NCBI GenBank assembly: GCA_973895155.1
Contig: OZ316898.1
Span: 7,985,079-8,049,078 of the forward strand
Reading direction: 5' to 3'
Origin: Marsupella aquatica
Taxonomy: Eukaryota; Plantae; Marchantiophyta
Length of the DNA stretch: 64,000 nucleotides
Positions 1-64,000 of this stretch are shown piece by piece; positions within the stretch are counted from its first letter, which is position 1, and every line of letters starts with the position of its first letter. The position numbers and the translations under genes are program-made. Below the pieces are notes generated by a model. The model worked only from the letters and a program-made list of their open reading frames with translations. It searched no databases and had not been told where the DNA came from.

Positions 1-58
1 TCACCAAAACTATCATCATGAGGAAAACCTCCAGCAGCTGCATTATCTGGACCAACAA

Positions 59-2410
59 ATGCTGGGACACAAAATGTTTTACCCACATTCTCCCTTTCCT
101 CCTCTGGCTCTTCCGCCATCACCACCCCCCTCCTCCTCAGAGACGAGTACCTGCAGCATAATTCATCAAACCGTTCGAGACAAAGCGATAGCGAACGACT
201 ACCTGAAGCGGGAGCTCAATAGTAGCAGCAGCGGCGGCCTGGAAGCGATAGCAGCTGTAGCTCCTCACGAAGTCCTAGACGGAAGAGGAGATGCACAGCT
301 GTTAGGAGCAGCTTCTCCCCAGATTTTAGACCATCGCAGTAGTGTTGTTGATGCTTTCCACGAGACCGGTGAATTGGGATGCGTGGTACTCGGGGCAAGG
401 AGACACTTATCTTGGGGAGTTGTTCACGATGAGGAGCAGCAGCAGCAGCAGCAGCAGCATCGAGGCTTTCACAACCAGACCAGTGACAATGCTGGTCTTG
501 CGAATGTCATTCCTCCCCCGCCCTTTACTCCCATTCATGATGTCCTGTCTCCTCCGTGTTCACCAATGGCTAGTCCTGCAATGCCGCCCTCTCCAGACTG
601 CAAAGTGCCAGAGCCACGGTCGGTGCTGGACTTGGCTACGAGCCCTCGCCCCAGCATACGTCATTCTGCTGCTGCCATTCATCCCTGCTATGACTTTGGG
701 GTCAGCTCGCTGGGAGGAGGAGGAGAAGGTGGTGCTGGTGGTTTGCCCAGTCCCGCCCTTCTAAATGCCGCGGATGATGATTTCCTCGCTGAATTCCAAC
801 GACGGGACTCTTCTTCAGCAGCGCAGCTGTTGGGCCTTGACGAAGACGATGAAGACTCGTCACAACGGGATCCTCCCGCAAAATCCACCATTGACTGGCT
901 TCAGGAAACGAGCCAATTGTGGATGGATTCGCTCATGGACGACCTCACAGAAACTCCAGTCCATTCTTCTTCTCTTCCTCGACTTGACGAGGAGGAGGAC
1001 TTCGGAGATGAAGCTCGTACTGACACTCCATCGTCTTCGACTCCTTGCCCTTCTGAATTATGTCATACGAGTCCCAGTTTCGATCAAGAGCAGAGCGAGT
1101 ACCAAGGTGACGACGACGACGACGAAGAAGAAGAAGAAGTGGAGGAAATCTCCTTCAGGAAACGAGGGGGAGGAAGAGGAAGAGGAACAACTGACTTTTG
1201 TTCTGCAGCAACAGCAGCAGCAGAGAAGGATTCGTCGACCACCTTGAGAGAGTCCAATCGGAATGGCGTCCCCAACCGTGAATCGGAACACAAACTAGTG
1301 AACTTGCTGCTGGGCTGCGCGGAGGCAGTGTCCACCGGGAGTTTGAGTCTGATAAATCCACTCTTCGCTCAGCTCGGCGAGCTGGCGTCTCCGGAGGGAA
1401 CCTCCATGCAAAGGATAGCCGCCTATTTCACGGAAGCTCTAGCAATCCGATGCATACGTCTCTGGCCACAAATCTACCAACCTCTGCCGCACAATCTCGA
1501 GCTCTCCGAGGAAGACTGCGTCTCAGCTTTCCACGTTCTCAACCACGTCAGTCCTTACATAAAATTCGCTCATTTCACAGCCAACGACATCATTCTGCAG
1601 GCGTTCGAAGGATGTGACCGTGTGCATGTGATCGACTTCGATATCAAGCAGGGGCTCCAGTGGCCAGCATTGTTTCAGAGTCTAGCTGCTCGCCCGGGTG
1701 GGCCTCCGTCTCACGTTCGAGTCACGGGGGTTGGAGAGTACAAGGAGGACGTCCAGGACACCGGTGATCGGCTGGCAGAGTTCGCAGAAGCTCTGAATCT
1801 CGCATTTGAGTTCCATGCCGTAATTGACAAGCTAGAGGACGTAAGGCTGTGGATGCTCCATGTGAAGGAGAAGGAGACAGTAGCAGTGAACTGCATGCTC
1901 CAGCTTCATCGAGCTCTGCAGGACTCGGAGAACGGAATTAGGGAGTTGCTTGGTTTGATCACGAGTACCAAGCCCAAGGTCGTTGCAGTGGTGGAGCAAG
2001 AGGCGAGTCACAACGGGCGGTTCTTAGAAGGCAGGTCTCCTCGCTTTCTAGAAGCTTTGCAGTACTATGCAGCACTCTTCGACTCCCTGGACTCGACCAT
2101 GCCGCCCCAAAGCAAGGCCAGGAAAAAGGTGGAGCAGTTCTTTGCACGGGAGATCCGCAACATTCTGGCGTGCGAGGGGCCCGAGAGAACAGAACGCCAC
2201 GAGGGGGTTGGGATATGGCGCTTGCACATGGAGAGGGGAGGATTCCAGAGTGTACCCATGAGTAAGCGGGCGAGAACGCAAGCGGAGCTCTTGCTCGAAA
2301 TGTACGGGTGCAAGAGCTACACCATTTCAGAGGATGAGGATGCTCTCATTCTCGGGTGGCAAACCCGTTCTCTCTTCACGGCCTCCGGTTGGGCTCCCAA
2401 GTTGTTGTAA
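59..2410 (+). CDS. GRAS transcription factor, SCL28/DLT-like subfamily, intronless
   Basis: 783-aa ORF with a disordered acidic, polyQ-containing N-terminus. GRAS motifs: LLLGCAEAV, VHVIDFDIKQGLQWPALFQSLA, LEDVRLWMLHVKE (SCL28/DLT-like), RFLEALQYYAALFDSL, C-terminal ASGW. Confidence 0.93.
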   Translation: MLGHKMFYPHSPFPPLALPPSPPPSSSETSTCSIIHQTVRDKAIANDYLKRELNSSSSGGLEAIAAVAPHEVLDGRGDAQLLGAASPQILDHRSSVVDAFHETGELGCVVLGARRHLSWGVVHDEEQQQQQQQHRGFHNQTSDNAGLANVIPPPPFTPIHDVLSPPCSPMASPAMPPSPDCKVPEPRSVLDLATSPRPSIRHSAAAIHPCYDFGVSSLGGGGEGGAGGLPSPALLNAADDDFLAEFQRRDSSSAAQLLGLDEDDEDSSQRDPPAKSTIDWLQETSQLWMDSLMDDLTETPVHSSSLPRLDEEEDFGDEARTDTPSSSTPCPSELCHTSPSFDQEQSEYQGDDDDDEEEEEVEEISFRKRGGGRGRGTTDFCSAATAAAEKDSSTTLRESNRNGVPNRESEHKLVNLLLGCAEAVSTGSLSLINPLFAQLGELASPEGTSMQRIAAYFTEALAIRCIRLWPQIYQPLPHNLELSEEDCVSAFHVLNHVSPYIKFAHFTANDIILQAFEGCDRVHVIDFDIKQGLQWPALFQSLAARPGGPPSHVRVTGVGEYKEDVQDTGDRLAEFAEALNLAFEFHAVIDKLEDVRLWMLHVKEKETVAVNCMLQLHRALQDSENGIRELLGLITSTKPKVVAVVEQEASHNGRFLEGRSPRFLEALQYYAALFDSLDSTMPPQSKARKKVEQFFAREIRNILACEGPERTERHEGVGIWRLHMERGGFQSVPMSKRARTQAELLLEMYGCKSYTISEDEDALILGWQTRSLFTASGWAPKLL

Positions 2411-2580
2411 CAACTCATTCCACATGGCGGAAAGGTTTGAAGCTCGGTTTCTCCTCAATTGTACACTTACATAATTACGAAGAAGCAAGAATTGCATTGC
2501 ATACCAGGCGGAATTGGGCTCTGTCGCTCGGGGGAGTTAAGTTAGTTGTATATAGGCAGCGAGAAGAAGGGCACAGGAAG

Positions 2581-2825
2581 GACCTTCCTTCCAGCTTGGA
2601 CGCTGAAGTTGTAGACAGTCAGAAAGAGGCACTTCAACTTCAATTGTGGTCTCTCAATCTCTAGAAAAAATTCTGGTCTCAATCTCGAGGAGGACATCAA
2701 AGTAGGCTGACTTTATCGACCTTCATCCCAGCTTGGACTCTGAAGCTGTAGACAGTTAGAAAGAGGAACGTCGAGTCCAATTGTGGTCTCTCAATCGGAC
2801 ATTAAGGCAGGCTGACTTGATTGAC
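2581..2825. repeat. Diverged tandem duplication (~140-bp spacing) downstream of the GRAS gene
   Basis: GACCTTC..CCAGCTTGGAC.CTGAAG.TGTAGACAG...CAATTGTGGTCTCTCAAT starts at 2581 and again at 2719. Confidence 0.8.
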
Positions 2826-4087
2826 TAAAGAGGTTGCAAGCTTGGGCTGACACTCAAGCTGAAGGAGATTGGAAGAAACACGGCGAAGAAAGGATGTGCC
2901 ACCAAAGCTGCATTTTCTTCCACAAGAACCGCACAGAATGCTACTAATTAGAAATTGTGATGATCAGTATGGTAAGGTTTGATTTTCATGTGGGAATGAG
3001 GATAATTGTCTACCCCCGATCATTACATCCGATCATTACATTTAGACAGACATAGACGACCTCGATCGATTATTTTTTTCTCTGCTATTGAGACAGATAG
3101 ATACAATTTTTTACGCCCTCATTCATCATTATTTCATTCATTCATTGTAATATGATTTTAGTGATCTGAAGCCCGACATTTGTAAAAGTGCAGCTTATTC
3201 CATGTACAGCATTTGGTGCTGAGTCCGCTCCTCTCTGCAAATCTGTTTCCTAGTTTGGCAAACGCGTTTCATATCCTTCCATTAAAATTCATGCACAGAT
3301 TCGATGATGGAGATCAATTCGCACGAAGCTGATAGATGAAATCTTGCGCGAGAAATTTTTCGTTGCGTTACTCTCCGGCCATTGGAAACAGATACTCAAC
3401 TCTCTCGCACTAGTCAAGTTTTTGGTATTGATCGTATATCCTGATCATTACATGAGAATCAAATTATCATGAGCTCGAATTCATCTCAATGCTAGTCGCA
3501 GGGACTTTGCTTCAACTTTCACACAACGATTGCTATCTCACATTCTCCAGAACACCACGAGAAATCGATTGTGTATGGCCCGGTCAACTCGAGCGCCTTT
3601 ATCCCCACCAAGTTTTGGCTAAATGAGTCAAAATGAAATGGCTGCTGCAATCTTCAACAGCTCTTTCCACTAGTACAAAGATTCCTTGTCCCAGCCATCT
3701 ACTGTACTTTGGGACTTGCAACGACCAAATAGCATTGAGCTGGAATCCGAACGGGCTTGATGCGCACAGGTACTAGGATGTCAGGCCCGGTCACCCTTGC
3801 ACTGTACCCGTACCCTGGTCCATGCTGCCATCTTCCTGGCTCTGTTTTTACTTGTTTTGCCCGCAGGCAGTACGTGGGTTTATGAGGGCTTTACTAGGAA
3901 GTTTACTAGGAAACAAACTCCAATGCTCTGTAGATTCGCGCCCCTGTTGCTACGTCCATTCCCTGCCAGTAATCTGATCCTTGGATTGCAACGGTTCGTC
4001 GGCCAACCAGATATGACGGCCCACAACACCGATTAGGACCGACTTGGCGCACGTCTGCCTGTGGAAAAGCTTGACCTTACCCAGGAA

Positions 4088-6287
4088 CCCAGTTTGGACT
4101 TGTCGGACAAATAGGACGATTTGGTGCGACAAATGACATATGTAGTCCCGGTCGATCCCGGTCAATCCCGGGGTGACAGGGTCGGGCCGGGAGCAGGGGA
4201 GAGCCGGGGAATATAAATTTTGCATAAATGGAAGAGAATACACATTTACAATACCTTTTGAAGTCTCATGTACGGCTTCTAAAAAATAAGGATTCTGTGA
4301 AACATTGAATGCAATACCACTTGTACGTGTAGAAAGATTTTGCACAAAGTTTGCCCAAATGTATATGCTCTATGTGGAATTTGATAAACATCCATAATTG
4401 GGTTGGAAAGACTTTGTGCCCTAGCCATATGAGTCATAGTTGGTTCATTCTCCATTTGAAAATGGTTTGACTCTCGTGTGGATGCTTGTGAATTGGAAGT
4501 TCCAATATCTGGTCTGCGACCCCTTACATTCCGCAAGATATGGGTTCCATCCCCTTTGTTTGTAGTTGATGTTTTGTTAAAGTTTAGTAACATTGTACAT
4601 TTTATTGATTTTATACAACTCCACATGACCATAGAGTCCTATGCACGGTGGTGCATTCCCTTTAATGATGTTTCCCATCAAATGTGTCTTTGCTCGTGTT
4701 GCATGAAAAGTACTATATGTTTTATAAAACTTGCATTTTTGATAGATATGGTTACATCATTAGATGTTAACGACGCATCACATTGTTCAAAATATTTCCA
4801 CATCATAGAAAATTTTGCACCATTCTCCCGTGAATGATTTGCTCCATGCCTAGGGATAGTGGAATGATATCCAGATTCACCGGACTCATCCTCATCGAAA
4901 TACATCATTGTAAAGAAAAATGTCTATACAAAGATCAAACTCTGTAGTCTCTATCGTCAATAGAATGGGAGTGTGATCTCCTCTCCAACGCACATTGAAT
5001 TTACATAAATACAATATTACAAAATAAATATTTGTTCCATGTCAAAAATCATATAGCACATACCATGAAAGCCAAACAACAAACATATTTCACAACATTT
5101 TTAGGTCCCTAAACTTTATAACTATTATTTTCATTCTTTTTATGTTTGGTTGTAACAAATATAAATGAGTAGGACACTTTGATGAATTACCGTAACCTAA
5201 GCCGAGGCTCCAAGATTATGCACCATTGTTTCCTGATCTCTCATACTTGCTTACATCCCTACTTTGTCCTAAGTTATAGAATATGTATAACTTAACAATC
5301 ATTTATTTATAAAGCTAAAATATACAAAAATCAAAGACCGAGCCAAGGCTCCAAGCCTACACATATGAGTTTCTCTATCCTCTAAAAAAATTTGCTTAGT
5401 AAAGAAATAACGTCAAGTTGTTAATGCAATATAAAGAACTCTTATACAAAATATCCCAAGCCCAGCCGAGGCTCCAACCCCACGCGTACAAGAATTCTTA
5501 TATATCCCTCCATTACAATACGAAGGAAGAGAGATCATTACAAGACCCTAAAACTAAGAAGAATTTCAAAGCTTACCTCTTTACTTTGTCTCATCCTAGG
5601 TTGTGATAATAGTACAATGATAGAAATTGTATAACATCTCCCCTTTTATTCCCTGGTATTGACCCCTCTTCCCGGCAAATGAGGCATTTCAAGCCTTAAT
5701 TTTTGGTCGACCTTGCCCTAATCCCGGCCGCCCCACCCTTAACCCTAATCTCGGCCGCCCCACGACCCCAAACCCTAATCCCAGTTTCCCCGCCAATTCC
5801 CGGTCCCCTTATTCCCGGCCCCCGCCCCGACCCCACAGACCGCCCGGACCCCCACAACCCCCCGACCCCACCCCCTGCCCCAACCCTCCCTGGCTCGGCC
5901 TCTTCCCCCCAGACCTCCCCTCCTTCCTGGCCCCACTCCTCGTCTCGACCCCACCCCCCGGCCGGTCCTCCCGGACCTCCCCTACCCCCCGGCCCTGACC
6001 CTACACTGGGTCGGCTCACTTAACCGGGGGAGTTCGGGACTCGGCCGGGAGATTTTGGGACCGGGCCGAGAGACTTTTTGACCTAGCCAAGAGGGTCGGG
6101 ACAGTGTGGGACTCGGCTGGGAGGGGTTGGGAGAATTTGAGACCAGGCCGGGGGTGGGTCAGGAATTTTTTGTCCCGACCGGGGAATATAAGGGAATATT
6201 GGCCCAATAGACCGTTTTTGGGCGGACAAGTTGTCATTTGTCGTGTCGGACAAGTAGACGACATCTTGTCCGACAATGAAAACCCAG
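4088..6287 (-). mobile_element. Internally deleted hAT DNA transposon with 8-bp TSD
   Basis: CCCAGGAA flanks both ends (4080-4087, 6288-6295). Imperfect terminal inverted repeats (TIRs) share TTGTCGGACAA and CGACAAATGACA. Transposase remnants lie on the minus strand. Confidence 0.82.
4250..4908 (-). pseudogene. hAT transposase N-terminal remnant
   Basis: Frameshifted fragments SMMWKYFE and GDGTHILRNV (BED-finger-like), and SGIAFNVSQNPYFLEAV (resembles the GIPFN..SPYF motif of plant hAT transposases). Confidence 0.6.
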
Positions 6288-6542
6288 CCCAGGAATGTCA
6301 GAAATGAAATTCAATGCCAACATTCTCCCAAATTCCAAGGAGAATTAACTAATGTAAAAGTACACTACCGACATTTTGAGGATGGGTGACCTCTCTCAAA
6401 CCAAGCCGTTTGTGAAACTCTGGATTTTCTCCATTTTTTGAAGTCGCCCATCCCCAAATACCAAAAATGACCTTTACAGGCACCAAAATTGCCAATTGTT
6501 TTTTTTTCTAGGCTTTGGACATTCAATACCATCTATGAGTTG

Positions 6543-7574
6543 ACCACACGTTAAATCTACACCGCATTAATGCTCCCCAATTGTCTTGGGGCCCCGTACA
6601 TTGCCCATCCCAGTCCCCAATATTGCTGCCCGCTCCAGCCCGAGCTTGCCAGAACATAAACTAAGACTCTATCATTTTGTCACTCGCTCCGACCCGATTA
6701 ACATTGTGCCATTGACTTTAGGTTTATGTTTTGGCACCCTTCACTTTTTGTTGCTTGCTCCGGCCCGATCAACTTTGTGCCTTCAACTTCTTCCTTGTGG
6801 AGTTGTGGTTTATGTCCTGGCAACATTTTTGTCCAACAAAGTCATGCTTACAGAGTCTAAGTGTTCAAGTATAGCCTAGTACTTTGGTGAAGAATCATGA
6901 TTGATAGTCTTGGTCGTTGTTCTGCCAAATGTTTTCTCTATGGAATTGTGGTTTATGTTTTGACAACACTTCTTTCCAATTGAGTGAGTCACCTTTGTTT
7001 CATAATAGAGTCTAAGTGTTCAGGCAAAGCTTAGTACTTTGGATAAGCGTCATGATTAATGATAGAGTATTGGTTTATGTTGTGTACTTTTTTCCAATTG
7101 AGTGAGTCACCTTTGTTTCATAATAGAGTCTAAGTGTTCAGGCAAAGCTTAGTACTTTGGATAAGCGAATGATAGAGTATTGGTTTATGTTGGGTACTTC
7201 TTTCCAATTGAGTGAGTCACCTTTGTTTCATAATAGAGTCTAAGTGTTCAGGCAAAGCTTAGTACTTTGGATAAGCATCATGATTAATAATAGAGTATTG
7301 GTTTATGTTGTGGCAAACTTGGGCCGGTGCAGGCAACAACAATGGGGACTTGGGCCGCAGCGAACGAAAGCAAATGAAGGGCGCCAGAACATAAACCCAA
7401 AGTCAACGATACAAAGTTGATATAGCCAGAGCAGGTGACAAAATGATAGAGTTGTGGTTTATGTTCTGGCAAACTCGGGCTAGAGCAAGCACCAACATCA
7501 GGGACTGGGACAGGCAATATACGGGCCCCAGGACAATTGGGGAGCATTAACGCAGTGTAAATTTAACACAAGGT
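6543..7574. mobile_element. Non-autonomous Mutator-like foldback element with ~230-bp TIRs and 9-bp TSD
   Basis: 6543-~6775 is an inverted copy of ~7320-7574. Flanks are TATGAGTTG (6534-6542) and TACGAGTTG (7575-7583). Confidence 0.85.
6970..7310. repeat. Three ~110-120-bp tandem units inside the foldback element
   Basis: TTTCCAATTGAGTGAGTCACCTTTGTTTCATAATAGAGTCTAAGTGTTCAGGCAAAGCTTAGTACTTTGGATAAGC occurs three times. Confidence 0.9.
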
Positions 7575-8306
7575 TACGAGTTGCATTCGCTTCAATAGGT
7601 CCACTGGCTCGACACTTGATTCCTTCAGAAGGTTAACCACCATTCAAAGAGTGGCAGAACAAAAAGATGCACAAATACGTGAACGTCTCACGATGAACGG
7701 ATCAATATAACCCTCCGAACTTAAGCTTTGACTTTGAAACGTGAAAAATGAAACCTCAGCTTAGTTATTATCAAAATACAATCACACTGAAGTTCCATTC
7801 CAATGAGATATAGCCATCGATCAAAATTCGGTGATCACCTCTGGACCAGTCTCAACAAGTAGAACACAGAACATCCCGCGTTCTGTATCTACGTTGCTAG
7901 CAGGAGTGACCTGGGACTAAACGTGAAGTAGCTTCTCAATCGAACAATTTTGGTACAAATAATGGAAGTCCCTACGAGACATCTCTGAAGGTTTACCTAT
8001 CACAACCTTCTTTCAACTCCTCTTAAAAAGCGTAAGAGGATTTCTGGTTCCTGTACATCACACTGGTGTTTGCTGTTGTTGATATTTCTGACAATAGTTC
8101 CCTCTAATTTTGATTCATTCAACCCATCTCTTGACAGCGGGGATCAATACCACTTAAAGATTCAGCATCGCACACATTGTGCTGCTCGGAGCAGGGCGTA
8201 TTGCACCATTCCTGCAATACGTATTGCAGGATTTTGCAAGAGAATTCCAAAAGAGGGAATGGTCCTTCTATAATAATTACTGAAGTTCGCAGCAGGAAAA
8301 AGAACA

Positions 8307-10827
8307 TCAGGAACTATCCATGCTCTGGTCCATAACAAGACTGCTGTTCACTGGTTGGTCCTGTCTGACGGCTCCAAATACAAAATTGCTGGAGACCATA
8401 GGGCTGCTTCCAGAGCCGAATTGAAAATGTGTAGGACCTGTCGTGTTTGAGGTTGGGGAGAAACTGAATAGAGGAACTTGGCTGCTTACGGGGGTCTGAG
8501 TTGGATAACCAAATCCGAAGGCCACCCCACTCGGAGTGTTCAGCATGGGCGCATGCGTAACAGAATTTCCAAACACTTCCACCTCATACTCCCGTAGTTG
8601 CTGGGCAACAGCTGCAAACTCAAATACAAGATTCAGGTATTGAGGGAATTCTTCAGCCTATGAAACGTATGCATGGACTCCCTAAACCGGCAATGTCAAA
8701 ACAATCAGGCCCAGAAAGTGCTGCTGAGCTAATAGGAATGCAGAAAAGGGAAATACACAGAAGACCGCTTGTAGGTCCATGGAGGGTAGAGAGACAAGAA
8801 TCTACTAAATGAAGCAAAATCGGAACAAGAGTATCATGTAGCGATGAAAATCATACCAGTAGTTAAATTTATGGAAGGTCTGCGATCCTTCACCCACTGA
8901 TAACATTCTGACAAGCGCCAGCGCTTATGCCGCATCAAATACGCAATCACTACTGCAGGTGATCTGATTGAAACAAGAAAGCAGTGAGCATTCAAAAATA
9001 AACTGACTATGAAGTATAAGCCCCAACAAGTAGCCGACCTACACAACTTCCACGCTAGGGCTAGGGAGACACCTGTTTTGTCCAGACATGCAATGCACCA
9101 ACACTCTTGCTTTATCCAGCCTGCTTTGTTCTGCGCAGGAACGGAGCACAACTGTTATGAATGTCAATTGACTTGGTCTGCCTGTTCAGTACTGAAAATA
9201 TGCTCATCTAGAACCTCACCATAGTCTCTGACATGCACGAACAATCCTGCGGACGAGAGATACCAATGCACTCCACTCGACTAGATGCTGTGACCTTCAA
9301 CTTGACCAGGTTCTCGAAGATAAGAAAACCACTACTCTCGACGCCTGGTAAAATTACCAATATATTGGACGCACTCATCCAGCGGCAACGTTTTCTCTTC
9401 CTTGAGACTGTAGTATGTAAATGAATTCTTGTACAGGTTCTGACATGCAGGTACAGTCTGCACAAGACAAAACGAACATATCATTCAAACTGCACACAGG
9501 ATCGTTCATTGCTTGGCTGCATTCTGGTCATTCAATTTTCACTACATCCACATACATGCTCACGTATAATAAGAGAACATCGCTCTGTAGACTGTAAGAA
9601 AGTCAGAGACAATGGGCAATACCGAGTCCATCATTTTCCTGCCTGGAGCAGCTCTAAGGATGTAGTAAATGCCCATCTACTAGAAAAGTGGGAGATATGA
9701 CGACAATAGGACGAGAATCTAGCTGAATTTAGCGGTTAAGAACAGAACATCGAAATCATTCACTATCCCTGTCAACTTCCTCGAGAAATTGGAAGCCAAA
9801 TTAAGTGCACCCCGTTAAAAATGAGTTATCTTGTCGAGGTGGTTACTTAGGTACTACTGATTGTTCGACATAAGCGAGAAGGCCTTACGATGCAATGAGG
9901 TGCCTAAAGGATTCCACAAGATCATACAGGTTGAATTCTTCATTTTCGACGTACTAGAATGCGAAGACCGACCGAAATATACCTTCTGATCACCAGTCCC
10001 GTCGGATGAGAACGATCCAGCTACTCTTACTTCCAACCGGAAATACCATTCACTGATCAAAACCTTCATAGCTTTTGGGCACAAAGTAGCCATTGTGCAT
10101 GAAGGAAACTTATTGAATATTAAGCACTGTCGACGCGCACGAACTACGCGAAGGAAGGTGAGGGGGGAGTCTATTGCACGAACAAAATTCCTACAACATA
10201 GAAGGCCTTAATATTGTTTATATTGTTAAGTTGCCTGTTAGTCCATCCGCAAACTCACGACCATCGGTCTTGGCGCATTAATCCGTTACATGGAAGCCAT
10301 TTAGAATTCGTCATGACGCAACTGTGAGCACAGAAGAAGCCACCACTTCCGGCCGTAGCCAGAGTCGAGATTTCAGTATCACCTGAAGTACCTCAAGCAA
10401 ATAGAGAGACAACTCTCCATGAAAATAAGAGAACGGACAAGAGAGGAACAGAGAAGGAATGTTCAGTTGCAAATCCAGGGGCAGCGATAGAGCTCTCGTT
10501 AAACAGAGGGCTTTAAAAGAGGTCAACGTTAGGAAGTAGATCTACCTCACGAAAGAAAAACTTAAAAGTGACAGTGGGAAGCAGAGGACATACGTTCAGT
10601 ATACGAGTGATGCCCTGGGCCTTCAGAAGCTCTGCTCTAGATGCATTATCGTAGCTGCCCAGGTACAAAAACGCGGGTAAAATTTCGGTGGAAAATGCGC
10701 TCTGCTGCGGGCCCTTTTCCGTGGCTTCTTGTAATCGATGACCGCAGATGCCACAGACCTCTCCATCCTCGAACTTATGGTAATGTCCACACACAAAGCA
10801 CGGATTTTCTCTCTCCCTCTTCCGCAT
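8307..10827 (-). CDS. IBR5: Dual-specificity (MAPK) phosphatase IBR5; exons 10827-10594, 9457-9358, 9130-9073, 8963-8857, 8611-8307
   Basis: N-terminus MRKRERENPCFVCGHYHK and LYLGSYDNASR match IBR5. GT-AG splicing with consistent phases rebuilds the catalytic VLVHCMSGQNRSPAVVIAYLM. Confidence 0.93.
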
Positions 10828-12029
10828 GATTGTTACTGTTCCAAAATTCAAATCGCTTTTAACCCAGCAACATGCACTTATTCTCCCTTCGTGTTAAGAT
10901 CTCGACGTCAAGATCCCCGGCCGGACTATGACCCTAACTTGACTAGAATATTTTGACGTCACTCCACAATACTACCCAACTGGCTCTCTGAATTCAATTC
11001 CTGTCCGAACCCTAATTTATCTCCACTCTCCCGTCACTCCAATCCGAACCAATCTAATCCAATTCAATCCCTGACAATCCACAAGCGCTCGATCCGCTTC
11101 CCACGTTCAAATCATCCAGTGCCGATTTCATACACGATCTGCCACTCCTGAGCCTGAATGTCAAACAACTCCAGACTAAATCTGCGTACTAGACGCAAAT
11201 TTTCTAAGAGCTTCGTTCAAATCCTCTCCATTTCAAGCTCCAAATCTGCCTCCGAATCTCCGTCCTCCCTCCCTCCTCTCCTCTCCTCTCCTCTCCCCCC
11301 AAACAACAAACACATTCGCAAGCAAATTTTCGCCCCGACCACTTTCGAAGGTCCGTACACCACCACCACTCCTGCAATCTCCTCCCGTCCCACCGACCAC
11401 CCAACTCCTTGATTGCGTCCGTTCCTCCTTCGCCTCCTCCTCCTCCCTCCTCACTTCCTCTCCGAATCCTCATCCATCCTCCATGGCAGGACCTCTACCT
11501 CCAGCCAGATCATCACAACCTCGCAAAAGAACAGATTATCGCCTGGGCCCGTTCCCGACCGATACGACTGGACCGCACCCCTCCTCCCTCTACGCAGTCC
11601 GTCCCGTCTAGCCCCAAACTCTCTCGCACGGTCAGGTCACTTCACTTCATTTCCCCGCTGCCTCCCTTCCTTGCCTGCCTGCCTGCCTGCCTTCCTGCCT
11701 CGCCTGCCACCGTCGGCAGACCCCCCTCGTAATCCAGTAGAGGTGTACGTACCTCTGCTGCAGCAACGGCAGAATTGTCGTCCCTTACTGACATTGACCG
11801 ACCGGACTAACAACACCAAAAAGCGCATCACCCCCCCTGGCCCCCTCTCTGTACAGACGGTACTGTTTCTCGTAACGTAATTCAGTAAACTCTTTCACGA
11901 CAAAAAAAGACAAACTACTAAAAGCGCATCACCCTGCTGTCGCTGCTCACCAGCAAAGGGGGCAAGGGGCTGACCACTGGCAGAGCAACGACGAGCCAGC
12001 AAAACTCCGCGCACGCCCGACGACACCAC

Positions 12030-12275
12030 CAGCAGAGCCGAGCCGAGCCGAGCCGAGCAGAGCAGGGACCAGGGAGGAAACCAACAGAAACGCAACAACA
12101 CTACAATTCACTCAAACACGCCAAACACCAACCCTTTCATCAGAGTACAAAAACGGGACAGAGAAACATCAAATTAAATCAAATCCAATCCAATCAAATC
12201 AAATCAAATCAAGAGGAGGAGAAGGACGTCGAGGAGTAGGAGCAGAGCAGAGCAGAGCAGAGCAGAGCAGAGCAG
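12030..12275. repeat. Pentanucleotide microsatellites (AGCCG)n, (AAATC)n, (AGCAG)n upstream of IBR5
   Basis: Directly visible simple repeats in the probable 5'UTR/promoter region. Confidence 0.85.
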
Positions 12276-13153
12276 GAGGAGGCAGGCGGGAGCGACGAAG
12301 AAGCTCCCACGGCGACCCAGGGTGCCGACCGGAGCAAGCAAAGCAAAATTGAGCAACGAAGACGCAGTGAGGAGGAGCGAAGGAGCAGAGGGTTCTGACG
12401 CTCTCCCCTTCCTTTCTTTTTGCTTCGAGAGAAGGAAGAGTGAGAGCACCGTATGAAAGAACGAGAAAAGCGAAAGGGGAACTGTACATTAATGCTATAC
12501 GATACAATAAAATACAATACAAAGGGTCCCATGCCCCCCACGAAACCTCAAAGGCGGTCCATGAAACCGGCTTGGCTGGCCTTCCCTTCCCTTTCCCTTC
12601 CTTGAGGCACGCCCAGTGAAAACTCACTGGTGTTAGATGCCCCTATTACCTTAGTAGTAACTAGCCTGGTACTAGTTCCTTGAATGTAAAAGGTCAAATA
12701 GAGACTAAGACCAAAACACAAGTACTAGAAAATAAATAAATTATGCTCGTTCCCATTAATCTTTGCCCCCTCCCTGTTTTTTTTCCATCTTCAGTTTCAA
12801 TTCTGTTCTTATTGAGAGTTACTGTCTAGAGGCTTGACTCTAGACCATAGCCCTGGAAAGTAGTGTTTTACTAGTAAGATTAGGTTTATGCAAACAAACA
12901 AAATGAAATTAAAGATGATGGCACCCAGTGCAGAAATGTGGAGTTCTGAAATTGGTGGGCTGGAAAAATGTGTGGCATGTTTTGGGAAAAGGGGAGGAAA
13001 ATAAACTCCAACACGACAGCCTGATCATTGGTGGTATTTGACCGAGTACCATAGCTGTAATTACATTTCTACAATGATGTTCTAAAATTGGAGGGCTGAG
13101 AAAATATGTGGCACATTTTGGGAAACGGGAGTAAATTAATTCCATAAATTACA

Positions 13154-13338
13154 GGAGGTATTTGCTTGATCGATCCCCAAAAATGAAACTTGTTACTTGA
13201 TTGACCCCCTGAGGTCTATCAACAGTCCAGATCTGAGATCAAAAGGTCCATCAACAGTCCAGATTGGGGAAGGAAAAGTATCGAGGGGGTTGATTAAGCA
13301 AACTTTTTCCAAAAGGGGGTCTACTAAGCATATCTCTC
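13154..13338. mobile_element. Small diverged Mutator-like MITE
   Basis: Imperfect ~55-bp TIRs flanked by TAAATTACA and GAAATTACA (9-bp TSD, 1 mismatch). Confidence 0.6.
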
Positions 13339-13592
13339 GAAATTACAGCCTGGATAACTCTCTATAGAAGGAATGCCCCCTTTTCTGTTGAAGTAGGTCA
13401 TGACCACATTTTTTGTCAAGGTGTCAGCAAAACACTGGAAACGTAGACTAAGAGAATTTATTGGCAGGAAAATTTTAATGGCCACCTGTGAAAGTCTTGA
13501 AGCAAGTTAAACTTTTTTTGCAATCAAAGATCACGTACCACACTATGACTAAGGTAGTGGGGTTGCCTGGCCACCCCCCTCCATCCATGCAT

Positions 13593-13866
13593 CCCACACT
13601 CCACCAAAACCAACTCACTGTGGTCCTTTGCTTGGGGTCCAGTGGCATGTGACCTGGTTGTGAGCTCATAGCCTTTATCCCACTTTGTCACCCGTGACCC
13701 TTTTCGTGCAAGCTCCCATAGGCTAAGGCTACAGATTTTCTGTCTCACCCCCATAATTGGGTAGGGGTGAATGGAAACAACTCTCACCTTCCCCCTCCCT
13801 AACTGGGCGCCCCCACACTCCGACCAAAACCAACTCACTGTGGTCCTTTGCTTGGGGTCCAGTGGT
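13593..13866. repeat. ~53-bp direct repeat pair
   Basis: CCCACACTCC(G)ACCAAAACCAACTCACTGTGGTCCTTTGCTTGGGGTCCAGTGG at ~13593 and ~13812. Confidence 0.85.
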
Positions 13867-14593
13867 GCATTTGCTTTCCTTGTCCGTGACATGACTCACA
13901 TTTAGACCAAAAGACCATCTGCAGTAATTGGCATCTGATCCTTAACACATATATTTCAGGGAAAGCTTGCAAGAAAGAGAAGACAAGAGTTCGCTTATGT
14001 TTTAACAATATCAGATCCAAAGGTCCATTCAGACAATCTTCTAACCAAAAGGGGTGCTCAGGTACTGCATTTAATACTGCATGACACAATGAGAAGAGAC
14101 CCAGAGGTCCCACCTCTAGAGATGCTAAAAACTTGGGCCAAACTTGCACTATTCACATAAGAATTTTGGGGGACCCACTCCAGTCCATGTAGGATTGAGA
14201 GAAGTCTGGAATCAAATCTGGTCAGCAAAGTGTTTCAAAACAGTGCAAGTAAGTGCCATGGAGGGTTTTGTCAGGACAGTTCAACAAATGTTGTTCTTGC
14301 TAGCCAGCTGGTCCTTGTTGCAAACCAGTGCAAATGCTTATTGCCCTAAAAATAAAGGGCTTTAACCCAAGTTATGAGGGGTTGATTATTACTTTAGTAA
14401 TACTGGATAGTTTGAGGGACAGGGTTGCTTAACACTTGGAATTTCATGTGCGTTAAGTGAAACTTGTGTTCCAGAGTAATGGCATGACGTCTTGACATCT
14501 TTTAGGTTCAAGGGAGTCAAGTTGTGAAGCTACTAAGGAGACCCCTGTGGTAATATAATGTAAACCGGCTACAAAAAGTAAGCTGACGGTTTA

Positions 14594-14996
14594 TGTTGGG
14601 ATAAATTTAGACCGAACAAGACACTGTCAACACATATGAACAAACATCCATAAACTTCGGCACTAAAAGTACGTGGTTCACCCCGTCTGGGCTACATCCA
14701 TGGCCGTGAGACAAATCCAGTAATGCAAAACAATTACACCCGCCATAGCCAACATGCTAGAGCTCCTCCTCTCACCCTCTCTCCCAAATAGTGAACCAAG
14801 TGTGAACACAAGTTTGTGTTTCCCTTGGGTATACCCCCTCCCATGGTCTATGGGAACCTTGAACTCAAACAAGTGTTATCCTAGTCTGCTGAAGTCAAAA
14901 TAGTACTATGGAAGTCAATAGGTTATACTAGAGGCATAACCTAAAAGTTTACAGGTCATACTTGAGTCAAAAGTGTAAACAATGTTATTTGAGTCA
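14594..14996 (-). mobile_element. Possible degenerate copia solo LTR
   Basis: The minus strand has a TGGATGTAG...GGTGAACCACGT U5-like motif and ends in CCCAACA. The right boundary and TSD are uncertain. Confidence 0.35.
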
Positions 14997-15544
14997 GTTT
15001 CAAGGTTTTGAGTAAGTTCATCGAGCTTTGCCAGTCCATCCAGGCTTCATAGACAACAACGAGGTGAATCCTGGTTTCTGATTTTCCATAATACACCTAA
15101 ACACCTACAAGAAGTTTAGTTTTACATATGTCAATAAGAGCAGAGTAGTTTTTTCATAATGAGCTGATCCAAACCTTGACTTTGCATTTGTTTGGGGTTG
15201 CCTTGAACCTAAAGAAGAAACCCATCTAACAAAAGGACAAACAATATACTTTGGGCTTGCACCTGTGTCGGGTAGCCACAAGGGGATGACACCCATGGAT
15301 ACAACATGGACCCTTGCCAAGAGGGAAAGAGTATTGAACTAGGGCCCCAAAGTGACCAGCCTGTGCCAAAGAGAAACCAAAACTCCCACCCACATACCTC
15401 TACACCCCTTGCATGAACCTCTCGGTCCCAGGCCAACCCCTCCTGGCCAACTGACCCAAGCCACTTGCTTTTGACTCTACATTCTTCTCCAATAATTGCC
15501 CTGAAAATTTCACCAAGGGTATTAAGTTCGATGTACTCTACCCA

Positions 15545-16088
15545 AGCTGACCAAATCCTTCGTTCAAAGCCTCCCCTGGTACGCTTCTGCTTATGTTCAG
15601 GTGAACATGCTTTCGAGATTACCCAAATCCCTCATTCAAAGCCTATTTCACCTCTGTTCATCTTCAGGTCCGAATTTTTTTTCATCGCTTCCTAGATTTG
15701 CCCACATCCTTCATTCAAAGCCTCATCTACACCCCTGCATGTTCTCGTCCGAATTTCTTGTACATGCTTGTCCATAGTTTCCAAATCCTTCACTCCAAGC
15801 CTCGTGTACTACAGATTCTCTCTAGATTTCCCAAATCCTTCATTCAAAGTTTGTCTATCAGACCTCTGCTGATTGTTCATGTCTGAATTCACTGTGCACG
15901 CTCTCTAGCTTCCCAAATCCGTTATTCGAAGCCTCGTCTATTACATCCCTAGTATTTGTGTTCTCGTCTGAATTTCTTGTGTACATGCTTTTTAGATTGC
16001 CCGAATCCTTCAGGGAAAGCGTTGAACACGCACATACCGATGTTTATGCTGACATCTGAATTTCTTGGATATGCTTTCTAGATTGCCC
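15545..16088 (+). repeat. Degenerate tandem array (~7 units of 50-90 bp) abutting SelO
   Basis: Core CCAAATCCTTCATTCAAAGCCTC...GAATTT...ATGCT..CTAGATT recurs at ~15551, 15622, 15701, 15780, 15830, 15912 and 16000. Confidence 0.85.
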
Positions 16089-17999
16089 CTCCGTCCTGGA
16101 AAAATCCATCTGCGACTCGCCCAAATGACCGCACAGCTCTCAAATGGCATTGCAACTAATGGGTCATGCTCGCAATATGCAGGAGCGACACTTGCCGATC
16201 TTCCAAAGTCATGGACGTTCACATCCTCTCTTCCTCCGGATCCCAAGTTTCCCACACCTCTGATATCTCACGAGACACCGAGAGATGAGATCCAGCCTCG
16301 TCAAGTTCTGGGCGCTTTGTTCACATGGGTAAGACCGGAGGCACAAGAGGAGCCAGAGCTGTTATGTGTGAGTCCTGTTGCTTTGAAAGATCTAGGCATA
16401 AAAGAAGGAGAGGAGAGAACTGAGCAGTTCAAGCAATTAGTGGCTGGGAACAAATTGCTCGGGTGGGATGAGGAGAAGGGCGAGGGTTTAGGGTACTCAT
16501 GGGCAACGCGCTATGGTGGCTGGCAGTTTGGCTCATGGGCGGGTCAGCTGGGAGATGGAAGAGCCATATCGTTGTTCGAAACCACAAATCCGAGCACAGG
16601 CATACGCCATGAGCTCCAATTGAAAGGAGCTGGAATTACACCTTATTCTCGGTTTGCGGACGGCAAGGCGGTTTTGAGGTCCAGTATCAGAGAGTTTGTG
16701 GTCTCAGAAGCTCTGAATGCTCTACGAATCCCTTCAACCCGAGCACTCTCTTTAACTCTGCTGCCGAATCAACGGGTTCGGCGTGAAAGATGGGAACCAG
16801 GAGCTATTGTGGCGCGATTTGCCCAGACGTGGCTTCGGATAGGTTCTTTCGACATTCTCCGAGCGAGAGGAGAGCGCGTGTTGATAAGACAGCTGAGCAC
16901 TTACATCGCTGAGAACGTATTCGATGGGTGGGCATCGCTTCCATCACGAATCCCTGACTGTGCGTCTTCTCCTTCCTCTGGAATCGACAGTAAAGCAATT
17001 GAGGGCCCAGCAGGTGCAGAGGAGAATCGATTCACACGGCTGTACCGGGAAATCGTCCGCCGTAATGCCAGAACAGTGGCTGCATGGCAAGCATACGCTT
17101 TCACAAACGGCGTTCTGAACACTGACAACACCTCAGTTCTGGGCCTTTCTATTGACTTTGGGCCGTTTGCGTTCTTGGACAACTTCGACCCCAATTACAC
17201 GCCCAACCATGATGATTATATGCACCGATACTCGTACCGTAATCAACCGGATATCATATGGTGGAACTTGGTTCGGTTGGGCGAGTCGTTGGGCGAGCTC
17301 ATGGGCGCAGGTGCCGGGGTTGACGAAACAGTGTTTGTGGAAACGGGCGTCCGCGACGAAGAAGCCGACGAGCTCATCTCAAGAGCAGAAGGGATCATTA
17401 AACGAGCTGGCGAGGAATACAAGGCTGTGTTTTCCGACGAGTACAAACGGCTGATGACAGCGCGGCTTGGCCTGAAAACTCAAAAGGAATCAGATTTTGA
17501 AAATTTGTTCAGCGAATTACTTGATACTATGGAGGCGTTGGAGCTGGACTTCAACCAATTCTTCAGGAAGTTGAGCAATATTAATGTTGCTAGTCTGGAT
17601 ACCGATGATAGAAGAGAGGAAGTGGCTGGCGTTTTCTTCCACCATGAAGGCGTCACTGGTCTTGGAAACACAGAAGAGTCGGCACGAAAACGAATAGCAG
17701 ATTGGCTTGATCGGTGGCAACTCCGGGTCTACGAAGAGTGGGGTCCTGATGGCCAAGATGAGGAGAGGCAAACGGCGATGAAGAAAGTCAATCCCAAGTT
17801 CATCCCCAAAGCCTGGATTTTGGATGAGCTCATCAAGAGGGTGGAGAAAGGAGGCGAGAGGGAAATCCTGGATAGGGTGTTAAATCTGGCATTGCATCCG
17901 TTTGAAGAGAGATGGGATTGGGACGAGGCAGAGGAGGAGAGATTCTGTGGTGATGTGCCGAAAACTGAGAGAGCAATGCAATGTTCTTGTAGTTCTTAG
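16071..17999 (+). CDS. SELO: SelO/FMP40 (UPF0061/YdiU) protein adenylyltransferase, fungal-type, intronless
   Basis: Motifs QFGSWAGQLGDGRA, ELQLKGAGITPYSRFADGKAVLRSSIREF, NGVLNTDNTS..IDFGPFAF and C-terminal QCSCSS. First ATG is at 16071 (the ORF track starts at TTG 16065); an alternative ATG is at 16125. Confidence 0.95.
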   Translation: MLSRLPLRPGKIHLRLAQMTAQLSNGIATNGSCSQYAGATLADLPKSWTFTSSLPPDPKFPTPLISHETPRDEIQPRQVLGALFTWVRPEAQEEPELLCVSPVALKDLGIKEGEERTEQFKQLVAGNKLLGWDEEKGEGLGYSWATRYGGWQFGSWAGQLGDGRAISLFETTNPSTGIRHELQLKGAGITPYSRFADGKAVLRSSIREFVVSEALNALRIPSTRALSLTLLPNQRVRRERWEPGAIVARFAQTWLRIGSFDILRARGERVLIRQLSTYIAENVFDGWASLPSRIPDCASSPSSGIDSKAIEGPAGAEENRFTRLYREIVRRNARTVAAWQAYAFTNGVLNTDNTSVLGLSIDFGPFAFLDNFDPNYTPNHDDYMHRYSYRNQPDIIWWNLVRLGESLGELMGAGAGVDETVFVETGVRDEEADELISRAEGIIKRAGEEYKAVFSDEYKRLMTARLGLKTQKESDFENLFSELLDTMEALELDFNQFFRKLSNINVASLDTDDRREEVAGVFFHHEGVTGLGNTEESARKRIADWLDRWQLRVYEEWGPDGQDEERQTAMKKVNPKFIPKAWILDELIKRVEKGGEREILDRVLNLALHPFEERWDWDEAEEERFCGDVPKTERAMQCSCSS

Positions 18000-20475
18000 A
18001 TGCCTTCAGGTCAACTTATCGGGCAATTTATGCGGCACTTGTACATAATTATCTTGCAGCGGTAATAACATATGGTCAGGCTATGATCCTGACGTGTAAT
18101 TTGTGGGCTCATGATGAACTTCTTGGGTTGATCCACCAGAATAATCTGTTTTACTTCCAATGTCCGGCTTTGCATATCTCACAATTTATCTGGTCAAATG
18201 AGAATTCATTGGGATGGTTACCGCTCGTAAGTTGATAAATTCTCGAAGCGTGATGATTCCTGTCATGCACTCCTACTTCTCAAGTCACTTGCCGGATGAG
18301 TATTGTGGCCACACTCGGTTTGAATCTGTTGCCATAACTTGCTACATTTCCAGATGGAGTTGGTCTGGCATCTCTGTCGATTGTCCGAATGTTCTCCAAC
18401 GCTCAACTTGATTACGAAATGGAGCTAGGCAAGATTGGGCTAGACGAGACCTTCCCTCAAAACAATCATGTTTTCACCCTTTTCAATCAGGGGCTCTGCG
18501 ACTTTCGTTCGCTAGACATAACAAAACAAGCAATTGTCCCAAACCCACGAGATGGCCAGTGATTGTAGGTGTTTCTCCTACTTACATGTTATTTTCTCAC
18601 GTTGTGCTTTCTCTTTGATTAGTTTCCTTTATAACGCTGCACGTGCTCTGAAAACTGTTTTCCAACCCGAGAGAGAAGAGGGTAGAACCTGGTCAAAGCT
18701 AAAAATCGAGGTGTCATAATTCTTACCACTTCGTCGGGTCCACGTCAAGACGGATCCTCTTGGCAACAGGCAAACAAGGCGTTGTGAGGAAAATCAGCTG
18801 GTCGTGCCGGGGCTGTGAACTCTCGTTGTGTCAATCGGGGTTTTCATGACTTGGACACAAAGTGCAGTCGATCGAATCGACTGGGCATGGCTTTGCGCGG
18901 TGAAATCACAACTTGATGACAGAAAGCACAACTTTCAGCAATGCGTACATCTTTGAGAGTAAATTTGCATCATTGGAACAATCTACTGGGTGATCTGTCC
19001 ATTTGCGGATCTGCTTGAGAGTGATTCCGAATTTCCTCTTCTCTTCCCCGTAGAGTGCCGATCTAGAGAGCTCTGTATCTGAAGACTGCGTCAGGGCCAT
19101 TGTAGTATTTCTGCGGACTACTTTTGAAGGCCCAATCTTTCGGTGGTCCTCAAAATAATCCTTCTCTGTGATTGAACGTCCATGCATCGCACGGTGTAGT
19201 TGTCATGGCCAATAATTATGGCCTACATTTCATGTTCCAACTAGGTTTTTTTGCTATGTCTCTTCATGTCAGGGCAAGCACCGGATCCATGCAATGCAAC
19301 TTCCGCATTAAATACATGAGTTCAGAGTGGACGGCGAGGATAAGTCTGGCAGCTGTTCACAAATCGGTCCTCGAGCACGTACTTAATTCAGGCTGGAGTG
19401 TAACTGACTACCGGATATATTTGAGATAAGTGTGCGATAAGTAACCAATAATCAGGGGAGCATTCTCTCTCAGAATTAAGGTCTCAGTGGCCCGCAATAA
19501 CTCATAAGTTTTTACCTCATGATCGTCAACGAAGACTGCTGTCGAATCAGGAGCAAAGGCCACCAGTACAGCCTATCCAACCCTAACTGGAACAAGTAGT
19601 CCAAAAAAGCTTGTGCATTCCCTAGACAGCTCGCCCTTACCTGAATTATGGACTTTAGACGTCGTTCTGAGGATATATTTTGACAGCTATCGTGAGTGCC
19701 GGGATCCCAGCCTTTTTTACAGCGTAAGGTGAAAAAAACTACAGGTCGTCTGAGGCTAAATGAGACATGTTCACTGCTGTCTGACAATAACTGCTGATCG
19801 GTATCGTTTTCCTACTATATACAGTGCAAGTCACAGATGCCTACATTCCTGTGAAAAAATCGAGAAAAGTTGCAACCCTGGATCATTGCCACAACGTAGG
19901 CTTGTAAAGACTCCTCCAAGCGAGAGACTCTGTGAACACTCCCAAAAAGCTTCTAACTTGCTACGGACATCAGACAAAGATCCGTAGCACAGAGGAACTG
20001 ACGTGGAGACCACTGCAGACATGCTAATCAGACATGTAAGACTATAAACGATTTTTCTGACGATCTGCTAAAGTTTTCCCCAATTATCAAAGTATGCTCC
20101 CCCAAAGTTGTCCAGTGGGACTTCACAGAGGCGTGGCCAAAAACTGTAGTTGGCTAGTGATATCAGACAAGAGCACGTCATAGCAGACTCTACGGTCTCA
20201 GCCAGTGAGGAAAGGGATAGTGACCACGTTTTTCGCAGACGTCCAGCCACGAACTCCAACTCCATCAAGCACGACACGGAGATAAACCTACCTAGTTCGT
20301 TCGTTTTTCAATCCGTACAATTGGAATCAATTCCCTTTCATGCAACGAATGAAAACTTGAAAGCACATGCAAAAATATTGAGACTGCGAGAGGGCACAAA
20401 GGTAATATCGCCTTGAATGAGAGCAGGAAGAGACAGGTCCACTTTACTGTGATAGCGACGATACCCACATCCACC

Positions 20476-22542
20476 CTACAGCAATGGAGAAGGCACAGTC
20501 TGATGGGGTAATGTGAAAAGATCCTTGCCTGCAAATGGTGAGGTCCACTCCGGAACCCCAACACCAGCTGCATTTCCACTGTCGCTGACTGGCTTGTCTT
20601 GAAGCCCCAAAACCCCCGAATTTCCCCTACTTGAGCTAGTCCATGTAAGGTAATCTATAGAGCTCCTGGGTTCCTCTCCGTCTCCTGTGTAACCGGGTGA
20701 AATTCCTTCACCAGCTAACCCTAGCCTAGGATTCCCACCCTCTGAGAGATTTAACATTGATGAAAAGCTGCTGGAAACCCCCCAAACGCTAGGTTCTGAG
20801 GTATTAGAGGGCGATGCACCCATGCTCCAATCGATATTTTTGTAATCACATCCACTCGAAACCCACATACTCCAATCTGCAGGTCCGCCTGGAAGGCCAG
20901 ATCCCCAACCTGAGAGAAATCTGGGAGCGGATTGACTTCTTAGATGAGAGGTAGACGCAGGTATACTGGCAGATGGCCGGACATTATCTCGACCACCAAA
21001 AGAATTACTGCAAATACCCCAAGCTGAAGCCTGCACATCTGATCTATTTGGCGGCGAAAGGTGAGCTTTCACAGGATCCTCTGCATGCTTCGAAAACATT
21101 CCCCCTATCAACTTGGCATTGGACACACCCTTAAACATCGCATCACCCGAAGTACCATTGAAAAACAGGACACTGGACGGTGAGGAGGCGCCGACAACAC
21201 TTCCGTTCCAGCTGGAGGGAGACAAAGAAGGTGAGACTGAGGCAGACCTGGCATTCGATGGAGGGGTTATGGGAGATTGCGGCAGCTGTGGTGAGACTAT
21301 CGGATCTCTCGGGGTCAAATGCAAACCCTGTTCTCGGCGAGACGAGGGCCCTTTCTCATGCTGTGGAGCCCTAGATTCCAAAGAATGACGACCAGGAGAA
21401 GGATAAGAGAGAGGAAGAGCTTGGGACGGATTCCGCACGCCATTGTTAGCCATTCCCGGCAGTACTCTCGGCCAATCTGTCCCCATCTGAGATCCGCTCC
21501 TAGCCGTAGAGAGGGTTCCATCTACAGACCCAGGAGAACGGGAAAGAATAGACTGATACCCTTGAGGCCTGCTCTGCACCGTATGGAGTTCCTTCTCTTG
21601 TCTCTCATGGTTCAAAGCTTGGAACAAACCACTCCCTTGCCCTTGTGCATTCATCAAATAAGGTGAAGTAGTAGCGGCACTAGTGGGTTGCTCTTTACCT
21701 CTATCCTGTAAGGGACTACTCCCATACTCTGGAACACCACGGGGTTGAGGATGTCGCTCACGCAACCAATTCGCAGCTTTGTCTAAATCTCCTTCACAAG
21801 CGACAACTGCCCTTTCAATTTCAACCCGGAGGTACTTAAATCGGATTTCTAAGTCGGCAATTCGTGCAAGCTCGTCCGCTATATCTATTTTCAGAGGCCG
21901 CTCCGCATTCCAGTCTTCCTTCACTTGTCCTTCGCCTCCTTCTAAGAGCCAAGCCACTGAGTGCTCCACATGCCCTTCGTTAAATATTAGTGCCATGGTC
22001 GCTCTGTCGTGTGAGAAACCCATAGCTACAAGTTGCTGGGCGAGTGCTTCCAATTTGCGAGACATCAAGTATCCTGTGCAGCGATCCCTAAGCTCCTGTG
22101 CCCGACGCTCCTTCTGTCGCTGATGCTTCTTCTCATTTTTAAAACGGATTTTATCTCTCTTGTCAGATCCTCCCCCGACTACGCCTGGTGGTTGCCCCTT
22201 TTTGTCTTTCCCATTTAGGTTTTGTAGCTGATCCTCAGATTCACCGGAGCAACTGCCATTATTCGACATTGAATCGTACTCGGAATAGGATCCAACGACA
22301 CTGCCCAAATCATCGGAATCGTCGATGGATTTAAACCGCCCACTTTGATTGGACACCATTGTTTCTGAAATTGACGAGTCCAGCAAAGAGTGGAACATGC
22401 CCGTGCCCGGGTTGTAAGCACTGGCTGCCATTCCTGCACCTATAGAGGCGTGCTTCGAAGAAGCCTTCCACTCCCTGCCCTGGGCTTTTTCGCTGCCTTT
22501 CTCCCCTGTGGTACCCTGTCTATTCCTCGATGCAGGAGGCAT
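20476..22542 (-). CDS. Plant UBA-domain protein (UBA/TS-N family), single coding exon
   Basis: Conserved blocks SAYNPGTGMFHSL, SNNGSCSGESED, KNEKKHQRQKERRAQELRDRC, UBA LVAMGFSHDRATMAL, and C-terminal EWTSPFAGKDLF. Probable ATG at 22542 (MPPAS). Confidence 0.88.
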   Translation of the reverse strand: MPPASRNRQGTTGEKGSEKAQGREWKASSKHASIGAGMAASAYNPGTGMFHSLLDSSISETMVSNQSGRFKSIDDSDDLGSVVGSYSEYDSMSNNGSCSGESEDQLQNLNGKDKKGQPPGVVGGGSDKRDKIRFKNEKKHQRQKERRAQELRDRCTGYLMSRKLEALAQQLVAMGFSHDRATMALIFNEGHVEHSVAWLLEGGEGQVKEDWNAERPLKIDIADELARIADLEIRFKYLRVEIERAVVACEGDLDKAANWLRERHPQPRGVPEYGSSPLQDRGKEQPTSAATTSPYLMNAQGQGSGLFQALNHERQEKELHTVQSRPQGYQSILSRSPGSVDGTLSTARSGSQMGTDWPRVLPGMANNGVRNPSQALPLSYPSPGRHSLESRAPQHEKGPSSRREQGLHLTPRDPIVSPQLPQSPITPPSNARSASVSPSLSPSSWNGSVVGASSPSSVLFFNGTSGDAMFKGVSNAKLIGGMFSKHAEDPVKAHLSPPNRSDVQASAWGICSNSFGGRDNVRPSASIPASTSHLRSQSAPRFLSGWGSGLPGGPADWSMWVSSGCDYKNIDWSMGASPSNTSEPSVWGVSSSFSSMLNLSEGGNPRLGLAGEGISPGYTGDGEEPRSSIDYLTWTSSSRGNSGVLGLQDKPVSDSGNAAGVGVPEWTSPFAGKDLFTLPHQTVPSPLL

Positions 22543-25500
22543 TGCTGCAACTGCGCTGAAACCACCGCTCGCAACAATCCTCCACAGCGCCCCCGAAAGA
22601 GACAATCTGAAAAGCGCAAACCATCCAGCAATTAGCTATCCGTTCGTGCAACAATCTCTGTATCTGTTTCCAAAATCAATGCATTTCACGCCAACCCACC
22701 AACAAAGTAAATGAAACCCACTCCACACTCGGCACGCAACTTGGCAAGGTCCGGAATGGTTATGGTTTCAATGCATCAATGCCGCAAAAAGCAAGCAAGT
22801 TTGAGAGGAAGCTTTGGTGATCGCAGGCAGAACTGCATGTCGATCACAAAAATCCAACCGGAGACCGCTTGCTTCTTACTTACATGATTAGAACACAATC
22901 CCGGCCAATTTTTGGAGAGAGTCGCGAAGCGGCTTGGTTACGGCAACGAAAAGAAATCCCTTTGGTCAGACCACTGCACGGAAAACCCTTATCTATCGAA
23001 CAACAGCAGCTCGTGGAGGATCATATGGCGTCTCAAATCAGAAACCTGTCTCGGAAACGATCAACTATCACTCTTCCCTTCCCGCGGAGAGTCCGCCAGC
23101 AACAGCGACGACACCAATTCGTCAAAACGACAACTGACGGGAAGGATGCCCGAGTAGAAGCCAGAGATCCAAAACCACGGTACGGTGACTACGACGACGG
23201 GGACAGTCACACCGAGAAGCTCAGACTCAAGGCAGCATGCAATCGGGCATAGAGGATGAGCACCTTACCACCGATTTGCCTAGACCACGCGTCTGAACGA
23301 AGCGCTTCGAGATGACGAGCAAGAAAAAGAGTGACAGAAAACCACAAGCCCGGGCTGCTGCGATGTGCTGGGCCGCCAAATCCAGGAGGCAGAGATCGCT
23401 TGCCCTTCGCCAACTCCTCCCAAATTTGCCGCAAGTTCACGGATAACGATCCCCGACGCGATTAGGGCAGAAAACTCCCACCAGCGCTAGTTCACGAGAA
23501 GCAGAGAGATTCCTCACGAGGGAAAGCTGCATTAATCGAAACCAGCAGATATGACGGAGAATCCATAGGCAGGCAGGCGGGCGAAACCCAGCGGGCACCA
23601 GCTTCCTTCTTCCGCACTTGCACCAACGAACAAACGCACTCCCACCGATCGGGCAGATTAGCAGCAGCACTCCCTTCCCCGCTCACTCGCGACGACAATC
23701 CCAATCTTCGACAAACGAGTCAGTCAATCCGTCCAGGTCCTCCTCCGTCAGCCAAAAGCGGAGCCGAGCCAAGCCAACCAGAAGCCGAGCGGGGCCGTCC
23801 AGTCCAGAGAACGAACCGAAGGAACCTCTCGAGGTGGCGGGATTCTTCTTCCTCGTGCCGATTTCAAAGCCCGCAGCAATCGCGCATTAACCAAACTCCT
23901 CACACCTGCGTGACTAAGCGAATCCCCTCGACCCACGATTGGATCGCATGTCCATCAGACAGAAAAGAAGCTCTTAATCTTCGGCGACTTTGCTATTTGC
24001 CATCCATCCCACAACTCCACTCCCGACTCTGCCACAGAAAAAGGTCAGGTCGAATCCTCACGGCGACGACGAAGAACGGATTCTGCAAGATAGGTCCCCG
24101 TCATACGCTAGCAGTGCTAGCAAAGTTCCGGGAATTGCCATCCACGCGGTGCAAGTAATCCCATTGGCAGTGCAGGGAATATTCCAACTACTAACGGTTC
24201 GGGCCGTGGATTAGCTGAATGGATGCTCCAGATCATTCAGAAATTTCCATCGCGTGGATATTTCCATATACTGCTCAGAATTTCGCAAACTCAAGTAGCA
24301 TCCGACGGGAGAAGTCCATAGTAAAGGAAGAGATCTGATTGGGTCTTGACCGGAGTAATCAACACCAATTTATATACGTCCGTAGGATTCAGGACTGGAC
24401 GGCTATAGGGATCCTTTCCGGATTATAGAAACAATGTTCGTTAGATTCATGGTTCGTGCTCATATGGTATACCTCGTGAGGCGCGAGCAGAGTAGCACAC
24501 TTTTCTGTCAGTTCCGTGCCATGTCTTCAGAGCCAGCTGGTGGCAACGGGGCCGCTGCGTGGCAACGTGGAGGGGCCACAGGGCCACAGAGTAGGAACCG
24601 AGGGGGCCAGAGATTACGACAGGCCGTCTACTATGGTACAATGAAGAACAAATGTACCACGGTGAAAAATATTACTGCGCAGTAAATCGTTGGCCGCCTT
24701 TATGGGGGCCAATTTGACTCTAACTTTGACTCCGCTAGATACGAGAGACGAACAAAAAGGAAACATCAATAAACACGTGTAGGGAATGGACACAGTGATG
24801 AATTTGGGGAACCAGCCGAAAAAGCAAATCCCAAATGACGGGAAAATGGATGTCTGTTCGAATCACGAATTCCGTCTCTCGAGGCAAATTGTTGGAAAAG
24901 TGAAGGCCAAAAAGGGATGGAGGGAAGAAAGAGAACTGTAGAATAGAAGAGCATCAAATAGGGATGGGGTTGGACACATTCATGATTATTGTATTCGAGC
25001 GAATGGAAGTGGACTATGTGGTCATTAGTGGCCGGTCCTTTTTGGGGCCAAGAGCTGTCCAACCATAGACGTCTCATCAGAGCCTCGAGAGCTGCCGCAG
25101 CTTTTCTAACGTCCACTGCAACCCAGAGAGTTTACAACAGTAATGACAATTTTAAAAGATTTGCTACCGCCACAGCTTGGTTTTACAGCCTATGGGTTTG
25201 CAAGAGATTCTGCCAGAGCACTATATAGCCCCTCAGGTTGGAGTGCTCCTACTAGGGGCAGGAGAGGCTGGTGCTGCCAATAATAGGGCAATCTAGTCAA
25301 AAGTGACTCCCCATTAGTGCGTATCAAAGCTGCACATTCCCTGAGAATTTTTGGGCAGCTGTGATGTAAAAGTTCTCTGTCTGTGGTCATTACCCAAAGT
25401 GGGATTTTGGTCAAAATTACCCTGCCTGGGTTTTGGTTTGAGACTAGTAACACAATCATCATCAATTTTTCAATGGGTGCTGACCATTCTTGAAAGGCAC

Positions 25501-26042
25501 CTACATATTTTGCAAGGAGCAATTTTTGGTACGGACATAGTTATGCTGACCACCCAAGCTACTGATGGTCACATTTTGAGGGATCCACAAAATTTTTGGT
25601 CCATGCCCAGCTCACAGCATTTTGGTCCATGCCAAAAAACCTCCAGGAAATAGCTACTTTGAGACACCTTATTGTTGTTGGTATCATATCTTTCTCTTTC
25701 ACAAACAGCATCTGTACTAGAGGTGTGAACACATTTTGTAACTCTAGACAAACAATAACGTTATTGAAAGCCGCTAGATGAAGTGAAAGGTCCCTGTAAG
25801 ACCCTAGGGTGACAGGGCAGATGGCCTGGTGACAGAGGTAATGAAAAGTACAGACACACACACACACACACAAGTGAGGACACTTTCACCTGGCCTTGCT
25901 GGGACAGCATTTATTGAGAGCAAAGGAACAAGTGATGGGATGACGAGGGAATGACAGACACTTTTTACCTTAGAATGTACTAGCAGGATGAATTAGCTAG
26001 GCCCTCCAAATGACATATAGGGTATCCACCTCCTTGCCCAAA

Positions 26043-26242
26043 ACCACAAATGTTTATGCCCATGTCACCATTTTTCTGCAACATGTATGCTTCTTCTTAA
26101 TCCTTTGGGAAAACAGCAACTTTGCACATTTGCCCACACAAGACCACAAATCTTTATGCCCATGTCACCATTTTTCTGCAACATGTACGCTTCTTCTAAG
26201 TCCTTTGGGAAAACAGCAACTTTGCACATTTGCCCACACAAG
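26043..26242. repeat. Near-perfect ~100-bp tandem duplication
   Basis: ACCACAAAT.TTTATGCCCATGTCACC...TTGCCCACACAAG occurs twice. Confidence 0.9.
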
Positions 26243-29046
26243 AGGGTAGGCTACCTCAAGGCAAGGAAGAAAAATATTGCACAAGACTATTAATTTGCAA
26301 CAAAGTATACTTGTACCTGACAATAACATATGAAGGTGTCTCATATGCCCATTGTAGTATGTCAGTTGAATATTGTGCTGAAATGTATACCCCGACTAAT
26401 TTTAACTATTTTGAGGACTCATCCTCCGATCTCCCTTTGGACTATTTTGGATTTCTCCCCTTTTCTCCCTCATCTCTCAATAAAACATTTCATGCTTAGA
26501 AAATTTAGAATTTTTCTTGAGGGGGCCACAATATTCTTGATGTGGCCACAATAAGGTCAACCATACTAATTCAAATCTATCCTGGGCCATTTTGTGGTCC
26601 CATCACTTCAACTTAACTTTGTTAATAGGGCGTCTCAATCTTCTTCTTTCTGCCTTGGGTCATGGTCACCGACAAATTCCCAAGAAAAAAAATGGTGGAC
26701 ACAAAATTGAGTGTCCGCACACTCCTGACCACCCATGACAGGAACTGGTACTTCTGGGTGTCATTTTTTCCAGGAACTTCCAGGTTTGAGACCCTATGAA
26801 GCCTATAACACTGGTGACCTTTTACTCTCCATAGCCGACCACCTGCCTTTTATCATATAGGTAGAGAATGTTGAAGAATCCATCGTTTGGGGGCCAGATG
26901 AGTAAAACGGGGGTGACCATTATTATACTGCCACAGGGGACCACCTGCCGTTTATGATGTAGGTGACGAATCCAACGGGAAAAGAAGCTTACTATTCGAT
27001 ACTCTGAAGGATACGATTATATTTTACCTGTCCTCCTCGTCTGGACCTCGAGGACACATCACACTCGATCAGAAGAGCAAGGGCAGAGGATGGAGGTTCC
27101 GAGTTGTCCTCTTCTTTTATCCTGCATGGACGAATGAATGTATGCTGGCGGCTGTCGGAGGAATTGCTTCGCAAATGGCCGGACCGGTGAGAAATCTGAA
27201 GAAGGCCACACAAATTCTCGTGCATTTTGGTCCTGTAATTTACAGATTGCTATGTAGGTCGTCGCTCCTTCTCTATCTGCAATTGGATTGACCTACAGCA
27301 CCTTTCTGAGATTGTTGTTTCTGGTTTACCGATCCACTCCGCCATCCGGGCCTCGATCGCCTTTTGTAGGGAATTGATTGCTTGAATGTTTCGAGATTGC
27401 AATGCAGGTCGCCGCTCCGTCACTCTCTCCTGGACTGTTTATTGGTCCACTGCCCCTACCCTATCTCACCTTAACGTTTTGATTGAATGCGCTTGGATTT
27501 TTAGGAAGGTCTATGTAATGAAATAACAGCTACTTTTGGACGAAGACAGTAGTTTGTTTGAGCTCGCGCTGTTTCTTGTCCTCCCTTTCTGTCTCTTTAG
27601 TTTGGGACCGGATTGTTGAAGGGTGATGGTGAAATCGAGCTTTAGGAGTGGCCAAACGAACCAATCGATCCTGGAACGCAATGCCGGGGGATGTTTTGGT
27701 GTCGGTCCATTCTCCAATTGTGGGCATCTGTCAGTGATGGCATTTCTGCGTGTAGTACGAAATATCGGCTTGCATCGCCTTTCCTGTTGCTGGAAATTGT
27801 GTAGTTTCAGTGGTTTTGAATAAACGCGATGAAATGGTAGCGCCGTGCACCTCGCACGTTTGCATGCATAATTGTTTTGAGAACAGTGCTGTTATTCGAT
27901 ACGGCACTGTACCGGGTTTGAGGTTCTTTTAGTTCTCTCCCTCCTGTCAACAGCGCTGCTAAGTGAGTCGCGAGGATGAAGCCACTTGCATAGAGGAGAG
28001 GAGTTGAGGAGAGCTGTCAGGTAGTTTAGTCACTGCGAGGAAGGCAAACTCTGGCAATTGAAAGAGAATTCGTTCCTTCTCATGTCTTGCAAAGACCCTG
28101 TACTGATTTGAACGTAAAGAGGACGAAATATAATTGGTGATCGTTCTGCACTCTTGTATATTTACCATCCTGGTAGCGACTCCCAATCGAACCTCATTGC
28201 ATTCTCCTCCTGCTACAATTTCGTGGGCACCAAACCACTGCAGGAACACACGTGTCCTATACTTTGGCACATGCGTGGTGGACAAGTCCATCTACCGGAT
28301 TTTTCGGTCCTTCACTGTATGAATCGATCAAATTCGGAGCGACATTCATTATAGCAGCTGTAGTGTTGTGATAATAGAAAGACGTGAATTGAAGCAGAGG
28401 GGCAACGGTCTTCTGTCGAGGCATGATCATGGACGGGTACAGTTTCTTTTGTATCGGTGGATGAGACCTAATATTAGCGATCAGCTGATTTAGCTCAAGT
28501 GTTTTTACCTCTCCTAGTTTGACCTTGGGGAAGGAGTCGTTGCTGATGCTAGTGCCTGGTTGATACGGAGGTAGCATAGCGGATGAAGGACTCATGTAAA
28601 TTGTGCACGATTGATTTTCCGCATGCATGTATTACTCTTTCCCACTTTCTACATTGCTACTACTACTGTAGAGAACGTAGCACGGGAGAATTCCAAATTG
28701 AAGTCCGCCGGGGAGGGGGATGGGTGTTAACATAGCAACGATGGATCAGATTAATAGATAATGTATATCTTCAACGACGGATCTCAGAGCTAAGTAATGT
28801 AAACACGGAAGGATCGAAGAAACAAACTTTCAGTCGACACTTGCACACTAGCAAGCATGAACTGGATAATGAGATGGACGATAATAGTGTAGGGACGGAA
28901 TGTGCAGTATCAAGAGAACAATGAGAAGGCGAATTATGCTGGCTGGAATCTTCAATGTCATGTGTGATGTACCTGGTGGTCGATATTGACGCACTCATGA
29001 GCCCGAACTCTGTTAATTGATGGGAAGATTCTATGAATTCTCACAG

Positions 29047-32000
29047 ATGGCGCATGCAATGACTGTCTCCAATTCAATGTCTTCCACGAATGTACTGCCG
29101 GGAGGTCCAGATGTACATTTCATCGACTTAGGCAACAAGGTGACTCTCTATCTCTGTCTCTCTCCGTCTGTGCTGGGTACCTTCAATTGCGAAAGACTAA
29201 ATTCTTTGCGCACAAAGAGCAGAACAAGAAAAGAGAGCACGGCATGGGACGTATCTCAAGATCAGTATATCAACTGTTGCGTCTTTAGTTTAAGTCGCAT
29301 TTTATGAGTTTATGCGTCTCGTTTCATTGACCGTCGAAGTCATGACATGACTTTCCAAGAGGGCAGCTCGTAAGCCTTCAAGTATTCTTGCAGGTTGTTT
29401 TGGACAACAGCATTGTTCAAGTTACCATTTCAAAACCCGGAGGAATTGTTACGGGCATTCAGTATGGAGGCATTGATAATCTTCTGGAGGTTCGCAACAA
29501 AGAGACTAACAGAGGGTACGCACGTAGGCAACGAGGAATGTCAACCTGTACCGTAAAGTATATGCTTATGAAATTTGTGTTCCTGAAATTTTTCATTCTT
29601 TCCATGAAGCGACCTTCTCTGTTTCTGTGGGCGAAATCCTGACAGGTACTGGGACTTGAATTGGAGTGAACCCGACGGAAAGGACATTTTTGATGTGTAA
29701 GTTTTGAGCAATAAGCCCATCAAGAGATTTTTCTCTACATAATTGATTTCTTGATTGTTATTTCTTGAAAGTACTAAGCAATAATATAGTAATGAGCAAT
29801 GTTGCCTTGGAGATAGGATCAAACGACAGACCCGAGTTTATTATGCAAAAGCCCCGAGAGGACTGCGTATAAATGTTTTTAGTTCAAATACACTCATGAG
29901 AAGCAAAGATTCACAGAGCTTTGGGAACTACATAGGTGGCATTCATTCAATCAACATCCACTCGAGTGCCTTACTCATGATTAGTAGTGTGCCTGAAAAA
30001 CAAGGTTCAGTCCGGGTGCACAAACGTACACCGTGTAATAAATCTCAACACTTTTTAGGAGTCTGGACATTGACGCTCTTGCACTCTTTTGTGGATGGTT
30101 TCTGTCATGAATATCTTCAATTGGAGAACATGTACTTGCTCGAGTTTGACTGATGATACCTTGCAGGCCAAGCGGAACAGAGTTTGAACTAATTTGTGCG
30201 GATGGGGATAAAGTAGAAGTATCCTTTGTCCGCCCATATGATGCCGATGGTCACCTGCCCATGGTCCCCCTCAACATAGATAAAAGGTATTTCGAAGCTT
30301 CGAGGCCCTGTCCTGATGTGTTCTGCTCTTCGTATTATATACTCTGTATTCATTCTCTATCTCTCGTTCAGCTCTTCTCCAGAGGATTCCATTCAAAACT
30401 ACTGGAAAATTAATCTATCTGGGTTACAGGTAGGAAGTTTTAGATTGTAAAGATTGATCCACTCTTTTTTCCATCCACATTTGCTTTCAAGTACAGTTAT
30501 CGTATGAATACCTCAAGCACAATATCCCATCTTGAAGCGACGTCCTATTTGTATACACAAACAAATTTTCATTAAATCCTTGTCAATGGCCAGATTTGTG
30601 CTACTGCGAGGGTATTCTGGATTGTATTCGTACGGAATATATGAACGTCCTTGGGGATGGCCTGACTTCAATCTCAATCAGACTAGAATAACGTTCAAAC
30701 TCCGCAAAGACAGGTATGTTCAGTAGTACTTCTGGTATCCTTAAATTGTCAACCGGGCGTCAGGGTAATCTCCGATCAATAAGCAATTCAAATTGATTGT
30801 CTGAAGGTGATGCAGTTATGTTCTCCCATTATATGCCTTAGATTCTTGAGTGACCTAAACCTTTCCAGATGAATATGAACCTATTCCATAGTGAAGTAGA
30901 TTACTGTGGGTCAGATTATTGTTGGCAACTTCATTGTTCTCCCGATTCTCTACTATCTACAACTCCATCTTCATCAATCTTTTGCAGATTTCAGTATATG
31001 GCAATTGCCGATGATAAGCAAAGGCTGATGCCTTCACCGGATGATTTAATGCCTAATCGCTGCCAGGAGCTTGCCTATAAAGAAGCTGTGCTACTGCTTC
31101 GACCGAGCAATCCGTCTCTACAAGGAGAGGTTTGCGTTCCTCGCATTCACTTAAATTCTTTTACTGAAGTAGCTTTAATACGCTTATGTCATTTTAGAAA
31201 CTTAAAGGACAATAATTCATTACTAGAACATGTCCACATGTAATTTGGATACAAAGTTCTAACTTTGAAGTTGATTGCTCCGGTGTAGGTAGATGATAAA
31301 TATCAGTACTCTCTCGAAAACAAGGAGAATAGAGTGCATGGGTGGATCAGTGCTAATCCTATGGTTGGCTTCTGGGTTATCACTCCTAGTGACGAATTTC
31401 GAAATGGAGGTCCCACTAAACAAAATCTGACAGCTCATGTTGGCCCTACTTCTCTTGCGGTAAGAAACCCACTTCTCTTGTACTAAGTTCCTAGAGGTTG
31501 CTTGGTCCCAGTTAACTTCTTTGAGCATTGACTTAACTTTGGTCTCATCAGATGTTTCACAGTGCTCATTATGCTGGAATAGACCTTTGCCCCCGCTTTA
31601 GAGATCAGGAACCTTGGCAGAAGGTATTTGGTCCAATTTTTATATATCTCAATTCCGCACCCCTTGGTACGGATGGGCGGAGCCTTTGGGACGATGCAAA
31701 ACAACAAGTAAGTCTTACATTCTTTGCTTTACTTTATGTGCCAAATCTGGCCCTTCCCTTTTTGCTGTTTGCAAGGAAGAAACCTGTTGGTTGTGTTGAC
31801 TCATCAGAGCCCCTATACGTTACGTAGAACAAGTGTTTACGTGACTTAACTTCGCTGTTATCTCACAGATGTATGAAGAAATGAGGGCATGGCCTTATCG
31901 CTGGGCGTCTTCTCCAGACTTCGCAAAAGCGGAAGATCGGGGCCAGATTTCAGGCAGACTACTTGTCCTTGACAGGTGTGTTGAACACTTCTTCTATTAG

Positions 32001-33798
32001 TCCTCACATCTATCTGCTTACAATGCACGTGAGAGAAAGATACATAGCGTTGGGGATTAATTTGGGTCAACAGTATTATGTACTTGGTGTGTGAAAGTGC
32101 ATCCCAAGTAGGTCATGATCTGACAGATCTGAGCTATCAGGTTCGGGAGGCCAGAAGTATGTTCTGGTACATTTTCATTTCTAGGGCTGGCTGCCCCTGG
32201 TGTTGAAGGATCATGGCAAAGAGAAAGTAAGGTACGATCCCTAAAGGACCGTCTTACAGGATCACATCTCTATTTTTTCAGGGATGCTAGTTTACAAGTT
32301 CGAACCCTAGTTAAGAGGGAGGAGGAAATGGAAGTGATGCTAAGCGGATCTAAAGAATATGCAATGGGTGTGGACAGGGTTATCAGTTTTGGGCTCAAGC
32401 AGATGTCAACGGGTATTTTGCCATTAAAAATGTCCGTGCTGGAACCTATGACCTTTATGGTTGGGTCCCCGGTATTCTTGGTGACTACAAAAGAGACGGG
32501 GACCCTCTGTCAATATCCCCAGGTAACATTTTTGCATCAGTGCTTAACACCCCTGCTGATTTTCATCCATATGTTTAGTGTATTCAACAAGATTACATTA
32601 TTCCTGTGATAGTGTGCCTGCCTCAAGCTATGTCCTTTACTTGTCCAGGCGACATAATACAACTAGGTGATCTCGTTTACGAGCCTCCCCGACATGGCCC
32701 AACTGTTTGGGAGATTGGTATCCCTGATAGGACTGCTGCAAAATTCTTTATTCCTGACCCAAATCCCAAGTACATCAATAGGCTCTTTCTGAACCACCCT
32801 GAAAGGTGATGTACAATGTCTCCTGTGAAGTCCTTCAGTTATTAGGCGAGTATGTCTCGTCGGCCTAACTGATATTTTCATTACTTCCGTTTATCTGTAA
32901 CCCGGTGATGCTGTAATATCATAGAGATGTGTCTCGGGAGTAATTCATTTTCTCGACTTTGTAGCAGGTACCGACAATATGGACTTTGGTCAAGATACTC
33001 GGAACTCTATCCTACAGAGGATCTGATCTACACAGTGGGAGAGAGTGACTGGAGAAGAGATTGGTTTTTCGCGCATGGCTGTCGGTACGATTTGAAACTT
33101 ACTTGACCCAAAAGTTTTTACTTGGACAAACCACCTCCTGTTCTTTCATTGTGGAGGCAGATTGATGATCTGGTTTGATTATAAATTTACTCAATCTCTT
33201 GAAGGCTGGGTCTTATCTTTGAGCAGGATGGAGGCTGATGGCAGCTGCCAACCATCAGTCTGGCAGATCAGGTTTCAGGTTTCGAAGAGTAACGGAAACG
33301 GTGGAATATATAAGTTAAGAATGGCTATCGCATCATCAAACAATGCTGCGATTCAGGTATTTTTTTCTATCCAAGTTTTGATGGATATTTTCCTTTTAAA
33401 CCTTCAGTATGATATTGAGTTTCAGGTAATTCAAATTCACAGGAAGGTCTATATGAATGGGAGTCTGGCAAATGGGCGGAACATGTGAAAATAAATTGTG
33501 TTTACTTTCCTTCCACGGTCAGCTACTTTATCATTACAAAATTTTGCAGGTCCGTGTGAATGATCCGAATGCACAGAAACCCCTATTTGATACAATGCAA
33601 TTGGGGAAGGACAACGCCATAGCTCGTCATGGTATACATGGGTTGTACTGGCTATTCTCAGTTGATATCCCAGGAACGACTGTTAGGCATGGAGGAAATA
33701 CTATATTCCTTACCCAAAGAAAAACTACTGGCCCCTTCACAGGAGTGATGTATGACTATTTGCGCCTTGAGGCACCACCCGTTTCTGCAAATACATAA
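29047..33798 (+). CDS. Rhamnogalacturonan endolyase (PL4); 15 exons: 29047-29139, 29394-29515, 29646-29696, 30167-30286, 30594-30713, 30988-31129, 31289-31459, 31552-31707, 31869-31975, 32141-32231, 32378-32522, 32649-32805, 32968-33084, 33227-33356, 33550-33798
   Basis: Exons encode VVLDNSIVQVTISKPGGIVTGIQYGGIDNLLE, PLNIDKRF, MFHSAHYAG, WEIGIPDRTA, DNAIARHGIHGLYW and GVMYDYLRLE, with GT-AG borders. The ATG follows a CAG, so an upstream exon is possible. Confidence 0.92.
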
Positions 33799-36404
33799 AA
33801 TTTATCTTCGTAGAAACGGATGGGTGCATGAATGGTGTGTTCCAGTTTTCATATTTGACCTGTAAATCCAATCTTTTGTAGAGAGAATGCATTTGGAGGC
33901 GATCACCAAAATATCTGTCCAATCCAGTTTTGGGGGGGAAGAACTAATGACACTCTTCAGGAGTGTCTACGAGTAGGTTCCAGGTGTAAAAATCAAATAA
34001 GTGATGCAAAGTACTGCAAAGCCTTTTTAAGCGTAAGCTAGGGACGTTTGGTACGTTAATTGTGTCTCATTCTCAGCTCCTTCATTGAGTACTTCAGGAT
34101 TATGGTGCACATGCAATCTATTTTCTAGTCGAGGCTGCTCAAAGCTCAGATTGTCAGCCTGGTCAGCTTTGAAAGAGAATCAGTGTACAATTTCATTTCG
34201 GTAAAAATAAATTGATGGTTCTCAGTCCCCAAAATTTAACGATAGAGAGGTTTCGTCGTTCAGTGTCTGATTCTGAGACCGGCACTGGTCTTTTCTAGGG
34301 ACTGTGAAATTCTTTCTCAGTTTTTAGTTTCCTATGGTAGTTGGGGTATTGATGGGGTTTGTAACACTCAGAGCAGGGAAAAAGTGAGAAAGGATTCATT
34401 GAAGGTCTGCTAAAGAAATTCCTTAGCAGTTGTAACAAACCTGGTGTGGCTTTCCATGTAGGGCACACCCTCACCCAAGAAATTCATGTTTTGACTTTTG
34501 TTGTGTACACATCTAAACAAGGTTTTCACCAGCACTACAATGTCACTTAAAATGTCATGAATTACTTACAATTCTGATTCTGTCACAGCTTTAAATTGGA
34601 TAATTGCCACATTGGTTAGTTGTACAGTGTATGATTGACTACCTTAGTTGGCCTATCAACCTTTCTTCCCTCCTCGGGTGGATCTAGCATTTCTCTATGA
34701 CGGTGGATCTAACACTTCTCTATAAGGAGCTACCACATTTTCAGATCTGCTTGTTCATCATGAAAACAGAATCCATGAAAAAGATGGAACAACTTCACTA
34801 GCAGTTCTTCTTTCTTGCTTTCTGCCCTCTTGGTTTGAGGTTAGTGTTTCTCCTCTCTGGACCTCTTTGCTTTCACCTCATTGAACTCTGCTTGGCCCTT
34901 TCACAGTGAATGGGTCCTTTTCATTAAGAAAGAAAGGGAGGGAAACAGTCCTCTGAAAATAGTCTACTAGAAACTATGAAGGAAAAGTTCTTGAAGTGAT
35001 GTTAATAGTATGCTCTCCGTTGGTGCATCATTACACTCATCACCCCCTCCTCTTCTTCTTTTTTAATTTGTAGAAGAGGTCCCAGCCAGTAACTTTCTAA
35101 TCCTGGCCAGGGGGTTCCAAGTCTCATAATCCCCAGTCAACTTAGCATAGTTGTAGCCTGAGGTAACCCCTTTAAAGGGGCTGGCCAAGGGGTTCCAAGT
35201 CTTATAATCCCCTGTCAGCTTAGCAGTTAGGGGTTACAGCCCATAACCCCCTCCAGGCCTTGGGCTACACCCTCCACAAGTTTTGTCAATGTTAATGTTT
35301 ACCCCTGGGCTCGTTCCTTTGACTAGGCTCATTCCTTTTAGTGCATGTACTAGGCTCAATCCATTTAGTGCAAGTGCTTGCTCTGCTGATCTTGACCTTC
35401 CTCTTTGTACCCACCTGACAGTACCCCGCACTATGGGCCTTTTTTCTCAGCTTCAGCTCTCTTCTCGACATGGGAATGGGTGGTCGAAAGATAGCTTAGA
35501 ACTGGGTCCGAACGAGGAGCCGGGGACCAGAAATGGCTTGTAGATTTCCGCGCACTTCGCCGGATGTCCTCTTCCTTTGCTTGTTCGTGTCTCACAAATA
35601 TCTGCCAACAAAAATTTCCTTTAAATAGTTTTCTAGTTCTTGATTTCAAGATTTCTAGGAAGCATGCATCTTTAGAGTTACCTAGCTCCACCTTTGTACT
35701 GAAAGAATAGCTGGTCCATGTCCACCAAATATGGACTGCCATTTATTAGAAGTCACTTTTGTAGTTGCCAATATAATCCTTTAGATCTGACCAAGTCTTT
35801 TCCCAACAAACTCGGTTATACCAAAAACAAAACCTCTAATTGAGCAAAACCCCAATTGGGACCAATAAACCCACTGTTGAAACACATATCCCCACTAAGT
35901 TAATTTGGGGCACTGATATAATTTTGGGCTCAGGGGGTTTATTAATGCCCAGAAATCCATCTAGAAAAAAATAATACAAAGGACTTTCTGTATTTTAGTA
36001 GAGCGGGCCAATGAGGTAAGTGTGGTCAAATCCTAATACTTATGAGGGCTTTTAGAGTACCAAATGTTCATTCTCAAGTGCATGTGAAAATTAACTAAAT
36101 CCTTGAGCCAAATGGTGAGGCCTACTAGAGATGGGAAGGTGGGCATTCTGTAGGAACTCTGCTCTCTAAAAGCTCTGGAACAACTCGTTAAACATGGAAA
36201 AAAAAAAACAGAGCCAGATTACCCTTACAAATTCCCAAATTTACCAAACAGTCCTGAGTTTACAAAAATACTCACCTATTCCTTTTGCCACAGCCCAGAC
36301 AAGAGTTGTTTGAGGGTAAAGCAAAATTGCTCAGTTCTGTTCTTTTTCGAGTCGGAAGATAGTAATGGAGCAATGGCTACTATGAGTGGGGTGAGTTTGT
36401 GGCG

Positions 36405-39109
36405 TGCCTTGTAAGTGTCATCCTGTCATTCTTCTTGTAAAACCATCTACACGGAACCATGTCTTTTCACAAGACATGTCCACTAAGCGCTAAGTTGAAT
36501 TCATCTCCTTCAACATCGTCTCCGTCCACTTATCCTTCTCTGGAGAGGCCATAGTTTCTTCATAGCTAGAGGGGTCTTCATCTTCACTGAGCAATATAAC
36601 ACCGGGATCATCATCGTGCTCAACCAATGAACACGAGAATCTATAAAACCAAATCTATCAAGGGGATGGCCAAGATTGGCCCTTGTGGAACACCTTAATT
36701 GAGAAATTGCACCTCTACCAGAGGGACCAGCAGCTTCCTCAACACCATCAAGCTCCATTGTAGTAGGTTCCTCCATGTGCTCTTCTTGATTATCCTGGGG
36801 TCTTGACAACCATTCTTTGTCAAAAACAACCCTTTTACTCACAATTGCCTTAAAATTGACATGATCCCACAATTTGTAGCCCTTCTGCTCCCGACTAAAG
36901 CTTAGAAATATACATTTCTTAGACTTGGGATCCAACTTAGACCCGTGTGTCTGCTCAATATGAACATAGGCAACACACCCAAAAACTAGAAGTCTAGAGT
37001 AATCAATAAGTTTCAACTCAAATGGAGTTTGCATCAACTTACTATTGTGCGATGACAGGTTGTAAACGTATGTAGGTGGTTGACACCTTCAGCCCAAAAA
37101 TTATTGGGCAACTTGGACCTACATAGCATGCTGCATACTTTACTCCATTCTGCTGCGAGGTCTCTGGTACATGGTAATGACGCTTGAGGACAAGGTCCCG
37201 ACCAAATTGGTCAAACTCATTGGACTTATACTCGCCACCATTATCTGACCGGACACATTTCAACTCCTTCCCAATATGTAGCTCCACCATGGCTTTCCAC
37301 TCCTTGAAGATCTCAAATACTTGAGACTTCTCCTTCATGTAGTACAACCAACACATTCAAGAGTAATCATCTACAAACGTCATTAATATCTGGCTCCATT
37401 CAACAACAGCTCCGGAGCTAGACCCCAAACATCCAAATGTACATACTCTAGAATCTCATGAGAATGGTAGGAACTAGAATCAAAACTTACTCTCTTCTGC
37501 TTGCCAAAGATACAATTCACAGAAAGAGAGCTTACCAGATTGGGCTCCTTGAAACAAATTTTTGTTTGCCAAGGTGGCCAATCCTTTACCACTCAAGTGC
37601 CCCAAATGTGCATGCCATAAATCTATGGTTTGTGTGCCATCAGATGTTGATGGTGCTTCAATTGTAGCAGTCTATGATGCCATTGCATCCGAACATTCCA
37701 CCACAGAATCCACATCCCCTTTCAAGATATACAAATTATTTTGTCATAGCAACTTATTCAAAGATACATCACCTTTGACAACAAAGAGCGCATCATCATG
37801 TGCAGTGAAATAAGATCCACTAGCTTCCAAAGCACCAAAAGAAATGAAGCTTTTAAAGATGTCTAGTATGTATTTTGTCAAAGCTTGCACAATGATGTGA
37901 GATCAACATCATTATCTTCAGCTGGCATAATGATGTTGATCCGATGTGATAATGATGTTCCTCTTATCATGTATGTCCAACATGATTCAGGTTCCTCTTA
38001 TCAAATGTCCAAAATTTGTAGTCCCATGCCAACGATCACAGAGAAATAAGATCATGTTGGACATACATGATAAGAGGAACCTGAATTCAAAATCCATGAT
38101 TTATAGTCATACACGAAATTAACAACACCAATACATAGCATTTCAGCACCATCCTCACAATCAACATCATTATGCCAGCTGAAGATGAAGATGCCCATTA
38201 GAAGGACACTTTTGCTTGGTTAAAGAAGGGCAAAACCACTTGGTGTGGCCCTTCTCATGGCAATGCCAACAATGAACCTCCCTACTACGGGACTTAGATT
38301 TAGATCTGTTATGAGATATAGATTGGATTCTTATGCTTGGTCAAAGAAGGGCAAAACCACTTGGTGTGGCCCTGCTCATGGAATGCCGACACTGAACCTT
38401 CTTATTACGGACTTAGATTTAAATTTGTTTTGAGGTATAGATTTAGATTGATCTGTAGTATGCTCAGTCGATCTACCTCTAATCACTAAGGCAGCAGACT
38501 CATCATCACGGGCAGATAGATGTCGCTTGCTCCATTTTGCAAGAATAATAGTCTTCACCGCATCCAGTTTCAACATAGTCTTGTCATGCGTGATGATCGT
38601 TACCAACGTCAAAAAACTCTTTGAAAGCAACATCAACAAATGCATTGCAAGGTACTCATCGGTCAATTTACCTCCTGCCGTGGTCACCTCATGCACAATC
38701 TCATCCAAGAGAGATGGTCACGCATGTTTCCACTATCTTGCAACTTCAACCTGAATAGCCGCTCCAACTAGTAAATGTAAGTAGTCAATTCAGAAGTACT
38801 TTGGTATAGTTCAGTAAGCGTATTCCAAATCTTCTTGGTGTTACGATCCATGCCCAACACATTTTTGAGAATGTTGTTCGCCAAGAACAACTCGATTGTA
38901 CTACATGTCTGCATCGACATATCTTCCCACTCCTCATTTGCTAGAGTTGAGGGCTTCACTCCAGTGATGGTCTTCTCAACATCCTGTTGGATCAACATGT
39001 TGGTCACCTTCCAAGTCCAGAGGCTAAAGTTGACCTTCCCGTCAAACTTCTCCACCTTAAACTTTGGCACCGCAAGCTTTTGTGAAGTCATTGATGCTGA
39101 CACCAACAC
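36405..39109 (-). mobile_element. Degenerate Ty1/copia internal fragment (gag, protease region, integrase, start of RT)
   Basis: Motifs KVEKFDGKVNFSLW, CCHC knuckle, CVRSDNGGEY, SKLDPKSKKCIFL, with many stops and frameshifts. No LTR recognised. Confidence 0.9.
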
Positions 39110-40608
39110 ACAAGAAACACAAGTACCAAAATACCCCTACACACAATCACCAAAAAACTAAAAGTTGGCAAAAGTGGAAATATAATGCACCACCACATAG
39201 TTTGCAAGGTACACTACAAATATCTGAAAATAATTTGGCAACAAATTGTTTCAAAAAACCTTATCCAATTTTTTTGGTTTTTTTTCTCCTCAAAGCTGCC
39301 ACAGGATGGTGTTCTATGGGTCCCTATTTTTCTCCACCGCAAAGCTATTGCGGAATGATATTTCGTGGGTTACCGTTGTTCCCACCGAAGAACCATAATA
39401 GAACAGTGTTCCCTATGAGACTTTCTCACCACCACTGAGCAACGATGGAATAGTGTTTTGTGGGTGAAATTTCTCACCATCACTCAAAACATGCGCTAAA
39501 CATGATGTGATTTTTGGACAAAATTATTATTCACTTGTCATTTTCTCTATGCCCTAACTAACAACCACACCTCACCTCTACAATGTCCGACGGCTATGCA
39601 CTTGCATTTGTATTCCACCACAACAATTGTTGGCATCGCCATAAATTATGAACCAAGAAGTGAACAAAAGAAAAAATGAGAAAAGATAACTTTGACGTTT
39701 TCACAAGAGAACATCAACCCAAGACCCCATACAAGATCAAGCCGAGCACTTAGATTCCATAGCCAAAGAGATCAGACTATTGTAGCAATATCAAACTTGA
39801 CGTTACTCCCCACTCGAATAACAAAACTCATGAAAATTTTGTCAAGACATAGTGCTCGCCGATGCGCATAGTAAAATGCAAGACTGTTTGCTTGACAATA
39901 TATTTAGACGGGTATTTAGAAAACCAAAAACACATTCAACACTTTTGATGTGAAGTTTCAATCAAAAAACTGTCATTTTTATTTTATGTGCATGCAAGGT
40001 AAGCAACTATGCAAGCCATAAGATACATGCACAAATTATTTTATTAACATGCAATAGTCATTTTATGTGTATACAAGATGAGCAAATATGCAAGCCATAA
40101 AGCGCATGCACAGTTTATTATAGATACATACAAATTATTTTATTTATATATATTAATTATTTTATGCGTGACATGCAATGTGAGGTAATATGAAATTCAT
40201 GACATGCATATTAGTCATTTTATTTGCATGTAAGGTGAGCAAATATGCAAGCCACAAAATACATGCATGCACAAATTTTTTTAGGTGTATACATTAGCCA
40301 TTTTACTTACATACATGATTTGTTTTAATTGCAATAGTACTAGTACAAATTTTTACATTGCATGTGTGCCATTTGGTTTTCATTCAAGCGTTTTGGCATA
40401 ATCCATGCTCTCTTGAATTTAATATAAATAAAGTGATGATAAACACTTTCTCCTCATTCTAAATTTTGAAATTTTTTGCGTTGAAACGATCTTCTTTTCA
40501 TCTCTCATTTTTTCTTTCTATTCTTTGCCATATATATATATAGTAGTGAGACATATTTTGGCCAAATAACAAAAAAATTAGTGATAGAATCATAGACGAG
40601 ACTTTCAA

Positions 40609-40954
40609 GGTGAAGGTTTCTTTGGAAATGTAAGGTGAGACATCATTTGGTCTCAAATATAATAGAATATATGAACATCATGAATTTATTTGTGTAATTC
40701 AGATTTGGTGAGTTAAACACCTTTGTAAATCATTATGAAATAAGGACATTTGAGTGACTCTTAAAATTTTTTAAGCCCAAACAACCTTCAACCTTAGAAA
40801 GAGACAGCTTTGCCTATGACATTAGAGAAATTTTTTTCTAGTTGTTATCCTAAAGAAATTAGAGTATATGGAGAATAATTTGATTTTGTGTGAAAATAGA
40901 AAAATAAAGACTGTGTTTTTCCTTATTTGATTTCTCTTCACAATTGGTATCAGA
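40609..40954 (+). mobile_element. Putative 5' LTR plus tRNA-Met primer binding site
   Basis: ...CTCTTCACA followed by TGGTATCAGA (40945-40954). The left boundary is approximate. Confidence 0.5.
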
Positions 40955-41043
40955 ATTCAAGTTTTCTCAACTCATTAAGAACTCCATAGAACTTGCTTCA
41001 AGTGAAGCGAATAGCGAATGTTTTTTTTTTCAAAGTGTAGCTA

Positions 41044-43385
41044 TTGAAAGAAGCCATGGTAGAGCTACAAACTGGGAAGGAGTTGAAGTGTGTTCGGTCC
41101 GATAATGGTGGCGAGTATAAGTCCAATGAGTTTGATCAATTTGGTCGGGACCTTGGCCTCAAGCGTCATTACACTGTACCGGAGACCTCGCAGCAGAATG
41201 GAGTTGCAGAACGGTTGAATCGGACATTATTGGAGAAAGCACGCAGCATGCTATGTAAGTCCAAGTTGCCCAACAACTTTTGGGCTGAAGCTGTCAACCA
41301 AGCTGCATACGTCTACAATCTATCACCGCATAGTAGTAAGTTGATGCAGACTCCATTTGAGTTATGGTATAAGAGACCTGCTGATTACTCTAGACTCCGA
41401 GTTTTTGGTTGTGCTGCCTATGTTCACATTGAGCAGACACACAGGTCTAAGTTGGATCCCAAGTCTAAGAAATGTATTTTTCTAGGCTTTAGTCCTGGAC
41501 AGAAGGGCTATAAATTGTGGGATCCTGTCGATTGCAAGGCAGTTGTGAGCAGAAATATTGTTTTTGACAAAGAATGGTTGTCAAGACCCCGAGATATTCA
41601 AGAGGAACAGGTGGAGGAACCCACTACGGTGGAGCTTGGTGGTGATGAGGAAGCTGCTGGTCCCTCTGGTAGAGGAGCAATTCTTCAACCAAGGCGCTCC
41701 ACCAGGGCCAATTTTGGCCAACCCCTGATAGATTTGGTTTTGCAGATCCTCGTGTTCATGTTGTTGAACATGACGATGATCCCGGTGTTGTTTTGCTTAC
41801 TGAAGATGGAGACCCCTCTAGCTATGAAGAAGCTATGGCCTCTCCAGAGAAGGATAAGTGGTTGGAGGCGATGTTGAAGGAGATGAATTCTTTGAAGAAG
41901 AATTCAACTTGGCGCTTAACTGACATGCCTCGCGGGAAAACACTGGTTCCGTGTAGATGGTTGTACAAGAAGAAGCAGGATGGCACTTACAAGGCTCACC
42001 TTGTGGCCAAAGGGTACACCCAGAAGGAGGGCTTGGACTACACAGAGATTTTCTCACCAGTTGTCAAACTTGCTACTATCCGTGTTTTACTTGCGATTGT
42101 GGCATTCTATGATCTTGAGTTAGATCAGATGGATGTAATTACTGCTTTCCTGCATGGATTGCTTGATGTGGAGATTTATATGACTCAGCCTCCAGGGTTT
42201 ATTGATGAGAAGACCAGACACTTGGTGTGTAAGCTCTTGCGCTCGTTATACGGATTGAAGCAGAGTCCCAGACAGTGGAATAAGCATTTTGATTCCTTCA
42301 TGTTATCTCAGGGGTTCACACAAAGTGAACATGATTGTTGTATTTACATGAAGGAGGTGGAGAATTACTCATGCTTTGGTTACATTGTGCTGGCATTGTA
42401 CGTGGATGACATGCTGATCCTGGCTGAGAATAAGTCTGATGTTGCCCATCTGAAAGCAATGCTGAGTAAGGAGTTTTCAATGAAGGACTTGGGTCAGGCC
42501 AAGAAGATACTAGGGATGGAGATTCATCGTGATAGGGAGCAAAGGCAATTATGGTTGTCTCAGAGGCAGTATTTGAAGAAGGTACTTGCCAAGTATGGAA
42601 TGGAGAATGCAAAACCAGTTGGTACTCCATTGGCCTCCCACTTTAAACTCTCAAAGGATGATTGCCCTTCTAGTGAGAGTGATAGACTGGCGATGAAACA
42701 TGTTCCCTATGATAGTGTTGTGGGTAGTTTGATGTATGCAATGACATGCACTAGACCTGACATTGCCCATGCTGTTAGCATTTTGAGCAGATTTATGGCA
42801 AATCCTAGTAAACTTCACTGGGAAGCAGTGAAGTGGGTTTTGCGGTATCTGAAAGGTACCTTAGATTGTGGGATCTTATTTGACGGTAAAGCAGACTCTA
42901 CATTAGAGTTGGAAGGTTTTGTAGATTCAGATTATGCTGGTAACTTGGATAACAGAAAGTCTACTACAGGCTATGTGTTTATGTTGGGTGGAGGTTGTAT
43001 CAGCTGGAAGTCGGCAACTCAATCTTGTGTTGCGTTGTCTACTACTGAGGCTGAGTACATGGCTGCATGTGAGGCAACCAAGGAGCTGATCTGGCTACGG
43101 AGATTGGTGAGTGATCTAGGTCTTTCACCTAAAAGACCGGTGCTACTGTGCGACAGTCAAAGTGCTTTGCATCTGGCTAAAAACCCTGTGTTCCATGCCA
43201 GGACAAAGCACATTGATATTCGTTATCACTTCATCCGTGAGGTGATTGAGACGAAGCAGATGTTTCTGGAGAAGGTGGCTTCAGAGGAGAATGTGGCCGA
43301 CATGCTTACCAAAGTTTTACCTACCAGTAGCTTTAGTCATTGTGTGGATATTATTAATGTTAGGGCCAAACCGGAGACTATGTAG
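41044..43385 (+). mobile_element. Ty1/copia pol fragment (integrase, RT, RNase H) with one frameshift near 41730-41800
   Basis: QQNGVAERLNRTLLEKAR, LYVDDMLI, SLYGLKQSPRQW, GFVDSDYAG, RTKHIDIRYHFIRE. Confidence 0.96.
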
Positions 43386-43452
43386 ATATGTTACTTAGTT
43401 ACGTATTGTATTTCACCTGACTCATTGTGTGAACTGGAGTCAAGGTGGAGAT

Positions 43453-43754
43453 TGTTAGGAATTGACTCGAGTTCCCGACTTAGTTTACTTAGTTTGGCCT
43501 TACTAAGGTTAGTTAACCCTGGATTACATTAGGATAAGATTCGCTTTGTTTAGGCCCACTCATCTTGGCCCCCTTGGGGGGTATAGGCTGGAGGGAGAGA
43601 ACTCTCTCCCTCATTCTTCACATGTACTCTCATTTGCTATGGAGCCTTTAGGAGTTTCTCCACTCGGGGTGTCTTGTTGGTGTAGCGTCTGATTGAGTGA
43701 GTCTCTCTCATGTTTCCGCATTGCTGTCTAGTCCGGAGCCGACGGTTTCTTACA
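43453..43754 (+). mobile_element. 3' LTR of the copia element
   Basis: Polypurine tract AAGGTGGAG followed by TGTTAGG...TCTTACA. It ends exactly where the CACTA transposase ORF is cut. Confidence 0.8.
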
Positions 43755-44918
43755 TATAATTCATGAGAACCATAGGCCAGACCGATGTAGGTCTCCCCTT
43801 CCCTCCAAGTGACTGAGAGCTAACTCCATCTGATGCCAACCCCAGTCGCACATGCCGAGGGTCACGCTCAAAATCTGGCCATGTTGATTCCACATGTTTA
43901 TGAGCAGGAGAGTCAACTGGTAATCGCATGACACCAGGCTCCGAACGATGTTTCTTGTGCCATACCATCAACTCGGCCAAGTCAGAACATCTACACAAGT
44001 GCAACAAGCGAGGAATTATGGGGAACCAACGAATTGCTTTCCTTGGTACCTTCTGGGTTAGCATGTTTGGCTCATACCGTGGCTCATGACACATTGTGCA
44101 TTCTGTGATATGGATTGTATCCCCGTGAAATAACATGCAATCATTCACACAAGCATGAATAATATGGTAATCCATGCCAATGGATGAGAGAACCTTCTTT
44201 GCATTCTTCCAAGTCCCTGGCAACACATTCTCCGAGGGTAACATCAAGTCATGACAAAATTCAAATATGTCTGATAACATAGAATTGTTTGTCTTGTGTT
44301 TGGCTTGAATGTTCAAGAGCCCCAATATGGTAGAAAGACGGCTCAATCGAGCACCCTCAAAAATAGTTGTTCGAGCATGTTCCTCTGCCTCTTTCCATTG
44401 TTGTTGTCCCTCTGGAGTATGTTGTGGCCGTGGGTCGTTTGAAGGGCCAGCCTCATGACCAATGTGAGGCACATCATCCTCAACATTGGCACCAAACCAA
44501 TCAATCATGAAGTCATCCATGGCTCTATCTTGATCAAGCATGACCTGGTCATCAGTCCAAGGTGCGGCTTCCTCATCAGCACCACCTACATCATTACTTG
44601 ATGAGGAATCACCCTCTGATGGTTCTCCCTCTTCTGGCATACCCATCTCCCGATATGTTGCTCTCAACCTTCGTGGTAACATTTGTTGAGATGGTTGCAC
44701 ATTCTATGCACATTGCAACCAAAAAACCTCTTCATGTGTATTTGATCAAGTACAACAAATTAAAATAGACTTAACACCATTCATTCAAGACATTAAGAAT
44801 TAAAGTAAATGCATGGGCTAAAACCTTATTACTCCAAAATGAGCCCAAAGGCCATATATATATAAAATAGTAAATGGGAAGTCCAAAACAGGTGCAAGAG
44901 GATAAAGGACATGATTTC

Positions 44919-45832
44919 CTAATCCCACTCATAATGTGTGAATAACTCATCTCCTGCTCTAATGGTCCTAGTAGCAAGAACTAAGCAATAGTCCTTATGA
45001 TATGTCGTGCCATATGGTGCCGGCATTGGACCATCAGTAAAAACCCACTCACAATTGGCCCTACGCTTGGGCCGAGTCCCCACAGTACTATTTATGAAAC
45101 CATCAATATTCCCATTACGTATGGGATCACCGTCTATCACCTGCTGCTCACTATACCTTCTAGTGCTATACTAGTAGAAACCGGGGCAATTTAGACCATA
45201 CCTTATAGGACTAAGCCCACTAAGTCCTTTTTCCATACTTGAAACGACTCGCACCCATTGCACTCGCTACCATCAGAAGTATCCATCTCTAGAGCATATG
45301 TTTTCCACTCAAGATGTTATGCAAGGGTCATGTTCCAATGTCTTCTCTTGTAGATGGGTCCACCGTATGGGAACAAAGTAGGACCCTCCCTACCACGAAC
45401 ACTTGACCCACCCTCCTCATCCATGATGATATCCTCACAAGCAAATACTCCATATCCATGTCTCTCTCCAAGTATGGAAGTTTTCACAATCCAACGTCTA
45501 TCCCAAACCACAATCCCCTTATCAAAATCTATAAAATAAGGCAGGCCAAGAGTGATAGGTTCTCAATCCTTGATGATAGAGGCACACTTGCCAGTAAATG
45601 AACAAACACCCCACCTACCCTGAACTAGTGTTCTGGATGGGTCATTGGGTGCTTGTGGCCTCCTGTTGGACTGGGGCCTAGATCGGGGTCTTCGTGTTTC
45701 AGTGGGCACATGAGGGTGTTCCCCTTCTGTCCCATGACTGGTACTGATTCCCAAACCCAAGGCTTGTGAAAGTGCATTGCCTATAGCATCTAAAACTCCT
45801 TGTGATGGGACATAGGGTGGTGGTGTCACCAA
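44919..45832 (-). pseudogene. SET-domain (lysine methyltransferase-like) ORF with two in-frame stops and a 98-bp insertion
   Basis: Reconstructed ..IVKTSILGERHGYGVFACEDI..YALEMD..VIDGDPIRNGNIDGFINST..ANCEW..VLATRTIRAGDELFTHYEWD, with SET motifs in canonical order. Confidence 0.8.
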
Positions 45833-46115
45833 CACTAGTAGAAATACCCCCTATTTTTGACCAAACCACTATTGACTAATGTGACAATGGTTATGGAAGT
45901 TTAGGAAGTTATCACTACATATGTCTTAAGTATCAATTCTACAAACTATCCACTCATTTGTTGCGACTCCTTCATAAGGAAAATGGCAGGTCCACTATCC
46001 AAGCCAAATGTCTTAGTGCTAAGTACTTATGTGAGTGAGTGCTAATCACCAATTGCCAAACATTCAAGCTTTTAATGTGAGAAAGTCTCAAATAGTAGAG
46101 GTACCCCATTAGGTG

Positions 46116-46270
46116 AGCCCCTTACATGTCACTGGCTCCTTTACATGAGCCCCTTGCATGTCACTGGCTCCCTTACATGTCATTGGCTCCTTTACATCAG
46201 CCCCTTACATGTCATTGGTTCCTTTACATGAGCCCCTTGCATGTAACTGGCTCCCTTACATGTCACTGGC
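46116..46270. repeat. Short tandem repeat (CCCTTACATGTCACTGGCTC-type units)
   Basis: Directly visible repeated ~20-32-bp units. Confidence 0.85.
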
Positions 46271-47038
46271 TGAGTACATTAGTACTCTCCACCCTTGTGC
46301 GCGGGAGTAAAAGTTTAAGGTCTTCGTCCGCAGAGAGGGTTTAGCGAGGGGAGGGGAGGGGAGGAGGAGCGAATGAGGTGACTATCAATAGTTGATAGTC
46401 GATTGATCAAGGAGGGAGGAGGAGCGAATGAGGAGTGTGTCGGGATTTCTTCTTGCTACCAGTCTTACTGGAGCTTTTAGGAAGGCGGAAGTGTTTACGA
46501 CCACACTTGAAGCACAACGGCAACAATTTTGCAATCTACGCATGATACGGGATCCCTATTCCATGCAAACACCCACAAACAACCATATGTGTAAACCATA
46601 TGTGTAAACTATATGTGTAAACATTGATTCACCTCTAAAAATAACAATAAAAAACGACAATCAATTGAAACAAACTTACCATATGGGATGAAGAAGCCCT
46701 GGGAGTAAGACCTCTATGACGTCCATATCTCTCGATATGTTGAGCACACACATAGGATTTTTGAGAAATTTGGACCACACATCTGGTGCAGTCACAAAGT
46801 CTTTGGGGTGGACCACGAGGACCGGTAACCTCGGGCTGAGGAGGAGGGGATATATCGTCATCGGAGGAGTACTCACTACTGGATAGTTCAGAGGAAGAGG
46901 ACATATCCACTGCCACATTACATTGCATGTAGGGCATGATTAGGAAAAATTAGGCCATATATAAAGCAATTTTCAAAAAAATGGACTCAAAAAACAATTA
47001 GGTTGGTTTATACATGGGGTTTTATTACCCTTTTATAT

Positions 47039-48060
47039 TTGTTAGCATGAAACCCAAATTAAGGTGAGTGTCATGCAAGAAAAAACCACATTATAACCTT
47101 TGGGAAAATTGTAATAGGTACCCTATGTTCTAAGTGAGGTTAGATTATTACCTGAATGAGACCTGGGCTCAACAGTGCCTATAGGCCACGTGGCTTTTGG
47201 AACATTTGCCAAATCTAGAAGTAGGAGGAAAATACTGGAAACAAAATGTAAGTTTGGATGGTAATTAGCAGTCGTCAAGTTGTGGAACCTTAGACATTTA
47301 TCCATACATATCATGGCACAACAAAGAAGGGCAAGCATAAAAATCTGTACTAACAACATTGACTGTATACATGATGTTATACCTTTTAGATGCCTGGGTT
47401 CCCAAAATGCATATGCATTAGAGGTAGTAGTGCTGGCCCTGCGTTGTATCATGATTCCATGGGTTTTCCCCTCAATTGTTAGCATAAAACCCTAAACCCT
47501 AAACCCTTATCCCCCCTTGAGTGAAAGGTGAGTGTCATGCAATAAAAACCCACCCTAGACCCCTGGGAAAACTCTAAAGGCCTAAGCCCATAATGAAGTT
47601 GGACAATTACCTGAATGAGATCCGGACTCAATAGTGCCTGTAGGTCGTGTGGCTCAATGAACATGAGCTGAATCTAGAAGCAAGAGGAAAATATTGGAAA
47701 CAAAAAGTAAGTTTGGATAGCCATTAGCTTCTCTCAAGTTGTAGACCCCCAAACATGTACATATAGATATTCTTGCACAACAAAGAAGGGCAAGGTTTAT
47801 GAACAATCTCTTTATCAAACCCTGCTAACACACATGTTTAAATATACCTTTTAGATGTTCGGGTTCCCACAATGCATATGCATTAGACAAAAGTTGAGGA
47901 AGTAGTGATGGTCCTGCTCTGGATCATGATTACATGGGCTTTCCCTCAATTGTTAGCATAAAAACCAAAACCTCATCCTGCTTCAAGTGAAAGGTGAGTG
48001 TCATGCAATAAAAACCCACCTAGACCCTTGGGAACTCTAAAAGCGTAAGCCAATGAAATT
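47039..48060. repeat. Diverged ~460-bp tandem duplication inside the CACTA element
   Basis: TTGTTAGCAT.AAA at ~47039, 47476 and 47950; ATTACCTGAATGAGA at ~47147 and 47607. Confidence 0.8.
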
Positions 48061-48835
48061 AGCAAAAACCTAAATGGTCAATTCCCTTCAACCATCCTAT
48101 GCTTCTCTCTACCATAATTATATGCCACCCCTCTTGGTTACCCTCCTAAGATACCATAAAAGTAACCCAAAATACTATAAAACTGAAACCTCTCTTTCCA
48201 ACCCTCCTAAGTTGGCCTAAAACCCAAAACCCAAAACATAAAACCCGTCCTAGCTCTTACCCTCCAATACATATAACCCCAACCTTCATAAATAAAACCC
48301 CTTGCAAACCCAAAACATAAAACCCCTCGTATCTAAGCCAATCTAAGCCCAACCTTCACAAAAGAAACCCTCCCCTAACCAGGCCAAACCCCCTCCTCTT
48401 ACCCTCCAATATAACTCCTTCAATCCTTATCTGATCACATCCCACTAAAATGCAACATAATCCTCTACTTCTACCCCATTTAATGTTCATAAGCCCCCTT
48501 AGTATCCCTAACAACACATCAAATACGCATGCAAGACGGGGGTTATGGCAAAACCAAATAGCAAAGGCGTTTGCGAATCCTATAGCTTCGCAAAGATAGC
48601 ATTTGCAAAGCTTTTTGCGAAGGCAGATGCATCACAAACTGCGATGCAAAACAAATCGCAAAGCCTAATATTTTGAATCCTTATGGATTGCTGAGCGTGG
48701 ACAAGGCGGATTCAGTTAATTCAGGCCCGAGGAGAGCGACAAGGGCAAGGGCGGAGCGATGGCGAGCGGAGAGGGGACTGGTGGTGATGGAGGAGCTTTT
48801 GGCAGCAATGGAGGCAACCGAGAGGGGGGGATCAA

Positions 48836-50830
48836 TTGAAGGCGATTGTGGATGAGCATTTTTTGGTTGCACAATTGAGTCAAATTGATTTCAGCAGTCC
48901 AGCAGGGCTGGCATCATTGAGTGCCCTTCTGGGCCAAGCCTTGCAAGCAGGTCTCATTGCAGGGCAAGCAGCAGTAGAGGAGGATGCAAGGAAGGCAGTA
49001 GAGCAGGCGGCTGCTGAGAGGAAGCGAAAGAGGGATGAGAGAGCTCAGGCTGGAGTGCTCTTGCCTCAAGCATTGGAAAAGAAGAGGAGGAAAGATGAGA
49101 GAGACTTGATCAGGAAATAGAGGGAGGAGCAAAGAAAGAAGGAGGTAGCAAGGAGGAAGCTGCCTTTGATTACTTTAGAGGATGAGGGGATTCCCACCGA
49201 GCTTGCTTACAATGGGGCCAAGAGCACAATCAGGCACATTGTATCCACAAATTTTGCAAGAGGAGTCGACTGGGGCACTCGCTCAAAGGCAGAGCAGAAG
49301 CGAGTCATCAATCAGGTGAAAGATGCATTTCAAAATGGAGGAGAGATGGATTCACAGTGGCTTGCTGACAAAATTTCAAACTCCATGTCACAAGCTAGAT
49401 ACCATGATAGAATGAAGATCAGGTCTCACCTTAGAGATTTGGAGGAGTATAGGAATTTGCAGAGGCCGCTGCAACTCTCAGAAGATATCTGGCATGCCTT
49501 CTACTAGACAGAGGTGAAGTTGAAAGCAGCCAGGCTCCTCAATGATTTCACAGAGAAGCTGGCAAAGGCTTGAAGGGCAAAGGAGGCCAGGAAGTCTGAC
49601 CGGGACCTGAAGGTGATGGAGCAGAAGGTAGCCCAGCTCCAGCAGGTTGTAGCAGAAGTAGGCAATCCACCCAACAAGTTCCTAAAGGCAGCTGAGCGAG
49701 TCCGAGACAAGCCCAACGTCACCCACAGGTTGGGTCAAGGTGGCCTCCCCGGCCTCAAAGCAGCATTCGTGAGTGCACCTCCCTCTCCTCCCTTGAATTC
49801 TTGCTACTCCAATTCCTATTCCAACACACTTGCAATGAGCCAACTCTTTCTTGCATTTCCACCAAGTAGTTACAATTAGACTTGTTGTGTCAGATTAGGT
49901 CACGTACAGTTGCTTCCCTCTCAGGTTTTTTCCATGACAAAGTTTGCGATGCATTTGCGATGTGGGTAGCTTCGCAAATCCTTCGCAAATCTTATTATGC
50001 CCTTTTTTTGCTTACATTTGCAAAGGCATTGCGAAGACGTTCACATCACAACCAGCTTTCCAAATGTAATTGTCCTTATGATTGCAAAGCTGACGCCTTC
50101 GCAAAATTTCAAAAATTTCCGGTTGTTTAAGTGTTCTTTGAGGGTCTTCCCCATATATGCCACCCTCCATAAACCCAAAACCTTGATGCCCCACCCCACC
50201 AGCCCCAACAAACCCCCTAATTTTTAGAAGCCATGTGAATCGGGTTATGGGTTGGTGTTAACCCAATTGTGCTGGTTTTGTTTTGGCTTAGTACAAGAGG
50301 TACAAGAGGAAGATTACGGCGACTGAGATGGAGGTGGGCCAGAAACATGGGAAGGAGCATCTCTCTCAGCAAGTTGATGAATTATTGGTGGGCATTTTTA
50401 GGTTATTACATTCATTGCAATTTTGAATGAATATCTCTTTTGTTCACACTTGTAAAGAATATGAGACTAACAGACACCCTGGTTTGCTAATGGAAGCAGG
50501 GAGGGGAGGATGGTGACTCCCATACCGAGGGTGGCACCGATAGTAGTGATGAGGATGTGGAGGGTACAGGGGAGGGGAGCACAACTCCTGCTACTCAAGC
50601 CAGACCAACTAGCACTGGAGACCAGTCATTTGCATCAGCACGTTCTAGTGGTGCTGGGGGTGATAGTGCGGCAAGCCAGGGCGGTGGAGGTGGGGATGAG
50701 GATGAAGAGGAGGGTGACCAAGAGGAGGAGGAAGTCCAGGTTGCACCCCCCCAAGAGCACGCAACGGCAAGGAGAAGGCCAAGGGGAAGAAGGCGAGGAG
50801 GGGCAGGAACACTCCTTTCTAGCTCTATGT
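48836..50830 (+). pseudogene. Degenerate multi-exon accessory ORF of the CACTA element (charged, coiled-coil-like; possibly TnpA-like)
   Basis: Collinear in-frame fragments broken by stops, including HRLGQGG and an acidic tail. Apparent splice sites near 49768 and 50499. Flanked by TTTGCGAA-type repeats. Confidence 0.55.
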
Positions 50831-51079
50831 AGAGAGGTTGTAGCTAGAGCACTTATATGTACCCTATAGTACATCGAGTTCACATGTATAGCGATTAGCA
50901 TGCATGGCCGTGGCACTTTACCTAAGGGTTTTACCCTTCCATTTTGTAACTTTTGTACTTTTTCAGTAATGCCATTTTAATTGCGACAGACTGGGTCAAC
51001 ATCACTTTCCTCCCTCATTCAAAACCCATGAATGGTCTCCCTCACCCTCACCCTAACCCAAATACACAAAAACCCATAA

Positions 51080-51627
51080 AAAATACATTTTGCGAAGCTT
51101 TTGAGAACCAACCCCCATCTCAAAGAGCCACGGCGAACGTATCGCAACAATTTCGAGAACAAAAGCATCACAACGCTTGCGATATTGTCTTACTCACAAC
51201 CCTAGCGAAGACTACCTCTCCACACGTTTGGGAGTTAAATGCCTTTGCAACAAAGTGGTCATCCAATTTTTGCAATATCTTGTGAGGTAGTTTGCATCGC
51301 AAGTTATAGAAAAATTTAACATCGGAAATTGCGATATGGGTGTTATCGCAACATGAGCGATCTATTTGTTCTCGCAAAATAATGACATTCATCGTTTCTC
51401 AATATTTGCTAGGACAATGTCGTCGCAACGTTGCGGAGATTTTGCGAGGTATTTAGAATTGCAAGTTGCGAAGTAGTTGCGAATGGCCGTTTGCGAAGGA
51501 TTTAAGATGGGAAGTAGCGAAGACATTGCGATGTGAGTAAGTTCGCAAAGTGGGTATTTTGGATTTTGTTTACTTTGTATGATGCGAAGGGTGGCGGTTC
51601 GCAAAAGAGGTGCATAGTGTTGTAGTG
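51080..51627. mobile_element. CACTA right terminus with subterminal repeats
   Basis: Ends TGTTGTAGTG (reverse complement CACTACAACA), preceded by dense TTGCGA/TCGCAA motifs in both orientations. Confidence 0.75.
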
Positions 51628-52384
51628 GTAGGGGAAGTAAGAAAGAGACAAGTAGTAGTCTTGCAGTTCTTGCCCCGGTTCTCAAAAACCAATCTACCAT
51701 AGGATTTTCTCATAGAGGAAAGTCCCGAGGAAAGCCTCCTCCAACTAGAATCCAAACTGTGATACCTGCTACTCCAAGTACTCCTACAAGTGTGAAGAGA
51801 AGATCTACCGGACTATGTAATGAATAGGTCTTTAGAAGGTTTGCATTGGGAGATTGGTTCTACTTGATCCTAGTCTTGCAAAATGTTGAGTTGTTTCTGT
51901 TTCTCATTCTAGTCTTCTTAGAAATAAGTAACATTCAACCCCACATTCAACCTTATCTTTGTAGCCAGTGCGAATGTAACCAATTTTACAAAGATCTTAT
52001 TACTATAAGATAATTGCCAATGAATAATACAAGTTAGATATAGTCTTCTAGGTTACAATAATTATGCATGATCATTATATTCATGCGGTTGTGAATGGAC
52101 TATATTTAATGTGATGATTGCATTTAATTAATGTGAATGCAATCATTTGAATGATCCTAAAGTTGGTTTGACTTAGAATTTTATTATGACTCTTTTCATG
52201 AACAATTGTGTCAATTTGGAGGTTTTTTTTTTAATAATTTTTTACAAGCCAACTTTTTCACTCTTATAATTCCATATAAAAACATGACAAGCCAGTCTCT
52301 AAGGCCTTATAATTATGGAGACCCCTGCCTATTATACAAGAGTTGCATACCCGGGTCTACAAGTTGTCTTAGCCCCCGGGTACA

Positions 52385-53757
52385 TTGCTTTCATCTCAGT
52401 GGCTTCATCGACAACTCAGTCTTCCTATTTCTCAGGGCGGGTTTGGGCTTACTTCGATTGAGCACCTTGCAACTTTGGCCTTTTTGGGCGCGTGGGCGGT
52501 CGTCTTCTCATTGTTGGCAGATCATTTCCTTACTAAGGATCGACCTTTTTTACTTTTGTCTCTCATGGAGGTAGAGGACGGTTCCCTCCCATTTTAGGTT
52601 CATTTGTGCGCAGCGCGATCATCATTACCACATCCATGCTGCATTACCTTAATTTCAGGAGTTTTTATCCTTGGACCTCATCCGTCTTAAGGCAGACCTT
52701 GCTGGGCGTAGGCACACTTTCACCCTCTCCAGCATCTTCACCGAGGCACCTGACACGGACCGAGCTTGGATTCTTTCTTCCGGAGGGAAGGGCGCTGGGG
52801 GTTGGCTTCAGGCCAATCCAGTCGTTCCTCATTTGCGGATGTCTTCAACGGAGTTCTCGACAACCATGTATCTTCGTATGGGGCTGCCCCACCCACTTCT
52901 TGTTGGTTTACCTCCCTCTTGCATTTGTGGGAAGCCTTGTGATGCCACAAATGTCCATTTTTGTTGGTGCAATTTGGGCGGCGAAACCATTTTTGTTCAC
53001 GATGCTACGAGAGATGCGACTGCTCAGGTTCTCTTTGGCTCTTTGGTCAGCGTACGGCGGGAGATGGTGCTTGAGTTACCTGGTCCTCCATCACAGCGGT
53101 TACGGGTGGATCTTAAGTACTATGGTCTGTGAGGGTCAACGTACTTTGGCAGATATAGTAGTGGCAAACCCATTGCGCCAAGACATCATTGGGTCAGCGG
53201 CAACAACGGCAGGGGCAGCGGCATCACGAGTGGCAACAACAAAGGAGGCCAAATATGTTGCCTGAGCTTCATCTGATAGCTTTCTCCCCCTTGCTCTTGA
53301 GATATTTGGGCATCCCCACCATCAATTCGACGGGATTCTTCGACATGCTGCTCAGGATGTTCATGGTCGGATGGGTCCCACCGAACCCCCGCTATCTGTT
53401 TTGACCACGCACTTTTGCCAATGCATTTCAGTCACCTTACAGCGTGCTCAAGCTCGGGCCATCCATCGTCGATCTCTGACAGTGGGTGCTAGTGTGCCTC
53501 CGCAGCGGCTAGCCCCCCTAGAGGACATTTCAGTCCCACTTGCCGATTTAGTTTCGACACTTGATGTAGACCTTGGTCCATTTGTGGTTGTTTTAGTTCC
53601 CCTTTCTTGGTTCTTAGAGGTTTCCTTTCGCTCACTTCTTTCTCATTTGGTTTGCCCACCTGGGACCTCTTTTGGTTATTCTTTTGTACTCTGTTTGGCC
53701 AGTTTTTGTAAAAAGTTTGTGTGTATATATATTAAAGTGTTCAATATTTAAAAAAAA
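52385..53757 (+). mobile_element. 5'-truncated non-LTR retrotransposon with restriction-like endonuclease (CRE-like)
   Basis: LSLPISQGGFGL (end of RT), GAGGWLQANP, CICG..H..C zinc motif, HD..RD, RVDL..LADIVV, KEAKY; ends in a poly(A) at 53750-53757. Confidence 0.82.
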
Positions 53758-54029
53758 TTGAGGTTGGAAAGCTTTTGATCATAGCAACATGATAATTTTC
53801 ATCCAAGTTTGATTTTCTTTCATGGAATGTGAAAGGTAAAATTTTATTGTACTTTGACAAAAAACTATATAATTTAATGTGTTGTATGCGGGGCTATGAC
53901 TATGTCATTTTTCAAGACTAAAATAAAACCTCTTTTTTTGTTGACTAAATTGCAAAATTGAAATGTAAGTTTCTCTATATAAGGGTCAGTTTTCTCTATG
54001 AGATTTTATTTTCTGGGGAAAGCCAAATT

Positions 54030-54365
54030 TGTTAGATATTGCTCTAGTCTTGTGACTCATGAGCTAACCACAGTTAGTCTAACTCGGGTTAGGACTTAGC
54101 TAGGCAGTGCTGTTGTGCATATAGCCAGGGCTGATGCCAGACCCTGGTAGAACTTAGGCTCATTGTTACGGAGCTAGTTGAGAGATAGAGAGAGCTTGTG
54201 CTATGGATGCTTGGTATGACCGTTCGGTCTAGAGTGCAGTAAAGCTCTTGTGTGTTTCCGTGGACGCAGCCTCATGTGGAGGTAAACCATGTATCTCTCT
54301 GTGTCGACTCTTGTGCGTTGGATGGTTCATGGGCTTGCCGTTGCAAATGTCGTCTATGTTTAACA
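54030..54365 (+). mobile_element. Solo LTR (copia-like)
   Basis: TGTTA...TAACA termini, flanks AAATT and AGATT (5-bp TSD, 1 mismatch), U5-like GTGGACG..GGTAAACCATGTA. Confidence 0.78.
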
Positions 54366-55217
54366 AGATTTATTATGGGGGATTGAAATTCTACAATCAA
54401 GAACTATAATAAAGAGTTGCACCCTTCTTTGAAGTGGTCGTCATTTGAATTTGCAGTTTATGTGTCAGAAAACATCTAAAGAAACTTAGTATAGAAGAAA
54501 TAAATTAACCAAACCCTGCAAAAAGGTAACCCCGCAAAACAAGTACAAACAATCCTATCTATTCTTCCCTCGATACTTCCCTATAGTAGGCCAATGGATT
54601 CCCCCCTCTATCCTCCCATTGTCCTTGCAAGTACATACCCTTTCATAATGTATTTTTCAGGACAAGCCCAATCCCTGATCTCTCTCAATTCTTCTCTATA
54701 CAATCTGGACTTGCCCCTCCACTTGGTACTTGCTCCAAGAAAACAAATACACTAAAAAAATTGGATATGTTTTTAAATGAAATGGCAACACATTGAGGAC
54801 AATAACTAAAGCTTCATGATGTGCAATTTCTTCACATTTTAAAAGGTTTACAAGGAATTAAAAAATGAAAAATACAAAGAGAAAAATCATTCTTAACTGG
54901 TGATAGTTTGCGACACATTTGCCATTTTTGTTGTTGTTTGGTGTTTGTACTCTTTGGGCCTCTTTTACTTTGGGTTCACTCTACTTTGTTTATTCCTTCT
55001 GTACAAACTATGGTTTTTCTTCTTGCATTTTCCCTAAGATAACAATAACTCCCCCACCTCCCCATTTATTGCCGAGGGAGCTGGCATTTAACGCTCCTCC
55101 CCAGCATTGATTGCACCAGCTGACATTAATTGCTGATTGCATTCTCTAGTACGAACAATTCACTCGTGTGTTATTCGCCTCTCAAATTGTACCAACTACT
55201 GTACAATAATGCACATC

Positions 55218-55372
55218 CTCAACGGGCTCCTCGATCAATATCTCCATCTCTGAGAGATGTACTGCTCAACTGGCTACTAGATCGATATCTGCACCTCTAG
55301 AATGGATTGCCTCCATGCCTCAATGGCCCGGGCTCAATGGGCTACTCGATCGATATCTGAGATATCTGCACC
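55218..55372. repeat. Short degenerate tandem repeat
   Basis: CTCAA..GGCT.CT.GATC.ATATCT recurs about three times. Confidence 0.65.
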
Positions 55373-56216
55373 TGACTTGATCAATGATAACTGGTAGCTA
55401 TATTAACAGTGGTGTCACTAGCCAACCAGTTATTATTCTCGGACAACTTCTACCCTTAAGAGAAATCTACTGAATTCAGCTTCCCCTTGTTATTCACGGT
55501 TGTGTCCTGTGGTTCTTGCTCGAATCGACGACTACACTGAGTCACCTTCGATTTCCGCTTTTGATTTTGGCTAAATGTTCTTTGAACAGGATTCGCCCAG
55601 GAGTCGCGTAGCTGGCTACCGGTGAGACAATTTAGCAGGATTGATCAACTGAGGAAGAGAACCAGCTTGACTACGCACTGATGCCATCACTGTCGTCGGT
55701 ACCACTCTCCTCGACGATTCAGGTATCATGTTTTGTGTGCCTTTCACAGTCTATCAACTTAGAAATTCTTCGAGAGTTCTGTGGTAATTGTAGCAAGTGA
55801 AATCGACCTCCAGGAACTTCACTTTTAGACTAGCTGCAATCTGCGTAAAGACTCCCAAATCCTGTGAAGCACGATGCTCCCGTGTCTCGCCATCGATGCT
55901 GCATACTGCATACCAGACATTGCTCATGAACTCGGAATCTAACGTTCGCCTGTTTTGCGCATTTTGCAACGTTTTACAGCTATTCGCAGCTACTTCTACA
56001 GAATACTTACAAGACCTGAGAAATTCACTTCGCAATTCAGTCCTACAAAGAATTCTCCAAAGCTGATGTTGGTTTTATCCCAATGTGGGCAAAGTCCCAA
56101 TGCTTCTTTCCAAGAGCACTTGGCGTTTAGGACGGGGCCGTCAAGGACGCAAGCCACAAATCCAATTGCTTTTGCGACTCTGTGTCACAGAAAACATGGC
56201 AATCGATTAGAGGTGT

Positions 56217-56867
56217 TCAACTTGTATTAACTGCGGACCAGCTTTCACCTTGTCTACATGTATCTGCAGAAGGAAAGAGTGCGAATCGGTCACGAATTGG
56301 AATGGATCGAAACAAACCTGCATCCGTGTGATTGGATATGTTAGCATGGAGTGTTGCCCATGACGGGGTTTTGGAGTCCTTGCGTTCGCTGAGGCCGGTG
56401 GAATTGGAGGAATATTCCGAGGCAGACAAACGGTAGCTTGGAACCAGAACACCGAAACTTTCTACCACTTCATTCCCAGAGAAATCTTGTGGGTGAGGCT
56501 CAAACCATCCCACCGACCAATCCGATGCATCAGAATCAGAGCCAGACATGGAGCATCCGTCCGAAGGAACAATAACAATGTCAAATTCGCCGTCGGTCTT
56601 CTTCTCATGCCAGCTCCTGCTTCGAGTTCTTCCCCTACCTCCTCCTCGCCTAGGCGCCTCACTCAATCCGGGCAATCGCCCAGGTACGGTGGCTGTCTCC
56701 TCGTTCAATCTACACACAACATTCTCTGTTGCACTAGTGCTGTTATTACTGTGCGTCCTCAATTCGTGTCCAGTTGGCTGAATTGAGGAAAACACAGCAG
56801 CCTCCTTAGCAACGCCGTTCGGCTTCCTCCACATCCCGCCCGCCATAGCCATGGTAGCAGTCGCCAT
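56217..56867 (-). CDS. Uncharacterised plant protein with WSVGWFEPH / FGVLVPSY motifs
   Basis: 216-aa ATG-initiated ORF. The motif pair resembles a conserved land-plant family of unknown function (from memory). Confidence 0.7.
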   Translation of the reverse strand: MATATMAMAGGMWRKPNGVAKEAAVFSSIQPTGHELRTHSNNSTSATENVVCRLNEETATVPGRLPGLSEAPRRGGGRGRTRSRSWHEKKTDGEFDIVIVPSDGCSMSGSDSDASDWSVGWFEPHPQDFSGNEVVESFGVLVPSYRLSASEYSSNSTGLSERKDSKTPSWATLHANISNHTDAGLFRSIPIRDRFALFPSADTCRQGESWSAVNTS

Positions 56868-59800
56868 GATCTTCCTGCTTTAGTCCTTATTCTACTGCTG
56901 AAATAGATTGCTCGTCAGGCAACAATAAGCTGATCCTTGCTGCTTTCAAAGAGCTTAGCCGGCTTCACCTTTACTCTTCCTCCCCATCCAAATACACTCT
57001 GTACAAACAAATCCCAGCTAAGCAACGCGCTCTTCCTCGCTTCCTCGCTTCCTCGCTTCCTTGCTCCAACTTCACCACTACGTCGCCCCAGTCCCCGCTC
57101 TGCAGCCCAATTCCAGTCCAGCTGGGCAAAACTCCAATCTACAATTGACTCTTCTCCTTACGCAACGCAGAAACAACTGTAGTGCGAACCTGCGCTTGCT
57201 GCGACTGAGTGAGTCATGTTCAATCTCCCAGCACGTCTACGAAGGAAACTTCTCCCTTTCTACAACCACAGCACAGTGGCTGCTGACTCACAAGGCAATT
57301 CGCCTCCGCTACAGTACTACTGTATCTGTTTATCTCTCCACGGAACAACTTCACAGCCGCAGCCGCATTGAAAGCGTATCTTAATTATGCACCTCCCTGT
57401 CAAGTGAACGGGCCTGAAACCGACATCTCTTCTCTAAACTCACTCAGGTGCCGCCTAAAATTGGACTCGGACCCCACTCGCAGCTATCATTGCGGTTAAC
57501 TAGGAGATCCACGTTCGAGTAGTCAGGAGGCGGGGGGGCGGAGAGAAGCGCGGGGTGGGGAGGGTAGAGGAGTAAGGTAAGAAAGCAACGGGAACAATTT
57601 CTTAGTGAAGATATTCTAGTTTAACTTTCCTTCGTGTTGTTGAGGGACGTTCGACGCTCTTACGTAATCCTCCAGAAAAGTAAGGGTCAGCAGTTGCGAG
57701 CTCCAGGAGACTCTCCAGCCAGAGAGGATAGAGAGACGCATCGATGGTTGGATGTATGACTGCGTGCTGCGCGCGCAAGCCAAGAGGAGTCTGACGAGAC
57801 AGGATGATAAACTGATACCCACAAACGATGGCTCGGGGCCTCGCTCTCTCGCCCTTCCCCCTTGGCGGTGGAGTATAGGAGTCCTTTCGGACGATACAAG
57901 CCCTTAATACTATGGCATCATTCGGATTTCTGGCCGTGCCTGCTCGTGGGTGGCCCATAGCTTTAGTACATTGAAGCACTGCACCTCAGTAATTTGTTTT
58001 TTTCAAGGCCAAATAAGCCCATTCCAGAGGAGGGGAGGGAATAGACTAACAACGTAATGCTGAGGACCGTCAAGGAAAGAAACATTGATGAAGAAGGTCG
58101 CTCATCCATGCATGCATGGATCCCTCCTTCCCCTAGGGCCAAACACTTCACTTGACTAAGAGAATCATTGACAAGAAAGATGTCTCATCCATGATCCTTC
58201 CTTCCAGCCTTCCACGCACCTCACTTGACTCAGCTGCAAACTCCGAATCAAATCTCAACTGCTCGTTCAAAGTTGGGGGCCCATACGTTAACAAGTTTTT
58301 GTCTTCTGGGATTTGCTCGAGTGGGTGAGTGGAGCACCATGGCACTTCGCTTTCCAAGAGAAAAGTAGCCTCTAAACGTAGAAACAGCAGAGAAAAAGCA
58401 GCTGCGTCTCCAGTCTCCACCATTCTGCACTAACTTTGTACCACAAAACCTCAAGCCCTCCCTCCTGCGAATCCTTGCTCGGTCAATCAATCCTCTCAGT
58501 AGGATCTCTTTCTAGAATCTCGTGAGATTACTTTCCCATGATGCGATTACAGTGGACAAGATAGGGACGTCGTTGAAGTTAACAACGTTCAAATTAAGTT
58601 GACTGAAAAACAAATTCTGTTGACAAGAAGTTTTCTTGGTAAAATTTTTTGGGATTTGGAAATACAGGACAACTAAAACCCCAATCAACAAAAGCACATC
58701 CCTGCGAAGGCCCAGTGAGAAAGGTTGCCAGGGGTTGCCAGAGGCATCTCACATAGTGACATATTATCGCAATCGTTCCAGCTATGAATTGAAAACTAAG
58801 TATGCTACCACAGCAGGTGTCTCGGGTGACGGTCGGACGAAACTCCTATGGTGGAACCAATTCAGAATGTGCATCCTGTTACAAGCATGTTGTCATAACT
58901 TAGAGACCCACTTTGACAAGGTGAGCCTGAAACACCTAAGATCAGAGTTGCTACGGACCCTCGCCATCCTTCCCAATAGTTCACTCCCACTAGCTCACTC
59001 CCACTAGCTCACTCAACCCTTCCTATTCTCCTTCGAAATGTTCCCTTTAAACATAAAAAGCGCAAAACATAATTAAGCTCTGATATATAGTTGGTTACAA
59101 CACAACTTATTCTTCTCTGACCTGCTATCTATAAACTAGTTTTGACAACCTCCAGCCAAGTCTAGAACATCTCTCCCAACTTCGTTTTCAGTAACTTGAC
59201 GATCAACCGATTTCTTTGGGCCTTCAATTCGTCTCAGGGATACAAGCAGCTTTGTTCCCTTGGATCCTGACTTGGTTATCTTTTAACAAATGAGGAACAT
59301 TTTTCGTTAGACACCACATAGTCTCGATTCATGTTCATCTCATCCTTCACCTCTTTCTTTCCCTTTTTCTAGGTTCTCTAATTTGACTGTTGCAGTAAGC
59401 TACAATTCCAATCAATGCTGGTGCCAAACACTGTCCATTGGTGATTCAGCACTTTTCTACCAGCCGAAGATGTACCCCCATTCATCAAGACAAGCCTTCG
59501 ACACACATTCAGACAATGTCAAAACATCCTCAATTTCGACAAGCCATCATCTGAGCAGTTTTATGTCCAATCGTACTGCGAAAGGACTAATGATATAGAA
59601 TTCCGTGAAATTGTTCAAATATGTACAAAATCTGGCACCTCCTAATGGTGTGATGCCGTAATCTACTATACACAACCACCCAGGCATCAATTCAGCGAAG
59701 AAAACTGCAAAGTTTGAGAGATTATGAAACTCCACCTGTGGTCAGGCAGACGTGCTAGGCCATTTGATACCTAAATAATGTTTCACAGAGCTACAAGCTA

Positions 59801-60091
59801 CGCAACTGACTCAGAGAGGAAAAAAGAACACCTCAAGTAACAGAACGTATCATCCCACGAGTAGTTCTTCCTTCTCCTCATTGCAAGACGGTAACGCCTG
59901 TCTCCACTAGATGCTTGCCACCATCCTTACTGACGGGATATTCTCTACGATGCACAGCGTCGCATGGAGCAGCCCAGGCAACGTTTCCACTAATTTCCAC
60001 AGCTATATTATAGATTTGCAAGTTCTGGGAATGACTTTGAGCTGGGAATGACTTCGCTCGTAAGGAGCTGGGCACCTGCCGCAATTGCCAC

Positions 60092-61834
60092 TTAGATTCC
60101 TGCACCACCTTCCAGTCTACTCTCTAATAGTGCTTGATGATGGACTTGATATTCCTCGCAAAAGCTTTTGGTAGCATCCTGCTTCATCGTGAGAGAAGGT
60201 GCTGACTCCTCCAAATATCCAACCACTCTGGCAGGGGTTCCTGCAACCATACTATGAGGGGGAACATCTTTCAGCACAAGAGAACCAGAAGCCACCATTG
60301 CACCCCTCCCCACAGTTATGTTCCCTAGAATTGTAGCCCCTGCTCCAATAAGTACCCCCTCTTTGATCTTTGGATGCCTGTCCCCGGTCATTTTCCCTGT
60401 CCCTCCTAGTGTCACCCCCTGCAGCATGGAGACTCTGTCACCAACCACTGCAGTCTCACCTATAACAACTCCCGTGCCATGGTCCAGTAAGATGGCCTTC
60501 CCCAAGCGAGCTGCAGGGTGAATGTCCACAGCAAAGACCTCACTAATCCGACTTTGCAAAGCGAAGGCAAGGACTGTCTGGCCTCTAGTCCACAAGGCAT
60601 GAGCAATACGATATGCTTGGAGAGCATGATACCCCTTTAAATACAACAGAGCCAAACTGTAAGATCTGCAGGACGGGTCTCGATCCTTCACTGCCTGTAC
60701 ATCCAACCGTATAGCCTGCCTAATGTAAACATCATGCAGGAAAACGTCGTCAAAGACATCTAAGAGTTGGGTGGCCAACAATGTCGCATTCTTCAAACGG
60801 TTTGCAAGCACAAATCCAAGGGATCGCTCAAAGCATGAATGTGCAAGTATACTTGCATAAAGGAAGCTGCTGAGTAGGGGCTCTCGCTCTGCCTCCAATC
60901 TAGCTTCTGCTCTTATGGCGGCCCAGATTGGATCGTGTGAAATGAGATCCTCCAGGTTGCCTGGATCATTGGGGCATGGGCCGCTATTGGAACGTCCGGA
61001 AATGAGGACCGGAGACGCTGAGGACAACAACTGGGAGCCAAACTGTGAGTCGAATTCTTTCACTGAGGCAACTGCGGCAACGGCTGCTTTTGTGGCACCT
61101 GCAGTCCTTGAAACCCGTCTGGGGTCATCATCCGTCGCTTTTTCTCCATTACATCCACCGTCCTCAGATTCCTGTTCCACGTCGTTCTCCTTGCTCTGCA
61201 TGTAAGATGGGAACACATTCCTCCATTCTGCATTGTCTTCTACTGAGACCGGCGGCTTATTTATACTTTTCTGCTCTTGTGGATCCGACCCTTTCAGATT
61301 GTTGTTTCTGGTGTTCTTTCCGTCACTCGGAGGTTCCGCAGCTGCCGGTGCCGCTGTCAAACCTTCGATGCTGTCCAAACTACTATTCTTTGCTTGTTCC
61401 GATTTATGTCTACTGAGCTCGTCATCATCCTCTTCCTCACTCCAATTTGGCCCGAAGCCTTCGATGCTATCCAGACTGTTCTGACGCCCGAGAACAACAA
61501 TATCCTCTATAAATTGTGAGGACCCGAAACTGTTGTTCTTGAGTGGAGCAGTCGAGCTGCCAAGGTCATCCACATTTCCACTCCGAGACGCCCTATCTTT
61601 GCCAGATTCAGCATTCTCAATCGGCGACGACGAAGCAGAAATTAAACAATTTAATCTGTAAGCTTTGCCGGTACCGACCCTTCTACCAACCCCTAATCTC
61701 ATTAACCCTCCATTACTGCAGCACTGCACTGAGCCCAACTCTGGCATGACTTTGCTGGGCGGGACTACTTGCGGAGTTGTCTCCAGGAAGCAAACTCTGT
61801 TGGAAATGCAGGATTGAACTGGAACAAGAGCCAT
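60092..61834 (-). CDS. SERAT: Serine O-acetyltransferase with long N-terminal extension, intronless
   Basis: DPIWAAIRAEA, DRDPSC, KGYHALQAYRIAH, VDIHPAARLGKAILLDHGTGVVIGETA, DRHPKI and hexapeptide repeats. The N-terminus is transit-peptide-like. Confidence 0.95.
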   Translation of the reverse strand: MALVPVQSCISNRVCFLETTPQVVPPSKVMPELGSVQCCSNGGLMRLGVGRRVGTGKAYRLNCLISASSSPIENAESGKDRASRSGNVDDLGSSTAPLKNNSFGSSQFIEDIVVLGRQNSLDSIEGFGPNWSEEEDDDELSRHKSEQAKNSSLDSIEGLTAAPAAAEPPSDGKNTRNNNLKGSDPQEQKSINKPPVSVEDNAEWRNVFPSYMQSKENDVEQESEDGGCNGEKATDDDPRRVSRTAGATKAAVAAVASVKEFDSQFGSQLLSSASPVLISGRSNSGPCPNDPGNLEDLISHDPIWAAIRAEARLEAEREPLLSSFLYASILAHSCFERSLGFVLANRLKNATLLATQLLDVFDDVFLHDVYIRQAIRLDVQAVKDRDPSCRSYSLALLYLKGYHALQAYRIAHALWTRGQTVLAFALQSRISEVFAVDIHPAARLGKAILLDHGTGVVIGETAVVGDRVSMLQGVTLGGTGKMTGDRHPKIKEGVLIGAGATILGNITVGRGAMVASGSLVLKDVPPHSMVAGTPARVVGYLEESAPSLTMKQDATKSFCEEYQVHHQALLESRLEGGAGI

Positions 61835-62201
61835 CTCAAGTCAACAGTTTTCCCGATCTAAATTCAGGATTATCAATGTCTGCCGACATTCCTGACTGGA
61901 TCAAGACAATTGCATATGTACAATTTAGGCTCAAAACTCCACTCAGCTGAACTGTCTCTATTCCAAAGAAGCAGAACCTACCGACATGCAGCACCCTTAA
62001 ATCTCACGGCCGATCGCATTCCATTTCACTCCCAGTTGAGGGGATTCAGACGATCAGTTCAGATTGATCGAGAATCGCCAGCATGTTTGGAAAGCACCTC
62101 TCAATTTTGCGTTACAGGATTAGAAATTGCTTGTCTCAGCCTTGATTCAAGACAGTGATCTCGAAGTCGAGACAGAGAGATATAGAGAGAGAGAGGAAAA
62201 A

Positions 62202-62345
62202 AAGTTGACAGGACTGCAAAGCGAGAACCCACAGTCCCTTCAACGACACAGAAGTGCTGAACAACAGCAGCAAATTGGAAAAGGAAAAGGCAAGTTGACA
62301 GAGCTGCAAAGCGAGGACCCGCAATTCTTCAAACACCAACGATGT
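62202..62345. repeat. Duplicated ~50-bp motif upstream of SERAT
   Basis: AAGTTGACAG..CTGCAAAGCGAG.ACCC.CA at ~62202 and ~62292. Confidence 0.75.
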
Positions 62346-64000
62346 GTAAGCAGCGAACTCCTTCAACCTTCAAATCCACGCACCCACCCACCCACCGAGC
62401 GACAGACCACTAGCAGTAGACAAGATTCCGAAGCTGCAGAAAGGGTTTACACTCCGTGCTGACAAGTCCACTGAAGACAAATAAAACAGGATCAACCCGG
62501 GTCATTGAACCCAACACTATATGCTCCAGCAATCATAGGCAGTCATTTTTCCTGTCCACAGTGAGTAATAATTGTGCTTTAATACTGAATTCCTACGTGG
62601 ACGACTATCAGATTAGTCACATAGTGTCCACTCTAATTGCGCCATTCTGCGTTGGGCTGACGTTCTGTTTTGTCTTGTAGCAGGTTTTGTCTGAAATAAC
62701 CAAGAAAATCTGCACTCAACAGTGTTTGGGCGCTACACATAACGAGACTACTTTTTACCCGTTTTCTGGCAGATTTCATCACTTGGGTTGTTGGTTTATC
62801 GGGATTATCCACAAATTAAATATGTTTTAGCCTACTATGGAAGTCTCAAGCATCCATTCTGGCATGGACTTTTGTAAAGGAATCCTAAGACCATTTAATC
62901 TTCCTAAATCTTGCAATCATAATGCTCTATTCATAAATACATGGTGAGTGCCATGGTGCCCGTTTCCATTTTCATCCATAGAAATAGTAGTGCCCCATAG
63001 TCAAGATCATTCCCAGTTGAACCCCCAAAGTTAGTTACAGTGCTACACTCTAGATCTCAAGCTACACTCTAGAACATAGTCCCTGACCCAACCCTAACTT
63101 TGGGTTCAGCCCCTACTAGATAGATGTTATTTACAGATTTTTTTATTTCCACCCATCCATTAGAAAACTTTATTAAGTTGATTGCACTTCCCTACTAAGC
63201 CACCCTCACTATCGGTGGGCACACCATAACCACACTACGTGCAACAGTGGGTAGGGTGAGGCAGGCAAACAATGCCAACCTCCCGAACAATAAATGGATT
63301 TTGGTAGTGTTGCTGAGTTTGGGATGCCACCATTTGTGGAACCAAGACGCGGTGGTTCTTTCTGAAACAATTACCCAAAGGGAGAACAAATTGTGTGCAA
63401 TGTGAAAGTTCCAGTTTGGGGAAATAAGAATGTCCTTTACCTGAACAATACCAACCCCCCAAAGAACCCAACATGGCCTGCACACTAGTAAAACTCTTGT
63501 GTACGCCTTCTACTCTCCTCTTGCCTTCTTGTGTTGGGTTGTCTATGTGTTCTACATCTTAAGACTGTTGCCTTTCAAGGTGAGATTCAGATTACCTATA
63601 GCATTCGTGACACTAGTCACAGAAGATCGTGAACTGAAACTAGCTTTAGTACTCACTCAATTTCGGGTTGTATTCAGTAGGTGACAGTTGAGATGATCCA
63701 TTACATCGTAGAAGAGTTGCTGGCTAGCTTGCTGTTCTTCGTACACCGCGGCATGTGTGGTCTCCAGAGGCCAGAGCCAGCTAAGAGACAACTTGTCTAT
63801 TCACCCTGCTTGGGACACCTGTCATTTTCTTTAGGGGAGGTCGAAGTACATGACCATGGGTTAATGCTAGAAGGTTATTGTCAACGTTGCTGAAAGGACC
63901 CTGGAGTTGTTCAGCCTCTTTTCTGCAAATGGTAAGGATTCCGACTTATTTTTGCAGCAGGGTAGCCTTCCTTGCTGCCAAAGATGCATGATGCCTCAAA

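Follow-up and report, generated by a model that had tools for sequence, protein, structure and literature searches.

The 64,000-nucleotide stretch of Marsupella aquatica DNA analysed here (the window) carries an intact SelO gene of fungal type, and we consider it very probable that this gene passed from a Leotiomycete fungus into the genome of a liverwort ancestor, integrated there and was kept as the source of a mitochondrial-type AMPylase.

A fungal-type SelO gene and its source

The coding sequence (16071-17999, + strand) comprises 642 codons and a stop without any intron, as seen in the open reading frame listing and by Pfam. The frame is open from 16065, its ATG lies at 16071 and there are no stops or frameshifts up to 17999, in agreement with the original prediction of an intact, intronless 642-residue frame between an IBR5-like gene and a UBA gene. 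The product matched Pfam PF02696 (SelO; E 4.4e-114, 382 bits) over residues 84-603 and profile positions 19-461 of 466, and it matched PDB 6EAC with an E value of 8.7e-70. Alignment to the structures of P. syringae SelO (6EAC) and E. coli YdiU placed the LKGAG motif with the nucleotide-binding lysine K185 at 16620-16634 (+), and the 6EAC alignment placed the pseudokinase active site, NGVLNTDNTS plus IDFGPFAF with the metal-binding Asn/Asp and the DFG-like Asp, at 17106-17174 (+); these last two motifs are the same in the fungal relatives. Compared with the solved SelO structures, the active-site set is kept (LKGAG Lys, Arg/Glu of the LRSSIRE region, NTDN Asn/Asp and DFG Asp), with identical residues in window and fungal proteins; the roles of these residues are those known from the P. 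syringae SelO structure. The protein ends in ..RAMQCSCSS, a redox-cysteine tail of the Cxx(C/U)SS type whose CSCSS lies at 17982-17996 (+), and this is the fungal form as opposed to the plant and bacterial ..LSCSS. In animal SelO a selenocysteine occupies the site of the C-terminal redox cysteine. ADGKAVLRSS, NGVLNTDNTS and RAMQCSCSS, which had been singled out beforehand as ascomycete features, are all present and are common to fungal SelO/Fmp40. Judged from its sequence, the product is a SelO/Fmp40-type AMPylase of pseudokinase fold with a complete active site, for which AMPylation is predicted.

The first 19 residues (MLSRLPLRPGKIHLRLAQM; 16071-16127, +) resemble a presequence in being basic and free of acidic residues, and they align with fungal N-termini. 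Four Arg/Lys fall within the first 20 residues and a single acidic residue within the first 44. The pattern MLSR..RP..RLAQM is common to the window protein, the Leotiomycete proteins and the in-frame upstream sequence of both Calypogeia fissa copies, and the presequence-like peptide is inherited from the fungal donor.

The closest known system is the SelO of Leotiomycetes (UPF0061), with full-length identities of 79-84%: 83-84% to metagenomic Leotiomycete proteins (P0001-P0018, P0022) and 79% to the 'Selenoprotein O' of Hyaloscypha hepaticicola, with no fungal sequence found above 84%. These proteins share with the window copy the presequence-like N-terminus, the catalytic motifs, the CSCSS end and the lack of an intron. 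The 120 best matches listed by name were all from Leotiomycetes save two C. fissa entries, and none of these 120 was a plant-type SelO. In the maximum-likelihood trees the window and C. fissa proteins are sisters (100/100) on a common stem of 0.08, within a 15-row clade (100/100) inside the Leotiomycetes. An AU test rejected a fungi-only Leotiomycete clade excluding the liverwort pair (p = 0.00054), while the choice between a pair nested inside and a pair sister to the metagenomic Leotiomycete clade was not significant (p = 0.129). The rest of the tree follows fungal taxonomy, through Catenaria, Coemansia and Calcarisporiella (early-diverging fungal lineages), a basidiomycete, yeasts, a Sordariomycete and the Leotiomycetes. 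Furthermore, four members of the enclosing clade, which flank the liverwort pair in the tree, are intronless genes in conserved fungal neighbourhoods drawn from a set of V-ATPase, aldo-keto reductase, ERD2, Scd6 and amylase genes. The fungal genes likewise lack introns, so the intronless state of the liverwort gene is inherited from the donor. All these data point firmly to a Leotiomycete (Helotiales-grade) fungus as the source of the window gene, in line with the ascomycete associate, such as a Leotiomycete endophyte, proposed at the outset.

A native plant SelO is encoded by a multi-exon gene and yields a chloroplast product; it belongs to the same Pfam family and has the same catalytic core as the window protein. 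The original prediction was to fail if the protein grouped with plant SelO, but the plant-type proteins (Wolffia, Mesostigma, Chlorokybus) join bacterial SelO, several starred branches away from it. ADGLAVLRSS and HGV(L/M)NTDNMS occur in Wolffia and the two bacteria compared and are absent from the window protein, and the LSCSS ending is found in every plant-type, algal and bacterial row of the alignment. A search seeded with Mesostigma SelO gave no liverwort protein; the matches were mostly bacterial, the others being from Chlorokybus, Porphyridium and Wolffia. Vertical descent of an ancient eukaryotic paralogue that other plants have lost, or a plant-to-fungus transfer, has nothing in its favour except that a plant carries the gene; we regard it as almost certainly wrong given the AU result, the position of the liverwort pair at the tip of a tree that otherwise matches fungal taxonomy, and the fact that Marchantia, Riccia and moss proteins were in the searched database, yet none was among the window SelO matches listed.

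Integration at a site shared with Calypogeia fissa

The gene lies among liverwort genes, whereas its fungal counterparts sit in the V-ATPase/AKR/ERD2/Scd6 neighbourhood. Upstream is a multi-exon dual-specificity phosphatase gene, IBR5-like (8837-10851, -), identified by a DSPc Pfam fragment at 8837-9151 (-) and a further exon at 10525-10836 (-) that shares 88% identity with C. fissa (pS 0.27); the counterpart neighbour in C. fissa is annotated DSPc. Downstream is a gene for a UBA-domain protein (20476-22605, -; Pfam UBA_7/UBA) with 92% amino-acid identity to C. fissa. Near the window start, a plant-specific GRAS gene (59-2410, +) has its best matches in Marchantia, which identifies the window as liverwort DNA.

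The window and a C. fissa locus (L001) are colinear over DSPc, SelO and UBA, with SelO in the matching orientation, and the SelO-UBA order recurs at a second, homeologous C. fissa locus (L006), so that the synteny expected of a relative was indeed found. Window SelO and its C. fissa orthologue are 79.7% identical in nucleotides. Since the same insertion occupies the same place in C. fissa, the transfer must be old and genuine, and not contamination. Long reads spanning both junctions at host depth had also been called for; contigs that bridge the junctions came from three studies: a 4412-bp contig (X1) covers 14967-19378 with 0 mismatches and a depth of 22.6 over the gene equal to that of the flanks; an identical contig from another study (X3) crosses the 5' junction at a depth of 62-66 on gene and flanks alike; and a contig from a third study (X5, depth 3-5) crosses the 3' junction. 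Equality of depth between gene and flanks refers to X1 and X3, the runs with long identical contigs. Leotiomycetes do inhabit liverwort tissue and the gene is 79-84% identical to fungal proteins, which might suggest a fungal contaminant or a chimeric assembly. We consider this extremely improbable, as the highest fungal identity is 84%, the gene has plant neighbours on either side in each of three separately assembled loci, the junctions are bridged as described, the divergence from C. fissa fits a long-resident gene and the fungal genomic context is wholly different.

Immediately upstream of the gene, at 15545-16070 (+), repeat families show about 6-7 degenerate units, 72-88 bp long, in a tandem array with two spacings of double length. 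The units are all copies of the 5' end of SelO itself, namely the 5' leader and first codons with an internal deletion, and the array contains upstream ATGs. C. fissa has a homologous array of longer units (101-131 bp) that still read as SelO codons 1-18. No such array was present upstream of SelO at the fungal loci compared, which sets the window copy apart from Leotiomycete SelO. An origin of the SelO start codon from the tandem repeat was considered and rejected, since the N-terminal sequence agrees with those of the fungal proteins, whose loci lack the array. The 5' end would instead have been amplified after integration, giving the present upstream region.

The shared site, the shared orientation and the common 5'-end array without a fungal counterpart indicate a single event, a fungus-to-liverwort transfer older than both the divergence of the two species and the genome duplication of C. 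fissa. Separate acquisitions by each liverwort lineage from related fungi, or the overwriting of a resident copy through homology, could account for the deep silent divergence described below, considering that fungal lineages reach a dS of 1.3 at 93.5% protein identity, and the intracellular Leotiomycete symbionts would be a standing source of DNA (bioRxiv 10.1101/2025.04.01.646537). The three features just named speak against this, as do the sister relationship of the liverwort proteins (100/100, with its stem) and the derived states that they have in common (12 of the 36 fourfold sites that could be polarised, and 10 amino-acid positions); we judge it highly unlikely.

A possible transcript signal was also found. 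A 2236-nt contig from a related organism, in a run tentatively labelled as RNA, covers 16041-18056 at about 94% identity and a depth of 64, and the same run gave no depth on the adjoining 18137-19900 at an 85% likeness cut-off; the X6 contig stops about 100 nt beyond the SelO stop codon. The 2.2-kb contig over SelO in the related organism is probably RNA, and the gene may also be transcribed in Marsupella aquatica.

Silent-site divergence and the history of the locus

Comparison of the window gene with its C. fissa orthologue gave a dN/dS of 0.089, which indicates purifying selection. Given the age of the transfer, the intact frame is best read, from the coding sequences compared, as the product of purifying selection. 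It had been suggested that the lack of lesions reflected either recent transfer or selection; selection is upheld, and recent transfer is contradicted by an event older than the species split. Constraint in the liverworts is about three times looser than in Leotiomycete SelO (0.089 vs 0.029), and the codon usage of the window gene has moved part-way to the host, being intermediate between fungal SelO and host genes.

The silent sites themselves are not what a simple model of single transfer and equal rates predicts. Between the window and C. fissa, SelO has a pS of 0.57, a dS of about 1.07 and a fourfold-site difference of 0.49, compared with 0.24, 0.28 and 0.23 for the UBA gene, so that silent divergence is about 3-4 times as high in SelO as in the flanking genes. 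When the C. fissa homeologues are compared with each other, the two genes have diverged to a similar extent (dS 0.054 for SelO and 0.041 for UBA), close to the genome-wide Ks peak of 0.05 reported for this species (bioRxiv 10.1101/2025.04.01.646537). The 3' flank of SelO, probably its 3' UTR (18000-18360, +), is also far more diverged from C. fissa than the UBA flanks: its global alignment scored 24 (shuffles, 9±4), against 158 and 302 for UBA-gene flanks of equal length. Two further baselines were sought. The GRAS gene was dropped because its sole C. fissa match is 54% identical and on a different chromosome, and hence is no orthologue; extension of the C. fissa locus past UBA met no additional annotated gene. 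A mosaic or gene-conversion tract inside SelO is not supported, pS being uniform at 0.46-0.65 in 80-codon windows. Methyl-cytosine decay as the reason for the high dS is not supported either, with a Ts:Tv of 41:71 at fourfold sites and CpG o/e values (SelO, 0.84 in the window and 0.68 in C. fissa; UBA, 0.64) that do not resemble such decay.

One tentative explanation is that the two genes are orthologues from one transfer and that mutation in the transferred segment runs at about 2-3 times the pace seen in its native neighbours, constantly or episodically; chromatin or methylation state, the lack of introns or nearby repeats are possible causes. The joint rise of dN and dS with dN/dS still low, the evenness of the excess along SelO and into the UTR, and the between-species fourfold-site ratio of 2.9 are in line with this. 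As there are only about 20 silent differences per gene between the homeologues, a ratio of up to about 2.4 is still allowed there and would fit, but the point estimate is 1.3, with both genes at the Ks peak, and the Ts:Tv and CpG values noted above also weigh against it.

A somewhat less likely explanation, also with one acquisition, is that an ancient tandem duplication produced two paralogues, of which reciprocal loss left one in the window and the other in C. fissa, so that the copies separated well before the species did. This would fit the contrast between the between-species and homeologue comparisons, the greater divergence of the entire SelO segment, 3' UTR included, than of nearby non-coding DNA, and the 5'-end array as a sign of unequal exchange at the locus. 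However, both copies must then have persisted long before the losses, there is no second, closer C. fissa protein among the matches listed, and tblastn and blastn searches of the 64-kb window and of three C. fissa loci (±10 kb) turned up no relic of a second copy, recovering only the 5'-end array copies.

The same contrast, a silent divergence about 3-4 times that of the flanks across species yet on pace between homeologues, led us to raise another reading, in which the resident fungal-derived SelO was overwritten more than once by fresh DNA of intracellular Leotiomycete symbionts through homology-guided re-acquisition. We hold it to be a long shot; if true, genes would still be flowing from ericoid-type mycorrhizal fungi to their liverwort hosts, and the transfer would not have been a one-off event.

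Probable function and significance

Under the single-transfer account, one gene of a Leotiomycete (Helotiales-grade) fungus would have entered the nuclear genome of the ancestor common to the window species and C. fissa and landed between the DSPc phosphatase gene and the UBA gene. The transferred piece would have been intronless, with a short 5' leader and the N-terminal presequence-like peptide, and purifying selection would have held the gene ever since.

Saccharomyces-type Fmp40 is a mitochondrial AMPylase of Prx1, Trx3 and Grx2 (PMC11140801). It belongs to the same family as the window protein and shares with it ADGKAVLRSS, NGVLNTDNTS, C(S/G)CSS and a basic N-terminal leader, at about 40-45% identity; activity, substrates and location of the liverwort protein are predicted ones. 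The product is most likely mitochondrial, imported via the retained fungal presequence, and there it may AMPylate the redox proteins peroxiredoxin, thioredoxin and glutaredoxin, like yeast Fmp40, with a putative benefit to the plant. Arabidopsis SELO is described as a chloroplast protein (Fichman et al. 2018, as cited in PMC10537201). The liverwort would gain a mitochondrial-type SelO alongside the chloroplast-type SelO usual in plants.

Fungus-to-bryophyte transfers are known in bulk. PMC12513842 gives 1,809 HGT families for streptophytes, with fungal RDS1, YANB, EUPF and FB-lectin genes in liverworts, and such transfers are documented for Marchantia (PMC12890914). Like the window gene, these are intronless foreign genes with true plant flanks in repeat-rich surroundings that were kept, whereas the donor class here is that of the hosts' intracellular symbionts. 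SelO/UPF0061 is not named in the main text of either source, and our literature search found no paper pairing SelO with a liverwort. Few transfers have been documented for a single gene with site synteny, reads, selection and a symbiont-matching donor. In C. fissa the Leotiomycete Hyaloscypha hepaticicola lives as an intracellular symbiont of ericoid type (bioRxiv 10.1101/2025.04.01.646537); a Leotiomycete donor and C. fissa rhizoids hosting Leotiomycete hyphal coils together link this symbiosis to the route of transfer.

As a rare genomic change, the insertion common to both species could be of use as a phylogenetic marker within Jungermanniales, and the silent-site excess offers a handle on how foreign genes mutate once they have arrived. 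The cargo is also unusual in being, by analogy with Fmp40, a putative regulator of mitochondrial redox proteins and not a secreted or defence enzyme. As it arrived with its own putative targeting peptide, this SelO may give the plant a mitochondrial SelO otherwise lacking in plants.

An intact fungal-type SelO gene in liverwort DNA

The SelO/Fmp40-type gene (16071-17999, forward strand) starts with the ATG at 16071 and keeps an unbroken frame for 642 codons; the mechanical ORF list begins it two codons earlier, at a TTG. Its product matched the Pfam SelO domain (PF02696) over residues 84-603 (E 4.4e-114). This bears out the intact, intronless 642-aa ORF of the original prediction. The three motifs taken there as fungal features, ADGKAVLRSS, NGVLNTDNTS and ..RAMQCSCSS, were all found and are common to fungal SelO: they occur in the window, in Calypogeia fissa, which is a leafy liverwort, and in Leotiomycetes, with Arg replacing the Lys in Ophiostoma and near-identical forms in yeast Fmp40. 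The corresponding motifs of Wolffia and of both bacteria in the comparison are ADGLAVLRSS and HGVxNTDNMS, and all plant-type, algal and bacterial rows of the alignment have ..LSCSS at the C-terminal end. Alignment with the solved SelO structures 6EAC, 6K20 and 6III showed that Lys185 of LKGAG, the LRSSIRE segment, Arg250 and Arg256 of ARFAQTWLRIG, NTDN at 350-353 and the DFG-like Asp362 are kept. The CSCSS C-terminus is also retained, and the active-site residues presumably have the roles assigned in work on P. syringae SelO.

The DNA around the gene is plant DNA. The protein of a plant GRAS-domain ORF (59-2410, forward) is nearest to those of Marchantia paleacea and M. polymorpha (63%), identifying the window as liverwort DNA. 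The flanking genes were also as predicted: a multi-exon phosphatase gene, called IBR5 in the prediction, with a DSPc fragment (8837-9151, reverse) and a conserved exon (10525-10836, reverse), and a UBA-domain ORF (20476-22605, reverse). By the UBA and DSPc genes C. fissa is a nearer relative than Marchantia despite the GRAS result, in which the best C. fissa entry was only 54% identical and on another chromosome; the real C. fissa GRAS orthologue is probably unannotated or beyond the length range searched. A high-copy repeat, probably a transposon fragment, lies at 14400-15100, about 1 kb 5' of SelO, with a summed contig depth of 500-9000 versus ~23-65 in unique sequence and many partial contigs and joints. 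Additionally, a very AT-rich kilobase (40001-41000, GC 0.29) adjoins copia-type integrase and reverse-transcriptase ORFs (41-43.4 kb) and, on the opposite strand, a CACTA-type transposase ORF, all within 41044-44700. Lastly, a serine acetyltransferase ORF (60092-61834, reverse) has ~300 residues before its SATase_N domain, an unusually long N-terminal extension, should the ORF be the real gene model.

The C. fissa SelO gene lies on a 24-Mb contig with the DSPc gene on one side and the UBA gene on the other. The window and this locus (L001) are colinear across all three, with nucleotide identities of 74% (DSPc region), 79.7% (SelO) and 79.5% (UBA region). The whole genome of C. fissa was recently duplicated (Ks peak 0.05; bioRxiv 10.1101/2025.04.01.646537), and SelO-UBA is present too at its second, homeologous locus (L006, on a 41.7-Mb contig). 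The junctions were checked on assembled contigs rather than raw reads. In run X1, possibly the source sample, a 4412-bp contig covers 14967-19378 with zero mismatches at depth 22.6 (adjoining contigs 16-26). Run X3, from another study with another organism label, gave identical contigs through the gene and across the 5' junction, with the flanks and the gene both at depth 62-66, and a contig of X5, from a third study, crosses the 3' junction with 2.5% divergence at depth 3-5. Contamination or chimerism is ruled out for practical purposes, because contigs bridge the junctions and the gene order is the same in C. fissa.

Origin among Leotiomycetes

Among the 120 best protein matches, the named ones were all Leotiomycete, including Lachnellula (80%), Hyaloscypha hepaticicola (79%), Mollisia (78%) and Botrytis (74%), except two entries named 'unnamed protein product [Calypogeia fissa]' (~83%); two lichen-metagenome bins were also included. 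The nearest fungal proteins were metagenome and Logan sequences (83-84%). A first ML tree of 73 rows, with bacterial and plant-type SelO (Mesostigma, Chlorokybus, Wolffia, Porphyridium) as outgroup, ordered the fungal sequences roughly by taxonomy and placed the window and C. fissa as sisters (SH-aLRT 99) within a 20-row clade (99) among Leotiomycetes. In a careful 51-row tree, the sister pair and the enclosing clade both received 100/100. Furthermore, AU tests rejected a clade of all 45 Leotiomycete-type fungal rows without the liverwort pair (p = 0.00054, a cost of 57.9 log-likelihood units) and did not reject a grouping of just the 13 fungal members of the enclosing clade (p = 0.129), so that the pair is nested in, or sister to, the enclosing lineage. 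The trees and the AU test thus bear out the proposed ascomycete, for instance Leotiomycete, donor; the pair is not particularly near H. hepaticicola itself.

The gene neighbourhoods of four Leotiomycete relatives that branch on both sides of the liverwort pair (P0001, P0002, P0006 and P0022) are fungal and quite unlike the window's, being gene-dense loci with genes from among a V-ATPase subunit, an aldo-keto reductase, an ERD2 receptor, Scd6 (FDF/LSM14) and an amylase. SelO was one unbroken ORF in all four, so that its lack of introns is a donor trait. The nearest fungal relatives, on contigs L002-L005, form a well-supported Leotiomycete clade with a neighbourhood in common (V-ATPase subunit, SelO, aldo-keto reductase, ERD2, Scd6, amylase); since part of its sequences come from sequencing runs, not soil metagenomes, this lineage may accompany plant or bryophyte samples.

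The first 19 residues of the window protein, MLSRLPLRPGKIHLRLAQM, match Leotiomycete N-termini such as that of P0001, MLSRVLSRPRKIHIRLAQM. This leader is also basic, with zero acidic residues, and is thus the donor's presequence-like peptide. At both C. fissa loci MLSRLSLRPRKLYMQLAQM lies in frame ahead of the annotated starts, which are therefore probably ~13 and 18 codons short. The annotated proteins have 630 and 635 aa, and a conserved in-frame upstream ATG (L001 9947-10000, L006 9962-10000) gives back the MLSRLSLRP.. leader of the fungi and the window.

Upstream array and silent-site divergence

A tandem array precedes SelO in the window (~15545-16070; spacings 72-88 bp, TRF period 79) and, homologously, in C. 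fissa (L001 8930-9950, L006 9100-10000; units 101-131 bp). Both arrays consist of degenerate copies of the SelO 5' leader and first codons; tblastn still recognises SelO residues 1-18 in the C. fissa units, and the window units carry an internal deletion. The unlike unit lengths point to concerted turnover. No such repeat was present upstream of SelO at the three fungal loci examined, which makes the array a derived, gene-made feature common to the liverwort loci. It sets several ATGs and short ORFs upstream of the true start, one of which, as read from the sequence, runs from 15985 and ends just short of it.

When the window is compared with C. fissa, the SelO segment (16071-18360 versus L001 9947-12335) is ~3-4 times as diverged at silent sites and in the UTR as the DSPc and UBA flanks: pS 0.57, dS 1.07 and fourfold-site difference 0.487 (Ts 41, Tv 71) for SelO, 0.24, 0.28 and 0.229 for UBA, and pS 0.27 for the DSPc exon. 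The excess is even along the whole gene, and the SelO 3' flank is scarcely alignable whereas the UBA flanks align well. Between the C. fissa homeologues, SelO divergence equals that of the flanks (pS 0.052, dS 0.054; UBA 0.040 and 0.041), both genes matching the Ks peak of the genome as a whole, 0.05 (bioRxiv 10.1101/2025.04.01.646537); with ~20 differences per gene, a constant ~two-fold SelO excess is only marginally excluded. The excess is an unexplained feature, for which we rank first a raised or episodic mutation rate of the foreign segment; SelO showed no sign of CpG decay or of a mosaic tract. Second comes the presence of old SelO paralogues followed by reciprocal loss; no relic paralogue was seen in the window or the C. 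fissa loci. Third, and unlikely given the identical site, the common array and the sister relation of the copies, is replacement by new fungal DNA or separate acquisitions. With three fungal genes used for polarisation, derived states are common to both liverwort copies at 12 fourfold sites out of 36 and at 10 amino-acid sites; the window copy has 25 amino-acid changes specific to its lineage and the C. fissa copy 32, where sites with a different derived state in each are included. The liverwort stem is shared yet short.

Retention, expression and possible role

The transfer is real, old and kept by selection. Of the recent transfer or selection suggested in the original prediction, selection stands, with a SelO dN/dS of 0.089 between the window and C. 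fissa (0.137 for the UBA neighbor, 0.029 between SelO of two fungal relatives), and recency does not, since C. fissa has the gene at the same site. For codon usage, the correlation of the liverwort SelO with its fungal counterparts is r = 0.57 in the window and 0.44 in C. fissa, and with host genes 0.35 and 0.48, host genes versus fungal SelO giving 0.10, a partial amelioration measured on few genes. In addition, run X6, guessed to be RNA and with a third organism label, contains a 2236-nt contig (depth 64, ~94% identity) over 16041-18056, with a ~186-nt leader derived from the array and an end ~100 nt past the stop codon. At an 85% likeness cut-off, X6 gave little depth over the array (at most 11) and none either on 15182-15575, 5' of the array, or on 18137-19900. 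The contig looks like a transcript of the SelO orthologue of a close relative.

All these data show that a SelO gene from a Leotiomycete entered the genome in a single event, between two host genes, ahead of the divergence of the two liverwort lineages, and that purifying selection has kept it with an intact active site. Most likely, transcription would start from the array region, and the retained leader would direct import into mitochondria, where SelO would AMPylate redoxins by analogy with yeast Fmp40, which AMPylates Prx1, Trx3 and Grx2 (PMC11140801). The result would be a mitochondrial SelO beside the plants' chloroplast SelO (Fichman et al. 2018, as cited in PMC10537201). The route was plausibly the intracellular rhizoid symbiosis of Jungermanniales with Leotiomycetes, demonstrated by experiment in the C. 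fissa-H. hepaticicola pair (bioRxiv 10.1101/2025.04.01.646537); that regeneration from somatic cells completed it is speculation. Fungus-to-bryophyte transfer is already well documented, both in PMC12513842, which reports 1,809 HGT families along with several liverwort genes of fungal origin and does not name SelO in its main text, and in PMC12890914; our literature search found no paper linking SelO with a liverwort. The SelO transfer is therefore a further case of a known kind of event, with added interest in its unexplained excess of silent-site divergence, in the presequence-like targeting peptide that moved along with the gene, and in a donor class that is the same as that of the hosts' symbionts.
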